Shown here: positions 1 to 60,081 of the stretch, piece by piece
How positions within the stretch are numbered: the first letter of the stretch is position 1
How the letters are laid out: each line of letters starts with the position of its first letter
Source of the DNA: Planctomycetota bacterium
GTDB lineage: Bacteria > Planctomycetota > B15-G4 > SIAN01
DNA length: 60,081 nucleotides
Direction: 5' to 3'
Assembly (NCBI GenBank): GCA_036732755.1
Contig: DAINBU010000006.1
Span: 26,688 to 86,768, forward strand
Program-made: the position numbers and the translations under genes
Notes under the pieces: model-generated
What the model was told of the DNA's origin: nothing
Database searches by the model: none
What the model saw: the letters and a program-made list of their open reading frames with translations, nothing else

Positions 1-166
1 GCTCCAGCCGTCGCGCACGAGGTTGAGCGAGCCCACGAGCGAAAGCGCCGCGCCTCGACTCACGCTGGACCTCCTCGCGCCCTCCCGCGACGCTCCCATC
101 TTGGCGAACTTCTCCCGCATGCGCAGGCCGTCGGTCGGCTTGCGGCGTCCCGACCGGCCCGATCCA

Positions 167-2152
167 ATGCGCGTCATGGGTCCGATGGTGCGTCTCCTCG
201 TCGCCGGCCTCGCGCTGACCTTCCCGGGCGCGGGCGGGAGCGCGCACGCGCAGGAGCCGCGACCGCCGCGCGACTGGTTCGTCGCCGTCGACGGCGACGA
301 GCAGGGCGACGGCACGGCGGACCAACCGCTGGCGACGCCGCAGCAGGGGCTCGACCGCGCGCAGCCGGGCGACCGCGTCTTCGTGCGGCGCGGCGTGCAC
401 CGCGGCCGCATCGTCGTCACGCGCGGCGGCGCGCCCGGTCGGCCGCTCACGCTCGAAGGCGAGGAGGGCGCCGTCCTGGACGGCGGCGACCGCTTCACCG
501 ACTGGGTCGCGGCGCCGGAGCTCGGGCCGGGCGTCTATCGGAGCCCTTCGATGAATTACGCGGCGCGTGCCGTGAGCTGGCGCAGCCGCACGATCCTCGA
601 TCTCGGCAGCGGCTACACGTACACGGACGATGTCGCGCGCGAGATCCTGAAGAAGCCCCCGACCGACGCGTACTGGACCGGAGTCGAGGCGCACTACGTC
701 GTGCTCGACGGCGCGCCGCTCGTGCGCTTCCGAGAGAACCGCGATCCCAACCGCGAGGAACTCGCCTTCGCGCCCGCCGAATCGGCGACGCTCCGGCTCG
801 CGTCGGTCAGCCACGTCGTCGTGCGCGGCTTCGAGGTGCGCAACGCCTACTGGTGCGTCGCGCTGACCGGCGCGAGCGACTGCACCGTCGAGCGCTGCTT
901 CGTCCGCGCGTTCGGGAAGGCGGGCGTCGTGGTCGAGGCCGGCGCGAGCCGCAACCGGATCGTCGACAACGAGATCACGCAGGACTACGTCTACCCCGAC
1001 TTCGGCCACCCGTGGGCGACGGCCCTCCACCACCACATCTGGACGGTCTGGAAGGACCTCTGTCCCGGCGATCGGATGGGAGTCCGGCTGCAGAACGACT
1101 TCGGCGACGAGAACGAGATCGCCCGCAACCACGTCTTCCGCTGCTTCGACGCGATCGTCGCGAAGAAGGGCGGCCGCGCGACGCGGGTCCACCACAACGT
1201 CGTCGAGAACGTCGCCGACGACGGCCTCGCGCTCGACGGGACCGAGATCGAATCGCAGTGGCACGACAACCTCGTGATCGAGGGCGGCAACTGCGGCATC
1301 GTCGTCGACGGCTACGCCCACACGAAGGGGCCGATCTACATCTATCGCAACCGCGTCCACCACACGCAGGGCGAGAACCCCGGCGACGGCATCCACTTCA
1401 AGAACGCCTTCCCCGCCGACGTGCGCGTCTTCGTCTACCACAACAGCTTCTCGGCGAACGGGCCGAGCGTCAGCGCCAACGACTGGACGGCGGCGGGAAG
1501 CAGCCTTCCGGGCGTGACCGAAGCGCGCCACCTCTACTTCATCGACAACGTCTTCGCGTCACGCAGCTTCTATCGCGGCTGGCCGAACTGGCCCGAGCGC
1601 GGCATCGGCCGCTATGCGTCCAACTGGGTCGGCGGCGACAACGCCGGCGAGTGGCGCGGGAAGGACTTCTTCGCGAAGAGCAACGTCGTCGTCCACGGCG
1701 ACCCGACCGAGTGGCCCGCGACCGAGCCCGCCTACCAGGCAGGCGTGCATGGACTGCCGAAGGCGCTCGATCTATCGCGCCCTTCGAAGGTCCTGGGCGA
1801 CGATCTCCCCGCGCTCCCCGGCCTCGTCGCCGATCCCTCCGGCAAGGTCCCGCGCGTCGGGGCCGTCGAGCGCGACCCGCCGAAGCTCGCGCGGCCGACC
1901 GCTCTCAAGGCGACGCGCGCCGGCGCCGAGATCCGCCTCACGTGGGTCGACCCATCGGGTGGCGCCGTCGTCTACCTGGTCGAGCGCAGCCTCGACGGCG
2001 CGGTCTTCACCACGGTTTCTCGCACCGCGCCCGGCGCGGCGGCGTTCGTCGATCGCGATCCGCCGAAGGGGGCGCGCTACCGCGTCCGCGCGGCCGACTT
2101 CTCGACGGCGTGGCTCGGCCCCTTCTCCGAAGTGGCGCGGGCGCCCGACTGA
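167..2152 (+). CDS. Secreted right-handed beta-helix protein (pectate-lyase-like fold) with a C-terminal fibronectin-III-like domain
   Basis: The long ORF has a signal peptide (MRVMGPMVRLLVAGLALTFPGAGGSAHAQ) starting at the internal ATG at 167. Repeated beta-helix-like segments are visible (NAYWCVALTGASDCTVERCFV, NRIVDNEI, NVVENVADDGLALDG). The C-terminus looks Fn3-like (EIRLTWVDPSGGAVVYLVERSLDG..YRVRA). The upstream part of the ORF from 23 is probably not translated. Confidence 0.55.
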   Translation: MRVMGPMVRLLVAGLALTFPGAGGSAHAQEPRPPRDWFVAVDGDEQGDGTADQPLATPQQGLDRAQPGDRVFVRRGVHRGRIVVTRGGAPGRPLTLEGEEGAVLDGGDRFTDWVAAPELGPGVYRSPSMNYAARAVSWRSRTILDLGSGYTYTDDVAREILKKPPTDAYWTGVEAHYVVLDGAPLVRFRENRDPNREELAFAPAESATLRLASVSHVVVRGFEVRNAYWCVALTGASDCTVERCFVRAFGKAGVVVEAGASRNRIVDNEITQDYVYPDFGHPWATALHHHIWTVWKDLCPGDRMGVRLQNDFGDENEIARNHVFRCFDAIVAKKGGRATRVHHNVVENVADDGLALDGTEIESQWHDNLVIEGGNCGIVVDGYAHTKGPIYIYRNRVHHTQGENPGDGIHFKNAFPADVRVFVYHNSFSANGPSVSANDWTAAGSSLPGVTEARHLYFIDNVFASRSFYRGWPNWPERGIGRYASNWVGGDNAGEWRGKDFFAKSNVVVHGDPTEWPATEPAYQAGVHGLPKALDLSRPSKVLGDDLPALPGLVADPSGKVPRVGAVERDPPKLARPTALKATRAGAEIRLTWVDPSGGAVVYLVERSLDGAVFTTVSRTAPGAAAFVDRDPPKGARYRVRAADFSTAWLGPFSEVARAPD

Positions 2153-2171
2153 ACGAGTCCGGCGCGGCGGC

Positions 2172-3041
2172 TCAGTGTCCGCCGGGCTTCGCGCCGGGAG
2201 CGGGGCCGGGCTTGATCCCGTCCATCTGGACTTTCGGCCGGTCGACACCGTCGCGCAAAGGGGCATCCTTCGCGTCGCGCCACCACTCGACCCACTCCTT
2301 CGCGCGGTTGAAATGGACGCCGCCGGTGAGTCGGGCGAGCGCGTACTGGAAGTCGTGGCGGACGTCGAGGAGAAGCTCTTCGTCGATCAGTACGCGCTGC
2401 TTCTGCTTGTCGATGAAGCCGGTGCCCACCGAGGAATAGGCGAGGATGAGGTTGCCGACGATCCGCTTGCGGGTCGCCTCCTTCTCGCCGAAGTACTCCC
2501 CGAGTGCGCCGGCCGCGGCGATCAGCACCGGCTTCCGCTGGTCGGAAATGGTGTACTTCTCGAACCGCTCGATGTACTGCACCCGGCGGTAGGTGCCGAG
2601 CGCCTTGATCCCCGCGGCCAGCGTGATGGGCGCGTCGTGGATGTGGGAGAGGTCGAGCCACCGCTCCAGCATCTTGTCACCGTCCTCCGTCCGCGCGTCG
2701 AACTGGGCGAGGAGCTTCTCGTGGAACTCGGCGGGCAGGCGCGGCGCCTTGATCGCCTTCTCGAGCGCGTCGGTGATCTGCTTGCGGCCGTTCTTCGCGG
2801 TCGCGAGCGAGTCGCGCGTCGGCGCCTCCTTCGGCGGGTCATTCGGAGCGAGCTGCCGGCCGAGCTCGACGTAGCGGGCGACGAGCTGCGAAGAGGTCTT
2901 CAACGCCTCGTCGAAGCGCTTCGCGTTGATCGCCGACTGGAACGCCGCGGTCTGCTCGGCGACAGAGCCGGTCGCCGCCTTCGCGCCGGAATCCTGCGGA
3001 CTCGAAGCGCCGAGGAGCGCCGCGACGACGAGACCGACCAT
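2172..3041 (-). CDS. Hypothetical secreted protein
   Basis: A 289-aa ORF with an N-terminal signal-like hydrophobic stretch (MVGLVVAALLGASSPQDSGA). Its composition is more balanced (K/E/D-rich) than the surrounding shadow ORFs. I recognise no family. Confidence 0.5.
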   Translation of the reverse strand: MVGLVVAALLGASSPQDSGAKAATGSVAEQTAAFQSAINAKRFDEALKTSSQLVARYVELGRQLAPNDPPKEAPTRDSLATAKNGRKQITDALEKAIKAPRLPAEFHEKLLAQFDARTEDGDKMLERWLDLSHIHDAPITLAAGIKALGTYRRVQYIERFEKYTISDQRKPVLIAAAGALGEYFGEKEATRKRIVGNLILAYSSVGTGFIDKQKQRVLIDEELLLDVRHDFQYALARLTGGVHFNRAKEWVEWWRDAKDAPLRDGVDRPKVQMDGIKPGPAPGAKPGGH

Positions 3042-3111
3042 GGGAATCCCTCCACGGCCCCCGGCCGATGCTCGTCCGAAGGCGCGCGGAATCTAGCGCG
3101 CGGTCGGCGTT

Positions 3112-3774
3112 TCAGCTCCCGCCGCCGGTCGTCGCGCCGCGGCGGGGCCGACGGACGGCCCGCACCTTTCCGCTGCGTCCGCCTCCGCAGAAGAAGAGGT
3201 CGCCGCCGTCGGACTCGAGGCCGGAGACATTGACGCCGGCCGGCAGGTCGAGCCGCTCGAGGACCTCGCCGTTCTGGGGATCGACGCGCCGCAGCTCGCT
3301 CACGTCGTCTTCCCAGGTGCCGTGCCAGAGCTCGCCGTCGACCCAGGTGACGCCGGTGACGAAGCGGTTCGACTCGATCGTCTTGAGGATCGCGCCCGTC
3401 TCCGGATCGACCTGGTGGATCTTGCGGCTCTGGTACTGCCCCACCCAGAGCGAGCCTTCGGCCCACGCGAGGCCCGAGTCGTTGCCGCTGCCGCCGGGCG
3501 CCGGAATCGTGGCGACCACGCGGCCCGTCGCCGGATCGATCTTCTGGATGCGACCGGCAGCGATCTGGAACAGGTGGCGGCCGTCGTAGGCCGTGCCCGC
3601 GTCCGCCGCCACGTCGATCGAGCGCTCGAGCTTCCCGCTCGCGGGATCGAAGGCGTTCAGCTTCTTCCCGGACGCGAACCAGACGTTGCGACCGTCGTGC
3701 GTGACTCCGTGCACCTGGTCGCGGTCGGGAAAGGGTCCGTACTCCCGCACGATTTCGGCGGCGGCTCGACGCAT
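3112..3774 (-). CDS. Glutamine cyclotransferase-like beta-propeller protein
   Basis: A 220-aa ORF with repeated W/G-containing blades (GRNVWFASGKKLNAFDP, GLAWAEGSLWVGQY, VTGVTWVDGELWHGTWEDD) typical of bacterial/plant-type glutaminyl-peptide cyclotransferase. I assigned it by family memory only. Confidence 0.5.
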   Translation of the reverse strand: MRRAAAEIVREYGPFPDRDQVHGVTHDGRNVWFASGKKLNAFDPASGKLERSIDVAADAGTAYDGRHLFQIAAGRIQKIDPATGRVVATIPAPGGSGNDSGLAWAEGSLWVGQYQSRKIHQVDPETGAILKTIESNRFVTGVTWVDGELWHGTWEDDVSELRRVDPQNGEVLERLDLPAGVNVSGLESDGGDLFFCGGGRSGKVRAVRRPRRGATTGGGS

Positions 3775-3783
3775 GGCCCCACC

Positions 3784-5004
3784 TTAATCCGCCGGCCGCG
3801 ACGCGGGGAGCAACAAGGTCGTCGCGAATCCCGGCACGGGGGGCATCAGCCACCGCCGCGCCCGCCCGCGGCCGAACGACTGCACCTTGCCCGCGGCCGC
3901 GAGCGGGTCGAGCGCGCGCTGCACGGTGCGCTGGCTCGTGCCGAGCACGAGCGCCAGCGCCGAGCTCGACCACGACTCCCCGTCGGCGAGCAGGGCGAGC
4001 ACGTGCGCGTGCTCCTCCTCGACCGGTCGCGCCAGAACGACGACTTCACGGGCATTTCGCGGCGCGAGCGCGAAGCCCCGCTTCGTCGCGCTCACGACGG
4101 CGAGCCTGCGCAGCGCCGCGCGCAGCCGCCCCATCTCGACGCGCAGCCGCGCGCGATGCGAGGCGTCGACGAACTTCGAAGCGAAAACGCGCGCCACGAG
4201 CACGTCCCTCGGCACGTCGCCCGGCCACGCCTCCCCCAGCGCGCGCGCGAGCGCGAAGAGGACGGGACGCGTGGCGAGCGCGGCCATCTGGACGTCGTCG
4301 TGCACGACGTTGCGGCACGCGTCCACGACGAGCACCTTCGAGGAGCGCAGCGCCTCGACCTCTTCGAGGGAGAGGAGCCGCTCGCCGCCGCGCGCGATCC
4401 GGCGCGCCGCGGGTGCGTCGAGGACGCGCCGCGCGCTCTCCACTTCCGCCGTCAACGCCGGGATTCGCGCGAGCTCGGCGGCGCGCCGGGCCCGGGCGAG
4501 CGCGGCGCGCGCCGCCTTCGTCCGCGGGCGGCGCAGCGCGATCCCGGCGACCACGAGCTCGTACGCGGTCCGCGACGCGGGCGGGAGGGCGGCGGGGTCG
4601 AGCCGGGCGAGCGCGCGCTCCGCCTCGTCGACGCGCCCGATCAGGAGGAGGCGGCGCGCCTCGAGGTACCGCGCGAAGGCGGCATTGACCCGGTCGCCGT
4701 GCTCCTCGAGCGTCGCGCGCGCCGTGTCGAGCGCCGCCGAGGGACGTCCGAGGTCGCGCAGGACGAGCGCGATCTCGGCGTCGGCGACGACGCAGCGCGC
4801 CCGCGCCAGCGACTCGCCCGGACCGAAGGCGCGCGCGGCGCTCTTGAGGAGGACCTTCGCGCGCGCGAGATCGCCGAGCTGCGCCATCGCGATGCCGCGC
4901 AGCGCGAGCGCCGGCGCGTCGTCGCGCAACGCGATCCGCTTCAGCGCGCCGAGCGGATCGCCCCCCGCCAGCGCTCGCGCGGCGGCGGCGATCGGCGCGT
5001 CCAT
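3784..5004 (-). CDS. Transcriptional regulator with a C-terminal helix-turn-helix
   Basis: The internal start MDAPIAAAARALAGG lies at 5004. Upstream of it the ORF overlaps the DUF899 gene on the other strand. The body is Ala/Arg-rich with TPR-like helices. The C-terminus has an HTH-like segment (LALVLGTSQRTVQRALDPLAAAGKV). It is divergent from the DUF899/DUF2182 pair. Confidence 0.5.
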   Translation of the reverse strand: MDAPIAAAARALAGGDPLGALKRIALRDDAPALALRGIAMAQLGDLARAKVLLKSAARAFGPGESLARARCVVADAEIALVLRDLGRPSAALDTARATLEEHGDRVNAAFARYLEARRLLLIGRVDEAERALARLDPAALPPASRTAYELVVAGIALRRPRTKAARAALARARRAAELARIPALTAEVESARRVLDAPAARRIARGGERLLSLEEVEALRSSKVLVVDACRNVVHDDVQMAALATRPVLFALARALGEAWPGDVPRDVLVARVFASKFVDASHRARLRVEMGRLRAALRRLAVVSATKRGFALAPRNAREVVVLARPVEEEHAHVLALLADGESWSSSALALVLGTSQRTVQRALDPLAAAGKVQSFGRGRARRWLMPPVPGFATTLLLPASRPAD

Positions 5005-5095
5005 CGGAATCCCGTCACGCTTGTCACTCACCGCGCTCTCCGCCTTGCGCTTGATTCTCCCATGTCCGACACCCCCCCCATTGGAGATGAGAGTC

Positions 5096-5896
5096 ATGAG
5101 CAAGCACCTGATCGGAACGCGCAAGGAATGGCTCGCGAAGCGGCTCGAGCTGCTCGAAGCGGAGAAGGAGGCGACGCGCCGCAGCGACGAGCTGGCGCAG
5201 CGGCGCCAAGAATTGCCGTGGGTCAAGATCGACAAGGAGTATCGCTTCGAGACCGACGCCGGCGCCGCCTCGCTCGCCGACCTCTTCCGCGGGCGATCGC
5301 AACTCCTCGTCTACCACTTCATGTTCGGGCCCGACTACCAGGCCGGCTGCCCGTCGTGCTCGGCGATCGCGGACGGCTTCAACGGCATCGCCGTCCATCT
5401 GGCGAACCACGACGTCATGCTCACGGCGGTGTCGCGCGCGCCGTTCGCGAAGCTCCAGGCGTTCCAGAAGCGGATGGGATGGACCTTCCCGTGGGCGTCC
5501 TCGTACGGCGGCGACTTCAACCCCGACTTCAACGTCTGGTTCGACGAGGAGCAGCAGCGCTCGGGCGGCATCGAATACAACTACAAGCGCGAGCCGGCGG
5601 CGGCCGGACCGGCCCGCGGGAAGACGATCGCGGAGTGGCAGCAGCGCGGCAGCGAGGGGCCCATCGCTCTGTTCGCGGCGGCGGCCGGGACCGACGCGGA
5701 CACCTACATCCGCGAGCGGCCCGGCATGAGCGCGTTCGTGCGTGAAGACGGCGTGATCTACCACACCTATTCGACCTACGCGCGCGGGGTCGACAGCCTC
5801 TGGAACATGTACCAGTGGCTCGACCGCGCCCCCAAGGGACGCAACGAGTCGGGCCTCTGGTGGCGCCACCACGACGACTACGGGAAGAAGAGCTGA
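5096..5896 (+). CDS. DUF899-family thioredoxin-like protein
   Basis: The real start is MSKHLIG at 5096, preceded by GGAGA about 8 nt upstream. The rest of the 669-aa ORF upstream is a shadow. It has the conserved CxxC (YQAGCPSCS) and the aromatic-rich C-terminus typical of DUF899. Confidence 0.65.
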   Translation: MSKHLIGTRKEWLAKRLELLEAEKEATRRSDELAQRRQELPWVKIDKEYRFETDAGAASLADLFRGRSQLLVYHFMFGPDYQAGCPSCSAIADGFNGIAVHLANHDVMLTAVSRAPFAKLQAFQKRMGWTFPWASSYGGDFNPDFNVWFDEEQQRSGGIEYNYKREPAAAGPARGKTIAEWQQRGSEGPIALFAAAAGTDADTYIRERPGMSAFVREDGVIYHTYSTYARGVDSLWNMYQWLDRAPKGRNESGLWWRHHDDYGKKS

Positions 5897-5904
5897 GCCC
5901 GGCC

Positions 5905-6693
5905 ATGGCGACCGAGCGGACCGAGCGGACCTTCTTCGGCGTCTCCGCGCTGCTCTTCGCGGCCAGCACGGCGGTGACGATCGCGTGGTGCGGGTCGATG
6001 CCGGCGACGTGCGACCTGCCGATGCCCGGCGGCTGGACGCTGTCGATGGCGTGGATGCGCATGCCCGGCCAGTCGTGGCTCGCGGCCGCCGCGTCGTTCC
6101 TCGGCATGTGGGTCGTGATGATGGTGGCGATGATGCTGCCGTCGCTCGTCCCCATGCTGCGGCGCTATCGGCTGGCGGTCGGCGGGACGCGCGTCACGAC
6201 GCCGGGCTGGCGGACCGCGCTCGTGGGAGCGGGTTACTTCTTCGTCTGGTCGCTGTGGGGCGTGGCCGCGTTCCCGCTCGGCGTCGCGCTGGCGGCGGTC
6301 GAGATGCGGCAGCCGGCGCTCGCGCGCGCCGTCCCGTTCGCGATCGGCGGCGTCGTCGTGCTCGCCGGCGCGCTGCAGTTCAGCGCGTGGAAGGCGCGGG
6401 CGCTCGCCTGCTGTCGCGAGTCGCCCGGGCCGGGCCGCGCGCTGCCGGCCGACGCCGGCACGGCGTGGCGGCACGGACTGCGCCTCGGCCTCCACTGCAG
6501 CCGCTGCTGCGCCGGCCTGACGGCGGCGTTGCTGGTGCTCGGAGTCATGGACCTGCGCGCGATGGCGGTCGTGACGGCCGCCACCACCGTCGAACGCCTC
6601 GCGCCGGCCGGCGAGCGCGTCGCAAGGGCCATCGGGGCGATCGTCGTCGCGTCGGGTCTGTTCCTGGTCGCGCGCGCCGCCGGCGTCGGATGA
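5905..6693 (+). CDS. DUF2182-like polytopic membrane protein
   Basis: The start MATERTERTFFGVS lies 9 nt after the DUF899 stop. It has several hydrophobic helices and Cys clusters (CCRESPGPG, HCSRCCAG). DUF899/DUF2182 gene pairs are a recurring arrangement. Confidence 0.55.
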   Translation: MATERTERTFFGVSALLFAASTAVTIAWCGSMPATCDLPMPGGWTLSMAWMRMPGQSWLAAAASFLGMWVVMMVAMMLPSLVPMLRRYRLAVGGTRVTTPGWRTALVGAGYFFVWSLWGVAAFPLGVALAAVEMRQPALARAVPFAIGGVVVLAGALQFSAWKARALACCRESPGPGRALPADAGTAWRHGLRLGLHCSRCCAGLTAALLVLGVMDLRAMAVVTAATTVERLAPAGERVARAIGAIVVASGLFLVARAAGVG

Positions 6694-6817
6694 CGCGGCG
6701 GCGCGCGCCGGTCCGCGGACCCTGAAAACACAAAGGCACCCGCGCCCTCACCGCGCGGGTGCCTCGACTTCGATCGCGGCGGCACGGAACGCCAGTTCGA
6801 GCCGCCGCGGACGACGC

Positions 6818-7327
6818 TCAGTGCGGGAACACCTTCAGCAGGTCGAGCGTCGTCACGATTCCGATCGGGTGCCGACTCGGGTCGACGACGATCGCGCGAT
6901 GGACCCGCGCTGCCGCGAGCCTCCGCGCCACCGTCGCCGCGGTCTCCTCGGGCGTGGCCGTGACTGGGTCGATCGACATCACGTCGTCGACCGTGCCGAG
7001 CCGCGCCACGTCGATCTCGAACGTCCCCACACTGTCGGCCATGAGGAGGTCGAGCCAGTCTTCGCCCGGCCGCGCCTCGATCGGCCCCTCGAGCAGGCGC
7101 CTCAGGAGATCGGTGCGCGAGACGACGCCCAGCAGACGGTCCTGATCGTCGACGACCGGGGCCCCCGAGATCTCGTTCTCGTCGAGCATGCGTGCGAGGT
7201 CGCGCAGGCTGTCGCCGCTCTCGGCGCAGATGGGCTTGTCGGTCATCACGTCGCGCACGTGCGACGGGCCGCGCTTCGCGGCGGGCTTCACTTCCGGCTT
7301 CATGGCACGCTTCACGGCAGTCTTCAT
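6818..7327 (-). CDS. CBS-domain pair protein
   Basis: The internal start is MKTAVKR. It has two CBS-like segments (ICAESGDSLRDLARMLDENEISGAPVVDDQDRLLGVVSRTDLL and TVDDVMSIDPVTATPEETAATVARRLAAARVHRAIVVD). Confidence 0.55.
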   Translation of the reverse strand: MKTAVKRAMKPEVKPAAKRGPSHVRDVMTDKPICAESGDSLRDLARMLDENEISGAPVVDDQDRLLGVVSRTDLLRRLLEGPIEARPGEDWLDLLMADSVGTFEIDVARLGTVDDVMSIDPVTATPEETAATVARRLAAARVHRAIVVDPSRHPIGIVTTLDLLKVFPH

Positions 7328-7475
7328 GGGGGTGCCCTCGTCGGTCCACGGACGAACCGTAGGGCCGAACGCAACGCCTGTTCCCGCGATTCCCGCCGCG
7401 GCCAACGCGCGCGATCCAGGACGGATGCGAGAACCTCCGCAGACGACCGCGCACCGCTCCCCACCTGGACGGCGG

Positions 7476-8009
7476 TCACTTCTCGACGTCGTTCCCTTCG
7501 AAGAGGGTGATCACGCGGTTCTCGAGACTGCCCGGCCGCTGGAGGTGGACCGAGGCGGTGAGGCGCAGGGCGTCCTTGGGACCCGTGAAGCTCAGGACGA
7601 CGCTCTCGAGGAAGCGCTGGCCGACTTCGAGCTCGGGCAGCAGGCCCGGGAAATGGGCCGAATCGACGGGGAGCTCGACGGTTCCGAGCGGCGGAATCGA
7701 GACGCCGACGAGGTCGCTGTCGTGAGCAAGGACTTCGGAGAGCCCGTTCGGGCCCATCGCGAGGACGTCGCCGAGGACGAGCGTCCGCGTCATGCTCTTG
7801 TTGACGAGGAAGAGCGTCGTGTTGGTCTCGTCGTGGTTGCCGTCCAGGTCGATGTACTGGGCGCGGACCTGCATGGTGTGCCCGTTGCCGTGGTCGGCGG
7901 GGGCCGCGGCCGCTGCCGCGCTCGCTCCCTGCGTGTGGCTCAGGAGGGCCGAAGATCCGACGAAGAGCACGGGGAGAAGCACGAAGAGCAGCGCGCGCCG
8001 TCGGGTCAT
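7476..8009 (-). CDS. Hypothetical secreted protein
   Basis: A 177-aa ORF with a clear signal peptide (MTRRRALLFVLLPVLFVGSSALLSHTQGASAAAAA). The mature part has mixed composition. I recognise no family. Confidence 0.5.
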   Translation of the reverse strand: MTRRRALLFVLLPVLFVGSSALLSHTQGASAAAAAAPADHGNGHTMQVRAQYIDLDGNHDETNTTLFLVNKSMTRTLVLGDVLAMGPNGLSEVLAHDSDLVGVSIPPLGTVELPVDSAHFPGLLPELEVGQRFLESVVLSFTGPKDALRLTASVHLQRPGSLENRVITLFEGNDVEK

Positions 8010-8142
8010 GGTCGCCTCCGGGGAGTGGAACGAGAGGGGATCGAGGTTCCGGGCACGCTCGGACTCGCGAGCGCTTGCGACGGATCATTCCCGCGCGCGG
8101 CGGACTTGACGAGGGGTTCGTGCGCGCGGATCGAGGACCCGG

Positions 8143-9399
8143 TCAGCGCAGCCCGAACGGGATCAGCCAGCGCCGATCGGCGCCGGCGCGCGTGAGCAGG
8201 ATCGACAGCACGCCCGGCGCGCCCGTGAGCAGCGACCGGTCGGCGCCCATTCCTTCCACATAAGAGAGGTTGCGGAGCAGCAGCTCTTCCAGGAGCCTCG
8301 CCTTCCGCGCGGCTGCGGGAAGACCCGCACTCCGTTCAAAAGCGTCCGCGAGCGCGAGCATCCCCGCGATCCCGTGGCAGAGGCCGATCTGCTCCGGAAC
8401 GTCCGCCGCGCGATCGACGCCGGGCTCGACGCGCTCGCACCACGACTCCATCGCCGCGAGCGCGAACGTCGTGACGTCGCTCCTGCCGAGGACGCGCCCG
8501 CTCTCCCACAGCGCCCACGCGATGCCCGGCGTCCCGTAGCACCACGCCTGCGGCGACGGCGCCCGCGAGCTCGGCGCGTCGCCGTCGAGGCTCGCGTGCG
8601 GCCAGGCCCGCAGGCCGGTCCGGTCGACGTACGACCGGGCGACGAGCCAGTCGGCGATGCGCGCGAGCGCGACCCGGGCCCGCGTCGTCGGTGCGACGCC
8701 GTGCCCGAGCGCCGCCGCGAGCGCGAGCGCCACGCCCGCGACTCCGTGCGCGACGCCGGTATTGATCCGCCCCTCGCCCCACTTCAACCGCGGGTCGTCC
8801 TGGTCGCGGCCGAGCCGGAATGCCGCGAGCTCGTCGTCGCAGAGCGCGAGGAGCTGGCGCACGCACTGCTTCGCCAGCCGGCGCCGCGGCTGCGCGCCCG
8901 GCGCGTCGAGCCGCCCCGATGCGACGAGAGTGAGAAGCAGGCCAGCGGGTCCGCGGACGAGGTCGTAGTCGAACCAGCGGACCTCCTTCGACCGCCAGCA
9001 GTCGCGCGGCAGCGCCTCCGCGATCTGCTCCCACAACGACGCACTCACGCGCCGCAGCCGCGGCACGGTGCGCATCGCGAATGCGAGCCCCGACAGCGGA
9101 CCGGTCGGACCAAATTCGAGCGCGCCGGACCGGAGCGCCTCGCTCAGCCGCTCGAGCCAGCGCTCGACCACGCGCTCGTGGACGGGACCGCCGAAGCGTC
9201 CGGCGGCGAGCGCGGCGAGCACGAGCGGGCCGGGATCGCAGGTACCGCTCGACGGCTCGAGCTTCCCCTCGCCGTCTCCGTCGCCGGCGCAACGGTCGAG
9301 CGTCCGCCGGACGAGCGAACGCAGATCGCGATCAGGACGGTCGCGCCGCGGAGCGGCCCTCGTGACCGCAGCGGCCCCTCGCGCAGCGCGACCGTTCAT
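8143..9399 (-). CDS. lanC: LanC-like lanthionine cyclase (standalone)
   Basis: A 418-aa ORF carrying the three LanC zinc/catalytic motifs in order: GVAHGVAGVALALA (GxAHG), WCYGTPGIAWAL (WCxG), and GLCHGIAGMLALA (CHG). It begins 7 nt after the stop of precursor gene 1. Confidence 0.8.
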   Translation of the reverse strand: MNGRAARGAAAVTRAAPRRDRPDRDLRSLVRRTLDRCAGDGDGEGKLEPSSGTCDPGPLVLAALAAGRFGGPVHERVVERWLERLSEALRSGALEFGPTGPLSGLAFAMRTVPRLRRVSASLWEQIAEALPRDCWRSKEVRWFDYDLVRGPAGLLLTLVASGRLDAPGAQPRRRLAKQCVRQLLALCDDELAAFRLGRDQDDPRLKWGEGRINTGVAHGVAGVALALAAALGHGVAPTTRARVALARIADWLVARSYVDRTGLRAWPHASLDGDAPSSRAPSPQAWCYGTPGIAWALWESGRVLGRSDVTTFALAAMESWCERVEPGVDRAADVPEQIGLCHGIAGMLALADAFERSAGLPAAARKARLLEELLLRNLSYVEGMGADRSLLTGAPGVLSILLTRAGADRRWLIPFGLR

Positions 9400-9406
9400 C
9401 CGCGGC

Positions 9407-9586
9407 TCAGTAGCCGTGGCAGTGGCCGCTGGGCCCGCAGAAGAAGTAGGTACTGCCGCAGTTTTGCGTCCCCTTGCCGCCCTTCGCCGGGGCGATCCGC
9501 TCTTCGAGCTTCTCGATGAGGAAGCGCTTCCGTTTCACGACGTCGTCGGACTTCGGAGCTGGGGCACGGATGTTCTTCGAGGACAT
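9407..9586 (-). CDS. Lanthipeptide precursor peptide 1 (59 aa)
   Basis: The internal start MSSKNIRAPAPKSDDVVKRKRFLIEKLEERIAPAKGGKG forms the leader. The core is TQNCGSTYFFCGPSGHCHGY (3 Cys, 4 Ser/Thr, C-terminal Tyr). The conserved 5'UTR CCCGAAGGGAGAAC-GACATG is shared with the other two copies. The 93-aa ORF upstream of this ATG is a frame extension. Confidence 0.75.
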   Translation of the reverse strand: MSSKNIRAPAPKSDDVVKRKRFLIEKLEERIAPAKGGKGTQNCGSTYFFCGPSGHCHGY

Positions 9587-9759
9587 GTCGGTTCTCCCTT
9601 CGGGTTTCGGGCAGCGACTCGGCGAGGGAGACGACACTGCCCGCTCCGATCGAAGGTCGATTCGCCGCCGCGGGCCGGAACGGATCACGACGGTCGCGCC
9701 GCGGAGCCGTCCTCACGACTGGAGCGGCCCCTCGCGCGGCGCGACCGTTCTTTCGCGAC

Positions 9760-9936
9760 TCAGTAGGCGCTGCCGCCTCCGCTGAACGACGTGCAGTTGG
9801 CGGTCCCGCAGTTGTTCGTCCCCTTGCCGCCCTTCTTCGGGGCGATCCGCTCCTCGAGCTTCTCGATGCGGAAGCGCTTCGGCTTCACGACGTCGTCGGA
9901 CTTCGGCGCCGGGACACGGACGTTCTTCGCGGACAT
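9760..9936 (-). CDS. Lanthipeptide precursor peptide 2 (58 aa; absent from the ORF track because it is under 60 aa)
   Basis: I translated it by hand from the minus strand: MSAKNVRVPAPKSDDVVKPKRFRIEKLEERIAPKKGGKG-TNNCGTANCTSFSGGGSAY. The ATG is the reverse complement of 9934-9936 and the TGA is the reverse complement of 9760-9762. It shares the leader and RBS with copies 1 and 3. Confidence 0.75.
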   Translation of the reverse strand: MSAKNVRVPAPKSDDVVKPKRFRIEKLEERIAPKKGGKGTNNCGTANCTSFSGGGSAY

Positions 9937-10051
9937 GTCAGTTCTCCCTTCGGGTTTCGGGCAGCGACTCGCCAGGGGAGACGCAACCGCCCCGTCCGAT
10001 CGAACGGCGACGCGCCGCCGCGGGGCCGCGCCCCCGCGGCCGACCGCGGCG

Positions 10052-11119
10052 TCAGTGCGCGAGCTCCCGCGCCGACCGGAGCCACCCGGCCCACGCCGAA
10101 TGGGGCACGGCGAGCCACGGCAGGAAGCCGTTCGCCTCGTCGTGGGCGGCGAGCTCGGTCGCGGCGCGGCAGCTGAGCCCGGCGACGAAGCCGGTGTAGA
10201 GCGCCTGCAGGACGCCCGAGAGCGGGAAGATCGCGTTGCCGCACGCCCAGATCCCCGCGACGCTCGTGCGCCCCCATGCGTCGGTCACGACGTAGCCGTC
10301 GCGGCAGCGGATCTTCGTCCCGCGCACGAGACGCGCCGCGTTCTGCGGGCGGAGCTTGTAGGTGTTGTAATCGAAGACGACGGCGGCGTAGTCGGCGTGC
10401 ACGCCCGCCTCGCCCGAGTTCCAGCGCGAGCGCGCCAGCGCCTGCGTGGAGCGGCGCAGCGCCGCGGCGTGCGAGCCGTCGCCCGCGCCGAGCCGGCGGT
10501 CGAGCGCGCCCGCGCTCCCGTTCCCGCCGTCGTCGAGCGCCGTCTCGATCGCGAGCGCGCGCGTCGCGGCGCGGAAGCGCTCCGCGGTCGCCTCGACCGC
10601 CGGATGGCAGCCGGCGATCAGCAGCCGCTTGCGATGCAGCGTCCCGTCCGCAGCCAGTTGCTCGGCACGTTGAATGAACGCCTGCTGGCCCGGCAGCGTC
10701 TCCGCCATGAAGATCGCGTTGCGGAAGCGCAGGAAGCGCAGGTGGGAGAAGATGCCGCAGGCGACGACCACCGCCGGCGCGCGGAACGTCCCGCCCGCCG
10801 TGTCGACCGCGAAGCGGCCGCGCTCGCGGCGGATGCGCGTGGCGGCGACGCCGGAGCGCACCTCGACCGGCAGGTCGCGCAGCTGGTCGAGCAGCATCAC
10901 CTTGAGCTGCCCGCCCTTGATGATCCAGCCGTTGGTGAGGGTGAGCGTCCCGTACGCGGCGATCCCGCCGGGCCGCACGTGCTCCTCGAGGACGAGCACG
11001 CGGCCGAACCGGCTCGGCGGCGTCGACCACCACGGCGTCCCCTGCGACGCGGTGAGCGCGGCCATGAGGCCCGACGGCCCCGCCCCGATCACGATCACGT
11101 CGTGGCTCGACTCGCCCAT
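10052..11119 (-). CDS. FAD/NAD(P)-binding pyridine-nucleotide-disulfide oxidoreductase (thioredoxin-reductase-like flavoprotein)
   Basis: The internal start MGESSHDVIVIGAGPSGL gives an N-terminal GxGxxG dinucleotide fold. A second flavin motif is GIWACGNAIF. It starts 12 nt after the kinase stop and lies directly upstream of precursor 2 on the same strand. Confidence 0.65.
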   Translation of the reverse strand: MGESSHDVIVIGAGPSGLMAALTASQGTPWWSTPPSRFGRVLVLEEHVRPGGIAAYGTLTLTNGWIIKGGQLKVMLLDQLRDLPVEVRSGVAATRIRRERGRFAVDTAGGTFRAPAVVVACGIFSHLRFLRFRNAIFMAETLPGQQAFIQRAEQLAADGTLHRKRLLIAGCHPAVEATAERFRAATRALAIETALDDGGNGSAGALDRRLGAGDGSHAAALRRSTQALARSRWNSGEAGVHADYAAVVFDYNTYKLRPQNAARLVRGTKIRCRDGYVVTDAWGRTSVAGIWACGNAIFPLSGVLQALYTGFVAGLSCRAATELAAHDEANGFLPWLAVPHSAWAGWLRSARELAH

Positions 11120-11130
11120 CGGGGGCGCCC

Positions 11131-14100
11131 TCACTTCGGCGGGATCGCTTTCTCGACGTCGACCCACAGCTTCTTCCACGCCTCACGCTCGCCCGCGGGC
11201 AGCGCGGCGACCTCGTCGCGGACGCTCTTGAAGTCGGCGTCCTCCTTCCAATCCGCGAGCTTGTCCACCTTGCCGGCCGCCAGGCGCGCCGCGAGGTCGG
11301 CGCGCAGCCACTGCAGCGCGCGCCCACGCCACGCGGCGGCGTCCGGCGCCCCGCTCGCCGCGGCCAGGACGGCGGTGCACGCGGCGTTGTAGCGGTGCGA
11401 GCGGTCGAGGTCGTTCGCGAGCGACGCGTCGCTCGCGAGCGCCTTCTCGAAGAAGCGCGCCGCTTCGAGGAAGCGCTGCTTCCCGTAGAGGATGAGCGCG
11501 TACTCGAGGCGCTCCCCTTCATTGCCCGGCGCCGCCGCGCCTTTCACCACGTCCTCGAGGCGATCCTCGAACGCGATCTGCTTCTCGACCGTCGCGATCC
11601 TCTCGGCCGATTTCGCCCTCCAGCCCGGTTGCCTCGACCCGAGCTCGTGCCCCGTCTTCAGGTAGGGCAGCGCCTCGCGGTAGCGCTTCTGCATGTGGTA
11701 GAGCTGCCCGAGCAGGTAGTGCGCCTCCGCCATGCCGGGCTCGGCGTCGATCGCCGCTTTGCAGTGCGCCTCGCATTCCGCGTCGTTCTTCCCGTCGCCG
11801 TAGAGCGTCATGGCGAGGTTGCAGTGCGCGGGTGCGTTGCCCGGGTCGATCCGGATCGCGTCGTGATAGGCGGCGAGCACTTGCGCGAGTTCCTTCTTCT
11901 CGTCGAGCGCGCTGCCGAGCGAGTTGTAGGCGAGCGCCAGGGTGGTCGCGTCGTGCCTCTGCCGATCGTCGCGCTGCTCCACGACGACCGGCACCCGGTC
12001 CCGCAGGAGATCGATTGCGATGTGGAACTCCGCGATGCCGCGGGCGGGCTCGCCCTTGTGGCAGAAGGTGATGCCGAGGTTCAAGTGCGCCTCGGGCTTG
12101 TCAGGCTCGAGGTCGAGCGCCTTGGTCAGCGCCGTGATCGCGGCGTCGGTCCGTCTCGCGTCGTTGTTCGCGCGGCCGAGCTCGGTCCACGCGTCGGCGT
12201 AGTCGTCGCGGACCCGGACCGCCGCCTCGTACGCCTCGATCTCCCGGGCGCGGTCGCCCTTCATCACGTAGGCGCGTGCCTTCATGCGGAGCGCCTCGGC
12301 GAAGTCGGGTTTCACCGCCACCGCCGCGTCGAACGCCGCGATCGCGCGGTCCGGATCGCGCAGCGCAAGGAATGACGCGCCGATCTCGTAGTGCGAGTTG
12401 GCGAACTGGGGGTCGATCTTCAGCGCCTCCTGGAACGACGCGATCGCCTCGCGGTGCTTTCTCAACTTGGCGAGCACCTGGCCGAGGGAGTGGCGCCCCC
12501 GGGCGTAGTTCGGCTTGATCCGGATCACTTCCAGGTAGGCGTCGTGCGCCCCTGCGTAGTCGCCTTTGTCGCGCAGCGCGTTCCCGAGCCCGCCCCACAG
12601 GTCGGCGTCGTCCCGCCCGAATTCGAGCGCCGCGCGGCTCGTCTTGATCGCCTCGTCGAGCTCGCCGTGATCGGCGAGCGCGGAGGCGAGGTTGATGTAG
12701 GCGTGCTGGAAGCCGGGCTCGAGCTCGATCGCATGCTCGTACTCGCGGATCGCGTTCTCCCACTCCTTCATCGCGGTGTAGACGCAACCGAGGTTGAAGC
12801 GGGCGCGCGCGCTCTTCGGGGCGAGGCGGATCCCCTCGTTCGCCGCCGCCAGCGACTCCTCGAGCTTGCCCTGGAGCGCCAGCGCGATGGCGAGGTTGCC
12901 GTGCGCCTGGGTGAGCGTCGCCTCGAGCTCGATCGCCTTGCGGTACGCCGCGATCGCGTCGTCGAGGCGCCCCGCCTCCCTCAGCGCGAGGCCGCGGTTC
13001 ACGTGCGCACGCGCCGCGCCGGGATCGAGCTCGACGCCGCGGTCGTGCGATCGCACCGCCTCGCCGATCCGGCCGAGCGACACGAAGATCATCCCGCGCG
13101 CCGTCCAGGCCCACGCGTAGCTCGGGTCGACGGCGATGGCGCGCTCGTAGGCCACGAGCGCCTCCTCGAGCTTGCCCATCCCCGCCAGCACGTCGCCCTT
13201 CCCGCAGAAGCAGTTGGGGAGGTCGGGGTCGAGCTGGCACGCCGTCTCGTACTCGGCCAGCGCGTCCTGCGCCTTGCCCATGTCGGCGAGGACGTTCGCG
13301 CGATAGGTGTGGAAGGGGGCGCTCTTCCCGTCGAGCTCGAGCGCGCGGTCGTGCGCGACGAGCGCTGCGTCGAGGCGGCCGACGTCCTTCAGGACGCAGC
13401 CGCGGAAGGAGTACGCCTCCGCGAGGTCGGGCTTGGCCGTGCACGCGGCCTCGATCGCCGCGAGCGCGTCGTCGTACTTCTGCTCGTGCCAGAGCATGTG
13501 GCCGCGCTGCATGTGCGCCCAGGCGTCGGACGCCGCCCGAGCGATCCGGCCGTCGAGCAGCGCGATCGCGTCGTCGTAACGCTGCAGCGCGTGCAGGATC
13601 GTCACGCGCGTGCCGATCGACGCGGCGTCGTCGAAGTTGCGCTCGTGGAAGCGCAGCGCCGCCTCGAGCAGGCGCCGGCGCGCCGGCCGCGGGGGCGCGA
13701 GGTCGGCCATGCCGGAGATGCCGATCTCGACCAGGAACTTGTCGACCGCGGAGCGCGCGAGGAGGAGGTTGTCCTTGGCGCGGTCGAGCGCGGCCTGCGT
13801 CTGGCGCTGCTCCTTCCCGACGCGGAAGAGGTCGACGGCGAGCGCGACCAGCCCGAGCAGCAGCACGACGAAGGCGGCGGTCACGAAGCCCTTGTGGCGC
13901 CGGACCCACTTCGACGCGCGCGCCGCGACGGACGGCCGGCGCGCCAGGATCGGCTGGTCCTTGAGGTAGCGGCCGAGGTCCTCCGCCATCTCGAGCGCGG
14001 TCGAGTAGCGCGAGGAGGGGTCCTTCGACATCGCCTTCAGGACGATCGTCTCGAGGTCGACGGGGAGCGCGTCGTTCCACCGGCGCGGCGCGACCGGCTC

Positions 14101-15048
14101 CTTCTCCGCGATGTCGCGCATCACGGCCTGCGGGTCGTCGCCGGGGAAGGCGTGCTCGAGGGTCAGGAGCTCGTAGAGCGTCACGCCGAGCGAGTAGACG
14201 TCGGTGCGGTGGTCCATCGGCGCCCGCTTCGCGAGCGTCTGCTCCGGGCTCATGTAGCGGTACGTGCCGAGCAGCTCGCCCGTGACCGTGAGGTCGCCGT
14301 CGCGGAGCGTGCGCGCGAGCCCGAAGTCGGTGATCCAGAGCTCGCCCAGCGAATCGACCAGCAGGTTGCCCGGCTTCACGTCGCGGTGGACGACGCCGAG
14401 CTGGTGGGCGTGGTCGAGCGCCTCGGCGGCCTGCATGCCGAGCGCGACGGCCATCCGCACGTAGCCGGGGTCGCGGTTGGAGCCGTGCGACGTGGCCGGC
14501 GTCTTCGGCTCGGTGGCCGGCGCGCGCCCCTTCATTTCGCGGATCACGGCGGCGAGGCTCTGCCCCTCGACGAGCTGCATGGCGTAGTAGTGCACGCCGC
14601 GCTCGCAGCCGACCGCGAAGACCGGGACGATGTGGGGATGGTGGAGGTGCGCCGCGGCGAGCGCCTCGTTCTTGAAGCGCTGCAGCTGCTTGGGGTCGAG
14701 CACGGCCGCGAATGGCAGCACCTTGAGCGCGACGCGCCGCCCGAGCGAGACCTGCTCCGCCTCGTAGACGACTGCCATGCCGCCGCGGCCGACCTCGCGC
14801 ACCAGCCGGAAGTCGCCGAGGAGCTGGCGCTCGGCGAGCTCGCCCCCCTCCTTCGGAGCGTGCGGCATCTCGCGCGTCGCCCGGTGGATGAACTCGAGCC
14901 CGTCGAGGGCGGCGGCGAGCTCGGCGGCGCACTGCGGATGCTGCGCGAGCAGCTCTTCGCGCGGCGGCGCGCCACCCTGCTCGAGCGCGCGCAGGTAGGC
15001 GTCGAGGATCGCGCCGACGTTGCCGGCGCCCGTGGCGGTATCGCTCAT
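11131..15048 (-). CDS. Ser/Thr protein kinase with a long TPR-repeat C-terminal region (1305 aa)
   Basis: The real start is MSDTATGAGNVGAILDAY at 15048; the upstream 500 aa of the 1823-aa ORF is shadow. Hanks kinase motifs are present: GRGGMAVVYEA..ALKVL, HRDVKPGNLLVD, DFGLART, YMSPEQ. A TM segment (FVTAAFVVLLLGLVALAV) is followed by about 20 TPR repeats. The start overlaps the ECF sigma stop by ATGA. Confidence 0.8.
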   Translation of the reverse strand: MSDTATGAGNVGAILDAYLRALEQGGAPPREELLAQHPQCAAELAAALDGLEFIHRATREMPHAPKEGGELAERQLLGDFRLVREVGRGGMAVVYEAEQVSLGRRVALKVLPFAAVLDPKQLQRFKNEALAAAHLHHPHIVPVFAVGCERGVHYYAMQLVEGQSLAAVIREMKGRAPATEPKTPATSHGSNRDPGYVRMAVALGMQAAEALDHAHQLGVVHRDVKPGNLLVDSLGELWITDFGLARTLRDGDLTVTGELLGTYRYMSPEQTLAKRAPMDHRTDVYSLGVTLYELLTLEHAFPGDDPQAVMRDIAEKEPVAPRRWNDALPVDLETIVLKAMSKDPSSRYSTALEMAEDLGRYLKDQPILARRPSVAARASKWVRRHKGFVTAAFVVLLLGLVALAVDLFRVGKEQRQTQAALDRAKDNLLLARSAVDKFLVEIGISGMADLAPPRPARRRLLEAALRFHERNFDDAASIGTRVTILHALQRYDDAIALLDGRIARAASDAWAHMQRGHMLWHEQKYDDALAAIEAACTAKPDLAEAYSFRGCVLKDVGRLDAALVAHDRALELDGKSAPFHTYRANVLADMGKAQDALAEYETACQLDPDLPNCFCGKGDVLAGMGKLEEALVAYERAIAVDPSYAWAWTARGMIFVSLGRIGEAVRSHDRGVELDPGAARAHVNRGLALREAGRLDDAIAAYRKAIELEATLTQAHGNLAIALALQGKLEESLAAANEGIRLAPKSARARFNLGCVYTAMKEWENAIREYEHAIELEPGFQHAYINLASALADHGELDEAIKTSRAALEFGRDDADLWGGLGNALRDKGDYAGAHDAYLEVIRIKPNYARGRHSLGQVLAKLRKHREAIASFQEALKIDPQFANSHYEIGASFLALRDPDRAIAAFDAAVAVKPDFAEALRMKARAYVMKGDRAREIEAYEAAVRVRDDYADAWTELGRANNDARRTDAAITALTKALDLEPDKPEAHLNLGITFCHKGEPARGIAEFHIAIDLLRDRVPVVVEQRDDRQRHDATTLALAYNSLGSALDEKKELAQVLAAYHDAIRIDPGNAPAHCNLAMTLYGDGKNDAECEAHCKAAIDAEPGMAEAHYLLGQLYHMQKRYREALPYLKTGHELGSRQPGWRAKSAERIATVEKQIAFEDRLEDVVKGAAAPGNEGERLEYALILYGKQRFLEAARFFEKALASDASLANDLDRSHRYNAACTAVLAAASGAPDAAAWRGRALQWLRADLAARLAAGKVDKLADWKEDADFKSVRDEVAALPAGEREAWKKLWVDVEKAIPPK

Positions 15049-15695
15049 GGCATCCGCTCCTTCAGGATCCTGCCGACGCGCACGAGCGCCCGCGTCCACA
15101 GCATGCGCGCCGCGTCCGGCGAGCGGCCGGTGAGCGCCGCGATCTCCTTCCACTCGAGCTCGCGCAGGTTGCGGAGCACCAGCACCTCGCGGTCCTCGGG
15201 AGCGAGGTCGGCGAGCGCATCGGCGAGGATCACGCCGCGCTCGCGCCGCTGGGCCGACTGGCTCGGCGACCGTCCCTGCGCCTCCACCAGCTCGCGCAGC
15301 ATCTGCGACGAGCGATCGGCCTGCGACTCGAGCGACCGCTCGCGCTCGACGCGGCGCCCCTGCAGCGAGTAGCGCCGCCGCAGGTCGGCGAGGTTGTTCA
15401 CGAGGATCTGCCGGATCCACGTGATCCACTCCTGCTCGGTCGTGCCGCGGAACTTCGGGAAGTTCTGGTGCGCCTTGAGCAGCGTCTCCTGCACCAGGTC
15501 GGAGGCGTCGGCCTTGCCCTGGACGTTCCGATCGAGGCTCGTGACGGCGATGAGCCGCAGGTAGTTGCGGTACGCCTTGAGCAGTTCGCCGAGCGCCTCG
15601 GAACCGCCCGCGCGCGCGCGCCGGATGCACTCGGAGACGCTCGCCGACGAGTCGTCGATCACGGCCGATCCGTCCGGGCGTCGGGATCGTGGCAT
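15045..15695 (-). CDS. ECF (sigma-70 family, group IV) RNA polymerase sigma factor
   Basis: The internal start MPRSRRPDG lies at 15695. Region 2 (SDLVQETLLKAHQNFPKFRG) and region 4 (ILADALADLAPEDREVLVLRNLRELEWKEIAALTG) are recognisable. The stop is ATGA-coupled to the kinase gene. Confidence 0.7.
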   Translation of the reverse strand: MPRSRRPDGSAVIDDSSASVSECIRRARAGGSEALGELLKAYRNYLRLIAVTSLDRNVQGKADASDLVQETLLKAHQNFPKFRGTTEQEWITWIRQILVNNLADLRRRYSLQGRRVERERSLESQADRSSQMLRELVEAQGRSPSQSAQRRERGVILADALADLAPEDREVLVLRNLRELEWKEIAALTGRSPDAARMLWTRALVRVGRILKERMP

Positions 15696-15840
15696 GAGGA
15701 TCGGAGCATAGTCCGGCGCCGCCCCCGCGTCGGGGGTCGGTCGGTCCGCGTCGGCGGCGGCTCGCTCGTCCACATGGGAGAAGGACGATTCCGCCGCGGG
15801 CGATCGAACGTTCCGCGACGCGAACAAAAGGCGGCGTTCG

Positions 15841-16794
15841 ATGCGCCGGCGCGATGGCGTCCTTCTGCCACGACCCGGAGGCGGAACTCCGGGCGTCCGG
15901 GGGGTGACCTTGCAAGCGGACGTCGTCGCGCGGACGAAGCTGCCCCGCCTCGCCGACCGGCTCGCGCTCGGGAGCGGCGGGCTGCGCGTCAGCCCCTGCT
16001 GCGTCGGGATGGTCGAGGACCCGGCGACGATCGCGGCCGCCTTCGACCTCGGCGTGAACTTCTTCTTCGTCAGCTCCGACATGCACTGGCCGCTCTACGA
16101 GGCGGCGCGGCGCGGCCTCGAGCGGCTCCTCGCGCGCGGCGGCGCCGTCCGCGACGAGATCGTCGTCGCCGGCGTCTGCTACCCGACGCAGCCCGAGTTC
16201 TGCAGCTTCCCGTTCCGCGAGCTGGTCGACGCGGTGCCGGGGCTGGGGCGGCTCGACGTGCTGCTCGCGGGCGGCGCCTACGGCTCCGAGGTGGGCACGC
16301 GGCTCCCCGTCTACGAGCGCCATCGCGAGGAGCGCTTCCTCGGCAACCGCGCGATCGGCGTCACCTTCCACGACCGTGTGGCGGCGGCGACGGCGCTGCA
16401 GCGCGGCGGGCTCGACATCGCCTTCGTCCGCTACAACGCCGACCACGCCGGCGCGCGCGACGACCTCTTCCCGCACGTGCCCGAGCGGCCGCGGCCGCTC
16501 CTCTTCAACTTCAAGAGCACGTCGGGCTTCGTGCCGCCCGTCCGCATGGCGGAGATCGGACTCGTCGCGCCCGACTACTGGCAGCCGGAGGTCACCGACC
16601 ACTACCGGTTCGCCTTCACGCGCCCGCAGCTCGACGGCCTGCTCGTCTCGCCGCGCACGCCGCGCGAGGTCGAGGGGATCGCCGCGGCGCTCGCGCGCGG
16701 CCCGCTGACCGACGAGGAGGAGACCTACCTGATCGACGTCGCCGCGGTGGCCCGCGGCGCTGCCCGAGTCCGACCCGAAGGAGAAACGACATGA
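15841..16794 (+). CDS. Oxidoreductase-like protein (possible aldo/keto-reductase-like TIM barrel), translationally coupled to precursor 3
   Basis: A 317-aa ORF divergent from the ECF sigma gene. The alternative GTG at 15906 is also possible. The family assignment is weak (LGSGGLRVSPCCVGMV, FFFVSSDMHWPLYE). Its stop overlaps the precursor-3 ATG (ATGA at 16791-16794). Confidence 0.4.
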   Translation: MRRRDGVLLPRPGGGTPGVRGVTLQADVVARTKLPRLADRLALGSGGLRVSPCCVGMVEDPATIAAAFDLGVNFFFVSSDMHWPLYEAARRGLERLLARGGAVRDEIVVAGVCYPTQPEFCSFPFRELVDAVPGLGRLDVLLAGGAYGSEVGTRLPVYERHREERFLGNRAIGVTFHDRVAAATALQRGGLDIAFVRYNADHAGARDDLFPHVPERPRPLLFNFKSTSGFVPPVRMAEIGLVAPDYWQPEVTDHYRFAFTRPQLDGLLVSPRTPREVEGIAAALARGPLTDEEETYLIDVAAVARGAARVRPEGETT

Positions 16795-16982
16795 GCTCGA
16801 AGAACGTCCGTCCCGAGACGAACCGCAAGCCCGATCCCGACGCCGCGACGCCGCGCAAGCGCTTCCGCATCGAGAAGCTCGAGGAGCGCATCGCCCCCAA
16901 GAAGGGCGGCAAGGGGACGAACAACTGCAGTGGCAGCGCCGGAACCAGCAGCGGCACCTTCAGCTGCGGCTCCATCTACTAG
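16791..16982 (+). CDS. Lanthipeptide precursor peptide 3 (63 aa)
   Basis: Sequence: MSSKNVRPETNRKPDPDAATPRKRFRIEKLEERIAPKKGGKG-TNNCSGSAGTSSGTFSCGSIY. The RBS is GAAGGAGAAACGAC-ATG. It shares the leader, the GG box and the C-terminal Tyr with copies 1 and 2. It lies immediately upstream of lanB. Confidence 0.75.
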   Translation: MSSKNVRPETNRKPDPDAATPRKRFRIEKLEERIAPKKGGKGTNNCSGSAGTSSGTFSCGSIY

Positions 16983-17049
16983 GCCGGAACGGTCGTCGAG
17001 ACATTTCGATGACCCGGGGGCGAAGGCGCCTGAGGGAGGAGAGAGAGTC

Positions 17050-20000
17050 TTGAGCTCGCCGCCTCCCACCGCCTTCGCCCCGTCCGGCTTCTTCGTCCTG
17101 CGCGCGCCGGCGCTGCCGTTCGCGGCGTTCGCGGGCGGCGAATCGGGCGAAGCGCCTCGCGAAAAGCTGCGCCGCCTCGTCGAGCGGCCCGACGTCCGCG
17201 AGGCGCTCTTCGTCGCCTCGCCCGACCTCGACGCGCGCCTCGAGACCTGGCGCAACGCCCCCGACTCGGAGGACGGCGCGCGCATCGAGCTGTCGCTCTG
17301 GCGCTACCTCGCGCGCATGGCCGGACGCGCGACGCCGTTCGGCCTGTTCGGGAGCTGCTCGCTCGGCGCGATCGGCGCGACGACTCATCTCGTCCTGGGC
17401 GATCGAATGCGCCGCCACACGCGGCTCGACATGGACTACGTCGTGCTGCTGGCCGACGCGCTCGCGCGCGACTCGGCGCTGCGGCCGCGGCTGCGCTTCC
17501 GTCCCAACTCGAGCCTCTACCGCGTCGGAGAGCGCTGGCGCTACCACGAGGTCCGGCGCGAGGCGAAGGGATGGGCGCACCGGCGCTGCGCCCTCGAGGC
17601 AGCCGACTACCTCGATCTGGTGCTCGCGCGGGCGCGCGGCGGCGCGACGATCGGCGAGCTCGTGGCCACGCTGCGCGAGCGCGACGCCGATGCGACCGAA
17701 GCTGAAACCGCGGAGTACGTCGACGCGCTGATCGACCAGCAGGTGCTCGTCTCCGAGCTCGTTCCGGCGATCACCGGAGACGAGCCGATCCACGACTGGA
17801 TCGCGCGGCTGCGCGCGACCGAGGGCGGCGCGGCCGCCGCCGAGCGGCTCGAAGCGGTCCGCGACGAGCTCGCCCGCTTCGACGCGGGCGGCCCGGGCGT
17901 CGCGCCCCCGCGCTACCGCGCGCTCGCCGCCGAGCTCGCCGCGCTGCCGGCGGAGGTCGACGTCGCGCGCACGTTCCAGGTCGACCTGTCGCGGCCGGCG
18001 CCCGACGCGGCGCTCGGGAGCGCCGTCGTCGAAGAGCTCCTGCGCGGCGTCGAGCTGCTGCGGAGGATCGCGCCGCGCCGCAACGACTCGCTCGCGAACT
18101 TCCGCCGCGCCTTCGGCGAGCGATTCGGCGACACGCCGGTGACGCGCGAGGTGCCGCTCTCCGAGGCGCTCGACGACGAGACGGGCGTGGGAGACGGCGG
18201 AACCGACGAGGTCGTGAGCGCGGCGCCGATCCTCGACGGCCTCGAGCTCGCCGCGGCCGAGGCGCCCGCGTCGTTCGGTGCGCGCGAGCGCCACCTCCTC
18301 GAGCGCGTGACCGCCCTGTTGCAGCGCGGCGCGACCGAATGGTCGCTCAGCGACGACGACGTGGAGAAGCTCGCCGTCGACGACCCGCCGCCGCTGCCCG
18401 ACGCCTTCGCCGCGCACGCGCGCATCGAGGCCTGGTCGGCCGAGGCGGTCGACCGCGGCGAATTCCGGCTGCTGCTCCAGGGCGCGAGCGGGCCGTCGGG
18501 CGCGCGCCTCCTCGGCCGTTTTGGCCACGCCGACCCTGAGCTCGCGGACGCGGTCGCGGGCCATCTGCGGGCCGAGGAGGCGCTGCGGCCCGACGCGCTC
18601 TTCGCGGAGATCGTCCATCTGCCCGAAGGACGCGTCGGCAACATCCTCGCGCGGCCGACCCATCGCCGCCACGAGATCCCCTACCTCGGCCGCTCCGGTC
18701 TGCCCGAGTCGAACCAGATCGAGCTCGGCGATCTGCTCGTCTCGGTACGCGGCGAGCGCGTCGTCCTGCGTTCGGCGCGGCACGGCTGCGAGGTGCTGCC
18801 GCGCCTCACCACGGCGCACAACTACACGGCGCAGCCCGGCGTCTACCGGTTCCTCTGCGGGCTGCAGGAGCAGGGGGTCGCCGGTGCTCTCGCGTGGAGC
18901 TGGGGCGCGCTCGCGAACTCGGCCTTCCTGCCACGCGTCACCTGCGGCCGTCTCGTGCTCGCGCGCGCACAGTGGCGCGTCGCGCGCGAGGAGACGGTGC
19001 GACTGCTCGAGGCCTGCGCGTCCGGTCGCGCCGCGGCGCTCGCCGCCTGGAGAGCGGAGCGCCGCCTCCCGCGCTGGGTCTGCCTGACCGAAGGCGACCA
19101 CGAGCTCCCGATCGACCTCGACGAGCCGGCGCTCGTCGCCACGCTGCTCGCGCAGATGCGCAGCGACGCGACGCTGACCGAGCTCTTCCCCGCGCCCGAC
19201 CGCCTCTGCGTCGCGGGACCGGAGGGGCGCCACGTCCACGAGATCCTCGTCCCGTTCGTGCGGTGCGCCGGCGCCGAAGCGCCGCGCCGCGTTCGTCCGT
19301 CGCCGCCGATGTCGAATGCCGCGCCGGCGGCCGCGGCCGCGCGCCGCTTCGTGCCCGGTTCCGAGTGGCTGACGGTCAAACTCTACGGCGGCGCGCTCGC
19401 GGTCGACGACCTGGTGCGCACGACGGTCGGGCCGCTCGCCGTCGAATGGGCCGCCGAAGGCGTCGCGCAGCGCTGGCATTTCGTCCGCTACGCCGATCCG
19501 CACGGCCACCTGCGGCTGCGCTTCGAGGGCGAGGCGCGCCGCCTCGAGCAGGAGCTCCTGCCGCGGCTGCGCAGAGCGGTCGCCCCGCTGCTCGATGCGG
19601 GCCGCCTCTGGAAGCTCCAGCTCGATACGTACGAACGCGAGATCGAGCGCTACGGCGGGCCGGAGGGGATCGTGCACTGCGAGGAGCTCTTCCACCGCGA
19701 CAGCGAGGCGATCGTCGAGCTCCTGCGCGACGCTCCGACCGAGGGCGACGGCGACCGCCGCTGGCGGCTCGCGCTGCTCGGCATGGACCGCCTCCTCGAC
19801 GACGTCGGACTCGATCTCGAGACGAAGCGCCGCACGCTGCTGCGGGCGCGCGACGCGTTCCACAAGGAGTTCAAGGCGAGCGACGCGGTCGCGCGGCAGA
19901 TCGGCGCGAAGTGGCGCGTCGAGTCGGCGGCGGTCGCGCGGCTGCTCGCCCCGGACGGCGACGAGGAGGACGCGTGGTCGCCGGCGCGCGCGGCGTTCGG

Positions 20001-20247
20001 GCGCCGGTCGGAGCGGAGCGCGGCCGCGCGCGCGGCGCTGCAGCGCGCGGCGGCGGACGGGAGCCTCGCCGCGCCGCTCGAGGAGATCGCGGCGGCGCTC
20101 CTCCACATGCACTGCAACCGGCTGCTGCGCGCGGCGGCGCGCACGCACGAGCTCGTGCTCTACGACTTCCTCCACCGCCACTACAAGGGACGCGTCGCGC
20201 GCGCCGCGAGCGAGCGGCGCAACGCGTCCGACGTCTACGTCGCGTAG
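17050..20247 (+). CDS. lanB: LanB-type lanthipeptide dehydratase, full length (N-terminal glutamylation domain plus C-terminal SpaB_C elimination domain)
   Basis: The N-terminal hallmark is GFFVLRAPALPF followed by LWRYLARMAGRATPFGLFG. The C-terminal elimination-domain signature is WLTVKLYGG...RWHFVRYADPHGHLRLRF...LDTYEREIERYGG. The in-frame TTG at 17050 is preceded by GGGAGGAGAGAGAGTC. The alternative ATG at 16930 would overlap precursor 3. Confidence 0.8.
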   Translation: MSSPPPTAFAPSGFFVLRAPALPFAAFAGGESGEAPREKLRRLVERPDVREALFVASPDLDARLETWRNAPDSEDGARIELSLWRYLARMAGRATPFGLFGSCSLGAIGATTHLVLGDRMRRHTRLDMDYVVLLADALARDSALRPRLRFRPNSSLYRVGERWRYHEVRREAKGWAHRRCALEAADYLDLVLARARGGATIGELVATLRERDADATEAETAEYVDALIDQQVLVSELVPAITGDEPIHDWIARLRATEGGAAAAERLEAVRDELARFDAGGPGVAPPRYRALAAELAALPAEVDVARTFQVDLSRPAPDAALGSAVVEELLRGVELLRRIAPRRNDSLANFRRAFGERFGDTPVTREVPLSEALDDETGVGDGGTDEVVSAAPILDGLELAAAEAPASFGARERHLLERVTALLQRGATEWSLSDDDVEKLAVDDPPPLPDAFAAHARIEAWSAEAVDRGEFRLLLQGASGPSGARLLGRFGHADPELADAVAGHLRAEEALRPDALFAEIVHLPEGRVGNILARPTHRRHEIPYLGRSGLPESNQIELGDLLVSVRGERVVLRSARHGCEVLPRLTTAHNYTAQPGVYRFLCGLQEQGVAGALAWSWGALANSAFLPRVTCGRLVLARAQWRVAREETVRLLEACASGRAAALAAWRAERRLPRWVCLTEGDHELPIDLDEPALVATLLAQMRSDATLTELFPAPDRLCVAGPEGRHVHEILVPFVRCAGAEAPRRVRPSPPMSNAAPAAAAARRFVPGSEWLTVKLYGGALAVDDLVRTTVGPLAVEWAAEGVAQRWHFVRYADPHGHLRLRFEGEARRLEQELLPRLRRAVAPLLDAGRLWKLQLDTYEREIERYGGPEGIVHCEELFHRDSEAIVELLRDAPTEGDGDRRWRLALLGMDRLLDDVGLDLETKRRTLLRARDAFHKEFKASDAVARQIGAKWRVESAAVARLLAPDGDEEDAWSPARAAFGRRSERSAAARAALQRAAADGSLAAPLEEIAAALLHMHCNRLLRAAARTHELVLYDFLHRHYKGRVARAASERRNASDVYVA

Positions 20248-21779
20248 CGCCCCGGCGAGAGGATCGAGCGCGGATCGCAGGCGAGCTTCAGGCGGCGGCG
20301 GAACGCCGCGTCGTCGCCGTTCGCCGCCGGCAGGAGCCGCATCGAGTTGACGCCGAGGCGATACGGGAAGAAGCCGCGGCGCGCGAGCCGGGCGTGCAGC
20401 CGGCGCGCGCAAGCGAGCGCGCGGCGGTCGTCGCGCGCGACGGCGCGGTCGAAGAAGAGCGGCACGACGAGGTGGGCGCTGCGCCCGTCGAGCGCCGTGA
20501 TCGTGATCATCGGCTCGAAGCCGCTCTCGGCGGTCGTCCGCTCGACGATGCGCACCGCCGCGGCGACGGCGCGCCCCGTCATCGGGACGACCGGGCTGCA
20601 CCAGATGGCGCCGCAGCGGTCGCGGTCGGGGTCGGGCTCGGCGGGCGGCGCGCTGCGCTTGCGCCAGTAGGTCGCGACCACGTCGCGCGAGACGCCGGGA
20701 CGGTGGAGCTCGGCCCACCCGTCGCCGCCGCGGCCGCGCAACTGCGCCTCGCGCGTGAAGACGACGCGGCCGCACGAGGCGGCGAGCGCGTCGCGCAGCA
20801 GCCGGCGCTCGGGCGCGCGGTGGCGCTCCGTCGCGTACTCGAGCGTCCCGGAGAGGGCCCAGGAGAAGGGCTTCGGCAGCAGCGCGCGCACCAGCGCGCG
20901 CGGCAGCACGCCATCGCCCTTCGTGATCGACCGCGGGTAGCGCGTCGCGGTGCTGAGCACGCGGTAGTCGTTGGTGAGCTTCACCGGGTTGCGCAGCACG
21001 CCGCGCAGCAGCAGCGGCCGCAGCGCGTCGATCGCGCGCGGCAGGTCGCGCGCGCTCCCGATCGTCGCGGCGATCCGGTCGCCGAGCTCCGGGATCGGCG
21101 AGAGCCAGAGGGTGAGGCGCGTCACCACGCCGAAGCTCGACTGGCTGAAGAGGCCGTCGACCCACGGGCCGACCCCCCAGCGATGGAGCGGCGCCGCCGT
21201 GGCGCCCGGCAGGCGCGCGAAGCCGGTGCGCACGCATTCGCCGGTCGGCAGCACGACCTCGAGCCCGCAGACGCCGTTGAAGCGGTCGCCGAGCGGGCCG
21301 TGGCCGAGCCCGCGCTCGAGGGCGTTGGCGAGCGGGCTCGTGTCGGGCGTGCTGCCGGTCGGGTTGGCGTGGAGCCGCGAGCGGCGCCGCCGCAGGAAGG
21401 CGTGGAGCTGGCGGAAGGTGACGCCCGGCTCGAGCGTGACGTAGCCGAGGCGCTCGTCGAACTCGACGATCCGGGACATCCGGGCGAGTTCCATCACGAC
21501 CGCGCCGTCGCGCACCGGCACGCGCGAGCCGTAGCCCCAGTTCTTGCCGCAGCTCACCGGATGGATCGGGACGCGGAAGCGGCCGGCGATCCGCAGGCAC
21601 GCCTGCACTTCGAGGCGCGACGCAGGGCGGAGCAGCGCCGGGATGCGCTGCGCGGTCTGGAAGGTCGCGCGCTCCGCCGAGCGCCGCGCCGCCGCCGCGG
21701 TCACGACGTGGGCGTCGCCGAGCGCCCGCCTCCAGAGGCGGAGCGCCGCCTCGAGCCGGGCGCGACGGGAGTGTTTCAC
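20235..21779 (-). CDS. FAD-linked oxidase (PCMH-type FAD-binding domain)
   Basis: The lower part of the 1389-aa minus ORF shows the FAD_binding_4 motif VPIHPVSCGKNWGYGSRVP..GAVVMELARMSRIV. The in-frame GTG start is at 21779 (VKHSRRARLE); no in-frame ATG is available. It is convergent with lanB and overlaps it by 13 nt. Confidence 0.65.
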   Translation of the reverse strand: MKHSRRARLEAALRLWRRALGDAHVVTAAAARRSAERATFQTAQRIPALLRPASRLEVQACLRIAGRFRVPIHPVSCGKNWGYGSRVPVRDGAVVMELARMSRIVEFDERLGYVTLEPGVTFRQLHAFLRRRRSRLHANPTGSTPDTSPLANALERGLGHGPLGDRFNGVCGLEVVLPTGECVRTGFARLPGATAAPLHRWGVGPWVDGLFSQSSFGVVTRLTLWLSPIPELGDRIAATIGSARDLPRAIDALRPLLLRGVLRNPVKLTNDYRVLSTATRYPRSITKGDGVLPRALVRALLPKPFSWALSGTLEYATERHRAPERRLLRDALAASCGRVVFTREAQLRGRGGDGWAELHRPGVSRDVVATYWRKRSAPPAEPDPDRDRCGAIWCSPVVPMTGRAVAAAVRIVERTTAESGFEPMITITALDGRSAHLVVPLFFDRAVARDDRRALACARRLHARLARRGFFPYRLGVNSMRLLPAANGDDAAFRRRLKLACDPRSILSPGRYAT

Positions 21780-22007
21780 GGGGGAGAAGACGCCGCGCGC
21801 CCCGGGGAGCGAACGGCGGATGTTCGACCGGCGGGGGCGATGGCGTCTCTCTCCCGGGCCGCCCCGGCGCAGCCCGGCAGCAACGGAGGCGTCATGGCGC
21901 GATGGTTCGAGTTCACCGACCGGATGCGGCCGCGCCGCCTCGCGCTCCTGCGCATCACCTACCTGATCGGCGTGCCGGCGCGCACGCCGCAGAACTGAGG
22001 CGCGCCC

Positions 22008-24389
22008 GTGCCCGTCGCCGCCCCGCCGCTCCCGCCCCGCCGCAGCGACCTGCGGGTCGAGCCGTTCGGCGAGAAGGGCGAGCACGTGGTGAAGGACCCG
22101 CGCTCGGGCGACTTCTTCCTGCTCGGGCAGCGCGAGCACTTCCTCCTGCTCCAGCTCGACGGGGAGCACAGCGCGACGGCGGTGCGCTCCGCCTACGAGC
22201 GGCGCTTCGAGGAGCCGCTGACCCCGGGCGACCTCGACGACTTCCTCGTGACCGCGGGCGAGCAGGGGATGCTCGCGACGTCGGCGCCCCCCGCCGCGCC
22301 GGCGAAGCAGAGCCTCCTCTTCTTCCGCAAGTCGCTCTTCGATCCCGACCGCCTCTTCACGCGCATCGAGCCGAAGCTGCGCTGGATCTGGACGAAGACG
22401 TTCCTCGTCCTCTCCGCGGTCGCGATCGCGGGCGGGGGAATGCTCCTCTTCGCGAACCGGGACGACCTGGTGGCGAGCCTGCGCGACTCGCTGCGCTGGG
22501 AGTCGCTCCTGGTCGGCTGGTTCGTGGTCGCGCTGCTCGGCGTGCTGCACGAGTGCTCGCACGGACTCACGTGCAAGCACTTCGGCGGCGCCGTCCACGA
22601 GATCGGCGCGCTCTTCCTCTACTTCACGCCGTGCTTCTACTGCAACGTCTCCGACGCGTGGCTCTTCAAGGAGAAGCGCAAGCGCGTCTGGGTCATGCTC
22701 GCCGGCGGCCACTGCGACCTGCTGGTCTGGGCGCTCGCGGTGGTCCTGTGGCGCGTCGCCGAGCCGGGCACGTTCATGAGCCGCGTCTCCTTCCTCGTGG
22801 TCGGGATCTCCGGCCTCGACACGCTCTCCAACTTCAACCCGCTCCTCAAGCTGGACGGCTACTACCTGCTCTCCGACTGGAAGGAGCTGCCGAACCTGCG
22901 GCAGCGCGCGCTCGAGCGCGCGGGAGCGCACGCGCGGCGCGTCCTGTGGGGCGCGGCCCCACCCGTCGCCGACACGAGCGGGCGCTTCCTCACGGCCTTC
23001 GGGCTGCTCACCTGGCTCTTCTCCGCGACCTTCCTGGTCGCGGCCGTCACGATCGGCGCGCGCTGGCTCCACGAGGTCGGCGGCGCCGCCGGCTACGTCG
23101 CGGCGGTCCTGCTCGCGCTGCCGGCCGTGCTCGCGTCGATCCGAGGCATTTCCGGTGGCGAGGTCACCCGCATGATCACCAAACGACGAATCCGGGCGTT
23201 CTGCTGGCTCCTCGCCCTCGTCGGCCTGGGCGCCGCGAGCGTCTTCTGGCGCGTCGACGAGTACTCCGGCGGGAGCTTCACGGTCCGCCCCGCCGTCCAC
23301 GCGGAGGTGCGCGCCCCCGTCGCCGGCTTCCTGCGCGCCGTCGCGGCGCAGGAGGGCGATCGCGTCGGCGCCGGCGACCTCGTCGCGCGCCTCGAGGTGC
23401 CCGACCTCGACTGCCGGATCGAGCAGAAGCGGGCCGAGCTGCGCGAGGCGAAGGCGCAGCTCTCGCTGCTCGAGACCGGGACGCGCCCCGAGGAGATCGT
23501 CGAGCAGCGCGGCCGCGTCGCGCGCGCCGGGCGCTGGCGCGACCTCGCGGCCGACGAGCTCACGCGGATGCGGAACGCCTTGACCGAGGAGCTCGCCGCC
23601 TTCGAACAGCGCCTCGCCGAGGCGCAGGTGCAGGTCGAGGCCTCCGACCTGCGCCACGACCGGATCGCGAAGCTCGCGGACGACGGCCTCGTGAGCCGCG
23701 AGGAGCTCGAGAGCGCCGACCAGGCGCGGCGGATCGCGCGGGCACGCCGCTCGGTCGTGCAGGCGGAGAAGCGCGCGCGCGAGTCGAGCGGGACGATCGA
23801 GGGCGAGGTCGAGCTGGCGCGCCGCGAGCGCGAGCTCGGCGACGAGACGTCGCGGCTCGCGCTGCTCGAGGCGGGCGCGCGGCCCGAGGAGCTCGCGGCG
23901 CAGCGGGCGCGCGTCGAGCGGCTCGGCGTCGAGCAGGACCACCTCGAGGCGCTGCAGCGGCGGCTCGAGGTCGCGAGCCCGGTCGCCGGCGCGATCGTGA
24001 CGCCGCGCCTGCGCGAGCGCGTCGGCCAGTACCTGCGCGAAGGCGACCCGATCTGCGTGGTCGAGGAGCACTCCGCGCCGGTGGCGGAGATCGCGCTGGA
24101 CGAGGAGAAGCTGCGCGGCATCGAGCTCGGGCAGCGCGTCGCGTTCAAGATCCGGGCGCTGCCGTTCACGACGCTCGAGGGGCGCGTCGTGCGCCTGGCA
24201 AGCTGCGCAGCGCGGGAAGACGGGCGCGCGCAGGGGACGGTGCTGGTGCACTGCTCGATCGACGGCGCGCCGCCGCTGCTGCGCACCGCGACCAGCGGCT
24301 ACGCGCGCATCTACACGGGGGAGCGACCCGTGGGAGCGGTCGTGCTCGACGCCGCGCTGCGGCTGTTCCGGACGGAGTTCTGGTGGTAG
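22008..24389 (+). CDS. Fusion protein: PqqD-like RiPP recognition element, site-2-protease-like M50 zinc metalloprotease and HlyD-family membrane-fusion domain
   Basis: The N-terminus is LRVEPFGEKGEHVVKDPRSGDFFLLGQREHFLLLQLDGEHSATAVRSAYERRF (PqqD/RRE-like). Then come TM helices with HECSHGLTCKHFGG (HExxH) and further polytopic helices. The C-terminal roughly 380 aa carries a HlyD-like coiled coil (LEVPDLDCRIEQKRAELREAKAQL...) and a beta-barrel. The start is GTG at 22008. Confidence 0.7.
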   Translation: MPVAAPPLPPRRSDLRVEPFGEKGEHVVKDPRSGDFFLLGQREHFLLLQLDGEHSATAVRSAYERRFEEPLTPGDLDDFLVTAGEQGMLATSAPPAAPAKQSLLFFRKSLFDPDRLFTRIEPKLRWIWTKTFLVLSAVAIAGGGMLLFANRDDLVASLRDSLRWESLLVGWFVVALLGVLHECSHGLTCKHFGGAVHEIGALFLYFTPCFYCNVSDAWLFKEKRKRVWVMLAGGHCDLLVWALAVVLWRVAEPGTFMSRVSFLVVGISGLDTLSNFNPLLKLDGYYLLSDWKELPNLRQRALERAGAHARRVLWGAAPPVADTSGRFLTAFGLLTWLFSATFLVAAVTIGARWLHEVGGAAGYVAAVLLALPAVLASIRGISGGEVTRMITKRRIRAFCWLLALVGLGAASVFWRVDEYSGGSFTVRPAVHAEVRAPVAGFLRAVAAQEGDRVGAGDLVARLEVPDLDCRIEQKRAELREAKAQLSLLETGTRPEEIVEQRGRVARAGRWRDLAADELTRMRNALTEELAAFEQRLAEAQVQVEASDLRHDRIAKLADDGLVSREELESADQARRIARARRSVVQAEKRARESSGTIEGEVELARRERELGDETSRLALLEAGARPEELAAQRARVERLGVEQDHLEALQRRLEVASPVAGAIVTPRLRERVGQYLREGDPICVVEEHSAPVAEIALDEEKLRGIELGQRVAFKIRALPFTTLEGRVVRLASCAAREDGRAQGTVLVHCSIDGAPPLLRTATSGYARIYTGERPVGAVVLDAALRLFRTEFWW

Positions 24390-24425
24390 CGCGCCTGCGG
24401 GCACTTCGTCGTTGCGGCGCGCCGG

Positions 24426-27314
24426 TCAGCGCGCCTTGTGCATCACCTCGACCGCCTCCGGCCTTCCGTCGCCGTGGCAGATCTCGCACGACTCGAAGCC
24501 GTTCGGGCTCGTGTTGACGTCGATGTGGGCCTGCGCGGCGTTCGAGTCGTGGCACGCGCCGCACGCGGCCCGCCACGCGCGCGTCGGCGGCGTCTGGCCG
24601 GCGGGGTGGTTGCGTTCGGCGATCTCGAAGAAGGCGGTGTTGTCGGCGCCGTGGCAGGCGACGCAGGTCGCCGCCCCTGCTGGGAGCGCGGGAAAGTCGA
24701 CTTCGGAGTAGCTCGAAGTCCCGAAGTTGTCGGGCCACGCGGTCGAGCCGAAGCCGACGACCTCGTAGGTGTCGGCGTTGGCGAGGCTCGCCCCCATGTG
24801 GATCTTGTGCAGCAGCGTCCGGAAGTCGACGGTCAGCCCGGTCGTGGGCGGCGCGTTGGCGGCCACGTAGGGCGGGCGGTCCTCGGATCCCGCGGTGCCG
24901 TGGCAGAGGAGGCACGTCTCGTAGCCGCGCCGGCCGCCGCCGTGGAAGTAGACGTCGTCGTGGCAGGCGTAGCAGGTCGCCGCGCCCGCGGTCTTGTCGT
25001 AGGGCGCGATCGTCGTGGCCGACCCGGCCAGGAAGGCGGCGGTGGCCGGCGGCGACGTGCCGTTGTAGGTCTGCGTCTCGCCCTCCCGGTTGACGACGAG
25101 CGGCGGCGCGCCCCACAGGCCGACCGTGTAGGTGCCGTCGGGCAGCGCGAGCCCGGTCCACTTGCCCCAGCTCGCGTCGAGGTCGGGCGAGCCGTTGATC
25201 GCGGCCGGGAAGGTCGACGGCATCACGAAGAAGGAGGTGTAGGTGCAGACGATCGCGTCGCCCGACTGGAAGCTGGCGGGCGCGACCTCGGTGATCGTGC
25301 CGTTCGCGAGGTCGAGGACGTAGTCGGTGTTGAGCGTCTTGGTGGTGAGCGTGACCTCCTTGACCGACACTCCGGCCGGGTGGGAGAGGCGCGGGCCGAC
25401 CGCGTAGCTGGTGCTCGCCGTCGAGCCGAACCACAGGCGGTTCCCGTCGACCTGCTGGACGCGCAGGTACTCCTCCGCGCCGAGGACGCCGTCGTCGACC
25501 ACGACGTAGTCGTTGTGCGCGAAGCCGGTGGCGTCGACGACCTCGATGAAGTTCTGCGGCGGGCCGACGGGCGCGGAGAGCGTCGAGTTCCCGCCCGAGG
25601 TCGCGGTGCGCTCGAACACGGTCGTGGTCGAGCCGGTGTAGATCGGGTGGCGCGACGTCGCGAAGGCCTCGATCCCGCCGTTGTCGGCAGCCTTCCTTAC
25701 GAACTCGAGCGGCAGCATTTCGCTCAGGTCGACCGTGAAGGGCGGCGCGCCGGTCAGCATCGCCGTCGGGATCGACGTGTTGAGGAGCATGTTGGGGTTG
25801 GTGGTCGGGCCGGAGAGGGCGGCGTTCAGAGAGGTCACGGTCGAGGGCGGGACGTCGGCGCCGCTGTCGTCGGTGAGCGAGAAGGTGAGCGCGATCTGCT
25901 CGCCGGGGTCGATCGTCCCGTCGGCATTGTTCGTGCCCGACTCGGCGATGGCGAGCCCGGTGACGTGGAAGCCGGGGTTGACCGCCGGGTCCACCAGAGG
26001 ATGGAGGTGCCCGCTGCGGACCGCGAGCGACCCGCCCGAAGCGGGGTGGCAGAAGATGCAGCTCGAGTCGGACAGCTGCGCCCCCATCGTCTGGTTGTTC
26101 TTCTTGTAGCTCTGCGTCCAGATGACGTCGTCGTGGCACGAGCCGCAGGCGCGTCGCGACGGCTGCGCGTAGGCGAGGTCGCCGTTCGCCGGCGGCGGCA
26201 GCGGGCCGGCTCCGTCGGGATCGCCGTGGCACTTGTCGCACGACACGACGCCCTCGCGCACGATTTCGTCGCGTCCCTGCTCCTCCGGAGTGAGCAGCGT
26301 GTAGCCCGTGTTCCTCGGCATCGGGATGTTGAGGCTCGGCCAGACCGGGAAGTGGATCGTCGAGAAGTCGGAGAGGTTGCCGTTGCCCGCGAGCTCGTAG
26401 GACACCGGCGGCACCGAGTAGTCGCGCGTGCCGTCGCCAAGGACTCCGATGCCGTTCACGGAGGGCAGGTGCGCGGCGTTGTGGATCTTGTGGATCATCA
26501 CCTTGAATTCGATGGTCGCGCCCGGCGTGCCGCCCCCCACTCCCGAGTCGTTCTCGTCCTCCGCGCCGGCCGTGTGGCAGAGGATGCAGAGTTTCACGTC
26601 CTTGCGCAGCCCGCCGTGGAATTCCAGGTCGGAGTGGCAGCTGGCGCAGTTCGCCTGCGTGACGATTTCGCGCGGCTCGATCGTCGTCGCGTTGTTCACG
26701 AGGACGTCGAACTCGGCGTTGCCGGCGCTGTTGAAGCCCTCCCCCTCGACCGTGTAGTCCCAGCGCGCGGAGATCCCGATCGTGTAGGTCCCGGCGAGCA
26801 GCGTCTGTCCCTGCAGCTCGCCGTCGTCGGAGCCGAACGAGGTCGTGTCGTTGATCGGCGGCGGATAGGTCGCCGGGAGCCCGGTCGCGAAGGTGTAGCT
26901 GAAGGAGCCGTCGGCGTTGGCGACCGCGCGCGTCGGCACGTCGGTCACCTCGGGGATCACCTGCTGATAGTTGAAGGTCGGCCCCGAGAGCATGATCCGG
27001 CCGCGCGACATCTCGGCGAGCGTCCAGCTCGAGCCGTCGTCCTTGGTGAGCGTGAACTTCACCGTCGGCGTGTCGCCCGCCGCGAACGAGCCGTCGGAGT
27101 TGCCCGCGCCGGTCACCGCGAGGATGGTGACGTTCACGCCGGGCGAGTCCTCGGTCCGCAGGAGATCGGTCGGCGTCGTCGCGTCGCCGGGCGAGCCGGG
27201 CGGACCGGGCGGTCCCGGGTCGCCGTCGTCGCCCGTGCAGGCGGCGACGAGGGAGGCGGCGACGAGCGCGGCGGCGAAGCGCGACGCCGCGCGAACGACT
27301 GCGTGGAAGCTCAT
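24426..27314 (-). CDS. Decaheme c-type cytochrome lipoprotein (OmcA/MtrC-like outer-surface multihaem)
   Basis: The start MSFHAVVRAASRFAAALVAASLVAAC carries a lipobox and is preceded by a GGAGG RBS. It has ten CxxCH motifs (CASCH, CILCH, CDKCH, CGSCH, CIFCH, CYACH, CLLCH, CVACH, CGACH, CEICH) in a 962-aa Thr/Gly-rich protein. Confidence 0.8.
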   Translation of the reverse strand: MSFHAVVRAASRFAAALVAASLVAACTGDDGDPGPPGPPGSPGDATTPTDLLRTEDSPGVNVTILAVTGAGNSDGSFAAGDTPTVKFTLTKDDGSSWTLAEMSRGRIMLSGPTFNYQQVIPEVTDVPTRAVANADGSFSYTFATGLPATYPPPINDTTSFGSDDGELQGQTLLAGTYTIGISARWDYTVEGEGFNSAGNAEFDVLVNNATTIEPREIVTQANCASCHSDLEFHGGLRKDVKLCILCHTAGAEDENDSGVGGGTPGATIEFKVMIHKIHNAAHLPSVNGIGVLGDGTRDYSVPPVSYELAGNGNLSDFSTIHFPVWPSLNIPMPRNTGYTLLTPEEQGRDEIVREGVVSCDKCHGDPDGAGPLPPPANGDLAYAQPSRRACGSCHDDVIWTQSYKKNNQTMGAQLSDSSCIFCHPASGGSLAVRSGHLHPLVDPAVNPGFHVTGLAIAESGTNNADGTIDPGEQIALTFSLTDDSGADVPPSTVTSLNAALSGPTTNPNMLLNTSIPTAMLTGAPPFTVDLSEMLPLEFVRKAADNGGIEAFATSRHPIYTGSTTTVFERTATSGGNSTLSAPVGPPQNFIEVVDATGFAHNDYVVVDDGVLGAEEYLRVQQVDGNRLWFGSTASTSYAVGPRLSHPAGVSVKEVTLTTKTLNTDYVLDLANGTITEVAPASFQSGDAIVCTYTSFFVMPSTFPAAINGSPDLDASWGKWTGLALPDGTYTVGLWGAPPLVVNREGETQTYNGTSPPATAAFLAGSATTIAPYDKTAGAATCYACHDDVYFHGGGRRGYETCLLCHGTAGSEDRPPYVAANAPPTTGLTVDFRTLLHKIHMGASLANADTYEVVGFGSTAWPDNFGTSSYSEVDFPALPAGAATCVACHGADNTAFFEIAERNHPAGQTPPTRAWRAACGACHDSNAAQAHIDVNTSPNGFESCEICHGDGRPEAVEVMHKAR

Positions 27315-27364
27315 CACGACCCTCCTCCTTCGTTGCGCACGACGGTCACCTCCTCGGTCACGGA

Positions 27365-28396
27365 TCACTTATGGCATGCGGTGCACTGATCACCTTTGTC
27401 GGGATGGGGCAACGGCGCACCCTGTCCGTGGCACTGGCGGCAGTTCATCGCCGGCGAATGTCCCGGCGGCATCGGTGCCGCGAGCGCGTGGCTCGGCGCG
27501 CCGCGGTGGCAGACGATGCAGCCCGTCCCTCCGCCGAGCGGGAAGTGGCACGTGATGCAGTGGCGGTCCGACGGCGACCCCCAGCCCGCGCTGTGGCTGA
27601 GCGGCGCAGTCTGCGAGTGGCAGCGCTCGCACGCGTCGGCCTGGTGGCAGGTGGAGCAGCGGTCGCGGTTGACCGCGACCGCGACGCCGTGGCCGCGCCG
27701 CCGCCAGTAGTTCGTGTGGTCGTCGGGCAGCTCGGTCTGGTGGCACGTGGTGCAGGCGCTCCGCGCATGGCACATCGTGCAGCTCGCCGCCTCGGGGCTG
27801 CCGGCGCGCTGGACGGTGCGGCCGTGCTCGCGCTTCCAGTCGGTGGCGTGGCTCGGCGGCGCGCGGTCGGCGCGGATCTCCTTGTGACACACCGCGCAGT
27901 CGTTGCCCCACGCCGCTCCCCGCTCCGCGTTGCGCGCGTGGCAGGCGGTGCACTTCGCCATGGTCACGTGCACGTCGGCTGTGACCGCGTCGCTGCTCGC
28001 CACGCTGCCGTGGCACTCGGAGCACTCGATGTGCTCGGTGCTCGCGTGGAGGAGGTGCGAGAAGACGATCTCCGACGAGAGCTTCGTCAGGCTCGGCGCC
28101 TTGAGGACGTCGTTCTCGAAGAAGGCGGCCGCCTGCTTCTCCGGCGGCTTGTCGCGGTCGATCTCCTTGTGGCAGAGGCGGCACTGCTGGATCGAGGGCA
28201 TGCCGGGCGCGTCGGCGGTGAGCGCGTCGCGGTGGCAGCTCGCGCACTCGAGGCCGTCGTCCTCGCCGTGCCGCGCGTGGGGGAACGCGAGCCGCTCCGG
28301 CTCGCCCGACGAGCCGCCCATCCAGAGGCAGCCGCCGACGAGCGGCACCGCCACGAAGAGCGCGGCGCGGACGAGCCGTCGTCTCAGAAGGTCCAT
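27365..28396 (-). CDS. Periplasmic multiheme c-type cytochrome (about 13 CxxCH in 343 aa)
   Basis: The start MDLLRRRLVRAALFVAVPLVGGC lies at 28396; the 1108-aa ORF upstream of it is shadow. The haem density is very high: CASCH, CRLCH, CSECH, CTACH, CAVCH, CTMCH, CTTCH, CSTCH, CERCH, CITCH, CIVCH, CRQCH, CTACH. Confidence 0.75.
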   Translation of the reverse strand: MDLLRRRLVRAALFVAVPLVGGCLWMGGSSGEPERLAFPHARHGEDDGLECASCHRDALTADAPGMPSIQQCRLCHKEIDRDKPPEKQAAAFFENDVLKAPSLTKLSSEIVFSHLLHASTEHIECSECHGSVASSDAVTADVHVTMAKCTACHARNAERGAAWGNDCAVCHKEIRADRAPPSHATDWKREHGRTVQRAGSPEAASCTMCHARSACTTCHQTELPDDHTNYWRRRGHGVAVAVNRDRCSTCHQADACERCHSQTAPLSHSAGWGSPSDRHCITCHFPLGGGTGCIVCHRGAPSHALAAPMPPGHSPAMNCRQCHGQGAPLPHPDKGDQCTACHK

Positions 28397-29823
28397 GTCG
28401 CGCGCATCCTGACCGTCTGGTAGCGGTCGAAGGGGTCCTGCTCGTAGGTGTAGTCGATCCGCAGCCGCAGCTTCTTCGACGCCTTCCAGTCGAGTCCGGC
28501 GTAGTAGGTGCGCACGCGGTCGAGCTCCTTGGCCTGGAAGATGTCGTACTTGTAGAGCGAGTAGTTGGTCCCGACGTTCGCGTGCACCTCCTTCGAGAGG
28601 GCGTGGTCGAGCTCGCCGCCGACGCTGGTGATCCGCTCCGGCGTCGCGACCCACAGCTCGCCGGTGAGCGAGATCGTCGTGTCCTCGTCCGGCAAGCCGA
28701 GGAACATCGGAACGACGTAGAAGCGCTCGAAGTCGTGGTTGAAGGCGCCCTCGTCGCCGTCGTTCGTCACGCGCCTGAAGTCGACGCCGCCCGACAGGTC
28801 GAAGTGGTCGCCGAAGGCGTGGCCGGCGCTCGCCGCGATCTCGCGGTAGGGCCGGTACTCGAACGCCGACTGGAAGTAGGGGTCGAACTCGTAGGAGAGG
28901 CTCTCCTGCGTGTGCAGCAGCTGGTAGTAGGAGAGCTGCGCGCGCAGCTGCGCCTCGGGGTCGTTCCAGTTGCCGCGCACCTCGAAGTCGCGGCTCTCCG
29001 AAGAGAGCCAGGTGACGCGGCCGAACAGGTCGACGTGCTCGCCGACCTGCTGCCACTGCGAGAGCGCGAAGAGGTCGTCGTGGTGGTCGAGCAGGAGCGT
29101 CTGGTCGTCGACGTGCATGTAGTCGAAGCGCGTGCGGCCGCCGGTCCAGGCCCGCGCCTCGAGGAAGACGCCGAGGATCAGGTCGCCGGAGGGCGACGAT
29201 TCGTAGAGGTGCGAGGGGAGGCCGGCGTAGCCGCCGAGCCGGATCTTCGCCGCGGTCACCTCCTGCGTCTCGATGCGCGCGCCGTCGACGTAGGTCTGCA
29301 CCGGCGTGTCGTCGAGGAACCAGCGGCCGAGCTTCCACGACGCGACCGGCCCCGAGAGCGCCCCGCCCACCCACAGCTCGTAGAGCTGCGCCGTCAACTG
29401 GCTCTGGTAAGTGTCCTGGAGGCTGTCGAACGCGTAGTCGCCGGTGTGGTCGACGCCGTCGTCGAGGTCGAAGGCGCTGCGCGCGACGAGGTGCGCGGTG
29501 ACCGGCTGCGTCGCGGCGTCGCCGTAGTCGGCCGCGAGGAGGCCGTAGAGGTCCTGGTCGGTCGCCTCGGAGGTGTGGCGGAGGCGGTACTCGAGCGAGA
29601 AGCTGCCGGAGACGGCGAGCTCGTTGGTCCAGCGGCTCCAGGACGAGGGCGCGGGCGGCGGTCCGTAGGTCTCGGGGAGCTCGCTCTCCTGCGCGATTGC
29701 GCGTCCCGCGCCGAGCGCCGCGATGATCAGCACGAGCGCTGCGACGGGCAGCGCGCGCCCGGCGGCTACCCGGCGCGCGCGCCGCGAATGCACGGGCGAA
29801 TCGGGTCGTCCGCGCCCCTTCAT
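28384..29823 (-). CDS. Outer-membrane beta-barrel porin of a porin-cytochrome complex (MtrB/OmbB-like)
   Basis: The internal start MKGRGRPDSPVHSRRARRVAAGRALPVAALVLIIAALGAGRAIAQE provides the signal peptide. The body has alternating aromatic and hydrophilic beta-strands and a C-terminal RATWTF (terminal Phe). The stop overlaps the start of the periplasmic cytochrome by 13 nt. Confidence 0.6.
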   Translation of the reverse strand: MKGRGRPDSPVHSRRARRVAAGRALPVAALVLIIAALGAGRAIAQESELPETYGPPPAPSSWSRWTNELAVSGSFSLEYRLRHTSEATDQDLYGLLAADYGDAATQPVTAHLVARSAFDLDDGVDHTGDYAFDSLQDTYQSQLTAQLYELWVGGALSGPVASWKLGRWFLDDTPVQTYVDGARIETQEVTAAKIRLGGYAGLPSHLYESSPSGDLILGVFLEARAWTGGRTRFDYMHVDDQTLLLDHHDDLFALSQWQQVGEHVDLFGRVTWLSSESRDFEVRGNWNDPEAQLRAQLSYYQLLHTQESLSYEFDPYFQSAFEYRPYREIAASAGHAFGDHFDLSGGVDFRRVTNDGDEGAFNHDFERFYVVPMFLGLPDEDTTISLTGELWVATPERITSVGGELDHALSKEVHANVGTNYSLYKYDIFQAKELDRVRTYYAGLDWKASKKLRLRIDYTYEQDPFDRYQTVRMRATWTF

Positions 29824-29993
29824 CTCGGCCCCTTCTCCTCGGCGAAGGAGCGCAGCGTAGCACACCCCTGGCCTGCGTCGATCTCGTGGAGCGAAGCCGC
29901 CTCGCGCTCGAGCCCGCGGTCGTGCGCGACGCGGCGCCGCGCGCCGGAAGTCGCCGCCGGATCGCCCGCGAATCCACGACGGGACGCGCGCGT

Positions 29994-31469
29994 ATGCTGC
30001 GCCACATGACCGACCACGAACCGGACGCGGCCGCGGACCCGGCGCGCGCCGCTCGATTTCCCGTCATCACCGTCTTCACGAGCCATTGGCTCGCGATGAC
30101 CGGGCTCGGCCTGCTGGTCACGTCGATCATCGTCTGGGCCTGCCTCGTCACGGCGCGCCTGCGCCGCGGGCAGGAGAACCCGTACATCGGCGTCGCGACG
30201 ATCGCCGCGGCGGGCCTCTTCGTGCTCGGCCTGCTGATGACGCCGCTCGGACTGCACCTCGGGCGGCGGCGCCTCCGCAAGCGGCTGTCGGGCGTGCTCG
30301 CCGCCAGCTCGAACGCCTGGATGAAGCTCGGCGCATTCGTGGTCGCCGTCTCGCTCTTCAACCTCCTGATCGCGTCGCAGCTCACGCTGAGCGCCGTGCA
30401 CGCGATGGAGTCGCGGCAGTTCTGCGGCTCCTGCCACGTGATGACGCCGGAGCAGCGCGCCTTCGACCAGGGTCCGCACGCCGGCATCCTCTGCGTCGAC
30501 TGCCACGTCGGCAGCGGCGCCAAGGGCCTCATCGCCAGCAAGATCCAGGGCACCAAGCAGCTGATCGCGGTCCTCACCGACAAGGTCCCCAAGCCGATCG
30601 TCGGGGCGATCGAGACGGGGCACATCATCCCGAGCAACGAGACGTGCGAGCAGTGCCACTGGAAGCAGATGCCGGCCAATGCGTCGCTCAAGTTCTTCGT
30701 GCGCTACGGCGACGACGAGGCCAACACGCCCGAGATGACGCTCCTCACCATGAACGTCGGCGGCGAGCTGATGGGCGGCGTCCACGGCTCCCACCACGGC
30801 AGGGGCATCTCGGTCCGCTTCGTCGCCTCCGACAGGAAGCGCATGGAGATCCCGCTCGTCGAGCACGAGAACCAGGCGACCGGGAAGACGAAGACCTTCG
30901 TGAAGACGGGGCGGAACGCGGCCGAGTTCGCCGGACAGCCGCGCATCACCATGCAGTGCTTCGACTGCCACAGCCGCCCCGCGCACTCCTTCGTTCAGGC
31001 CGACGAGGCGGTCGACCGCGCGATCATGCTCGGCCGCATGTCCTCGACGCTGCCCTTCGTGAAGAAGACGGCGGTCGAGATCCTGAAGGCGGGCTACGCG
31101 GACAGCGCGGCGGCGGCGGCGGCGATCCCCGCGGCCGTCGCGGCGTACTACAAGGAGAACCATGCGGAGCTCGCGACCAAGCGCGCGGCCGACGTCGAGG
31201 AGGCGGGACGGGTCGTCGCCGAGCTCTACTCGCGCAACGTCTTCCCCGAGTACGGCGTCGACTGGGGCACCTATCCCAACCAGCTCGGCCACACGAACAC
31301 GCCCGGCTGCTTCCGCTGCCACGACGGAGAGCACGCGACCGCCGACGGCGAGAAGATCACCAACGACTGCTTCAAGTGCCACTTCCCGTCGGCGGTCGAC
31401 GAGCAGAAGCCGGAGGTGCTGAAGCTCCTCGGCCTCGACTCGATGCTGAACAAGCTCCGCAAGAAGTGA
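29994..31469 (+). CDS. Membrane-anchored multiheme c-type cytochrome (6 CxxCH; candidate inner-membrane quinol:cytochrome oxidoreductase)
   Basis: Two N-terminal TM helices (FPVITVFTSHWLAMTGLGLLVTSIIVWACLV and IGVATIAAAGLFVLGLLMTPLGL) are followed by CGSCH, CVDCH, CEQCH, CFDCH, CFRCH, CFKCH. It is divergent from the porin-cytochrome operon. Confidence 0.65.
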   Translation: MLRHMTDHEPDAAADPARAARFPVITVFTSHWLAMTGLGLLVTSIIVWACLVTARLRRGQENPYIGVATIAAAGLFVLGLLMTPLGLHLGRRRLRKRLSGVLAASSNAWMKLGAFVVAVSLFNLLIASQLTLSAVHAMESRQFCGSCHVMTPEQRAFDQGPHAGILCVDCHVGSGAKGLIASKIQGTKQLIAVLTDKVPKPIVGAIETGHIIPSNETCEQCHWKQMPANASLKFFVRYGDDEANTPEMTLLTMNVGGELMGGVHGSHHGRGISVRFVASDRKRMEIPLVEHENQATGKTKTFVKTGRNAAEFAGQPRITMQCFDCHSRPAHSFVQADEAVDRAIMLGRMSSTLPFVKKTAVEILKAGYADSAAAAAAIPAAVAAYYKENHAELATKRAADVEEAGRVVAELYSRNVFPEYGVDWGTYPNQLGHTNTPGCFRCHDGEHATADGEKITNDCFKCHFPSAVDEQKPEVLKLLGLDSMLNKLRKK

Positions 31470-31476
31470 ACGCCCC

Positions 31477-31553
31477 GGCGGCGCGCCGACGGGCGCGCCG
31501 CCATCACTACTCTGCGCGCGCCGACGGGCGCGCCGCCATCACTACTCTGCGCG
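31477..31553. terminator. GC-rich hairpin plus tandem 35-bp direct repeat between convergent genes (candidate bidirectional terminator)
   Basis: There is a perfect 11-bp inverted repeat, GGCGGCGCGCC-GACG-GGCGCGCCGCC, at 31477-31502. The unit CGCCGACGGGCGCGCCGCCATCACTACTCTGCGCG is repeated exactly twice at 31484-31518 and 31519-31553. It sits between the cytochrome stop at 31469 and the lipoprotein stop at 31560. Confidence 0.45.
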
Positions 31554-31559
31554 CCGCCT

Positions 31560-32387
31560 CTACTTCTTCTTCTCCGTGCACGGGAACGGGGAGTCGATGC
31601 CGAGGCAGGTCGGCAGCTGCGGCGCCGCGCGCTCGATCTCGTCGCGCAGGTTCTCCGGCAGGGGCGCGCCCGTCGTCCCGAGCACCGTCGCCAGCGCGCC
31701 GAGCTTCTCGCGCAGCCGCCGCTCCCACATCCAGGAGAAGCGGTACCACTCCGGACCGTAGTAGAAGCCCTCGATGTGGAAGTCGGCGTCGTAGAGCGTG
31801 CACTCCCAGACGACGCGGCCGTCGCGACGGTCGATGAGCTCGAGCTCGACGCAGAAGCCGTTGCGCGACGTGCCCATCGGGAGGCCGAGGCACCAGAGGA
31901 TCTCCGCGTAGATCGAGATCCCGTAGGTCCAGCGCGTCTCGTGGACGTAGTAGGTCTTGAGCTTCCCGCGCAGGACGTGGGTCGCGGCCGCGTCGACGTG
32001 GCCGTCGCCGCTGTACTCGGCCCCGTCGACCATCCGCTGGCGCTCGAGCTCGGCGACGATCGAGCGCGCGAGGTCCTCGCACGGCGAGGCGCGGTACTCC
32101 GTCGTGTCGGCGCCGGGGACGGTCGCCTCGGGGCGGTCGAAGTGGGTCCAGCCGCCGGGCGCGAGCGGCGCGTACGCCCACGGCATGTACGAGCGATTGG
32201 TCTCGGCGCGCCGGTCGGAGAGGCGCTCGACCGCGACGACGACGGCCGCCGGGTGATCGCACTGGGTCGTGGCGTAGCGCCCCGACGGGTAGGTCCAGGC
32301 GCCGACCGACGTGAGGCAGCCAGCGAGCGGCGCGAGGAGCGCGATCGCGGCCACCGCGCGACCCCACCCGCCGGTCGAGCGACTCAT
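31560..32387 (-). CDS. Hypothetical lipoprotein
   Basis: The internal start MSRSTGGWGRAVAAIALLAPLAGC at 32387 carries a lipobox (LAGC). The mature protein is W/Y-rich. I recognise no family. Confidence 0.5.
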   Translation of the reverse strand: MSRSTGGWGRAVAAIALLAPLAGCLTSVGAWTYPSGRYATTQCDHPAAVVVAVERLSDRRAETNRSYMPWAYAPLAPGGWTHFDRPEATVPGADTTEYRASPCEDLARSIVAELERQRMVDGAEYSGDGHVDAAATHVLRGKLKTYYVHETRWTYGISIYAEILWCLGLPMGTSRNGFCVELELIDRRDGRVVWECTLYDADFHIEGFYYGPEWYRFSWMWERRLREKLGALATVLGTTGAPLPENLRDEIERAAPQLPTCLGIDSPFPCTEKKK

Positions 32388-32505
32388 GCGATGGCGTCTC
32401 CGATGCGGACTCGGCGGACTCGGCGCATCTTGCGCGCCTCCGATCGGCGTCGATGATGGCGGCCCGCCCCCTCGTGCGTTCCGCTCATCGTGAAGGAGCG
32501 ACCCC

Positions 32506-32964
32506 ATGCCCGTGAAGCCCATCCCCGACGGATACCACACCGTCACGCCGTACCTGTACGTCATCGACTTCTACAAGAAGGCGTTCGGCGCCGAGGAGCT
32601 CATGCGCTTCCCCGGGCCCGACGGCCGCATCGGCCACGCGGAGATCCGCATCGGCGACTCGCCGATCATGCTCGCCGACGAGCACCCCGAGATGAACGCG
32701 ATCGGCCCGCAGACGCGCGGCGGCACCACGGTCGGCTTCGCGATCTACGTCCCCGACGTCGACCAGCGCGTCGCCAAGGCGGTGGCCGCGGGCGCGAAGA
32801 TCGTGCGTCCCGTGCAGAACCAGTTCTACGGCGACCGCAGCGGCACGCTCACCGACCCCTTCGGCCACACCTGGACGATCGCGACCCACGTCGAGGACGT
32901 CCCCCCCGCCGAGATGGAGCGGCGCGCGAAGGCCGCGAAGTCGGAAGGCGGCGCCTGCGCCTGA
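32506..32964 (+). CDS. VOC-family (glyoxalase/bleomycin-resistance/PhnB-like) protein
   Basis: A 152-aa protein. MPVKPIPDGYHTVTPYLYVID..HAEIRIGDSPIMLADEH...FYGDRSGTLTDPFGHTWTIATH is the characteristic VOC/PhnB pattern. Confidence 0.75.
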   Translation: MPVKPIPDGYHTVTPYLYVIDFYKKAFGAEELMRFPGPDGRIGHAEIRIGDSPIMLADEHPEMNAIGPQTRGGTTVGFAIYVPDVDQRVAKAVAAGAKIVRPVQNQFYGDRSGTLTDPFGHTWTIATHVEDVPPAEMERRAKAAKSEGGACA

Positions 32965-32989
32965 GCAGAGCGGGCGCCTCGCCTCCACG

Positions 32990-35026
32990 TCAGCGCTTCG
33001 GCGGGCCGCGGAACTCCGCGCGCGGCGCGAACGGCTCGATGCCGAGCGCGGCGTCGATCTCGTCGGGGTAGTAGACGACGCCGCCCTGCAGGACGAGGCG
33101 TCCCTTGCGGATCGCGCGGATGTCGGCCGTCGGGTCGCCGTCGACGAGGTAGAGGTCGGCGAGGCGGCCCGGCGCGATCGTGCCGAGGCGGTCGGAAGGG
33201 CCGAGGAAGCGCGCGCCGCCGAGCGTCGCCGCCGTGAGCACGGCGGGCGCGGGGATCCCCGCCTTCACCCAGCACTCGAGCTCCGAGTGGAGCACGAGGC
33301 CGGCGACGTCGTCGGTCCCGGGCACGAGCGGGACGCCGGCCGCGTGCAGCAGCGCGAGCGTCTCTTCGAGCTTGCGCCAGCTCGCTTCGTAGGCGGCGTA
33401 CTGCTCCGGCTTCACGTCGAGCGCGGCCGAACGCCGCCCGCGCCGGAGCGCCGCCGGCGCGTGGTCGATCCAGCCCTCGTCGGCGAAGCTCGCCCGGCCG
33501 GGGCGCGACAGCAGCAGCGCGGCGAACACTGCCATGGTCGGGTCGAGCGTGGTGCGCCGCTCCTTCATCAGGTCGACCATGCGTTTCACGGGCGCGCAGC
33601 CGAGGTCGAGCCGCCCCATGCGCTCGCCCAGCGCCGTGAAGCGGAACGGCGTGCGCGTGTCCTCCTTCAGCGGGTCGATGATGAAGCTCAGCATGAGCTG
33701 GTTGACGTGGTTGATCTCGTCGTAGCCGTCGCGCACGGCGCGCTCCGACGACATGAAGGCCGGCACGTGGCCCGACACGTGCAGCCCGAGGCGGTGCGCC
33801 TCGGCCGCGATCGGCTTCACGAACTCCGGGTCCATCGAGTTGTAGATCTTCACGCCCCAGAAGCCGTGCTCCGCGTACCAGCGCACCTTCGCGAGCGCCT
33901 CGTCGAGCGTCGCGACCACGAAGCCGGTGTGCGCCGAGTAGGGTGACTTCCCCTCGAGGAAGCCGCTGTTCTTCGTGCGCGGCCCGACGATCTCGCCGGT
34001 CGCGATGCGCCGCTCGAGCTCGAGCAGCGCGTCGTTGTCGTTGCCCGGATCACGAACGAAGGTGACACCACACGCCATGTGCTGCAGCCCGTCCCAGTCG
34101 CCGAGGTGCGCGTGCGAGTCGAAGAGGCCGGGCAGCAGCGTGCCGCCGCCGCCGTCGGCGACGAGCGCGTCGGCCGGCGGCGGATCGGAATTGACGACGA
34201 CGATCGCGTCGCGGAAGACGCCGACGTTGGTCGCATCGCCGAGCCGGCCGCTCGCGGAATCGAAGACGCGGACGTTGGTGATCCAGAGCGGCGCGTCGAA
34301 GCGGTGGGCGAGCTGCGCGGAGAGCTTGCGCAGGAGGCCGGTCGAGAGCTCGCCCGCGAGCGCCGAGAGCGCGGCGAACTCCTGCTGGTGGCGCTCTTCG
34401 ACGAAGACGCGGCCGGGCGCGATCGAGGCGACCAGGCGGTCGCCGCGCGCGAGCAGGAGTTCGGGCGCGAGCCCGATCCCCCACAACGCGAAGGCGGTGA
34501 CCGTCTCCTTTTCGGCTCCCGCGCCGATCTCGACGTCGCGCAGCTTCTCGAGCCGCAGCGTCCCGGCGGGGAGCGTCGCGCAGCGCAGGTCGGGGCACTT
34601 CAGGAGGACGCGCAGGTCGAGCTCGAGCGACCACGGCGAGCCGTCGGCCGCGAGGTAGAGCGCCGAACCGGCGTCGGCCTCGCCGCGATCGTTGAGGGAG
34701 CTCCAGCGCGCCTTCCCGTCCGCGACGACGAAGCGCTCCTGCACCGGCGCGCCGACCGGCCCCTTCCCCTCGATCTCCCACTTCGTCGGACGGCCGTCGG
34801 CGCCGAGCTCGACGTGCTCCTTCACCTTCGGGCCGCGGCCGTTGTCGTCGACGCGCCAGTCGCAGTCGACGACCGCGCCGTCGGGCGTCGCCGCTTCGGT
34901 GACCTCGAGGCGGCCGATCGGGCCGGAGCTCGAGAGGAGGACGTACTTCGCGGTCGGGGCGGGAGCCGGAGCCGGAGAGACCCGCTCCGAGCCGACCGCC
35001 ACGAGGGCCAACACGACGCCGAACAT
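32990..35026 (-). CDS. Secreted amidohydrolase-family metallo-hydrolase
   Basis: The internal start MFGVVLALVAVGSERVSPAPA provides the signal peptide, preceded by a GGAG RBS. Metal-binding motifs are present: LLPGLFDSHAHLGDW, HVSGHVPAF, and PLVPGTDD near the C-terminus. The N-terminal roughly 250 aa is an extra beta-rich domain. Confidence 0.7.
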   Translation of the reverse strand: MFGVVLALVAVGSERVSPAPAPAPTAKYVLLSSSGPIGRLEVTEAATPDGAVVDCDWRVDDNGRGPKVKEHVELGADGRPTKWEIEGKGPVGAPVQERFVVADGKARWSSLNDRGEADAGSALYLAADGSPWSLELDLRVLLKCPDLRCATLPAGTLRLEKLRDVEIGAGAEKETVTAFALWGIGLAPELLLARGDRLVASIAPGRVFVEERHQQEFAALSALAGELSTGLLRKLSAQLAHRFDAPLWITNVRVFDSASGRLGDATNVGVFRDAIVVVNSDPPPADALVADGGGGTLLPGLFDSHAHLGDWDGLQHMACGVTFVRDPGNDNDALLELERRIATGEIVGPRTKNSGFLEGKSPYSAHTGFVVATLDEALAKVRWYAEHGFWGVKIYNSMDPEFVKPIAAEAHRLGLHVSGHVPAFMSSERAVRDGYDEINHVNQLMLSFIIDPLKEDTRTPFRFTALGERMGRLDLGCAPVKRMVDLMKERRTTLDPTMAVFAALLLSRPGRASFADEGWIDHAPAALRRGRRSAALDVKPEQYAAYEASWRKLEETLALLHAAGVPLVPGTDDVAGLVLHSELECWVKAGIPAPAVLTAATLGGARFLGPSDRLGTIAPGRLADLYLVDGDPTADIRAIRKGRLVLQGGVVYYPDEIDAALGIEPFAPRAEFRGPPKR

Positions 35027-35360
35027 CGGAGTCTCCACGCAGCGGGGCGAGGCGGAGACTCTAGCGGGCGCGACGACGCTCAGCGCGCCGTCGGCGCAGC
35101 GCTCTCCTCGTCCGCCGACAGGGCGCGCGTGAGGACGCGGCAGTTCGACCACGCGAGCACCGACCCGAACATCCCCGCGAGCCAACCGTGCCGTCGCCGG
35201 GTGACGAGCTGCAGGCGTCCGGCTTCGCACGTCCTGCAGATCAGTTCATCGTGGGCGGAATCCTCGAAAGTCCGCGAACCCCGCTGCGACCGCGCACCAG
35301 ACGGACTCGAGTGCGAGAGTCGACGCGCGGTCCGCTTCCTGATCGCGGCGCGGGACTGCT

Positions 35361-35741
35361 TCAAGACGCCGACTGTTCGATGCTGGGTGGAGGGATCAAG
35401 TTGACGTCGATGTCGCGCTCGAACCTCTCGAGGGTTCCGTTGGAGCGCAGCACCTCCGTGATGGCGTCCAGGCGATTCATCGCCCTCCATGCCACCCAGT
35501 AACCGACCAGCCCGTATCCCGCGACAAGGGATCCGAGCAAGATCCACCAAGACGCGGTTTCATGCGCTGTCGCAAACGACATCGCGACGAAGATCCCGAC
35601 GGGCACGAGGTTGAAGATCTGATTCCTCAATCCGTTCGACGACCAATCCTGCTGCGCGACCTTGACCACGCTCATCCGACGCTTCGTCTCGCGGAGGATT
35701 CGCGTCGCCTGCCACTTCGGCAAGTCGCTTCCAGGTTGCAT
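35361..35741 (-). CDS. Small membrane protein (hypothetical)
   Basis: The internal start MQPGSDLPKWQ is preceded by GGAGAG. It has two hydrophobic helices (IFNLVPVGIFVAMSFATA and WWILLGSLVAGYGLVGYWVAW). It lies in the locally lower-GC segment at about 35.3-36.7 kb. Confidence 0.35.
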   Translation of the reverse strand: MQPGSDLPKWQATRILRETKRRMSVVKVAQQDWSSNGLRNQIFNLVPVGIFVAMSFATAHETASWWILLGSLVAGYGLVGYWVAWRAMNRLDAITEVLRSNGTLERFERDIDVNLIPPPSIEQSAS

Positions 35742-35770
35742 GGAACTCTCCACGACGGGCGGCTGCGATT

Positions 35771-36034
35771 TCATCCAGTGACTGCCAGTTTCTCGGCCGC
35801 CGGCGGCGACCGCCAGTGCGTCGCGCAAAACCTCTCCATCGCTCGGACGCGTCGGTCGACCCGCCATTCCGAAACGGCCAGGACGAGGAGTCCGATCGGC
35901 ATCGAAACGCCGAGCAGGATCGCCATCCCCGTCCCGATCCCGGCCTTGGTCGCGATTCGAATGAATACGAACCGTGCTACAGCCGTCGTCACGAACGACG
36001 TGACAGGCACGACGAGCGCGTGATCCCAGTTCAT
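35771..36034 (-). CDS. Small membrane protein (hypothetical, 87 aa)
   Basis: The start is MNWDHALVVPVTSFVTTAVARFVFIRIA. It has two hydrophobic helices. It is lower-GC, on the same strand as its neighbours, and separated from them by short gaps. Confidence 0.35.
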   Translation of the reverse strand: MNWDHALVVPVTSFVTTAVARFVFIRIATKAGIGTGMAILLGVSMPIGLLVLAVSEWRVDRRVRAMERFCATHWRSPPAAEKLAVTG

Positions 36035-36072
36035 GATTGCATCTCTCGCTTCACGCGCGCGCGCATCGGGAT

Positions 36073-36684
36073 TCAATCGTCGACGGACCAGACTGGCTGC
36101 TCCGACGAGCGATGCAGCACGAAGCCGTCCGACATGTAGTCGCCGACCGACAAGGACCAGTGGCGTCCATCGTCGCGCGATTCGTAGTCCCAGCCGCCGA
36201 ACCGATTCCATGCCGGATGGACGCCGGCGTCCTCGAGCCGGGCCGGGTACGCGTCCTTGACGGCGCGATGACTCTCCAGCGCGGCGACGATCCGATCCCC
36301 CTCTTTCCGAAGATCCTGGTGCGACGTCCCGAACTGCATGTACACCGCGACAAGCGCGAGAACCGTCGCCGACGCACCGATGCAGACCCGACGCCAACGC
36401 GGTGTTCCGAGTCCGGTCTTCGCGAGCGATGCAGCGAGACCGACCACGAGCCCTCCCGTGACCCAGACCAGAGTCCTCACCCGGTCCTGCGCGACGAGCA
36501 CGTCGGCGCCGACGATCCCCGCGAGCGCGAGGAGGACGAACGCCCAACTTCCGATGGATGACCTCGAACGTGATCTTGTCCCGATCGGCAGGTCACTTGG
36601 CAGATTCACCCCTTCATGCTTCAGCACTCGCACGACGGGGACCTCGCGATCAGCGTGCGGATCGCCGCGCGGCGAATCCTTCAT
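36073..36684 (-). CDS. Membrane protein (hypothetical), ATGA-coupled to the upstream ECF-sigma fusion gene
   Basis: The start MKDSPRGDPHADREVPVV at 36684 overlaps the TGA of the 907-aa gene. It has three hydrophobic helices followed by a soluble tail (HRAVKDAYPARLEDAGVHPAWNRFGGWDYESRDDGRHWSLSVGDYMSDGFVLHR). The upstream part of the 488-aa ORF is shadow. Confidence 0.45.
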   Translation of the reverse strand: MKDSPRGDPHADREVPVVRVLKHEGVNLPSDLPIGTRSRSRSSIGSWAFVLLALAGIVGADVLVAQDRVRTLVWVTGGLVVGLAASLAKTGLGTPRWRRVCIGASATVLALVAVYMQFGTSHQDLRKEGDRIVAALESHRAVKDAYPARLEDAGVHPAWNRFGGWDYESRDDGRHWSLSVGDYMSDGFVLHRSSEQPVWSVDD

Positions 36685-39404
36685 CTCGGCCGCGATTCCA
36701 GAGGCTCGAGGACGACGTCGATCTTGTCCGATGCGGGAGCGTCGAAGTCGACACGACGCTCGTGGAAGCCGGTTCGAGACGCGATCGCCGTGTAGCGTCC
36801 CGGGCACAGCGTCGCCGTGAATTCGTCGATCGCGTCCGAGTCGGGCCGCCACGCTCTCCAGAGATTCTCGACGGGGATCCCGTCGTGATCGAGAATCTGG
36901 AAGTGGAGCGCCGGCCTGCCCTCGGCGAGCGGCGGCGCGACGTGGAATCGGGCCGGGACCCCAACCGCGCAGCGTGCCTCGATGTCCGGGAACGATTCGG
37001 CCGCGACGAAGCGCACGACGCCGGGCGCCTCGTCCGGGAAGCCTGACACGACGAAGACGTGTTCGCCCTTCGCCAGCGCGTCGAATTCGAATTCGCCGTC
37101 GGGATTCGAGACGACGTCGTGGACGTGCGTCGCGATGAGCCCCTGGGTCGTCACTCGATACGCGGCGATCGGCGCCTTGCCGAACGGGCTCCCGTCCGCG
37201 TGCCGCGCGACTCCATGGACCCCGCCGCGGGCGCGCGGGATCTCGAGCGTCAGCGGCTCCGATCCGGGCAGCTGCGAGGTATCGACCGGGAAGATGCTGA
37301 CGGCGTGGCCGCTGATCTCCGCTTCGATCAGGATGGGACCGGGATCGCATCCGTAGCGAACCACTCCCTTCCTCGGATCCCCGTCGTCGCGGATCGTCGC
37401 GATGATCCGCTCGCCGTTCGAGCCCTGCGGCAGGTAGCGCTCGTGCGACAGGTCGATCGGGTCCTTCGATTCCGCATCGACGAAGCGGACCGCGAAAGTC
37501 GCCGCGACGGATTCCTTCGGGACCTTCGCCGTATCGCACGGGAGATCGGGAGCGCGCGCGAGGTCGCGAAGCGGAACGGTGCCGACGACAGCGTCGGCGA
37601 TCCTCAATTCGAGCGCGCCCCGGAAGCCGTCATGAACGACGACTTCGTACTGCCCCTTCACGTAGTCGATCCGGCCCTCGACGGGCTTGCTGGAATCGTC
37701 GACTGCAGTGGTCGAGCGCGACACCGCCTCGGAGCCGACCGCGAATACGGCGGCCTTCGCGGCCCGGCCTTCCGGCGTCCGAGCCGCGAAGTGCTCGACG
37801 AGGAACGGCTCGAGGGCCAGGGGGAGGCCGGTCGTGTCGACGATGCGCCCGCGCACGATTGTTCCCGGCCGGCGTTGCATCGTGATGTCGAGATCCGCAG
37901 CGGTCGCGTGCGGCTTGATCTCGATCTTGGTCGGACGCTTTCGCAGGAACCCCGGCACCTTGCAGTCGAATTCGATCAGATCACCGCAGTAGAAGCCGAA
38001 GTCGAACTGTCCGACAGAATCGCCGGACACCTTCGTGCGGATCGTCCCGCCGATGCGGCGAGGCGGGCAGCGCGAGACGAACGTCAAGAGCGCATTCCCG
38101 ATCGGAACGCCGTCCTCGTCGTGCACCTTCCCGCGAATGACCAGTCCCGGGATGAGCGGGACGTCCACCTCGTGTTCGACGTGCTCGCGATCGAAGCTGT
38201 GGATGTCGGTGACGGTCGCTCCCACGCTCTGGTCGTACGCGCCGATCGACCAGCCGGGGATCGTCGAGAGGTCGGTGAACTCGTAGATCCCGCCGGCGCC
38301 GCTCCTCGTCGCGATCCATATGTCGCCGGCCCGCTGGTCCGATGGCCGATTCGCTTCGGCCGCCGCGGGGACCGAGAACTCCGGCATCGTGTAGTTGATT
38401 TGGTGGGACGAGGAAGGGATCGCCCAGACGAACGCATCGGAAACCGGGTTCCCATCGCGATCCTTGACGATCCCATGGATCCTTCCCGTTCGCGCCGCGC
38501 GCTTTGGCGGCGGCGGCGCGAGTGCAGGCGTCGGTTCGACCGAACGAGCGACGTCGGGAGTGCGCGACGACCCGTTCGCCGCAGCCAGAGGTGCGGCGTC
38601 GGAAACCGGCGTGACCCGCGCGGCGGCCGCGTCCGTGACGCGGAATTCCCGATGAGCCTTCTCCCACCACCACCACCCCGCCCCCGCCGCCGCGACGACC
38701 GCCGCCCCGACCAGCACCCTCCGCGTCGTCTGCAGCGCCGCGGTCCGTCCGAAGCCGCGGGAGACGGCGGAGCTGCCATGGGCTCCTCCGTCTCCCGCGA
38801 TGGACGGACGGTCGGCGCTCGCGGCGATGTCGCGCAGGCGGGACAGCAGGAGCGCCTGCGCCGCCACCCCTTCGTGGGCGGTGCCGCGCGTCTCCTCGTC
38901 CACCCGGCGCTCGAGGAGCTCGCGTACTCGCAGGACGCCGCGCCGGATTCGCGTCCGCACGGTGTCCTCACCGGTCTTGGTGAGGCGTGCGATCGCGGCG
39001 ACCTCCTGCTCTTCGAAGAAGCGCAGGATGACCGTGCTCCGGTACGGTTCGTCCAAGGCGAGCACGCACTCCACGACTTTGCGGCGCAGCTCGGCGCGCG
39101 CGACCGCTTCGACCGGACTCTCGACCGGCGGCGGCGGGGGGAGCGCGACTTCACGAGCGGCGCGCGCAGTGTCGCTGCGTGCGGCCGACCGCACGACGTT
39201 CTTCGCCACCGTCCCCAGCCAGCCGCGCAGGTTGCCCGTGTGCCGCGGCGGCCGGGCGAGGGCCGTGGCGAGGGTCTGCTGCACGACGTCGTCGATGTCG
39301 GCCTCGTTGGCCACGAGCGCGCGCGCGAACTTCGCGAGCCACGCGCTGTGCGAGAGCAACGTCGTCGCGTCGAGCGCGAGCGAGGGGGGTGGGAAGTCGG
39401 TCAT
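36681..39404 (-). CDS. ECF sigma factor fused to a transmembrane segment and a large extracytoplasmic region with CarbopepD_reg-like beta-sandwich repeats (907 aa)
   Basis: The N-terminus has sigma-70 region 2 (DIDDVVQQTLATALARPPRHTGNLRGWLGTVAKNVVR) and region 4 (LDEPYRSTVILRFFEEQEVAAIARLTKTGEDTVRTRIRRG). A TM segment follows (VLVGAAVVAAAGAGWWWW). After it come at least four repeats of the type GRIHGIVKDRDGNPVSDAFVWA, IRGKVHDEDGVPIGNALLTF, VRGRIVDTTGLPLA and VHGVARHADGSPFGKAPI. It is a single uninterrupted frame. Confidence 0.65.
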   Translation of the reverse strand: MTDFPPPSLALDATTLLSHSAWLAKFARALVANEADIDDVVQQTLATALARPPRHTGNLRGWLGTVAKNVVRSAARSDTARAAREVALPPPPPVESPVEAVARAELRRKVVECVLALDEPYRSTVILRFFEEQEVAAIARLTKTGEDTVRTRIRRGVLRVRELLERRVDEETRGTAHEGVAAQALLLSRLRDIAASADRPSIAGDGGAHGSSAVSRGFGRTAALQTTRRVLVGAAVVAAAGAGWWWWEKAHREFRVTDAAAARVTPVSDAAPLAAANGSSRTPDVARSVEPTPALAPPPPKRAARTGRIHGIVKDRDGNPVSDAFVWAIPSSSHQINYTMPEFSVPAAAEANRPSDQRAGDIWIATRSGAGGIYEFTDLSTIPGWSIGAYDQSVGATVTDIHSFDREHVEHEVDVPLIPGLVIRGKVHDEDGVPIGNALLTFVSRCPPRRIGGTIRTKVSGDSVGQFDFGFYCGDLIEFDCKVPGFLRKRPTKIEIKPHATAADLDITMQRRPGTIVRGRIVDTTGLPLALEPFLVEHFAARTPEGRAAKAAVFAVGSEAVSRSTTAVDDSSKPVEGRIDYVKGQYEVVVHDGFRGALELRIADAVVGTVPLRDLARAPDLPCDTAKVPKESVAATFAVRFVDAESKDPIDLSHERYLPQGSNGERIIATIRDDGDPRKGVVRYGCDPGPILIEAEISGHAVSIFPVDTSQLPGSEPLTLEIPRARGGVHGVARHADGSPFGKAPIAAYRVTTQGLIATHVHDVVSNPDGEFEFDALAKGEHVFVVSGFPDEAPGVVRFVAAESFPDIEARCAVGVPARFHVAPPLAEGRPALHFQILDHDGIPVENLWRAWRPDSDAIDEFTATLCPGRYTAIASRTGFHERRVDFDAPASDKIDVVLEPLESRPR

Positions 39405-39541
39405 GCGGCCCTTGAATGCACCCGAGAGCCGTTTCCGTTCAGCCCCCGGCGAAGCCGCCGATGTACCGCGCCCCCTATTAATGAGGAAGGCGCCCTTCCC
39501 TCGACCCGGGGGAGGGGCGCCTCGAGCTCATCCGTCGTGGT

Positions 39542-40540
39542 TCACTCGATGAACAGGTCGAGGACGGTGACGTCGCCCGCCGCGATCTGCACCCCGGTCG
39601 CCGACTTCTGCTTGGCGTCCTTCACGGCCAGCACGTCGTAAGTGCCCGGTGAGAGTCCGAGCACGGCGTAGCTGCCGGTGGCGACCGACGCCGTCGTTGT
39701 GACGGCCAACGTGAGGTCGGTCTCGCCCGGCGGCAGGACGTAGATCGTCGCGACGTCGACGCCCTTCTGCCCTCCCGCGCCGTCGTCCTCCGTGATCGTC
39801 CCGTTCAGGTCGCCCGTATCGACGCGGGTGGTCGCGCGGATGCCCGGCCGGACCAGGAACCGGGTGGCGTTCAACGGATCGTCGCACGGGACCGGGATGA
39901 ACGTCTTCGAGAGGTCGAAGTCGAGCAGGATCGGGATCTCTTCGCCCGCGACCACCTCGAGCGGCGGTTTGAAGAAGACCTTGAGCCCGATCTTGTTCGC
40001 GTGGGTCAGGTCGAGGTTGCCTTCGGCCGTCGAGTAGACGTTCCCGTTCGTCAGCGTGAGCTTCGCGTCGTCGATGTAGAGGCGCGCCACCCGATACGAG
40101 CCGGCCGGAATCTCGCCGGTCGCGAAATGGGCGCTGATGCCGTCGCGCAGGTCGAGGAGGCTCACCACGATCCCGGGACCGGGATAGAGCACGAACTCTG
40201 CGTGGTCGCCGTGGTGCCCGTCGTCGTCGTCGTCGTCGTCGTCGTGCCCGTCGTGGTCGTCGTGCTCGTCGTCGTCGTCTTCACCCTGGTCGTCGTCGTC
40301 CTCGTCGTCGTGGTCCCCGCCGTCCTGCTTCTCCCCCTCGTCGTCGTCGTCGTCGCTGCGGCTCAGCGTGATCTTGGTCACGTGCACGAGCGCTTCCTGG
40401 ACGAGGTCGAGGTCGAAGCGCTTGTCGGTGACGAGGACCTTCACTCGGCCCATGCCCCCTGAACCCCCGCCGCCTCCGCATGCCGCCGCGAGCAGGACGA
40501 GCCCGACCAGCCCGAACGACCCACGTGTCGCGAGTCCCAT
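39542..40540 (-). CDS. DUF4382-like lipoprotein with a poly-Asp/His/Glu low-complexity insert
   Basis: The internal start MGLATRGSFGLVGLVLLAAACGGGGGSG carries a lipobox and is preceded by a GGGAG RBS. A 60-aa acidic tract (SDDDDDEGEKQDGGDHDDEDDDDQGEDDDDEHDDHDGHDDDDDDDDGHHGDH) is encoded by GAC/GTC trinucleotide runs. It then continues into a beta-rich domain. Confidence 0.6.
   Translation of the reverse strand: MGLATRGSFGLVGLVLLAAACGGGGGSGGMGRVKVLVTDKRFDLDLVQEALVHVTKITLSRSDDDDDEGEKQDGGDHDDEDDDDQGEDDDDEHDDHDGHDDDDDDDDGHHGDHAEFVLYPGPGIVVSLLDLRDGISAHFATGEIPAGSYRVARLYIDDAKLTLTNGNVYSTAEGNLDLTHANKIGLKVFFKPPLEVVAGEEIPILLDFDLSKTFIPVPCDDPLNATRFLVRPGIRATTRVDTGDLNGTITEDDGAGGQKGVDVATIYVLPPGETDLTLAVTTTASVATGSYAVLGLSPGTYDVLAVKDAKQKSATGVQIAAGDVTVLDLFIE
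40190..40345. repeat. Trinucleotide (GTC/GAC)n simple-sequence tract encoding the poly-Asp insert
   Basis: A run of cgtcgtcgtcgtcgtcgtcgtcgtg with flanking GTCGTC/GTGGTC units lies inside the lipoprotein CDS. Confidence 0.6.
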
Positions 40541-40802
40541 GGTGTTGCTCCCTCTTCCGGCGCGCGGAACTCCCCGGCTGCGCGCCCGTTGCGGCACGGC
40601 GTAACGAGAGGAGCGGCGCTCGGCAAGTCGAAGTTCGGACCTGGCGCGGAGATCGAGCGTGATCAGGTCCGCGTACGGCGGCGGTTCGAGGGCGGACGCC
40701 TCGAATTGGACGGGTCGGCCGGCCTCCCGTTGCGTTTCGCCCGCCGATTCCGCTCCTCCTGCTTGCCGCCCGTTCCATGGGTCCGTGAGCAGGAGTTCGT
40801 CC

Positions 40803-41813
40803 ATGAGCGCCAAGAAGATCTGCTTCGACCGCATCCTCCCGCGCGACCTCGCGCTCCCGCACCGCGCGCTGTCGCAGGGCCCGCTGCGGCCGTCGCGCGC
40901 AATATCTCCGCGCAACAAGCAGTGGCCCAACGGTGCGACGCTCACGGTCGCGTTCAAGGGGGGCTCGAGCACGCAGCAGCAGATGGTCCGGCAGTACGCG
41001 CCCGAATGGACCGAGTACGCCAACCTCAGGTTCGACTTCGTCACGACCCCCAACGCGAAGATCCGCGTCGCCTTCGACGCCAACGACGGCGCGTGGTCCT
41101 ATGTCGGGACCGACAACCTCGAGATCCCGATCGACGCCGCGACGCTCAACCTCGGCTGGCAGGACAAGGCCGTGATCCTGCACGAGTTCGGCCACATGGT
41201 CGGCTTCGCGCACGAGCACCAGAACCCCCAGGGCGGGATCACGTGGAACGAGGCGGCGGTGATCGCGGACCTGAGCGGCGCGCCCAACTACTGGGACGAG
41301 TCGACCATCCGGCACAACGTGATCGAGAAGTACAGTCTCGACCAGATCTACGGCACCGCCTTCGACGCGCAGTCGATCATGCTCTACGCCTTCCCGGCGT
41401 CGTGGACGATCGGCGGGAGCGGGACGCACGAGAACACCGACCTCTCGGCGACCGACAAGTCCTTCGTCGGCGGCCCGCAGATGTACCCGGGCCAGCAGGC
41501 GGACGCGGTGACCGAGATCCCGGTCCAGAAGGCGCTCGCCGCCGCCATCTCGAACGCGGGCGAGCAGGACACCTTCAAATTCGTCGTCGCCGCCGCCGGC
41601 AACTACGTGATCGAGACGGGCGGCTCGACCGACGTGATCACCTCGCTCTACGGCCCCAACTCGATGACCAAGCTGATCGCGCGCGACGACGACTCGGGCG
41701 CCGGCGCCAACTCGCGCCTCGAGGCGGCCCTGCAGCCGGGCACCTACTACCTGCAGATCCGCCACTACAGCTCGGTCGGGACCGGCCCCTACAAGGTCTG
41801 GATCGCGGGCTGA
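40803..41813 (+). CDS. Astacin-like (M12A) zinc metalloprotease with a C-terminal pre-peptidase (PPC) domain
   Basis: HEFGHMVGFAHEHQNP is the astacin HExxHxxGxxH motif. A Met-turn region follows (SIMLYAF). The C-terminal PPC-like end is DTFKFVVAAAGNYVIETGG...YYLQIRHYS. The start is MSAKKICF at 40803. Confidence 0.7.
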   Translation: MSAKKICFDRILPRDLALPHRALSQGPLRPSRAISPRNKQWPNGATLTVAFKGGSSTQQQMVRQYAPEWTEYANLRFDFVTTPNAKIRVAFDANDGAWSYVGTDNLEIPIDAATLNLGWQDKAVILHEFGHMVGFAHEHQNPQGGITWNEAAVIADLSGAPNYWDESTIRHNVIEKYSLDQIYGTAFDAQSIMLYAFPASWTIGGSGTHENTDLSATDKSFVGGPQMYPGQQADAVTEIPVQKALAAAISNAGEQDTFKFVVAAAGNYVIETGGSTDVITSLYGPNSMTKLIARDDDSGAGANSRLEAALQPGTYYLQIRHYSSVGTGPYKVWIAG

Positions 41814-41859
41814 GACGTCCGTCCCCGTCCGCTTTTCGCATTGCTCGACGGAGAACGAC

Positions 41860-43752
41860 GTGACCCAACTGCGCGTGCTCGGCCTGCACGGGGTCGGCGA
41901 CCACCACACCGACTCCGCCTGGAAGGAGCAGTGGAGCGACGCGATCGAGGCCGCGCTGCGCCGCTGGGACCCGTCGCTCTCCGTCGAATGCGAGCTCCCG
42001 GTCTACGACGATCTCTTCTCCGATCCGCGCTGGAAGCTCGATCCCCTCCGCTACGCCCAGGCCGTCGGGAAGATGACCGCGAGCGGCGTCACCGTCGGCC
42101 TCGAGACGATCGGCGAGAAGATCGGCGACGCCTTCGGCCGGATCGGCGACGAGATCGGCAGCTGGTTCCGTCCGTCGCGCGACCTCGCCTCCCTCCCCAA
42201 CGAGCTGCGCTGGACTGCCGGCATGGTCGTCCAGTGGGCCGACTACGACGAGCTGCGCAAAGCGGCGCGCGCGTGGCTGGCGAAGCAGCTCGCGGGCGGG
42301 CCCTTCGACGTCGTGGTCGCGCACAGCCTCGGCTCCCTCATCGCCTACGACACCTTCATCCACGGTCAGGCGCTGCTGACCGGCGCGACGATGGTCGCAC
42401 TGTTCGGGTCGCAGGTCGGCAACCCGTTCGTGCGCGACACCCTGGGCGGCTACCTCGTCCCGCTGAAGAGGCCGCGCGCGTGGTTCCAGCTGTTCAATCC
42501 CAACGACCGCGCCTTCTCGGCGCCGATCCGCGTGCCGTCCGACCCGAAGTTCCGCCGCGTCGCGACGCCCTTCCGCGACGGCTTCCTGAGCCACGACGCG
42601 GTGCGCTACCTCTCCCATCCCGAAGCGGTCGGCGGCTTCTGGAGCGCCGTCGTCGCGGCGCGGCCCGGGGTCAAGGGGTTCGCGCCGATCCGCCACGCGC
42701 TCGCCGCGTTCGACGCGACGCTCGCGCCGGCGGGCCGGGACCGCAAGGTCGTGGCGGGGAAGCGCGCCGCGCCGAACCGGAGAGCGCTGCTGGTCGGGAT
42801 CAACGACTACCCCGATCCGGCCAACCGGCTCGACGGCTGCGTCAACGACGTCTTCCTGATCAGCGCCGCGCTGCAGGAGAGCGGCTTCAAGCCCGAGGAG
42901 ATCCGCGTCGTCTTCGACGGGCGCGCCACGGCGCAGGGGATCCTCGAGCGGGTGCGCTGGCTGCTCGACGGCACGCGCGACGGCGACGAGCGCGTCCTGT
43001 TCTACAGCGGCCACGGCGCGCAGATCCCCGGCTACGGCTCGAGCCTCGAGGTCGACCACCTGACGGAGTGCCTCGTCCCCCACGACTTCGACTGGACCGA
43101 GGAGCACGCGATCACCGACGCGCAGCTCGCCGAGCTCTACAGCCAGCTCCCGTACGAGAGCCGCTTCGTCGCGATCTTCGACTGCTGCCACTCGGGAGGG
43201 ATGTCGCGCGACGGCGGCGCGAAGGTGCGCGGCATCACGCCGCCCGACGACGTGCGCCACCGCGCGCTGCGCTGGGATCCCGGCGAGGAGATGTGGGTCG
43301 CGCGCGACTTCAAGCCGATCACCTCCGACCGCGACGTGCTCGGCGACGCCGAGCGGCGCAAGAGCTACGTCGGCGCGAGCGGCGCGAGCTACCGGCTCGG
43401 CCGCGGCATGGCGGTGCGCTCGCTCGACCGCGCCGACAAGAAGCGGCAACGCGACGCGGTCGGCAGCCGCGGGCCGTTCCTCCCAATGATCCTCGAGGCG
43501 TGCGCCGAGCAGGAGCTCGCGTACGAGTACCGCCACGGCGTCACTTCGTACGGCGCCTTCACCTTCTCCCTCACCAAGGAACTGCGCGACGCGCGCCGGG
43601 CGACGGGCCGCAAGGGGATCGACTTCGCCGGACTGATGAAGAAGACGACGGCGCGGCTGCACCGGCTCGACTACGACCAGACGCCCGCGCTGGTCGGCCC
43701 GACCGCGCTCACGCGCATCGCGATCCCGTGGACGAAAGGGTCCGTGCGCTGA
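41860..43752 (+). CDS. Fusion of an alpha/beta-hydrolase-like domain (GxSxG) and a caspase/metacaspase (peptidase C14) domain
   Basis: The N-terminal half has DVVVAHSLGSLIAY (nucleophile elbow). The C-terminal half has LLVGINDYPDPANRLDGCVNDV, FYSGHGAQ and FDCCHSGG, which form the caspase His/Cys dyad context. The start is GTG at 41860, with GGAG 8 nt upstream. Confidence 0.7.
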   Translation: MTQLRVLGLHGVGDHHTDSAWKEQWSDAIEAALRRWDPSLSVECELPVYDDLFSDPRWKLDPLRYAQAVGKMTASGVTVGLETIGEKIGDAFGRIGDEIGSWFRPSRDLASLPNELRWTAGMVVQWADYDELRKAARAWLAKQLAGGPFDVVVAHSLGSLIAYDTFIHGQALLTGATMVALFGSQVGNPFVRDTLGGYLVPLKRPRAWFQLFNPNDRAFSAPIRVPSDPKFRRVATPFRDGFLSHDAVRYLSHPEAVGGFWSAVVAARPGVKGFAPIRHALAAFDATLAPAGRDRKVVAGKRAAPNRRALLVGINDYPDPANRLDGCVNDVFLISAALQESGFKPEEIRVVFDGRATAQGILERVRWLLDGTRDGDERVLFYSGHGAQIPGYGSSLEVDHLTECLVPHDFDWTEEHAITDAQLAELYSQLPYESRFVAIFDCCHSGGMSRDGGAKVRGITPPDDVRHRALRWDPGEEMWVARDFKPITSDRDVLGDAERRKSYVGASGASYRLGRGMAVRSLDRADKKRQRDAVGSRGPFLPMILEACAEQELAYEYRHGVTSYGAFTFSLTKELRDARRATGRKGIDFAGLMKKTTARLHRLDYDQTPALVGPTALTRIAIPWTKGSVR

Positions 43753-43921
43753 CGGCCGCATCGGCGACCGCTTTGTAGATCGCGCCAGAGCGCGACCGAC
43801 CGCCGGCGGCGCCGCTCCCGCGCGATCCCCTGCAGGATCCCCGCGTCGGGGCTCCGCGCTCGCTCCGGCACGGGCAGTTGCTTCCACCGCTCCTTCCATC
43901 CTGGGTCGCAGGAGAGGAGCC

Positions 43922-44488
43922 ATGGACGGCACGCCCGATCTCTTCGAAGTCCTTCACCTCCACACGCCGGGCGTCGGGACGATTCGCGTCGACGCGCCGG
44001 CGTTTCCTCCCGTCCGCGCCGCCGTCTTCCGCAAGGCGCGCGAGGCCGACTTCGCCGCCGCCGAGCTGGTGCGCGCCGGGTTCGCGAAGGACCACATCAC
44101 GGTCGTCTGCTCGTCGGATCGCGGCCACCGTTTCGACGGCTTCGACCGGCGGGATCCGGCCGGAGCGCACACGCTGGGCGCGGTGCTCGGCGGCAGCGCG
44201 GTCGGCGCGGCGCTCGGCGGATTGGCCGCGATCGCGGGCACGGAGCTGCTCCTGACCGGGCCGCTGCTCGTCGGGATCGGCGCGCTCGCCGGCGGATTCG
44301 TCGGCGCGATGCTCTCGCGCGGGGTCGAGCGCGAGGCGACGAACTACTACGACCAGGCGGTGCGCAAGGGCGACATCCTCGTCGCGGTCGAGTGCGATCC
44401 GGGGAGCGACCAGCGCGAGCGGCTCGCGCTGGCGGAGCGCCTCCTCGCCCGGGCCGGCGCCCGCCCCCTCCCGCTGCTGGAGGGGTGA
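43922..44488 (+). CDS. Hypothetical protein with a glycine-zipper membrane segment
   Basis: The RBS is CAGGAGAGGAGCC-ATG. The central segment GAVLGGSAVGAALGGLAAIAGTELLLTGPLLVGIGALAGGFVGAML is Gly-zipper-like. Confidence 0.5.
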   Translation: MDGTPDLFEVLHLHTPGVGTIRVDAPAFPPVRAAVFRKAREADFAAAELVRAGFAKDHITVVCSSDRGHRFDGFDRRDPAGAHTLGAVLGGSAVGAALGGLAAIAGTELLLTGPLLVGIGALAGGFVGAMLSRGVEREATNYYDQAVRKGDILVAVECDPGSDQRERLALAERLLARAGARPLPLLEG

Positions 44489-44507
44489 GCGCCGGCCCGC
44501 CGCGCGG

Positions 44508-46451
44508 TCACGCGCCCGCGTCGGGCGCGGGCCCCGCGTGCCGCGCCGCGCTCCCGTTCGCGGCGACGCGCTCGCTCAGCAGGAGGCCGAGCAGCCCCTC
44601 GCCGGCGCCGCCGCGGCCGCCGCTCGCGATCTGCGGCACGATCGCGACCTTCGCCGCCGCGAGCTCGCGCGCGATGGTGATGCGCGCCGTGTTCTCGCCG
44701 CCGAGCGCGGCGACCTGCGCCTCGTAGCCGCGCGCACGCGCCAGCCCCTCGGCCTCGACCGCCACCGCGCTCGCCTTGCCGGTCTCCGACAGGTAGTACG
44801 CCTCGCCGTCCGCCTCCGCCTTGCGCGCCGCGGCGAGGTCGCGGCGCACGTCGACGCCGAGGCGCGCCCGCACCACCTCGTCCTGCATGTTGGCGATGCC
44901 GGTCGCCTCCGCGACGTTCTTGCGCTCCGCCTCGGCCTGCTGCTTCTTCTTGAACGTCTCGATCTCCTGGTTGGCGATCTCGCGCTCCTTCAGGACGCGG
45001 GTCAGCTCGTCGGGCAGGTCGACGTCCTGGATGAAGACGCCGATCGTCTCGACCTCGTAGTCCCCGAGCATCTTGCGGACGTGCGCGCTCGCCGACTCCT
45101 GCACGGTGCCGCGCTTCTCGATGAACTCGATCGCCGCCATGCCCTGCAGCGTGTTGCGGAAGTGGTTGCCCACGGCGCCCTGCAGCAGCTCGACCACGAG
45201 GTTGTTCATCGAGCCGACGCGCGAGATCACGCGCGGCGCCATCGTGTCGGGCACGTGCAGCTGGACCTGCAGGTCGATCGAGAAGCGGAAGCCCTCGCGG
45301 CTCTTGGCGTCGATCGGCTTCAGGTCCTTGTCGAGGTCGTGCGCCTTCGAGTAGTAGTCGGCCCAGTTGAGGGTGAGGATCGCGGTCGGGACCTTGATCG
45401 CGTCGTAGAGCCGCGGGTTCACCATGTACTTGCCGACGCGCAGCGGCTCCTGCCAGAGACCGCGGTGGCCCGGGTGAACCAGCGAGCCGTGCTTGAACTG
45501 CGGCCCCGACGTGTCGGCGGTCGGCAGCCCGATGTACGCCTTCACGACGGCGACCTCGCCCTGCTCGACGACCAGCATCGGCACGCGCTCGACGCGGACC
45601 AGCAGCGGGTTCAGGTTGTAGGCGCCGTAGGGAAGCGCGTCGTGCTGCAGGCCGCTGCGCCCGCCCTGGTCGAGGAAGCGCTGCAGGTCCTGGTAGTTGT
45701 CGTGGAGGTGGTTCTTGTTCTGCAGCAGCGCCTCGATCAGCTCGGTGTCGTTGTGCGCCTGCTTCTCGAGTTCGGCGATGTCGGCGAAGCCGCCGAGCCG
45801 GCTCGCGATGTCGCCCGCCTCGACCGGCGGACCCTCGAGCACGGTGACGACGCCGCAGACGTCGCGACCGTCCACGTCGGGCTGGATGCGCGTGACGCGC
45901 AGGTCGAGCGCGCGCAGCGTCTCCACGAGGACGCGGATCTCGGCGCTCACCGGCCGGCCGAACGAGCGGCCCTGGGTGACGACGATGAAGCCGACCGGGT
46001 GGATCGGCGCCAGCGTGCCCGGCGCGAGCACCGGCCGCTGCACGCCCTTCTGCCCGCCGTTCGCGCGGAACGCCGCCACGTCCTGGAAGTCGGCGAACCC
46101 GGGGCGGTAGACGGCGCTCTTCGCCCCGACCGGGAGCGGTCCGCCGACCTGCGCGACGACGAGGCCGACGTGGTCGGCCGGGATCTGCACCCACGGGTGC
46201 TTGCGGACCGCGCAGAGCGGCCAGAGCCGGAAGCGCAGGCCGGGCATCAGGAGCTCGGCCTGCCAGCCCGCCTCGCCCGCGAACGCGACGGGATCGTCGC
46301 CGCGCAGGCTCGGCCCGACGCGCTTCAGCACGAGCCCCACCTCCGTCGGCCCGATCAGGACCCACGAACGCGCCAGCACGAGCAGCAGCACGAGCCCGGA
46401 CAGCCCGAATGCGATCCGATGCTCGACGACGAACCGGATCACGCTTTCCAT
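44508..46451 (-). CDS. SPFH/band-7 family protein (flotillin-like)
   Basis: The N-terminal TM anchor is IAFGLSGLVLLLVLA. A long SPFH region is followed by a coiled coil with EA-rich repeats (IANQEIETFKKKQQAEAERKNVAEATG...ARKAEADGEAYY...AVEAEGLARARG). Confidence 0.7.
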   Translation of the reverse strand: MESVIRFVVEHRIAFGLSGLVLLLVLARSWVLIGPTEVGLVLKRVGPSLRGDDPVAFAGEAGWQAELLMPGLRFRLWPLCAVRKHPWVQIPADHVGLVVAQVGGPLPVGAKSAVYRPGFADFQDVAAFRANGGQKGVQRPVLAPGTLAPIHPVGFIVVTQGRSFGRPVSAEIRVLVETLRALDLRVTRIQPDVDGRDVCGVVTVLEGPPVEAGDIASRLGGFADIAELEKQAHNDTELIEALLQNKNHLHDNYQDLQRFLDQGGRSGLQHDALPYGAYNLNPLLVRVERVPMLVVEQGEVAVVKAYIGLPTADTSGPQFKHGSLVHPGHRGLWQEPLRVGKYMVNPRLYDAIKVPTAILTLNWADYYSKAHDLDKDLKPIDAKSREGFRFSIDLQVQLHVPDTMAPRVISRVGSMNNLVVELLQGAVGNHFRNTLQGMAAIEFIEKRGTVQESASAHVRKMLGDYEVETIGVFIQDVDLPDELTRVLKEREIANQEIETFKKKQQAEAERKNVAEATGIANMQDEVVRARLGVDVRRDLAAARKAEADGEAYYLSETGKASAVAVEAEGLARARGYEAQVAALGGENTARITIARELAAAKVAIVPQIASGGRGGAGEGLLGLLLSERVAANGSAARHAGPAPDAGA

Positions 46452-46556
46452 CGCAGTGCCTCCACGGGGTTTCCGTTCGTGGAAGCAAACCGGATCGGGG
46501 GCGGTCGCGCTCGACGCGGCCCCCGTTTCAACGCGGCGTTAACGCGCCGCCCGGGA

Positions 46557-47687
46557 TCAGTGCGGGGCGCCGAGGATCGGGAAGAGCCGCGCGAGGAACG
46601 GCAGCACGATCGAGACGAGGAACAGCAGGATGATGATCCACTCGAGCAGCTCCATGCGCCGCGAGTTCTGCTCGTCGGAGAGCTTGGCGTAGACGCTGTC
46701 GAGCGTCTCGAGCTTGCGCAGGATGCTCGCGTCCCAGGCGTCGAGGTGGAGGCGGCGCGCCGCCAGCCGGTAGACGCGCGCCAGGAACTGGTCGCCCAGC
46801 ATCTTGATCGCGTTGTTCACGCTCTCGAAGAGGAGCGCGTTCTCGAGCTGCAGCTGCGCGACGCGGCGCACGCTCTCGCGCAGGTCGTCGCCGCGCCGCC
46901 TCCACCAGGAGCGGCCGCGCGACCGCAGGATGTCGTAGGAGCGGTCGAGCGCCTCGTCGAGGCGGTCGTCGAGGTAGCGCATCTCCAGCAGCTCGACGTT
47001 GGCGAACTCGAGCACGCTGAGCGCGTCCTCGCCGAGCGCGTCGAAGAGGAAGGCGCCGTTCCAGTCGATCACGAGGTCGTCGCGCGGACCGTAGGAGATG
47101 CGGAACTGCAGCGCGTCGGCGACCTCGTTCTCCCGCAACCCCTCGCGCTCGGCGCGCAGCGTCCGCGCGATCAGGTCGCGCCGCCCGTCGATGATCGCCG
47201 CGGGGTCGGAGCCGGGTGCCCAGCGCTGGACGTGGAAGACGGCGTAGTCCTCGACGAGGTCGGCGAGACGCGGGGCGCGCACGGCGTCGCCGAGGCGGTC
47301 GATCCACGCCTTCACGCGCTCCGTGCTGTCGCGCTTGAGGCGCGGGTCCTCGTCGAGCACGCTCGCGAGCCCGCGCAGCTCGTCGAGCTCGCGGCCGCCG
47401 AGCGGGATGCGGTACGCGATCGAGATCGCGCCGAAATCGTAGAGCGTCGCCTCGACCCGCCCGTCGGTCGCGAAGCCGCCGATCTCGACGGCCGGGCAGG
47501 GTTCGACGACGCGCAGAGGCGCCGGTCGGAACTGCAGGTAGGCCGGCTCGCGGTGCTCGTGCTTGATGAGCTCGCGCTCGGCGCGCGCCGAGCAGCGCTG
47601 CTCGGCGCGGTCGAGGTCGATCTGATGCCCGAGGTCGTAGGCGAACCAGACGTGCGCCGTGCCGGATTCGATGCGGAAGGAGTCCAC
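46557..47687 (-). CDS. Hypothetical protein with a C-terminal membrane anchor, upstream of the flotillin gene
   Basis: A 376-aa ORF with balanced composition and a C-terminal TM helix (LLEWIIILLFLVSIVLPFLARLFPIL). It is on the same strand as the flotillin gene and 106 nt upstream of it. Confidence 0.5.
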   Translation of the reverse strand: MDSFRIESGTAHVWFAYDLGHQIDLDRAEQRCSARAERELIKHEHREPAYLQFRPAPLRVVEPCPAVEIGGFATDGRVEATLYDFGAISIAYRIPLGGRELDELRGLASVLDEDPRLKRDSTERVKAWIDRLGDAVRAPRLADLVEDYAVFHVQRWAPGSDPAAIIDGRRDLIARTLRAEREGLRENEVADALQFRISYGPRDDLVIDWNGAFLFDALGEDALSVLEFANVELLEMRYLDDRLDEALDRSYDILRSRGRSWWRRRGDDLRESVRRVAQLQLENALLFESVNNAIKMLGDQFLARVYRLAARRLHLDAWDASILRKLETLDSVYAKLSDEQNSRRMELLEWIIILLFLVSIVLPFLARLFPILGAPH

Positions 47688-47832
47688 GGGCGCGCAGCCA
47701 CCATGACGAGGGGACGACCCGGGGCGCAGCGTAGCGGGACGTCGTCTCCCGCAGTCCCGCAGGAACGCGCGGAGCGAGGCGGCGCCCGGGGGCTCCGCCT
47801 CGCTCCGCCCGCATCACCCTTCGATCAGCGGA

Positions 47833-48201
47833 TTATTCGTGCTCCGGGTGGCCGGCCGCCGCCTTGTCCCGCAGCGCGCGCAAGCGACGGATGCGGCGCT
47901 CGAGGGCGTAGCGACTGATGCCGAGCAGCGTCGCGGCCTGCCGCTTCACGCCGTCGGCGTTGCGCATCGCGTGGTCGATGAGCCGCTGCTCGTAGTCGGC
48001 GAGCAGGTAGGTGATGCTCTGCGACCACGGGAAGTCCGGGACGGGGAGCCCGCGGTCGTTCGCCGTCGGCGTCGGGGCGACGTGGCTCGTCGGCGGAGTC
48101 AGCGGGCGCGGCGGGTTCATCCCGCCGATCGGATGCGAGGATGGATTCACCGCGGTCGACGTCGGCCACTTTGTGGAATGTACAATCGCAGATCCGTTCA
48201 T
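47833..48201 (-). CDS. Small Fis-type helix-turn-helix DNA-binding protein
   Basis: The internal start MNGSAIVHS is preceded by a GAGGAG RBS. The C-terminal Fis-like HTH is VKRQAATLLGISRYALERRIRRL. The upstream 490 aa of the ORF is Arg-rich shadow. Confidence 0.45.
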   Translation of the reverse strand: MNGSAIVHSTKWPTSTAVNPSSHPIGGMNPPRPLTPPTSHVAPTPTANDRGLPVPDFPWSQSITYLLADYEQRLIDHAMRNADGVKRQAATLLGISRYALERRIRRLRALRDKAAAGHPEHE

Positions 48202-48405
48202 CGAGGTGCTCCTCTTCGGGGACGCACACCACCGCGCGTCCACGTCGTCGATCCCGTAGCAAACTCGGGTGCCAACCGACGGCGCAAAGTCATGCGACGC
48301 TTCGCGGGTTTTCTCGATTCGACCGCGGCGGACGGGCCGTCCGGTGGGATTCGCCCCGGGGCCCTGATGGAATCCGGCCCGGCAGCGCCCTAACGTGCCC
48401 CCCCC

Positions 48406-49311
48406 ATGGCAACGGAAGCCCACCTGAAGGAACACCGCATCGCGGTGTTCTTCGACTTCGAAAACATCATCACCGGCGTCCGCGACGCGAAGTACGACCA
48501 GTTCCGGCTCGACCTGATCCTCGACCGCCTCGTCGAGAAGGGCAAGATCATCTTCAAGCGCGCGTACTGCGACTGGTCGCGGTTCCGCGAGCACAAGAAC
48601 GAGATGCACGAGTACAGCTTCGAGCTGGTCGACATCCCGAAGAAGAGGATCAGCGGGAAGAACTCGGCCGACATCCGGATGGTCGTCGACGCCCTCGACC
48701 TCTGCTACCGGCGCGAGCACATCACGGCCTTCGCGCTCGTGTCGGGGGACTCCGACTTCTCGCCCCTCGCCACCAAGCTCACCGAATACAACAAGTACGT
48801 GATCGGCATCGGCGTCAAGAACTCGACGTCGGAGCTCCTGGTGAGCGTCAGCGACGAGTTCATCTACTACGAGGACCTGGTCCGGGAGAAGCGGCGTCCG
48901 CCCCGCCCGGTCGTCGCGGTCACCGCCTCCGCCTCCGCCACCGCCTCCGCGGCGGCTCCGGGCGACGGCAAGGCGGACGAGCTCTTCGACCTGGTCACGG
49001 ACGCCTACGCGGCGCTGCAGCGCGAGAACTACGAGCACATCTGGGGCTCGATGATCAAGCAGCAGATCAAGCGCAAGCGGCCGCAGTTCTCCGAGAACTA
49101 CTTCGGCTTCCGCAACTTCTCCGACGTCCTGGAGGCGGCGAAGAAGGCGGGGCTGTTCGAGCTCAAGCGCGACCAGCGCAGCGGCAGCTACGTCGTCACC
49201 GAGACGAGCCGCGGCGGGTCGCCGCCGGCCGCCCCGGTCGACGCCGCGCCGCCGCCCGCGCCGAGCTCCGGCGGCGACGCGATGCGCGCGGTCCCGCAGT
49301 TCGGCGACTGA
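48406..49311 (+). CDS. NYN-domain (LabA-like) protein with a C-terminal OST-HTH/LOTUS domain
   Basis: RIAVFFDFENI...AYCDW...KNSADIRMVVDALDL...ALVSGDSDFSPL is the NYN/LabA nuclease-fold signature. A poly-Ala/Ser linker precedes the OST-HTH-like tail (LFDLVTDAYAALQRENYEHIWGSMIKQQI). Its GC is visibly lower than the surroundings. Confidence 0.75.
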   Translation: MATEAHLKEHRIAVFFDFENIITGVRDAKYDQFRLDLILDRLVEKGKIIFKRAYCDWSRFREHKNEMHEYSFELVDIPKKRISGKNSADIRMVVDALDLCYRREHITAFALVSGDSDFSPLATKLTEYNKYVIGIGVKNSTSELLVSVSDEFIYYEDLVREKRRPPRPVVAVTASASATASAAAPGDGKADELFDLVTDAYAALQRENYEHIWGSMIKQQIKRKRPQFSENYFGFRNFSDVLEAAKKAGLFELKRDQRSGSYVVTETSRGGSPPAAPVDAAPPPAPSSGGDAMRAVPQFGD

Positions 49312-49329
49312 GCGCGCGACGCGACCCCG

Positions 49330-49797
49330 ATGCTCGACCGGATGTTCCCGAACGGGATCGAGCACTACCTCACCGGCGGGCTGCTGATCGGCGCGGGCGT
49401 CGCGCTGCTCTTCGTCGCGGCGGGACTCGTCGGCGGCATGAGCTCGTTCTTCCCGGCGGTCCTGTCGTGGTGCGTGCCGGGGCCGGCGTTCCGGCGCGCG
49501 CCGCTCCTCTCGACCCGCGGCTGGCGCGTCGCGTACGCGCTCGGGCTCGTCGCCGGCGCGGCGCTCTTCGTCCTCCTCGGCGGCGCACCGACCCACACGC
49601 AAGTCGCGCCGTGGCGGCTGCTCGCCGGCGGCTTCCTGGTCGGCTTCGGGTCGCGGCTCGGCGGCGGCTGCACGTCGGGCCACGGGATCTGCGGACTCGC
49701 GTCGCTGCAGCGGCCGTCGCTCGCCGCGGTCGTCACGTTCCTCGCGACCGGGATGGCGACCGCGCAGCTCGTCGCACGCCTGGGGATTTCGCCGTGA
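49330..49797 (+). CDS. YeeE/YedE-family membrane protein (sulfur-compound transport), first half
   Basis: A Gly-rich TM protein carrying the conserved GGCTSGHG motif of YeeE/YedE. Confidence 0.65.
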   Translation: MLDRMFPNGIEHYLTGGLLIGAGVALLFVAAGLVGGMSSFFPAVLSWCVPGPAFRRAPLLSTRGWRVAYALGLVAGAALFVLLGGAPTHTQVAPWRLLAGGFLVGFGSRLGGGCTSGHGICGLASLQRPSLAAVVTFLATGMATAQLVARLGISP

Positions 49798-50249
49798 AGA
49801 CGCGCGTCGCGCTCGTCGCGCTGCTGGGCGGCGTCCTCTTCGGCTGCGGGCTCGCGCGCTCCACCATGGTCTCGCCCGAGGTGGTGCTCTCGTTCCTCCG
49901 CTGGCGCGACTTCGGGCTGCTGCTCGTGCTGGGAGGCGCGGTCGCGGTCGCGCTGCCGGCCTACCAGCTCGCCCCGCGCTGGCTGAAGGCGCCGCCCTTC
50001 GGCGACCAGTTCGGCCGCCACGCGGCGCGCCTCGACCGCTCGACGCTGTTCGGCTCCGCGATCTTCGGGATCGGCTGGGGGCTCTGCGGCGTCTGCTCTG
50101 GCCCTTCGATCGCGAGCCTCGGCGCGGGGAACGTCCCGACGCTCTGGGCGCTGCTCGGGATCTTCGCGGGCGCCTTCGTCCAGGGATGGCTCGCGCGGCC
50201 GCGCGCGGGCGTCGCGGCCGGCCTCAGCGCGGACCGAACCAGCGCTTGA
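49794..50249 (+). CDS. YeeE/YedE-family membrane protein, second half (split-gene partner)
   Basis: The GTG start at 49794 overlaps the previous stop (GTGA). A paralogous motif is present (GIGWGLCGVCSGP). It is the typical two-gene split YeeE/YedE pair. Confidence 0.55.
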   Translation: MKTRVALVALLGGVLFGCGLARSTMVSPEVVLSFLRWRDFGLLLVLGGAVAVALPAYQLAPRWLKAPPFGDQFGRHAARLDRSTLFGSAIFGIGWGLCGVCSGPSIASLGAGNVPTLWALLGIFAGAFVQGWLARPRAGVAAGLSADRTSA

Positions 50250-52596
50250 GCTTGTTGGTGAGCGCGAGGCGGACGCGCTCGCCGTCGCCCTCGCCGGCCG
50301 GACGGCGCTCCGAGAAGGCGACCAGGTCGAAGTCGGCGGTGGTCACGAGGCGGCCGTCGTTGCTCTCGACGCCGATCAGCACGCACTCGCGGTCGCGGCC
50401 CGGCAGCCGGCCGCGCGCCGTGTGGGAGAAGGCGACGTCGGCGACCGGGCCCCACGGCTTGAGCGAGAGGGGCGGCGGCCCGCCGGCGAGCGGCCGCGCC
50501 TCGACCATCCCGAGCAGCGTCGGCACCAGGAAGGTCGTGTCGACCACCTCGGCGACGCGCAGCGGCGGGCGGCCCGGGTCGTGGACGATCAGCGGGACGT
50601 CGACGAACGCGGCGTCGAGCGACGCGCCGGCCGGCGGCGGGACGGCGCCGACGAACTCGCCGTGGTCGCTCACGATCACGAAGAGCGTCCGGGCCCAGAG
50701 CTGCGCGCTCTCCAGCTGGCGGCGCATGGTGCGGATCGCCTCGTCGACGTAGGCGACCTCGCCGTCGTAGAGGTTCGAATGGTCCTGGTCGTCGAGCGCG
50801 AGCCCGTCGACGCGCGGCGCCACGAACTCCTCGGCGAGCTGCGGCACGCCGCCCTGCCCGCTGCGGGCGCGGACGTCGTTCACGGCGCTGCGCATCGCGG
50901 TCGCCGCGGCGGTGCGCGCGAACTTCTCGCCGTACTGCTGCGGCGGGTTGAACGGCCGGTGCAGGTCGACGAACTCGACGAACGCGAAGAACTGGTAGTT
51001 GCGGTAGCGCAGCACCCAGTCGCCGAACTCGTCGGCGACGCGCTCGGCGGGCGCGAGCGGGAACTCGCGCCACACCTCGAAGCCCTGCTGGAAGTTCTTG
51101 GCGTGGCTCACCAGCGGGTCGGAGGTGCAGGCGAGCGTCGTGAAGCCGCTGGCCTGCAGCACCTCCGCCAGCGTCACCAGCGAGTCGGAGAGGAAGCAGT
51201 GCTCGTCGTCGACCACGCCGTGGCTCGGCGCGTCCTTGCCGGTGAGCAGCGTCGCGACCGCCGGCCAGGTCCAGCTCGACGGGGAGCGCGCCCGCTCGTA
51301 GACCACCGACTCGCCGGCGATCGCGTCGATCGCCGGGGTGGTGTCGCGCGGGTAGCCCAGGCAGTGCAGCCGGTCGGCGCGCAGCGAGTCGACCACGACC
51401 ATCACGAGGTTCATGCGCTTCTGCGCGGTCGCGTCGCCCGGCTCGCGCGGCTCGTTCAGCGCGTTGCGCGGCAGCATCTCGGCGCGCACGAGGAGCGGGC
51501 GGCCGAAGCCGACGCGCGCTCTCTCGACGCCGGGCCCGCTCCCGCTCGTCGCGAAGCGGACCGTGATGGTGCGCCCCGCGAAGCCCTCGAGCGCGATCTC
51601 GTGGTCGTGCCAGCGCCGGTCGCGCGCGACCTGCTGCGGCCGGATCTCGTGGTCGAAGCGCTCCTCGCCGTCGATGCTCACCGCGAAGCGGATCGTCTGG
51701 CGCGGCGCGTCGTCGCCGGCCACGACGCTCGTGCGGTCGATCGCGCAGCCGAAGGTGAGGCTCGTGTTGGCCTGCACCGCGAAGCGGTACTCGACGCTGG
51801 CGCCCGTCCCCATGACGAGCGCCGGCTGGGTGCCGCCCGCCAACTCCTGCGCGACGTCGGCGGTGAGCGTCGCGGCGCGCACCGGCGGACCGGCGCCGGC
51901 GTCGACCTTCGCGTCGGGGAAGAGGCGGATCAGGTCGGCGACGATCCCCTCGACGGCCATCCACTGGCGCCGCCACTCGAGGACCTGGTGGGTCGTCGCG
52001 ACCGCCCCGCCGCCGACCAGCAGCAGCAGCGCGGTCGTCATGAAGCGCGTCGGCGTGCTCAGCCGGAAGAAGAGGCGGCGCGGCGAGGTCGCGTAGCGGT
52101 CGAACATCACGAAGACGAACGAGCCGACGCCGATCGCGCACCAGCCGAGGAGGCTCCAGCGCGTGTCGACCCCCGGCATGTAGCGGCGCCCGCCGCCGGG
52201 CCAGCCGGTGAGGAGGACGATGCTGATGCCCGCCGCGACGATGCCGCGCAGGGCGAGCGTCCACGCCTTGCGCGTGCGCGGCAGGATCGTGAGCGCCGGC
52301 ACGATGATCCACGCGCGCCCGGTCGCCTTGAACAGGTGGTCGACGAAGTGCTCGAGCAGCAGCGAGCCGCGCTCGCCCTCCTTCAGCAGGTCGACCGCCG
52401 ACTGCAGCAGCGCGCGCAGCACGACGAGCCCCATCGCCACCCAGAGGCTCGCGATCAGGCGGTCGCCCGGCTGGACGATGATGCGCGCCGGATCGACGAA
52501 CCGCGGCGCGTCGGACGAGGCCCCGGGCGCGCGTTCGCCCGCGTCGGCCGCCGCCGCGCCCTCGAGCGATGATCGCGAGCCTGTGGAGTCGTCCAT
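50224..52596 (-). CDS. Membrane-anchored sulfatase-family (alkaline-phosphatase superfamily, LTA-synthase-like) protein
   Basis: An N-terminal multi-TM domain is followed by a sulfatase core (MVVVDSLRADRLHCLGYPRDTTPAIDAIAGESVVYERARSPSSWTWPAVATLLTG; VIVSDHGE). Confidence 0.7.
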   Translation of the reverse strand: MDDSTGSRSSLEGAAAADAGERAPGASSDAPRFVDPARIIVQPGDRLIASLWVAMGLVVLRALLQSAVDLLKEGERGSLLLEHFVDHLFKATGRAWIIVPALTILPRTRKAWTLALRGIVAAGISIVLLTGWPGGGRRYMPGVDTRWSLLGWCAIGVGSFVFVMFDRYATSPRRLFFRLSTPTRFMTTALLLLVGGGAVATTHQVLEWRRQWMAVEGIVADLIRLFPDAKVDAGAGPPVRAATLTADVAQELAGGTQPALVMGTGASVEYRFAVQANTSLTFGCAIDRTSVVAGDDAPRQTIRFAVSIDGEERFDHEIRPQQVARDRRWHDHEIALEGFAGRTITVRFATSGSGPGVERARVGFGRPLLVRAEMLPRNALNEPREPGDATAQKRMNLVMVVVDSLRADRLHCLGYPRDTTPAIDAIAGESVVYERARSPSSWTWPAVATLLTGKDAPSHGVVDDEHCFLSDSLVTLAEVLQASGFTTLACTSDPLVSHAKNFQQGFEVWREFPLAPAERVADEFGDWVLRYRNYQFFAFVEFVDLHRPFNPPQQYGEKFARTAAATAMRSAVNDVRARSGQGGVPQLAEEFVAPRVDGLALDDQDHSNLYDGEVAYVDEAIRTMRRQLESAQLWARTLFVIVSDHGEFVGAVPPPAGASLDAAFVDVPLIVHDPGRPPLRVAEVVDTTFLVPTLLGMVEARPLAGGPPPLSLKPWGPVADVAFSHTARGRLPGRDRECVLIGVESNDGRLVTTADFDLVAFSERRPAGEGDGERVRLALTNKLKRWFGPR

Positions 52597-52703
52597 TCCC
52601 TACGTTCGCCCGACCGGCGTTCGCCCCGTCGCCGTCTGCGGGGGCGCGTCGAGCCGGCGGGGATGTCGGATCATAGGCGGCCGCGCTTACGATCCGCTGC
52701 TCC

Positions 52704-53906
52704 ATGCCGCCGTCCTCCCCCGGTCGAGACGATCTTTCCCCCGCGACGTCGGCGCGCGCGGCGGCCGCGGCGGGCGGCGCCCGGCTCGAGCTCGCAGCGC
52801 TCGCCGCGGTGACGGTCGCCGCGGCCGCCCTGCGCGTCTTCGGCCTCGGCGGCCTCCCGCCCGACCTCGGCGAGGCGGCGCACTTCCTTACCGCGAACCC
52901 CGACCGCTTCGTCGAGCCGCGCGCGTGGTCGGCGGCGCTCGGCGCGGCGTCGCCCGCGCTCGCGTGGGCGCTGCTGAGGCGCGGCGCGGGGCCGTGCGTC
53001 GCGCTCGCGGCGGCCACGCTCGCGGCGACGACGCCGTTCGCCGTGCACGTCTCGCGCTCGGGTTCGACGGTCGGCGCGACCTTCGTCGCGTCGCTCGCGC
53101 TCTTTGCGGCGTTGCGCGGGCTGCGGCCGCTGCTCGCGCTCGGCGTCGCGACGTCGATGGCCGCGCTCGCCCTCTTCTCGGCGTCGAAGGCGGTCGCGAC
53201 CTCCGCGGCGGTCGAGGGCTCGGCTTGGGTCGCGGCCGACCTCGGGCTCGGCGGCCTCGTCTTCGTGGTCGCGGCGTGGTGCGCGCCGGCGGGCGGCGGC
53301 GCGCGCGCCGTCGCGCCGCGCCGGCGGCTGCTCGTCGTGGTCGCCGCCGCGGCGCTGCTCTCGGCCGGACTCAAGCTCGGCTTCGCGCCCGAACCTGCGG
53401 CGGCGTGCCTCACCGCCGCGGTCGTCGTCCTCGCCGCGAGCGGGCTCGGGCTCTGGTGGGAGGCGGCCCCGGCGCCGCTCGCGCGGCTCGCGGCGCTCTC
53501 GTTCGCCGTCGTGCCCTCGCTCCCGTCGCTCGCGTCGGAATTCGTCGACGGCGGGCGCTTCGACGTCGCGCCGCTCGCCGCCGCCTTCTCGGAGCGCCGC
53601 CGCGGCGGCGAGCCGCTCTTCGCGAGCGACCCCGCCTTCGCGTCGCACGGCTTCGGGGTCGAGTGCCTGCGCCTCCCGCTGCGCGCGCGCTCGCCCGACG
53701 ACTTCCTGCCGGTCGACCGCGCCGGCTGGGTGCTGCTCCTCTTCGACCGCGGCCGCCCGCTCGGCGACCACGAGGGCGTCACGCCGGAGATCGAGCGCGG
53801 GCTCGCGCTCGTCGCGCGCTCGACGCGGCGGCGGCTCGACCTGCACCGCTACGAGGCGCGCCTCTACCGGCGCGAAGCGCCGCGGCGCGACCGGCGCGGA
53901 CCGTGA
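52704..53906 (+). CDS. Polytopic membrane protein, GT-C (ArnT/PMT-like) glycosyltransferase family candidate
   Basis: It has an Ala-rich multi-helix membrane domain. The N-terminal segment LRVFGLGGLPPDLGEAAHFLTA resembles the first loop of family-39/83 glycosyltransferases. The assignment is weak. Confidence 0.4.
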   Translation: MPPSSPGRDDLSPATSARAAAAAGGARLELAALAAVTVAAAALRVFGLGGLPPDLGEAAHFLTANPDRFVEPRAWSAALGAASPALAWALLRRGAGPCVALAAATLAATTPFAVHVSRSGSTVGATFVASLALFAALRGLRPLLALGVATSMAALALFSASKAVATSAAVEGSAWVAADLGLGGLVFVVAAWCAPAGGGARAVAPRRRLLVVVAAAALLSAGLKLGFAPEPAAACLTAAVVVLAASGLGLWWEAAPAPLARLAALSFAVVPSLPSLASEFVDGGRFDVAPLAAAFSERRRGGEPLFASDPAFASHGFGVECLRLPLRARSPDDFLPVDRAGWVLLLFDRGRPLGDHEGVTPEIERGLALVARSTRRRLDLHRYEARLYRREAPRRDRRGP

Positions 53907-54340
53907 GCGCGCCGGGCCGCCGACTCGCGGTCGACTGGGGCCGCCGCCGCATCGGACTGGCGGTCTGCGACGCGCTCGGGATCACGACGCGCGGGCTGCC
54001 GCGCCTCGAGAGCACGACGCTCGAGGCCGACCTCGCCGCGCTCGCGAAGATCTGCCGGGACGAGGAGATCGTCGGGATCGTGATCGGCATCCCGACGCAG
54101 ATGGACGGCGTGGACGGGCGGGCCGCCGGCGAGGTGCGCCTCTTCGCGCAGGTCCTGCGCGAGCGCCTCCCCTACCCGGTCGAGGAGGAGGACGAGCGCC
54201 TCTCCACGAAGTCGGCGCACGCGCTGCTGAAGGACGCCGGCCACCGCCACTCGGCGCGCAAGCCCAAGCTCGACTCGACCGCCGCGACGGTGATCCTGCG
54301 CAGCTGGCTGCAGCGGAGGAAGTCGGGCGCGACCGAGTGA
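53903..54340 (+). CDS. ruvX: Holliday-junction resolvase-like protein RuvX/YqgF
   Basis: RRLAVDWGRRRIGLAVCD...GIVIGIPTQMDG...AGEVRLFAQVL is the YqgF/RuvX RNase-H-fold signature. The GTG start overlaps the preceding stop (GTGA). Confidence 0.7.
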   Translation: MSAPGRRLAVDWGRRRIGLAVCDALGITTRGLPRLESTTLEADLAALAKICRDEEIVGIVIGIPTQMDGVDGRAAGEVRLFAQVLRERLPYPVEEEDERLSTKSAHALLKDAGHRHSARKPKLDSTAATVILRSWLQRRKSGATE

Positions 54341-54347
54341 CGCGCGG

Positions 54348-56549
54348 CTACCGGTGCTGGAACTGGCCGCCGGAATCCTCGGCGATGCCGTAGAGCAGCG
54401 CGATGTTGGGGTCCTTGCCGACGCCGATGCAGTGGATCCGGATGCGGGAGAGGCGGTTCCACTCGCGGATCAGGCGGCGCAGCTCGAGCGCGTCGGTCAC
54501 CTCGCCCACCGTCGGCTGCCCGTCGGTCATGAAGAAGATCGTGTCGATCTCCGACTGGTAGCCCGAGTCGCGCGAGCCGAGCCCGGCGATCTCGAAGGCG
54601 GCCTTCATGCCGGCGTGGATGTTGGTCCCCATGTCGAGGTTGAGGTCGTTGTCGATCCACTTCTTGGCGCGGTCCTTCACGGCCGCGGTGACCTTGGTCA
54701 TCTTGGGCTGCCAGCGGTCGGCGCTGCCGGCGAAGGCGACGATCGAGAAGGTGTCGCCGTCGGAGAGGCCGTCGATCGCCTGCTTCATCTGCTCCTTCGC
54801 GACGTCGAGGCGGCTCTTGCCGTTCGCCGCGCCGTCGGCCTCCTTCATGCTGAGGCTGATGTCGATGACGAAGCAGACGTGCTTGCTGATCGAGCTGATC
54901 CCGTAGAAGGTCACCTTGCCGCCGGCGGCCTGGTCCCACGCCGAGACGGCGAGGCGGCGCGACTTCGGGACGTCCTCGAGCTTGAACGACGCGCCCTTCT
55001 CGTCCCACCAGCGCTTCCAGACGTTCGCGTCCATGGCGAGCGCCTGGCCGGTCAGGCGCTGCAGCGCCTGCGTGACGTCCTCGCGCACGCGCCCGACCTC
55101 GACCTCGAGGGCGGCGATGAGCGCCGGGATCGACTCCTTCTGCGGCACGCGCACCAGCGCGGCGACCGCGGCGACGCGCACGCGCCAGTTCTCGTGGGCG
55201 AGCAGGCGGGCGCGCACGACCTCCATCGACTCGGCGTCCTTCAGCTGCACCAGCGCCTCGAGCGCCTCGAGCCGGACGCGCGTCTCCTTCTCCGAGACGA
55301 GCCACTTGCGCAGCGACTCGCGCACCTTGGGGTGGTCGAGCAGGCCGAGCGACTCGACCACCGCGCAGCGCGTCTCGAGCTCCTTCTCGTTCTGCGCGGC
55401 GAGCAGCGCCCAGTCGACCAGCTTGTCGCGCTTCCCCTCCGGCACCACCGCGACCGCCGCGCCGACCGCGCGGCCGGCGGCGAGGCGCAGGCGGTCCATG
55501 TCGCGCTGGCCCGCGGTCGCGGCCTGCATCTGCTTCTGCAGCGCGTTGAACGCGTCGGCGGTCGCCTTGCTCACCGTGTTGGTGCGCGTGTCGGTCGACT
55601 TGAAGTAGGCCTCCTTCGCCTTGTCGTACTTGTCGCGCAGCTTGTTCGCCTCGTCCTCGTGGATCTTCCACTGGCGCGCCGCCTGCTGCGCGACGTCGAG
55701 CACCTCGGACGGGATGGTCTCGCGGCCGAGCCGCGCGTAGAGGTCGATCCAGCGGATGCGGTCCTCGGCCGGCGCCTTGCCGTCGACCTTCTTCTCGAGC
55801 GCCGCGATGGCGCGGTCGGCTTCGGGTCCCTTGGCGTTCGCGAGCATCGAGCCGGCCGCCCTGGCGAGGCGCAGCCGCAGGTCGCGATGGAATTCGAGCG
55901 CCTGCGCGTTGGCCTCGACCTTCGCGGCCTGCTCCGCCTTGTCGCCGGCGACCTTCGCCTGCGCGTCGAACTTCGCCTTGGACTGCTCGAGCTCGTAGGC
56001 CTTCGCCGAGAGGTCGGCGAGCTTGCCGCGGCCGTCCTCGTCGCGCTTCTCGAGGTCGTCGACCTTCTTGGTGTGCTTCTCGTACTCGGAGACGACCAGG
56101 TTCACGCCGGCCGGGTCGCCCTTCTTGATCACCGCGTCGACGAGGTCGAGGCTGCCCTTGCGCAGGACGTCGAGGAGGTCGAGCGCGCGCATCGCCTCGG
56201 CGCTCCCCTTCGCGATGTTCTGGAGGCGCTTCGCCGGATCGGGCTCCTCGCCTTCGGCGGGAGCAGCCCCCTTCTTCTCCGAATCGCCGCGGTCGGCGCG
56301 GCGCGCCGCCTCGCCGGCGCCCGCCTCGAAGTTCTCCTCGAAGCGGTCGATCCCCTCCGACAGCGGCGGCAGCCCGGCCGTCGCGGCCGCCTCGATCACG
56401 GGCGGCAGCGCCTTCTGCACCGATTCGGCGCGCGCGTCGGAGGCGCTCACGGCGCTGCGGAGCGCATCGACCGCGTCGCCGGGGACCGCGCCGAGCGCGA
56501 GCCCGGCGGCGACGAACAGGAGAGGCAGGAGCCCGGCCGTGCGCGTCAT
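54348..56549 (-). CDS. Secreted von Willebrand factor A domain protein with a HEAT/coiled-coil N-terminal region
   Basis: The internal start MTRTAGLLPLLFVAAGLALGAVPG provides the signal peptide and sits just downstream of the rnpB 3' end. The C-terminal VWA domain is VCFVIDISLSMKEADG...SIVAFAGSA...IFFMTDGQPT. The middle region has HEAT-like repeats. Confidence 0.7.
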   Translation of the reverse strand: MTRTAGLLPLLFVAAGLALGAVPGDAVDALRSAVSASDARAESVQKALPPVIEAAATAGLPPLSEGIDRFEENFEAGAGEAARRADRGDSEKKGAAPAEGEEPDPAKRLQNIAKGSAEAMRALDLLDVLRKGSLDLVDAVIKKGDPAGVNLVVSEYEKHTKKVDDLEKRDEDGRGKLADLSAKAYELEQSKAKFDAQAKVAGDKAEQAAKVEANAQALEFHRDLRLRLARAAGSMLANAKGPEADRAIAALEKKVDGKAPAEDRIRWIDLYARLGRETIPSEVLDVAQQAARQWKIHEDEANKLRDKYDKAKEAYFKSTDTRTNTVSKATADAFNALQKQMQAATAGQRDMDRLRLAAGRAVGAAVAVVPEGKRDKLVDWALLAAQNEKELETRCAVVESLGLLDHPKVRESLRKWLVSEKETRVRLEALEALVQLKDAESMEVVRARLLAHENWRVRVAAVAALVRVPQKESIPALIAALEVEVGRVREDVTQALQRLTGQALAMDANVWKRWWDEKGASFKLEDVPKSRRLAVSAWDQAAGGKVTFYGISSISKHVCFVIDISLSMKEADGAANGKSRLDVAKEQMKQAIDGLSDGDTFSIVAFAGSADRWQPKMTKVTAAVKDRAKKWIDNDLNLDMGTNIHAGMKAAFEIAGLGSRDSGYQSEIDTIFFMTDGQPTVGEVTDALELRRLIREWNRLSRIRIHCIGVGKDPNIALLYGIAEDSGGQFQHR

Positions 56550-56573
56550 CGTCGCCCTCGCCAGAAAGTGGCC

Positions 56574-57022
56574 AACCGCTTGCCGAGTCATCTTTAAGCC
56601 GGGTTCTGTCCCCCCGGTCACGCCGGCTGCAAGCAGCCGGCGCTCGCGAGGGCGGTGATCATTCCTCTGCGATCGCCGTCGCCGGCGACCTCGAACGACC
56701 TACCCGGGAGTGCTGGCGACACGGGCCGTGTCATCCTCCCCTATTTGGTCTTTCTCCGCGTGGGGCTTGCCTAGCCAGACGGGTTGCCCCGCCTGCTGGT
56801 GAGCTCTTACCTCACCGTTTCACCCTTACCGCGACGCGTCGTCGACCCGCCGAAGCGGAGCGACGACCCATCGAGGCGGTCTGCTTTCTGTTGCGCTGTC
56901 CCTGGCCTTGCGGCCGGCGGTGATTACCCGCCACGCTGCCCTGTGGAGCCCGGACTTTCCTCCACCGAAGGCCCGCACTGGCACCTCCGGCAGCGACCAC
57001 CTTTCCGGCTCGGCAAGCGGCG
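56574..57022 (-). ncRNA. rnpB: RNase P RNA (bacterial type A)
   Basis: The minus-strand transcript contains the universally conserved P4 strands GGAGGAAAGUCCGGGCUCCACAG (reverse complement of 56938-56960) and ACAGAACCCGGCUUA (reverse complement of 56585-56599). The P1 helix is formed by CCGCUUGCCGAG at the 5' end (reverse complement of 57009-57020) pairing with CUCGGCAAGCGG near the 3' end (reverse complement of 56576-56587). The ends are approximate. Confidence 0.7.
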
Positions 57023-57075
57023 GCCGCGCGCCGTCGTACGGGCGCCCGTCCGCCGAGTCAAGCGCGCGCCGCCCT

Positions 57076-58554
57076 ATGCTCCCGGAGATGGACCTCCTTT
57101 CGCCGCTCGTCGCCGCCCTCCTCGCGGCCCAGGGCGCGCATCCGCTCGAGGCGAAGTTCGCGGCGCGGATCGACGAGCAGCGGCTGCTCCGGACGGTGCG
57201 CGAGTTGGTCGCGATCGGGCCGCGCATGGGCGGCACGCCGTCGGGCGACGCGGCGGCGAAGTACCACGCGCGGCTACTGCGCGACGCGGGCTACGAACCG
57301 GTGTCGCTGACCGATCCCCTGAAGCAGGCGTACCAGCCGCTCGCGGTCGACGCGGTCGTCGACGTCGACGGCGAGAAGATCGCGCTGAAGGACGGCACGC
57401 TCGCGTTCCACTCGCCGGGGATCGAGCGGACGACGCTGCCGCTGCGGACCGCGCCGCCGCCCGCCGACGAGGCGGCGCCCGAGCCCTACGCGCTGCTCGT
57501 CGACGGCGAGCGCTGGCCGCGGGAGCCGCAGCTCGAGCGCAAGCGCCAGCCGCGCGTCGTCCTCGCCCGCTTCGAGCGGCGCCTCGCCGACTCGACGCCG
57601 GTGATCCACGCGCCGCCCGGCTTCGCGGGCACGCTGCTCACGATCTCGGCGCGCGAGGCGAAGGCGATCGAGAAGGCGCTCGGCCCCGAGCCGGCGCCCG
57701 ACGTCGAGCCGACGCTCACCCTCGAGGCGAAGGTGTTCGACGGCCGGGGCGCGCCGATCACCGTCTACGGCGACCTGCCGGCGCGCGCGCCCGGCGCGAA
57801 GGAACCGCTGAAGGACGCGCCGCTCCTGCTCTTCTGCGCGCACGGCGACTCCGACTCGGGCGGGCCGGGCGCCGACGACAACGGCTCGGGCGACGCGGTC
57901 GTGCAGGAGCTGGCGGTCGCCTTCGCGGGCCTCGCGAAGGACGAGGCGCTCGCGCTCCCCTTCACGCTGCGCTTCCTGGTCTGGGGCAGCGAGATCCACT
58001 CGACCCGGGCGTACGTCGAGCGCATCCGCGCCGACGGCAGCGCGGCGCGCCACCTCGCGGTCGTCAACTTCGACGAGGCGGGCACCGGCGCGACGCGCGA
58101 CTGCGTCTACTTCGAGCCCGACGACCTGAAGCTGAACGAGCCGCTGATCCGGCTCGGCCTGGGCATGGCGGCCGACTACGTCGGGAAGCCCGGCTTCTGG
58201 ACCGAGTACACCAGCAACGCCTCGCTCGGCGGCACCGACAGCTACGAGTTCGCGCCGGGCTGGAATCGGGGCGGCGCGCCCGGCGACCTGCCGGCCATCA
58301 CGATCTTCACGGCGGCGTGGGGCCATTCCGAGACGCCGGCGATCACGCCCGGATTCCTCTCGCCGCACTGGAAGGGCGGGAAAGACCGCATCGTGGTCGA
58401 CTACTCGAAGGTCTACCACGAGACCGGAGACCGCCCCGAGAACACGACCGAGCTCGAACCCTTCGACATGGTCTGGGTCGCGCGCGCGGCGGGGCTGCTC
58501 ACGCTGCGTCTCGCCGCCGCGCCCGACGTGGCGCGGCGCCTCCTCGCGCGCTGA
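57076..58554 (+). CDS. M28-family zinc aminopeptidase
   Basis: The start is MLPEMDLLSPLVAALLAAQGA. The M28 metal-ligand context is LLFCAHGDSDSGGPGADDNGSGDAVVQELA. The upstream part of the 548-aa ORF overlaps rnpB and is not coding. Confidence 0.75.
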   Translation: MLPEMDLLSPLVAALLAAQGAHPLEAKFAARIDEQRLLRTVRELVAIGPRMGGTPSGDAAAKYHARLLRDAGYEPVSLTDPLKQAYQPLAVDAVVDVDGEKIALKDGTLAFHSPGIERTTLPLRTAPPPADEAAPEPYALLVDGERWPREPQLERKRQPRVVLARFERRLADSTPVIHAPPGFAGTLLTISAREAKAIEKALGPEPAPDVEPTLTLEAKVFDGRGAPITVYGDLPARAPGAKEPLKDAPLLLFCAHGDSDSGGPGADDNGSGDAVVQELAVAFAGLAKDEALALPFTLRFLVWGSEIHSTRAYVERIRADGSAARHLAVVNFDEAGTGATRDCVYFEPDDLKLNEPLIRLGLGMAADYVGKPGFWTEYTSNASLGGTDSYEFAPGWNRGGAPGDLPAITIFTAAWGHSETPAITPGFLSPHWKGGKDRIVVDYSKVYHETGDRPENTTELEPFDMVWVARAAGLLTLRLAAAPDVARRLLAR

Positions 58555-58693
58555 GGCGACGGCACTCTTTTCCAGCGCTTCGCCCGGCGCCTGGGTCCGA
58601 TTCCTCGGGGGGGTGCTATCTTTCCGCGCCCGACCGGTCCGATGACGGACCCGATCGGCACGTCGCACGTCGGGTCGCAACCGGGACCGTCGA

Positions 58694-59803
58694 ATGATCC
58701 GCAAGGCCCTCACCCAGCTGAAGATGGCGGCGCAGAACCCGGCGCAGGTCCGGCGCGTCCTCGCCTCCGAGCTGAAGCTGCGCGCCGGCGTCGAGATGCT
58801 GCGCAGCGTCGAGTTCGCCGTCACCTGGATCTGCAACCTGAAGTGCGAGTTCTGCTACGCCGAAGACCTGATGTACGCGCAGAAGCGCCCGCCCGATATT
58901 CCCGTCGAGGTGGTTCGCGACGTGATGAAGCAGGCGCGCAAGCTCGGGATGATCCACGTCAACATCACCGGCGGCGAGCCGATGATCCGCAAGGACATCT
59001 ACGAGCTGATCGACGTCATCCCGAAGGACATCGTTGTCTCGATCGTCACGAACTCGACGCTGCTCAGCGAAGAGAAGATCCGCCGGCTCAAGGAGGTCGG
59101 CGTCTCGACCATCCAGATGAGCTACGGCCTCTACTACCTGAAGAGCTTCAAGCGCGAGTACGCGCGCTACGCGCGGTCGCTCGGAATGGGCGTCACGCTC
59201 TCCGTCGTGAACATCAAGAGCGAGCGCGAGAACATCGAGACCGCGATGAAGATGGCCGAGGAGGACGACTGCAGCGTCCTCTGGAACTATCCGATGCGGT
59301 ACAAGAACGACGGGCTCGACCCGGAACTCTACTGGAAGTACCGCGACAATCCGCGGGTCCGGGAAGACAACATGTTCTGGTTGGGCAAGAACCGCTGCCC
59401 CGCCGGCACGGCGAAGCTCTACCTCACGAACGACGGCGACGTGATGACCTGCGACCGCATCCACGGCTGCTTCGGCAACATCCACAAGGAGCCGCTCGCG
59501 GTGATCTGGCGGCGCATGTACGACCTCTTCAAGGGCGTGAAGTCGTACTGCCTGCTCGAGACCTGCCCCAAGCAGTGGGCCGAGAACAACGAGAAGACCG
59601 GCAAGAACTACAGCCCGTCGCTGCTCGGCACGAGCGACGACGCCTTCAACGTCTTCAAGGGCACCCCGTTCGAGAAGCACACGGTCCCGGCCACCCAGTT
59701 CACGCGCGAGATGCTGGCGTCGGCCAAAAACAAGTCGAAGGATCCGGCGCCGCCGGGCACGAATGCGCCGGACGCGCCGATCCCCCTGCAGCGGGGCGGC
59801 TGA
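58694..59803 (+). CDS. Radical SAM protein with a C-terminal SPASM-like Cys-rich domain
   Basis: The CxxxCxxC motif is VTWICNLKCEFCY, followed by a GGEPM SAM-binding motif. The C-terminal Cys cluster is CPAGTAKLYLTNDGDVMTCDRIHGCFGN...YCLLETCP. Its GC is visibly lower than the flanks. Confidence 0.75.
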   Translation: MIRKALTQLKMAAQNPAQVRRVLASELKLRAGVEMLRSVEFAVTWICNLKCEFCYAEDLMYAQKRPPDIPVEVVRDVMKQARKLGMIHVNITGGEPMIRKDIYELIDVIPKDIVVSIVTNSTLLSEEKIRRLKEVGVSTIQMSYGLYYLKSFKREYARYARSLGMGVTLSVVNIKSERENIETAMKMAEEDDCSVLWNYPMRYKNDGLDPELYWKYRDNPRVREDNMFWLGKNRCPAGTAKLYLTNDGDVMTCDRIHGCFGNIHKEPLAVIWRRMYDLFKGVKSYCLLETCPKQWAENNEKTGKNYSPSLLGTSDDAFNVFKGTPFEKHTVPATQFTREMLASAKNKSKDPAPPGTNAPDAPIPLQRGG

Positions 59804-59941
59804 CCCCGAAAGGGAGAATCGTCGGGGCGCATCGACCCGTCCTGCCGATCCATGGCTGGCGGGAGTCCCCGTCACGGGCCGTGGACCGGTACGTGCGCTG
59901 TCCACGGGCCCCGCTCCGCCTCCCCCCTCGGAACCTCCTCG

Positions 59942-60081
59942 ATGCCGCTCTCTGCTCCGGCCGCGTTGGTGGCGTTCGCGTCCCTCGTTTTCGTCCAGGA
60001 TCCGGCCGGCGCCGACGACTCCTGCTGCCGCACCGAGCGCAAGGCGGTCGACCCGGCGCTCCTCCCCAAGGACCGCAAGTC
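59942..60081 (+). CDS. Partial ORF (5' end only) encoding a signal-peptide-like N-terminus with a CC pair
   Basis: MPLSAPAALVAFASLVFVQDPAGADDSCCRTERKAVDPALLPKDRK runs off the window end. Only its position downstream of the rSAM/SPASM gene makes it notable. Confidence 0.2.
   Translation, partial: MPLSAPAALVAFASLVFVQDPAGADDSCCRTERKAVDPALLPKDRK

Follow-up and report, generated by a model that had tools for sequence, protein, structure and literature searches.

How can a sigma factor work when it is joined, in one reading frame, to a membrane helix and a large domain outside the cell, and from where did its outer part and the small, compositionally deviant ORFs behind it come? Both questions are raised by a gene in the window, the whole 60,081-nt stretch of DNA that was analysed. 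We favor, with a probability of about 0.6, the reading that the locus encodes a self-contained, 'one-component' ECF sigma factor, which is anchored in the membrane until proteolysis releases it upon a signal at an exchangeable ectodomain and which has its own promoter. Planctomycete-type ECFs with a transmembrane (TM) C-terminal extension are known, and the fusion belongs to them as a so far uncharacterised member.

The sequence-only reading had proposed a sigma module, a Trp-rich TM segment and an outer region of roughly 650 aa in a single frame, and this architecture is borne out (Table 1). The 907-aa ORF (39404..36681, minus strand; start ATG, stop TGA) is intact, and the Pfam scan places Sigma70_r2 (32.4 bits against a gathering threshold of 24), Sigma70_r4_2 (29.5 against 25.7) and CarboxypepD_reg (PF13620; 59 against 32.3, in two stretches) all above cutoff. 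The sigma core is devoid of a sigma-3 region, and aa 17-181 match SigL, SigH, SigE, SigW and SigK in a phmmer search against the PDB. The TM segment, VLVGAAVVAAAGAGWWWW, with RR on its N side and WWWW at its end, is a single, weakly hydrophobic helix, whose Kyte-Doolittle mean of ~1.48 (hand calculation) falls just under the script threshold of 1.5; it is overlapped by a helix at aa 233-261 in the AlphaFold2 model, the confidence of which is low in the TM helix and sigma-2. About 657 extracytoplasmic residues follow, beginning with a Pro/Ala-rich, disordered spacer (aa ~248-305). The same layout recurs in 24 further full-length relatives (898-921 aa, 33-57% identity) and in ~48 more distant matches: the sigma Pfam domains are found in all of these and CarboxypepD_reg in nearly all, and even the shortest family match spans at least 575 aa and retains the sigma domain. 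The sigma is fused in every one of these homologues.

Table 1. Features of the locus (window coordinates; all on the minus strand)
Feature	Coordinates	Strand	Basis or remark
Fusion gene (ECF sigma, linker helix, TM helix, six beta-sandwich domains)	36681..39404	-	907 aa
ECF sigma core, sigma-2 (aa 18-78) and sigma-4 (aa 108-158)	38931..39353	-	Pfam
Cytoplasmic linker helix, aa 178-196 (EGVAAQALLLSRLRDIAAS)	38817..38873	-	AlphaFold2 and family conservation
Single TM helix, aa 230-247, with a run of four Trp codons (TGG x4) at its end	38664..38717	-	Hydropathy, AlphaFold2
Extracytoplasmic part, aa 248-907, ~657 aa	36684..38663	-	AlphaFold2, Foldseek, Pfam
g2, 203 aa	36073..36684	-	Cytoplasmic N-tail, three hydrophobic segments, ~85-aa C-terminal domain of widespread unnamed family
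g3, 87 aa	35771..36034	-	Orphan ORF, two hydrophobic segments, predicted coding only
g4, 137 aa (126 aa from internal ATG)	35361..35774	-	Orphan ORF, two hydrophobic segments
Zn-ribbon membrane-protein gene remnant, decayed	35106..35269	-	Intact in relatives
ECF-type promoter-like motif TGAACGGAAACGGCTCTCGGGTGCATT (-35 TGAAC, 18-nt spacer, -10 GCATT)	39415..39441	-	Ends 10 nt before ATG
GC-rich hairpin, then UUCCUCAUUAAU	39486..39523	-	Just past stop of upstream DUF4382 lipoprotein gene; coordinates by eye
Strain-variable low-GC3 segment (ectodomain coding part and g2-g4)	35351..38663	-	Comparison with L007

In the ectodomain AlphaFold2 models about six beta-sandwich domains (aa 306-412, 418-509, 515-612, 635-722, 727-811 and 816-898), with pLDDT of 80-95 over most of aa 306-905, and Foldseek against the PDB finds a resemblance to tandem Ig/CnaB-like pilins, the TIE protein and the MG domains of alpha-2-macroglobulin. 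An earlier count of 'four or more' repeats agrees both with these units and with internal profile searches, which recover four weak copies of the start motif GxIxGxVxDxxGxPV at aa 306, 422, 516 and 726. Their proposed CarbopepD_reg type stands as far as CarboxypepD_reg is concerned, but CarbopepD_reg_2 is reached at E = 0.11 only. Judged by its pattern of substitution, the ectodomain is functional and under purifying selection, because a comparison of the window with L010 gives a dN/dS of 0.32 over aa 251-907, and the family alignment shows invariant Gly, Trp and Asp columns along this part.

The disposition of the parts, with the sigma inside, one TM helix and a large domain outside, is indeed that of a fused sigma/anti-sigma pair, as had been suggested, but the anti-sigma half did not materialize: between sigma-4 and the TM helix Pfam finds no anti-sigma domain (zf-HC2, RskA, FecR or similar), and there is only a conserved helix of ~19 aa. 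We regard the 'fused anti-sigma' as an analogy of topology rather than a demonstrated homology. Across the 24 family members A182, L190 and A194 of this helix are invariant and A181, A184, L185 and L186 nearly so; the helix may act in cis-regulation or docking. With no detectable anti-sigma domain, a restraint on the sigma beyond tethering lacks support.

Single-chain sigma switches of this kind have precedents. In IutY of Pseudomonas putida (ECF243) sigma and anti-sigma form one hybrid protein, which Prc and RseP activate by proteolysis (PMC8999054), and activation through regulated intramembrane proteolysis is modeled on it. IutY, too, is a single chain with the ECF sigma at its N terminus, one TM helix and a sensor part outside the membrane, and it has no separate anti-sigma gene. 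However, IutY has a FecR-type anti-sigma domain, none of which is detected in the window protein, and partners a TonB-dependent receptor in siderophore signaling, whereas the window locus has no adjoining TonB receptor and its ectodomain is built of six beta-sandwich repeats. For SCO4117 of Streptomyces coelicolor (ECF52), a fused sigma/anti-sigma, proteolytic activation has been proposed, and ECF48 and ECF53 are expected to behave alike (PMC8999054). These share with the window protein a long TM-containing C-terminal extension, a Pro-rich extracytoplasmic linker and a beta-rich outer domain, which is carbohydrate-binding in those proteins; they are, however, actinobacterial, with TM helices and a zinc-finger (ZAS-like) anti-sigma domain, while the window protein comes from another taxon and has a single TM helix and no zf-HC2 match. 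Finally, the planctomycete ECFs include ECF57 (once named ECF01-Gob) and the clusters described in Pinto & da Fonseca 2020, in which strongly conserved sigma regions are followed by C-terminal extensions unrelated to one another (PMC7671368). Both resemble the window family in the phylum label of the homologues (mainly metagenome genomes labelled Planctomycetes), the several paralogues per genome and a C-terminal extension that is very long and much less conserved than the sigma core. The description of ECF57 nevertheless includes WD40-like repeats and a pair of conserved cysteines (PMC8999054), as opposed to the window protein, which has no WD40 match and a single, non-conserved Cys in the sigma core.

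Given the precedents of IutY and SCO4117, we infer that activation probably occurs by proteolytic release. In the resting state the sigma would be kept at the membrane, and the linker helix may add a further restraint. A signal sensed by the beta-sandwich stalk would lead to site-1 cleavage outside the membrane and then to RseP-type intramembrane cleavage of the Ala/Gly-rich TM helix, upon which the freed sigma would bring RNA polymerase to TGAAC-N18-GCATT promoters. Use of its own promoter, which would be among these, would provide positive feedback along with co-expression of g2-g4, and the exchangeable ectodomain would determine the signal that is sensed. Against this speak the marginal hydrophobicity of the TM helix and the fact that the locus has no linked protease gene anywhere in the family. 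The downstream neighbor differs in each of L006, L007, L008 and L009, leaving no conserved partner gene, which is consistent with a self-contained system.

The motif upstream of the gene is a putative autoregulated promoter of a sigma-g2-g3-g4 operon. Its family consensus, TGAAC-N18-GC(A/G)TT, lies at a fixed distance upstream of the ATG in 10 distinct family genes, including paralogues of only 33-46% protein identity. A PWM built on these 10 distinct sites scores 29.7 at the sigma gene against 8.1 for the runner-up in the window, where the exact pattern occurs once against 0.17 expected by chance. The hairpin further upstream probably acts as a terminator and would insulate the operon; the RNA fold of 39545..39455 has an energy of -42.1 kcal/mol with a z-score of only -1.9, and the consensus terminator scan did not call the hairpin because its T-tract is imperfect.

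A different origin would make the C-terminal part no sensor at all: a duplicated sigma-2/sigma-4 may have been inserted by accident into a gene for a secreted protein, leaving the sigma inert or permanently tethered. Such an origin has been proposed for the planctomycete ECFs with conserved sigma and unrelated extensions (PMC7671368), and the lack of an anti-sigma domain in Pfam and the discordant N- and C-terminal histories of the family speak for it. We consider it unlikely here, as the extensions of the window family are mutually homologous and collinear in 24/24 members (~900 aa, 25-49% identity), with the purifying dN/dS of 0.32, the linker and TM helices are conserved, and the conservation of the promoter motif speaks for a sigma that is put to use. 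Moreover, at the syntenic locus it is the ectodomain that changed while the sigma did not move; in this family the discordance stems from ectodomain replacement in place, not from a duplicated sigma having entered another gene.

Turning from the self-contained switch to the genes behind it, the ATGA overlap of the sigma stop with the g2 start that had been claimed can be read directly at 36684..36681, and the three predicted small membrane proteins carry three (g2), two (g3) and two (g4) hydrophobic segments, those of g3 being an interpretation of four overlapping hydropathy peaks. The gap between g2 and g3 is 38 nt, and a second ATGA at 35774..35771 couples g3 to g4, the start of which some gene callers place 11 codons further down. 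The g2 family comprises 176 cluster representatives (E<=1e-3), which match mostly over aa ~100-202; nine of ten sampled have no Pfam family and the tenth is a low-complexity repeat protein with a weak, sub-threshold TTR-52 match only. In g2 dN/dS is 0.55 against L012 and 0.79 against L010.

The GC plot is far from uniform: the trio, at 0.638, is the lowest-GC 1.3-kb stretch of the window, the mean of which is 0.718 (sd 0.027, 1.3-kb windows). In principle this could come about in the absence of horizontal acquisition, if the amino-acid make-up of small membrane proteins alone lowers the GC or if the ORFs do not represent genes; GC1 (0.54) and GC2 (0.46) of g4 are low too, a 72%-GC genome has long chance ORFs in every frame, and no homologues were found for g3, nor for g4 beyond its own 90% cluster. 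Both g3 and g4 may turn out to be spurious ORFs. As an account of the whole block we nonetheless find this explanation improbable: GC3, at sites that amino acids do not dictate, is 0.775, 0.773 and 0.804 against 0.960 +/- 0.017 in 14 neighboring genes, GC3 > GC1 > GC2 holds in all three ORFs, g2 has its wide family and a dN/dS below 1, and the syntenic L007 lacks the block, part of which is replaced in L010. The composition and these differences among relatives fit the acquisition or replacement that had been suggested, but not of one cassette, because g2 accompanies the ectodomain allele of the window and also occurs elsewhere (L010, L011, L012), whereas g3-g4, in whose place a 96%-identical relative has another gene, are a separate lineage-specific replacement.

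Nor does the exchanged stretch start at the sigma stop codon, as had been implied; it begins within the sigma gene, directly after the WWWW codons at the 3' end of the TM codons, where nucleotide identity to L007 falls from ~97% to ~50% within ~60 nt, and it is bounded by conserved flanks of 91-94% DNA identity. The sigma cores of the window and L007 share 98% protein identity with a dS of 0.085, close to the 0.082 of the amidohydrolase, as against 43% and 1.05 for the ectodomains. On these alignments everything distal to the TM helix, ectodomain and downstream ORFs alike, is exchanged by recombination between close relatives, with the sigma core orthologous. Rapid diversifying selection in place might also yield ectodomains this divergent beside nearly identical sigma cores, and exposed sensor domains often evolve fast; yet this is very improbable, for dS too is raised ~12-fold, beyond what protein-level selection effects, the identity drop is abrupt, and within the allele (window against L010) selection is purifying. 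While one-protein sigma switches were already known, here the outer part and the small genes are swapped wholesale between closely related strains.

The idea that a sequencing or assembly error has falsely fused separate sigma and anti-sigma genes can be dismissed, finding no support beyond a low-coverage relative (L018) that is frameshifted after residue 189 with homology resuming in another frame, against an identical 907-aa protein on at least 13 independent contigs, which come from four sources of data (NCBI, JGI, ENA, Logan), the 24 full-length relatives and the lack of a stop codon at the sigma/extension junction in 24/24 aligned members; on this comparative evidence the fusion is genuine and conserved. 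A Zn-ribbon membrane-protein gene, which L007, L010, L012 and L013 carry in intact form (126-129 aa) downstream of the sigma gene, persists in the window as a remnant, its start ATG lost by a 4-nt deletion and ~153 nt deleted in frame.

The fusion of a sigma factor and an ectodomain in one reading frame is real. The identical 907-aa protein was recovered from at least 13 contigs across NCBI, JGI, ENA and Logan assemblies, and the gene order around its gene is the same on four independent contigs. Searching 5.8 billion proteins brought up 24 more full-length relatives (898-921 aa; 33-57% identity) and about 48 remoter proteins of 575-1511 aa, all of which have the sigma Pfam domains and nearly all of which also possess a beta-sandwich family, either CarboxypepD_reg or a related one; the distant members sampled likewise show a hydrophobic stretch past sigma-4. 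To the question raised by the sequence-only reading, whether relatives encode one gene or two, the answer is thus one, with the parts fused throughout both sets. Of the named sources most are 'Planctomycetes bacterium' MAGs; Saltatorellus ferox and a single Myxococcales MAG are also among them. At 46% overall identity, the paralogue P0008 comes from the same ENA sample as the family protein P0001 and probably from the same genome, and in another MAG two family members lie about 5 kb apart. On one low-coverage metagenome contig (L018, 338-1437) a family gene is frameshifted after residue 189, which makes it a pseudogene or the product of an assembly error and provides no evidence for a naturally split sigma factor. 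A scan of species genomes gave one irrelevant match only, to CarboxypepD_reg in an acidobacterial genome (L001).

Features of the fusion locus and its surroundings, in window coordinates
Feature	Position	Strand	Product	Remarks
Fusion ORF	39404..36681	-	907 aa	ATG 39404 to TGA 36681
g2	36684..36073	-	203 aa	ATG overlaps sigma stop (ATGA, 36684..36681)
g3	36034..35771	-	87 aa	38 nt after g2
g4	35774..35361	-	137 aa	ATG overlaps g3 stop; 126 aa from an internal ATG in some gene callers
Zn-ribbon gene remnant (pseudogene)	~35269..35106	-		4-nt deletion removes ATG; ~153 nt lost in frame
(TGG)4 run	38664-38675	-	WWWW	at the end of the TM helix
Inverted repeat pair	35327-35347 / 36645-36665			21 nt, 81%
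DUF4382 gene	39542-40540	-		directly upstream of the fusion gene
Astacin-type metalloprotease with PPC domain; caspase-like Peptidase_C14 protein	40803-43752	+	336 aa; 630 aa	
Multihaem c-type cytochrome cluster	~27365-31469 and beyond			

At the N-terminus, Pfam detects Sigma70_r2 at aa 18-78 (32.4 bits; cutoff 24) and Sigma70_r4_2 at aa 108-158 (29.5 bits; cutoff 25.7), separated by a gap of about 30 aa, and no match to other sigma regions (sigma-3, sigma-1.1) was found in the protein. This is the domain make-up of an ECF (group 4) sigma-70 factor, with sigma-2 and sigma-4 and neither sigma-3 nor sigma-1.1. In a phmmer search of PDB sequences aa 17-181 align to the bona fide ECF sigmas SigL, SigH, SigE, SigW and SigK. 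The NCBIfam similarity to ECFs is generic only: TIGR02937 (sigma70-ECF) reaches 42.7 bits where the cutoff is 42.9, and the ECF subfamily models are all far under cutoff (e.g., Sig-70_gvs1, 43.5 vs 124.6). About 55 residues past sigma-4 lies the TM candidate VLVGAAVVAAAGAGWWWW (aa 230-247), preceded by RR and followed by EKAHRE, whose mean hydropathy of ~1.48 by hand calculation is slightly below the script threshold of 1.5, making it a weak but plausible TM helix. With the RR on the cytoplasmic side, the positive-inside rule predicts a cytoplasmic part followed by the TM helix and a large extracytoplasmic domain.

CarboxypepD_reg (PF13620) matches the protein over two stretches with 59 bits (cutoff 32.3; best aa 729-787), and CarbopepD_reg_2 (PF13715) only at E = 0.11. 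An AlphaFold2 model, for which a 24-sequence family alignment served as input (mean pLDDT 74), has the sigma helices running to residue 172, a helix spanning 178-196 and, beyond a disordered stretch (198-232), a further helix at 233-261, after which a disordered Pro/Ala-rich spacer reaches to ~residue 305 and a confidently modelled C-terminal region (pLDDT mostly 80-95) is all-beta. We divide this region into about six sandwich units (306-412, 418-509, 515-612, 635-722, 727-811 and 816-898). Family-segment profiles recover four weak copies of the start motif GxIxGxVxDxxGxPV, in agreement with the four or more repeats discerned from the sequence alone, and the six modelled units are the better count. 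A Foldseek comparison of the ectodomain with the PDB retrieves tandem Ig/CnaB-like pilins, the B. anthracis TIE protein and the MG domains of alpha-2-macroglobulin; the fold is a generic 'beads on a string' arrangement, and these matches give no functional hint. Defence-system and phage profiles (PADLOC, PHROGs) yielded nothing significant for the fusion protein or the three genes downstream of it.

The sequence-only reading had seen here the topology of a sigma/anti-sigma pair fused into a single protein. As far as topology goes it was right, with a TM helix and ~657 aa distal to it; a Pfam scan found no recognisable anti-sigma domain (FecR, zf-HC2/ZAS or RskA) between sigma-4 and the TM helix, even at E <= 1. 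In this stretch conservation is confined to the helix at aa 178-196, in which A182, L190 and A194 are invariant and four more positions nearly so across 24 sequences. Such conservation exceeds the needs of a passive tether, and this linker might serve as a minimal helix for cis-inhibition or docking. Several distant fused ECFs (P0027, P0039, P0046, P0049 and P0059) show R(D/G)(A/S)W and a hydrophobic run directly after sigma-4 (e.g., RDAWCLLLVGV and RRGWLAALAPFAG), at a position equivalent to that of the linker helix, which hints that the wider ECF-TM-beta-sandwich class shares an element located after sigma-4. At L006, the locus of P0008 (1350-5922), this paralogue is directly preceded by the genes of a conventional ECF sigma (175 aa), a zf-HC2 anti-sigma factor (888 aa) and another protein (438 aa). 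The anti-sigma factor was considered as a 'split' version of the fusion and rejected, its outer part being unrelated to the ectodomain (BLASTP E > 3); the 175-aa sigma beside it has weak similarity only to the fusion.

ECF sigmas typically have an autoregulated promoter, with a -35 element containing AAC and a CGT-like -10 element. Ahead of the fusion gene the motif TGAACGGAAACGGCTCTCGGGTGCATT ends 10 nt before the ATG, and the pattern TGA(A/C)C-N18-(G/C)C(A/G)TT, its end lying 10-14 nt from the ATG, is found upstream of 10 distinct family genes, including those of paralogues at 33-46% protein identity with intergenic regions that are otherwise unalignable; TGAACC...GGCA(A/T) variants precede more distant fused ECFs. 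A PWM derived from the family sites scores 29.7 at the fusion-gene site against at most 8.1 elsewhere in the 60-kb window, where the exact pattern TGAAC-N18-GC(A/G)TT occurs once (0.17 expected by chance). It looks like a putative autoregulated promoter of the ECF type that would give a nearly leaderless transcript, and the fusion gene and its three downstream genes would be the only ones visibly driven by it in the window. Scans of 34.9-41.2 kb for consensus sigma-70 promoters and terminators found nothing; a GC-rich hairpin with a U-rich tract after it lies directly 3' of the upstream DUF4382 gene, with a fold z-score of only -1.9. This DUF4382 gene (another lies near the family member in L009) codes for a C-terminal CarboxypepD_reg-like domain and a low-complexity insert of ~50 residues rich in Asp, Glu and His (DDDDDEGEKQDGGDHDDEDDDDQGEDDDDEHDDHDGHDDDDDDDDGHHGDH), which accounts for the strong AT-skew dip at 40.1-40.5 kb. 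A longer call of this gene starts with a lipoprotein signal (MGLATRGSFGLVGLVLLAAAC), and its product may bind metals.

ECFs with C-terminal regulatory extensions constitute the second most common regulatory type, accounting for 19 of 157 groups (PMC7826278). Among sigma factors they count as the 'one-component systems', with experimental work limited to a few of them (PMC8999054). Planctomycetes are known to have extension-bearing ECFs, ECF57 among them, in many copies, and Pinto & da Fonseca described planctomycete ECF paralogues with conserved sigma regions and divergent extensions (PMC7671368). The present locus is an uncharacterised addition to this known kind. Compared by description, it lacks both of the ECF57 features checked: ECF57 (formerly ECF01-Gob) has WD40-like repeats and, linking sigma-2 and sigma-4, two conserved cysteines (PMC8999054), whereas the fusion protein has Ig/CnaB-like sandwich units with no WD40 match and a single core cysteine, C113, at a non-conserved position where the family consensus is Ala. 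Of the fused sigma/anti-sigma proteins, IutY is activated by proteolysis (Prc and RseP), the same is proposed for SCO4117/ECF52, and ECF48/53 are expected to behave alike (PMC8999054); unlike the fusion protein, the IutY/ECF52 types carry an anti-sigma domain. The experimentally studied extension ECFs named in the papers searched include no beta-sandwich-stalked protein from a planctomycete, and a full-text search retrieved no paper on an ECF sigma with a carboxypeptidase-regulatory-like extension, which, coming from an incomplete library, is weak evidence of novelty.

The architecture with its conservation, the candidate self-promoter, the coupled translation and the modular exchange are observed; by analogy with such systems we propose a mode of action to which we assign a probability of about 0.6. 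The resting sigma would be kept at the inner membrane, with the stalk of about six domains and its flexible spacer of ~55 aa extending into the periplasm and sensing a cue; sequential (site-1, site-2) proteolysis through the Ala/Gly-rich TM helix, a composition that would be compatible with an S2P substrate, would free the sigma, which would in turn switch on its own promoter and regulon. The main rival, which follows the insertion model of PMC7671368, would have the extension arise by evolutionary accident, or tether the sigma permanently, and play no part in signalling; we consider this improbable, as the ectodomain is under purifying selection, the extension is collinear and conserved over 24 members, and the linker helix is conserved too. 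Within one allele (window vs L010, a relative at 96% DNA identity) the ectodomain dN/dS is 0.32, and it is therefore a constrained, functional domain. The architecture would hardly surprise a specialist in ECF signalling. Being clean and conserved, and coming with a predicted self-promoter that can be used to define the regulon, the family nevertheless offers a test case for the proposed release of a sigma without a recognisable anti-sigma domain. Its practical value is modest, lying in candidate orthogonal membrane-anchored sigma switches.

What is new here is evolutionary, and sensor swapping is the part worth pursuing. The syntenic relative L007 (with its duplicate contig L013) has, in this order, Band_7, caspase-like peptidase, astacin, DUF4382 lipoprotein, fusion and amidohydrolase genes, with flanks at 91-94% DNA identity to those of the window. 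Between the two, protein identity is 98% in the sigma core (aa 1-175; dN 0.017, dS 0.085), 92% in the linker and TM helix (aa 176-250; dN 0.042, dS 0.108) and 94% in the flanking amidohydrolase (dN 0.031, dS 0.082), against 43% in the ectodomain (aa 251-907; 30-58% in 50-aa windows; dN 0.52, dS 1.05). At the nucleotide level identity falls from ~97% to ~50% within ~60 nt, directly after four TGG codons (window ~38660). Since dS jumps twelve-fold, protein-level selection cannot explain the divergence of the ectodomain, the coding part of which was replaced by a divergent homologous allele. This synonymous divergence demonstrates an exchange of the whole extracytoplasmic module and its trailing genes at a syntenic locus, the breakpoint coinciding with the membrane boundary. 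The (TGG)4 run specifies part of a GGWWWW stretch conserved in much of the family; this repeat, lying exactly at the L007 breakpoint, may favour crossover. Discordance between aa 1-175 and aa 301-907 recurs among the family proteins, with identities of 98% and 43% for P0001/P0002, 98% and 41% for P0018 against P0020 and P0021, and 96% and 46% for P0004/P0005; other close pairs (e.g., P0020/P0021 and P0008/P0009) are concordant. No second case was found at the DNA level, L014, L018 and L019 being too divergent or frameshifted to inform.

The trailing genes g2, g3 and g4 ('trio') encode small membrane proteins with three, two (the script's four peaks overlap) and two hydrophobic segments, respectively, and the first is joined to the sigma gene by the ATGA stop/start overlap that had been read from the sequence and is indeed present. 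An exhaustive HMMER search places g2 in a family of 176 cluster representatives at E <= 1e-3, most of them proteins of 80-200 aa that match over the last TM segment and a C-terminal domain of ~85 aa, with a consensus of roughly EG..lv.ALE.Y....G.YP..L..AG..P.WN.fGGW.Y...dG..w.LsVGDY..DGFvL..SS....W..D. A Pfam family is absent in nine of ten sampled homologues and the tenth, a low-complexity repeat protein, has a weak sub-threshold match only; g2 itself has no match among PDB sequences at E <= 10. It is a real gene of a broad family, and the constraint on it is weak (dN/dS 0.55 vs L012 and 0.79 vs L010). Neither g3 nor g4 has relatives outside its own cluster at >= 90% identity, the members of which differ by 1-4 residues only; both are predicted genes, with a coding-like composition (GC3 > GC1 > GC2). 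As identities for members of the trio, DUF6962, 8xMP, BacteriocIIc_cy, SCO7613_CTERM and LIC_10190 were rejected, all scoring far under the Pfam/NCBIfam cutoffs. Because none of the three genes was found downstream of family members outside this lineage, no member of the trio is a conserved partner of the sigma.

The lower GC content that had been remarked on for this block is borne out: its 1.3 kb average 0.638 where the window as a whole averages 0.718 (sd 0.027), and no other such stretch in the window is lower. The contrast is sharper at synonymous positions, making it independent of amino-acid content, with GC3 at 0.775, 0.773 and 0.804 in g2, g3 and g4 and 0.859 in the fusion gene vs 0.960 +/- 0.017 (minimum 0.926) in 14 neighbouring genes. 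The anomaly is real and begins inside the sigma gene, where GC3 is 0.91 over codons 1-200 and ~0.85 over codons 300-907; that of the L007 ectodomain allele is also low (0.82-0.83).

Downstream, similarity between the window and L007 resumes ~10 nt past the g4 stop in the former and ~20 nt past the sigma stop in the latter, which is therefore without the trio. L010 and L011 are 96% identical to the window across the ectodomain and g2, until 20 nt past the g2 stop (window 36053), and have an unrelated 173-aa gene with a lipoprotein-like signal in place of g3-g4; next to it in L010 come a Zn-ribbon membrane-protein gene, intact with 126 aa, and then an IS3-type transposase. L012 combines yet a different ectodomain allele with a downstream series of the Zn-ribbon gene, two small ORFs and a g2 homologue. 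The Zn-ribbon gene (CxxC...CxxC, two-TM; 126-129 aa when intact) is a common downstream neighbour, seen in L007, L010, L012 and L013, and persists in the window as a remnant. The block thus varies between close relatives despite conserved flanks, being absent in L007 and partly replaced in L010. Of the earlier proposal that an acquired cassette lies downstream of the sigma gene, the acquisition is supported by the atypical composition and the strain variability; the single unit is not, as g3-g4 are replaced separately in L010 and L011, and the trio is not one unit. The L010 transposase (3925-4442; IS3-family orfA with HTH_Tnp_1 and the start of orfB) adjoins the variable locus and suggests a hot spot for insertion and rearrangement. 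In the window itself a search for flanking repeats and mobility genes found only short imperfect repeats, none convincing, among them one inverted pair. Short imperfect repeats are common in GC-rich DNA, and we regard those flanking the variable segment as chance.

A wider and much more tentative reading is that of a modular device in which the whole sensor and the accessory membrane-protein genes would be swapped between strains as a unit. This would take place by homologous recombination anchored in the conserved part coding for the sigma and TM helix, with the breakpoint at (TGG)4, and old divergent alleles (dS ~1) would circulate on a near-identical sigma core. The N/C discordance, seen in no fewer than three independent pairs (P0001/P0002, P0018/P0020-21 and P0004/P0005), would then point to balancing or frequency-dependent selection on the sensed cues (e.g., phage, predator, competitor or surface polymers), making this in effect a 'sensor-swapping' locus of a transcription factor. 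The family is in any case a natural experiment, in that near-identical sigma cores bear sensors only ~43% identical, and the synonymous-divergence evidence of sensor exchange refines the published explanation of the extensions in Planctomycetes by 'duplication and fortuitous insertion'.

Beyond the DUF4382 gene, the astacin and Peptidase_C14 genes are divergent from the DUF4382 and sigma genes, an arrangement kept in L007 and not found beside other family members. Past the amidohydrolase and glyoxalase genes, on the opposite flank, lies the multihaem cytochrome cluster (Cytochrom_NNT, Cytochrome_C7, MtrC/MtrF-like and Paired_CXXCH), the predicted products of which suggest a capacity for extracellular or periplasmic electron transfer.
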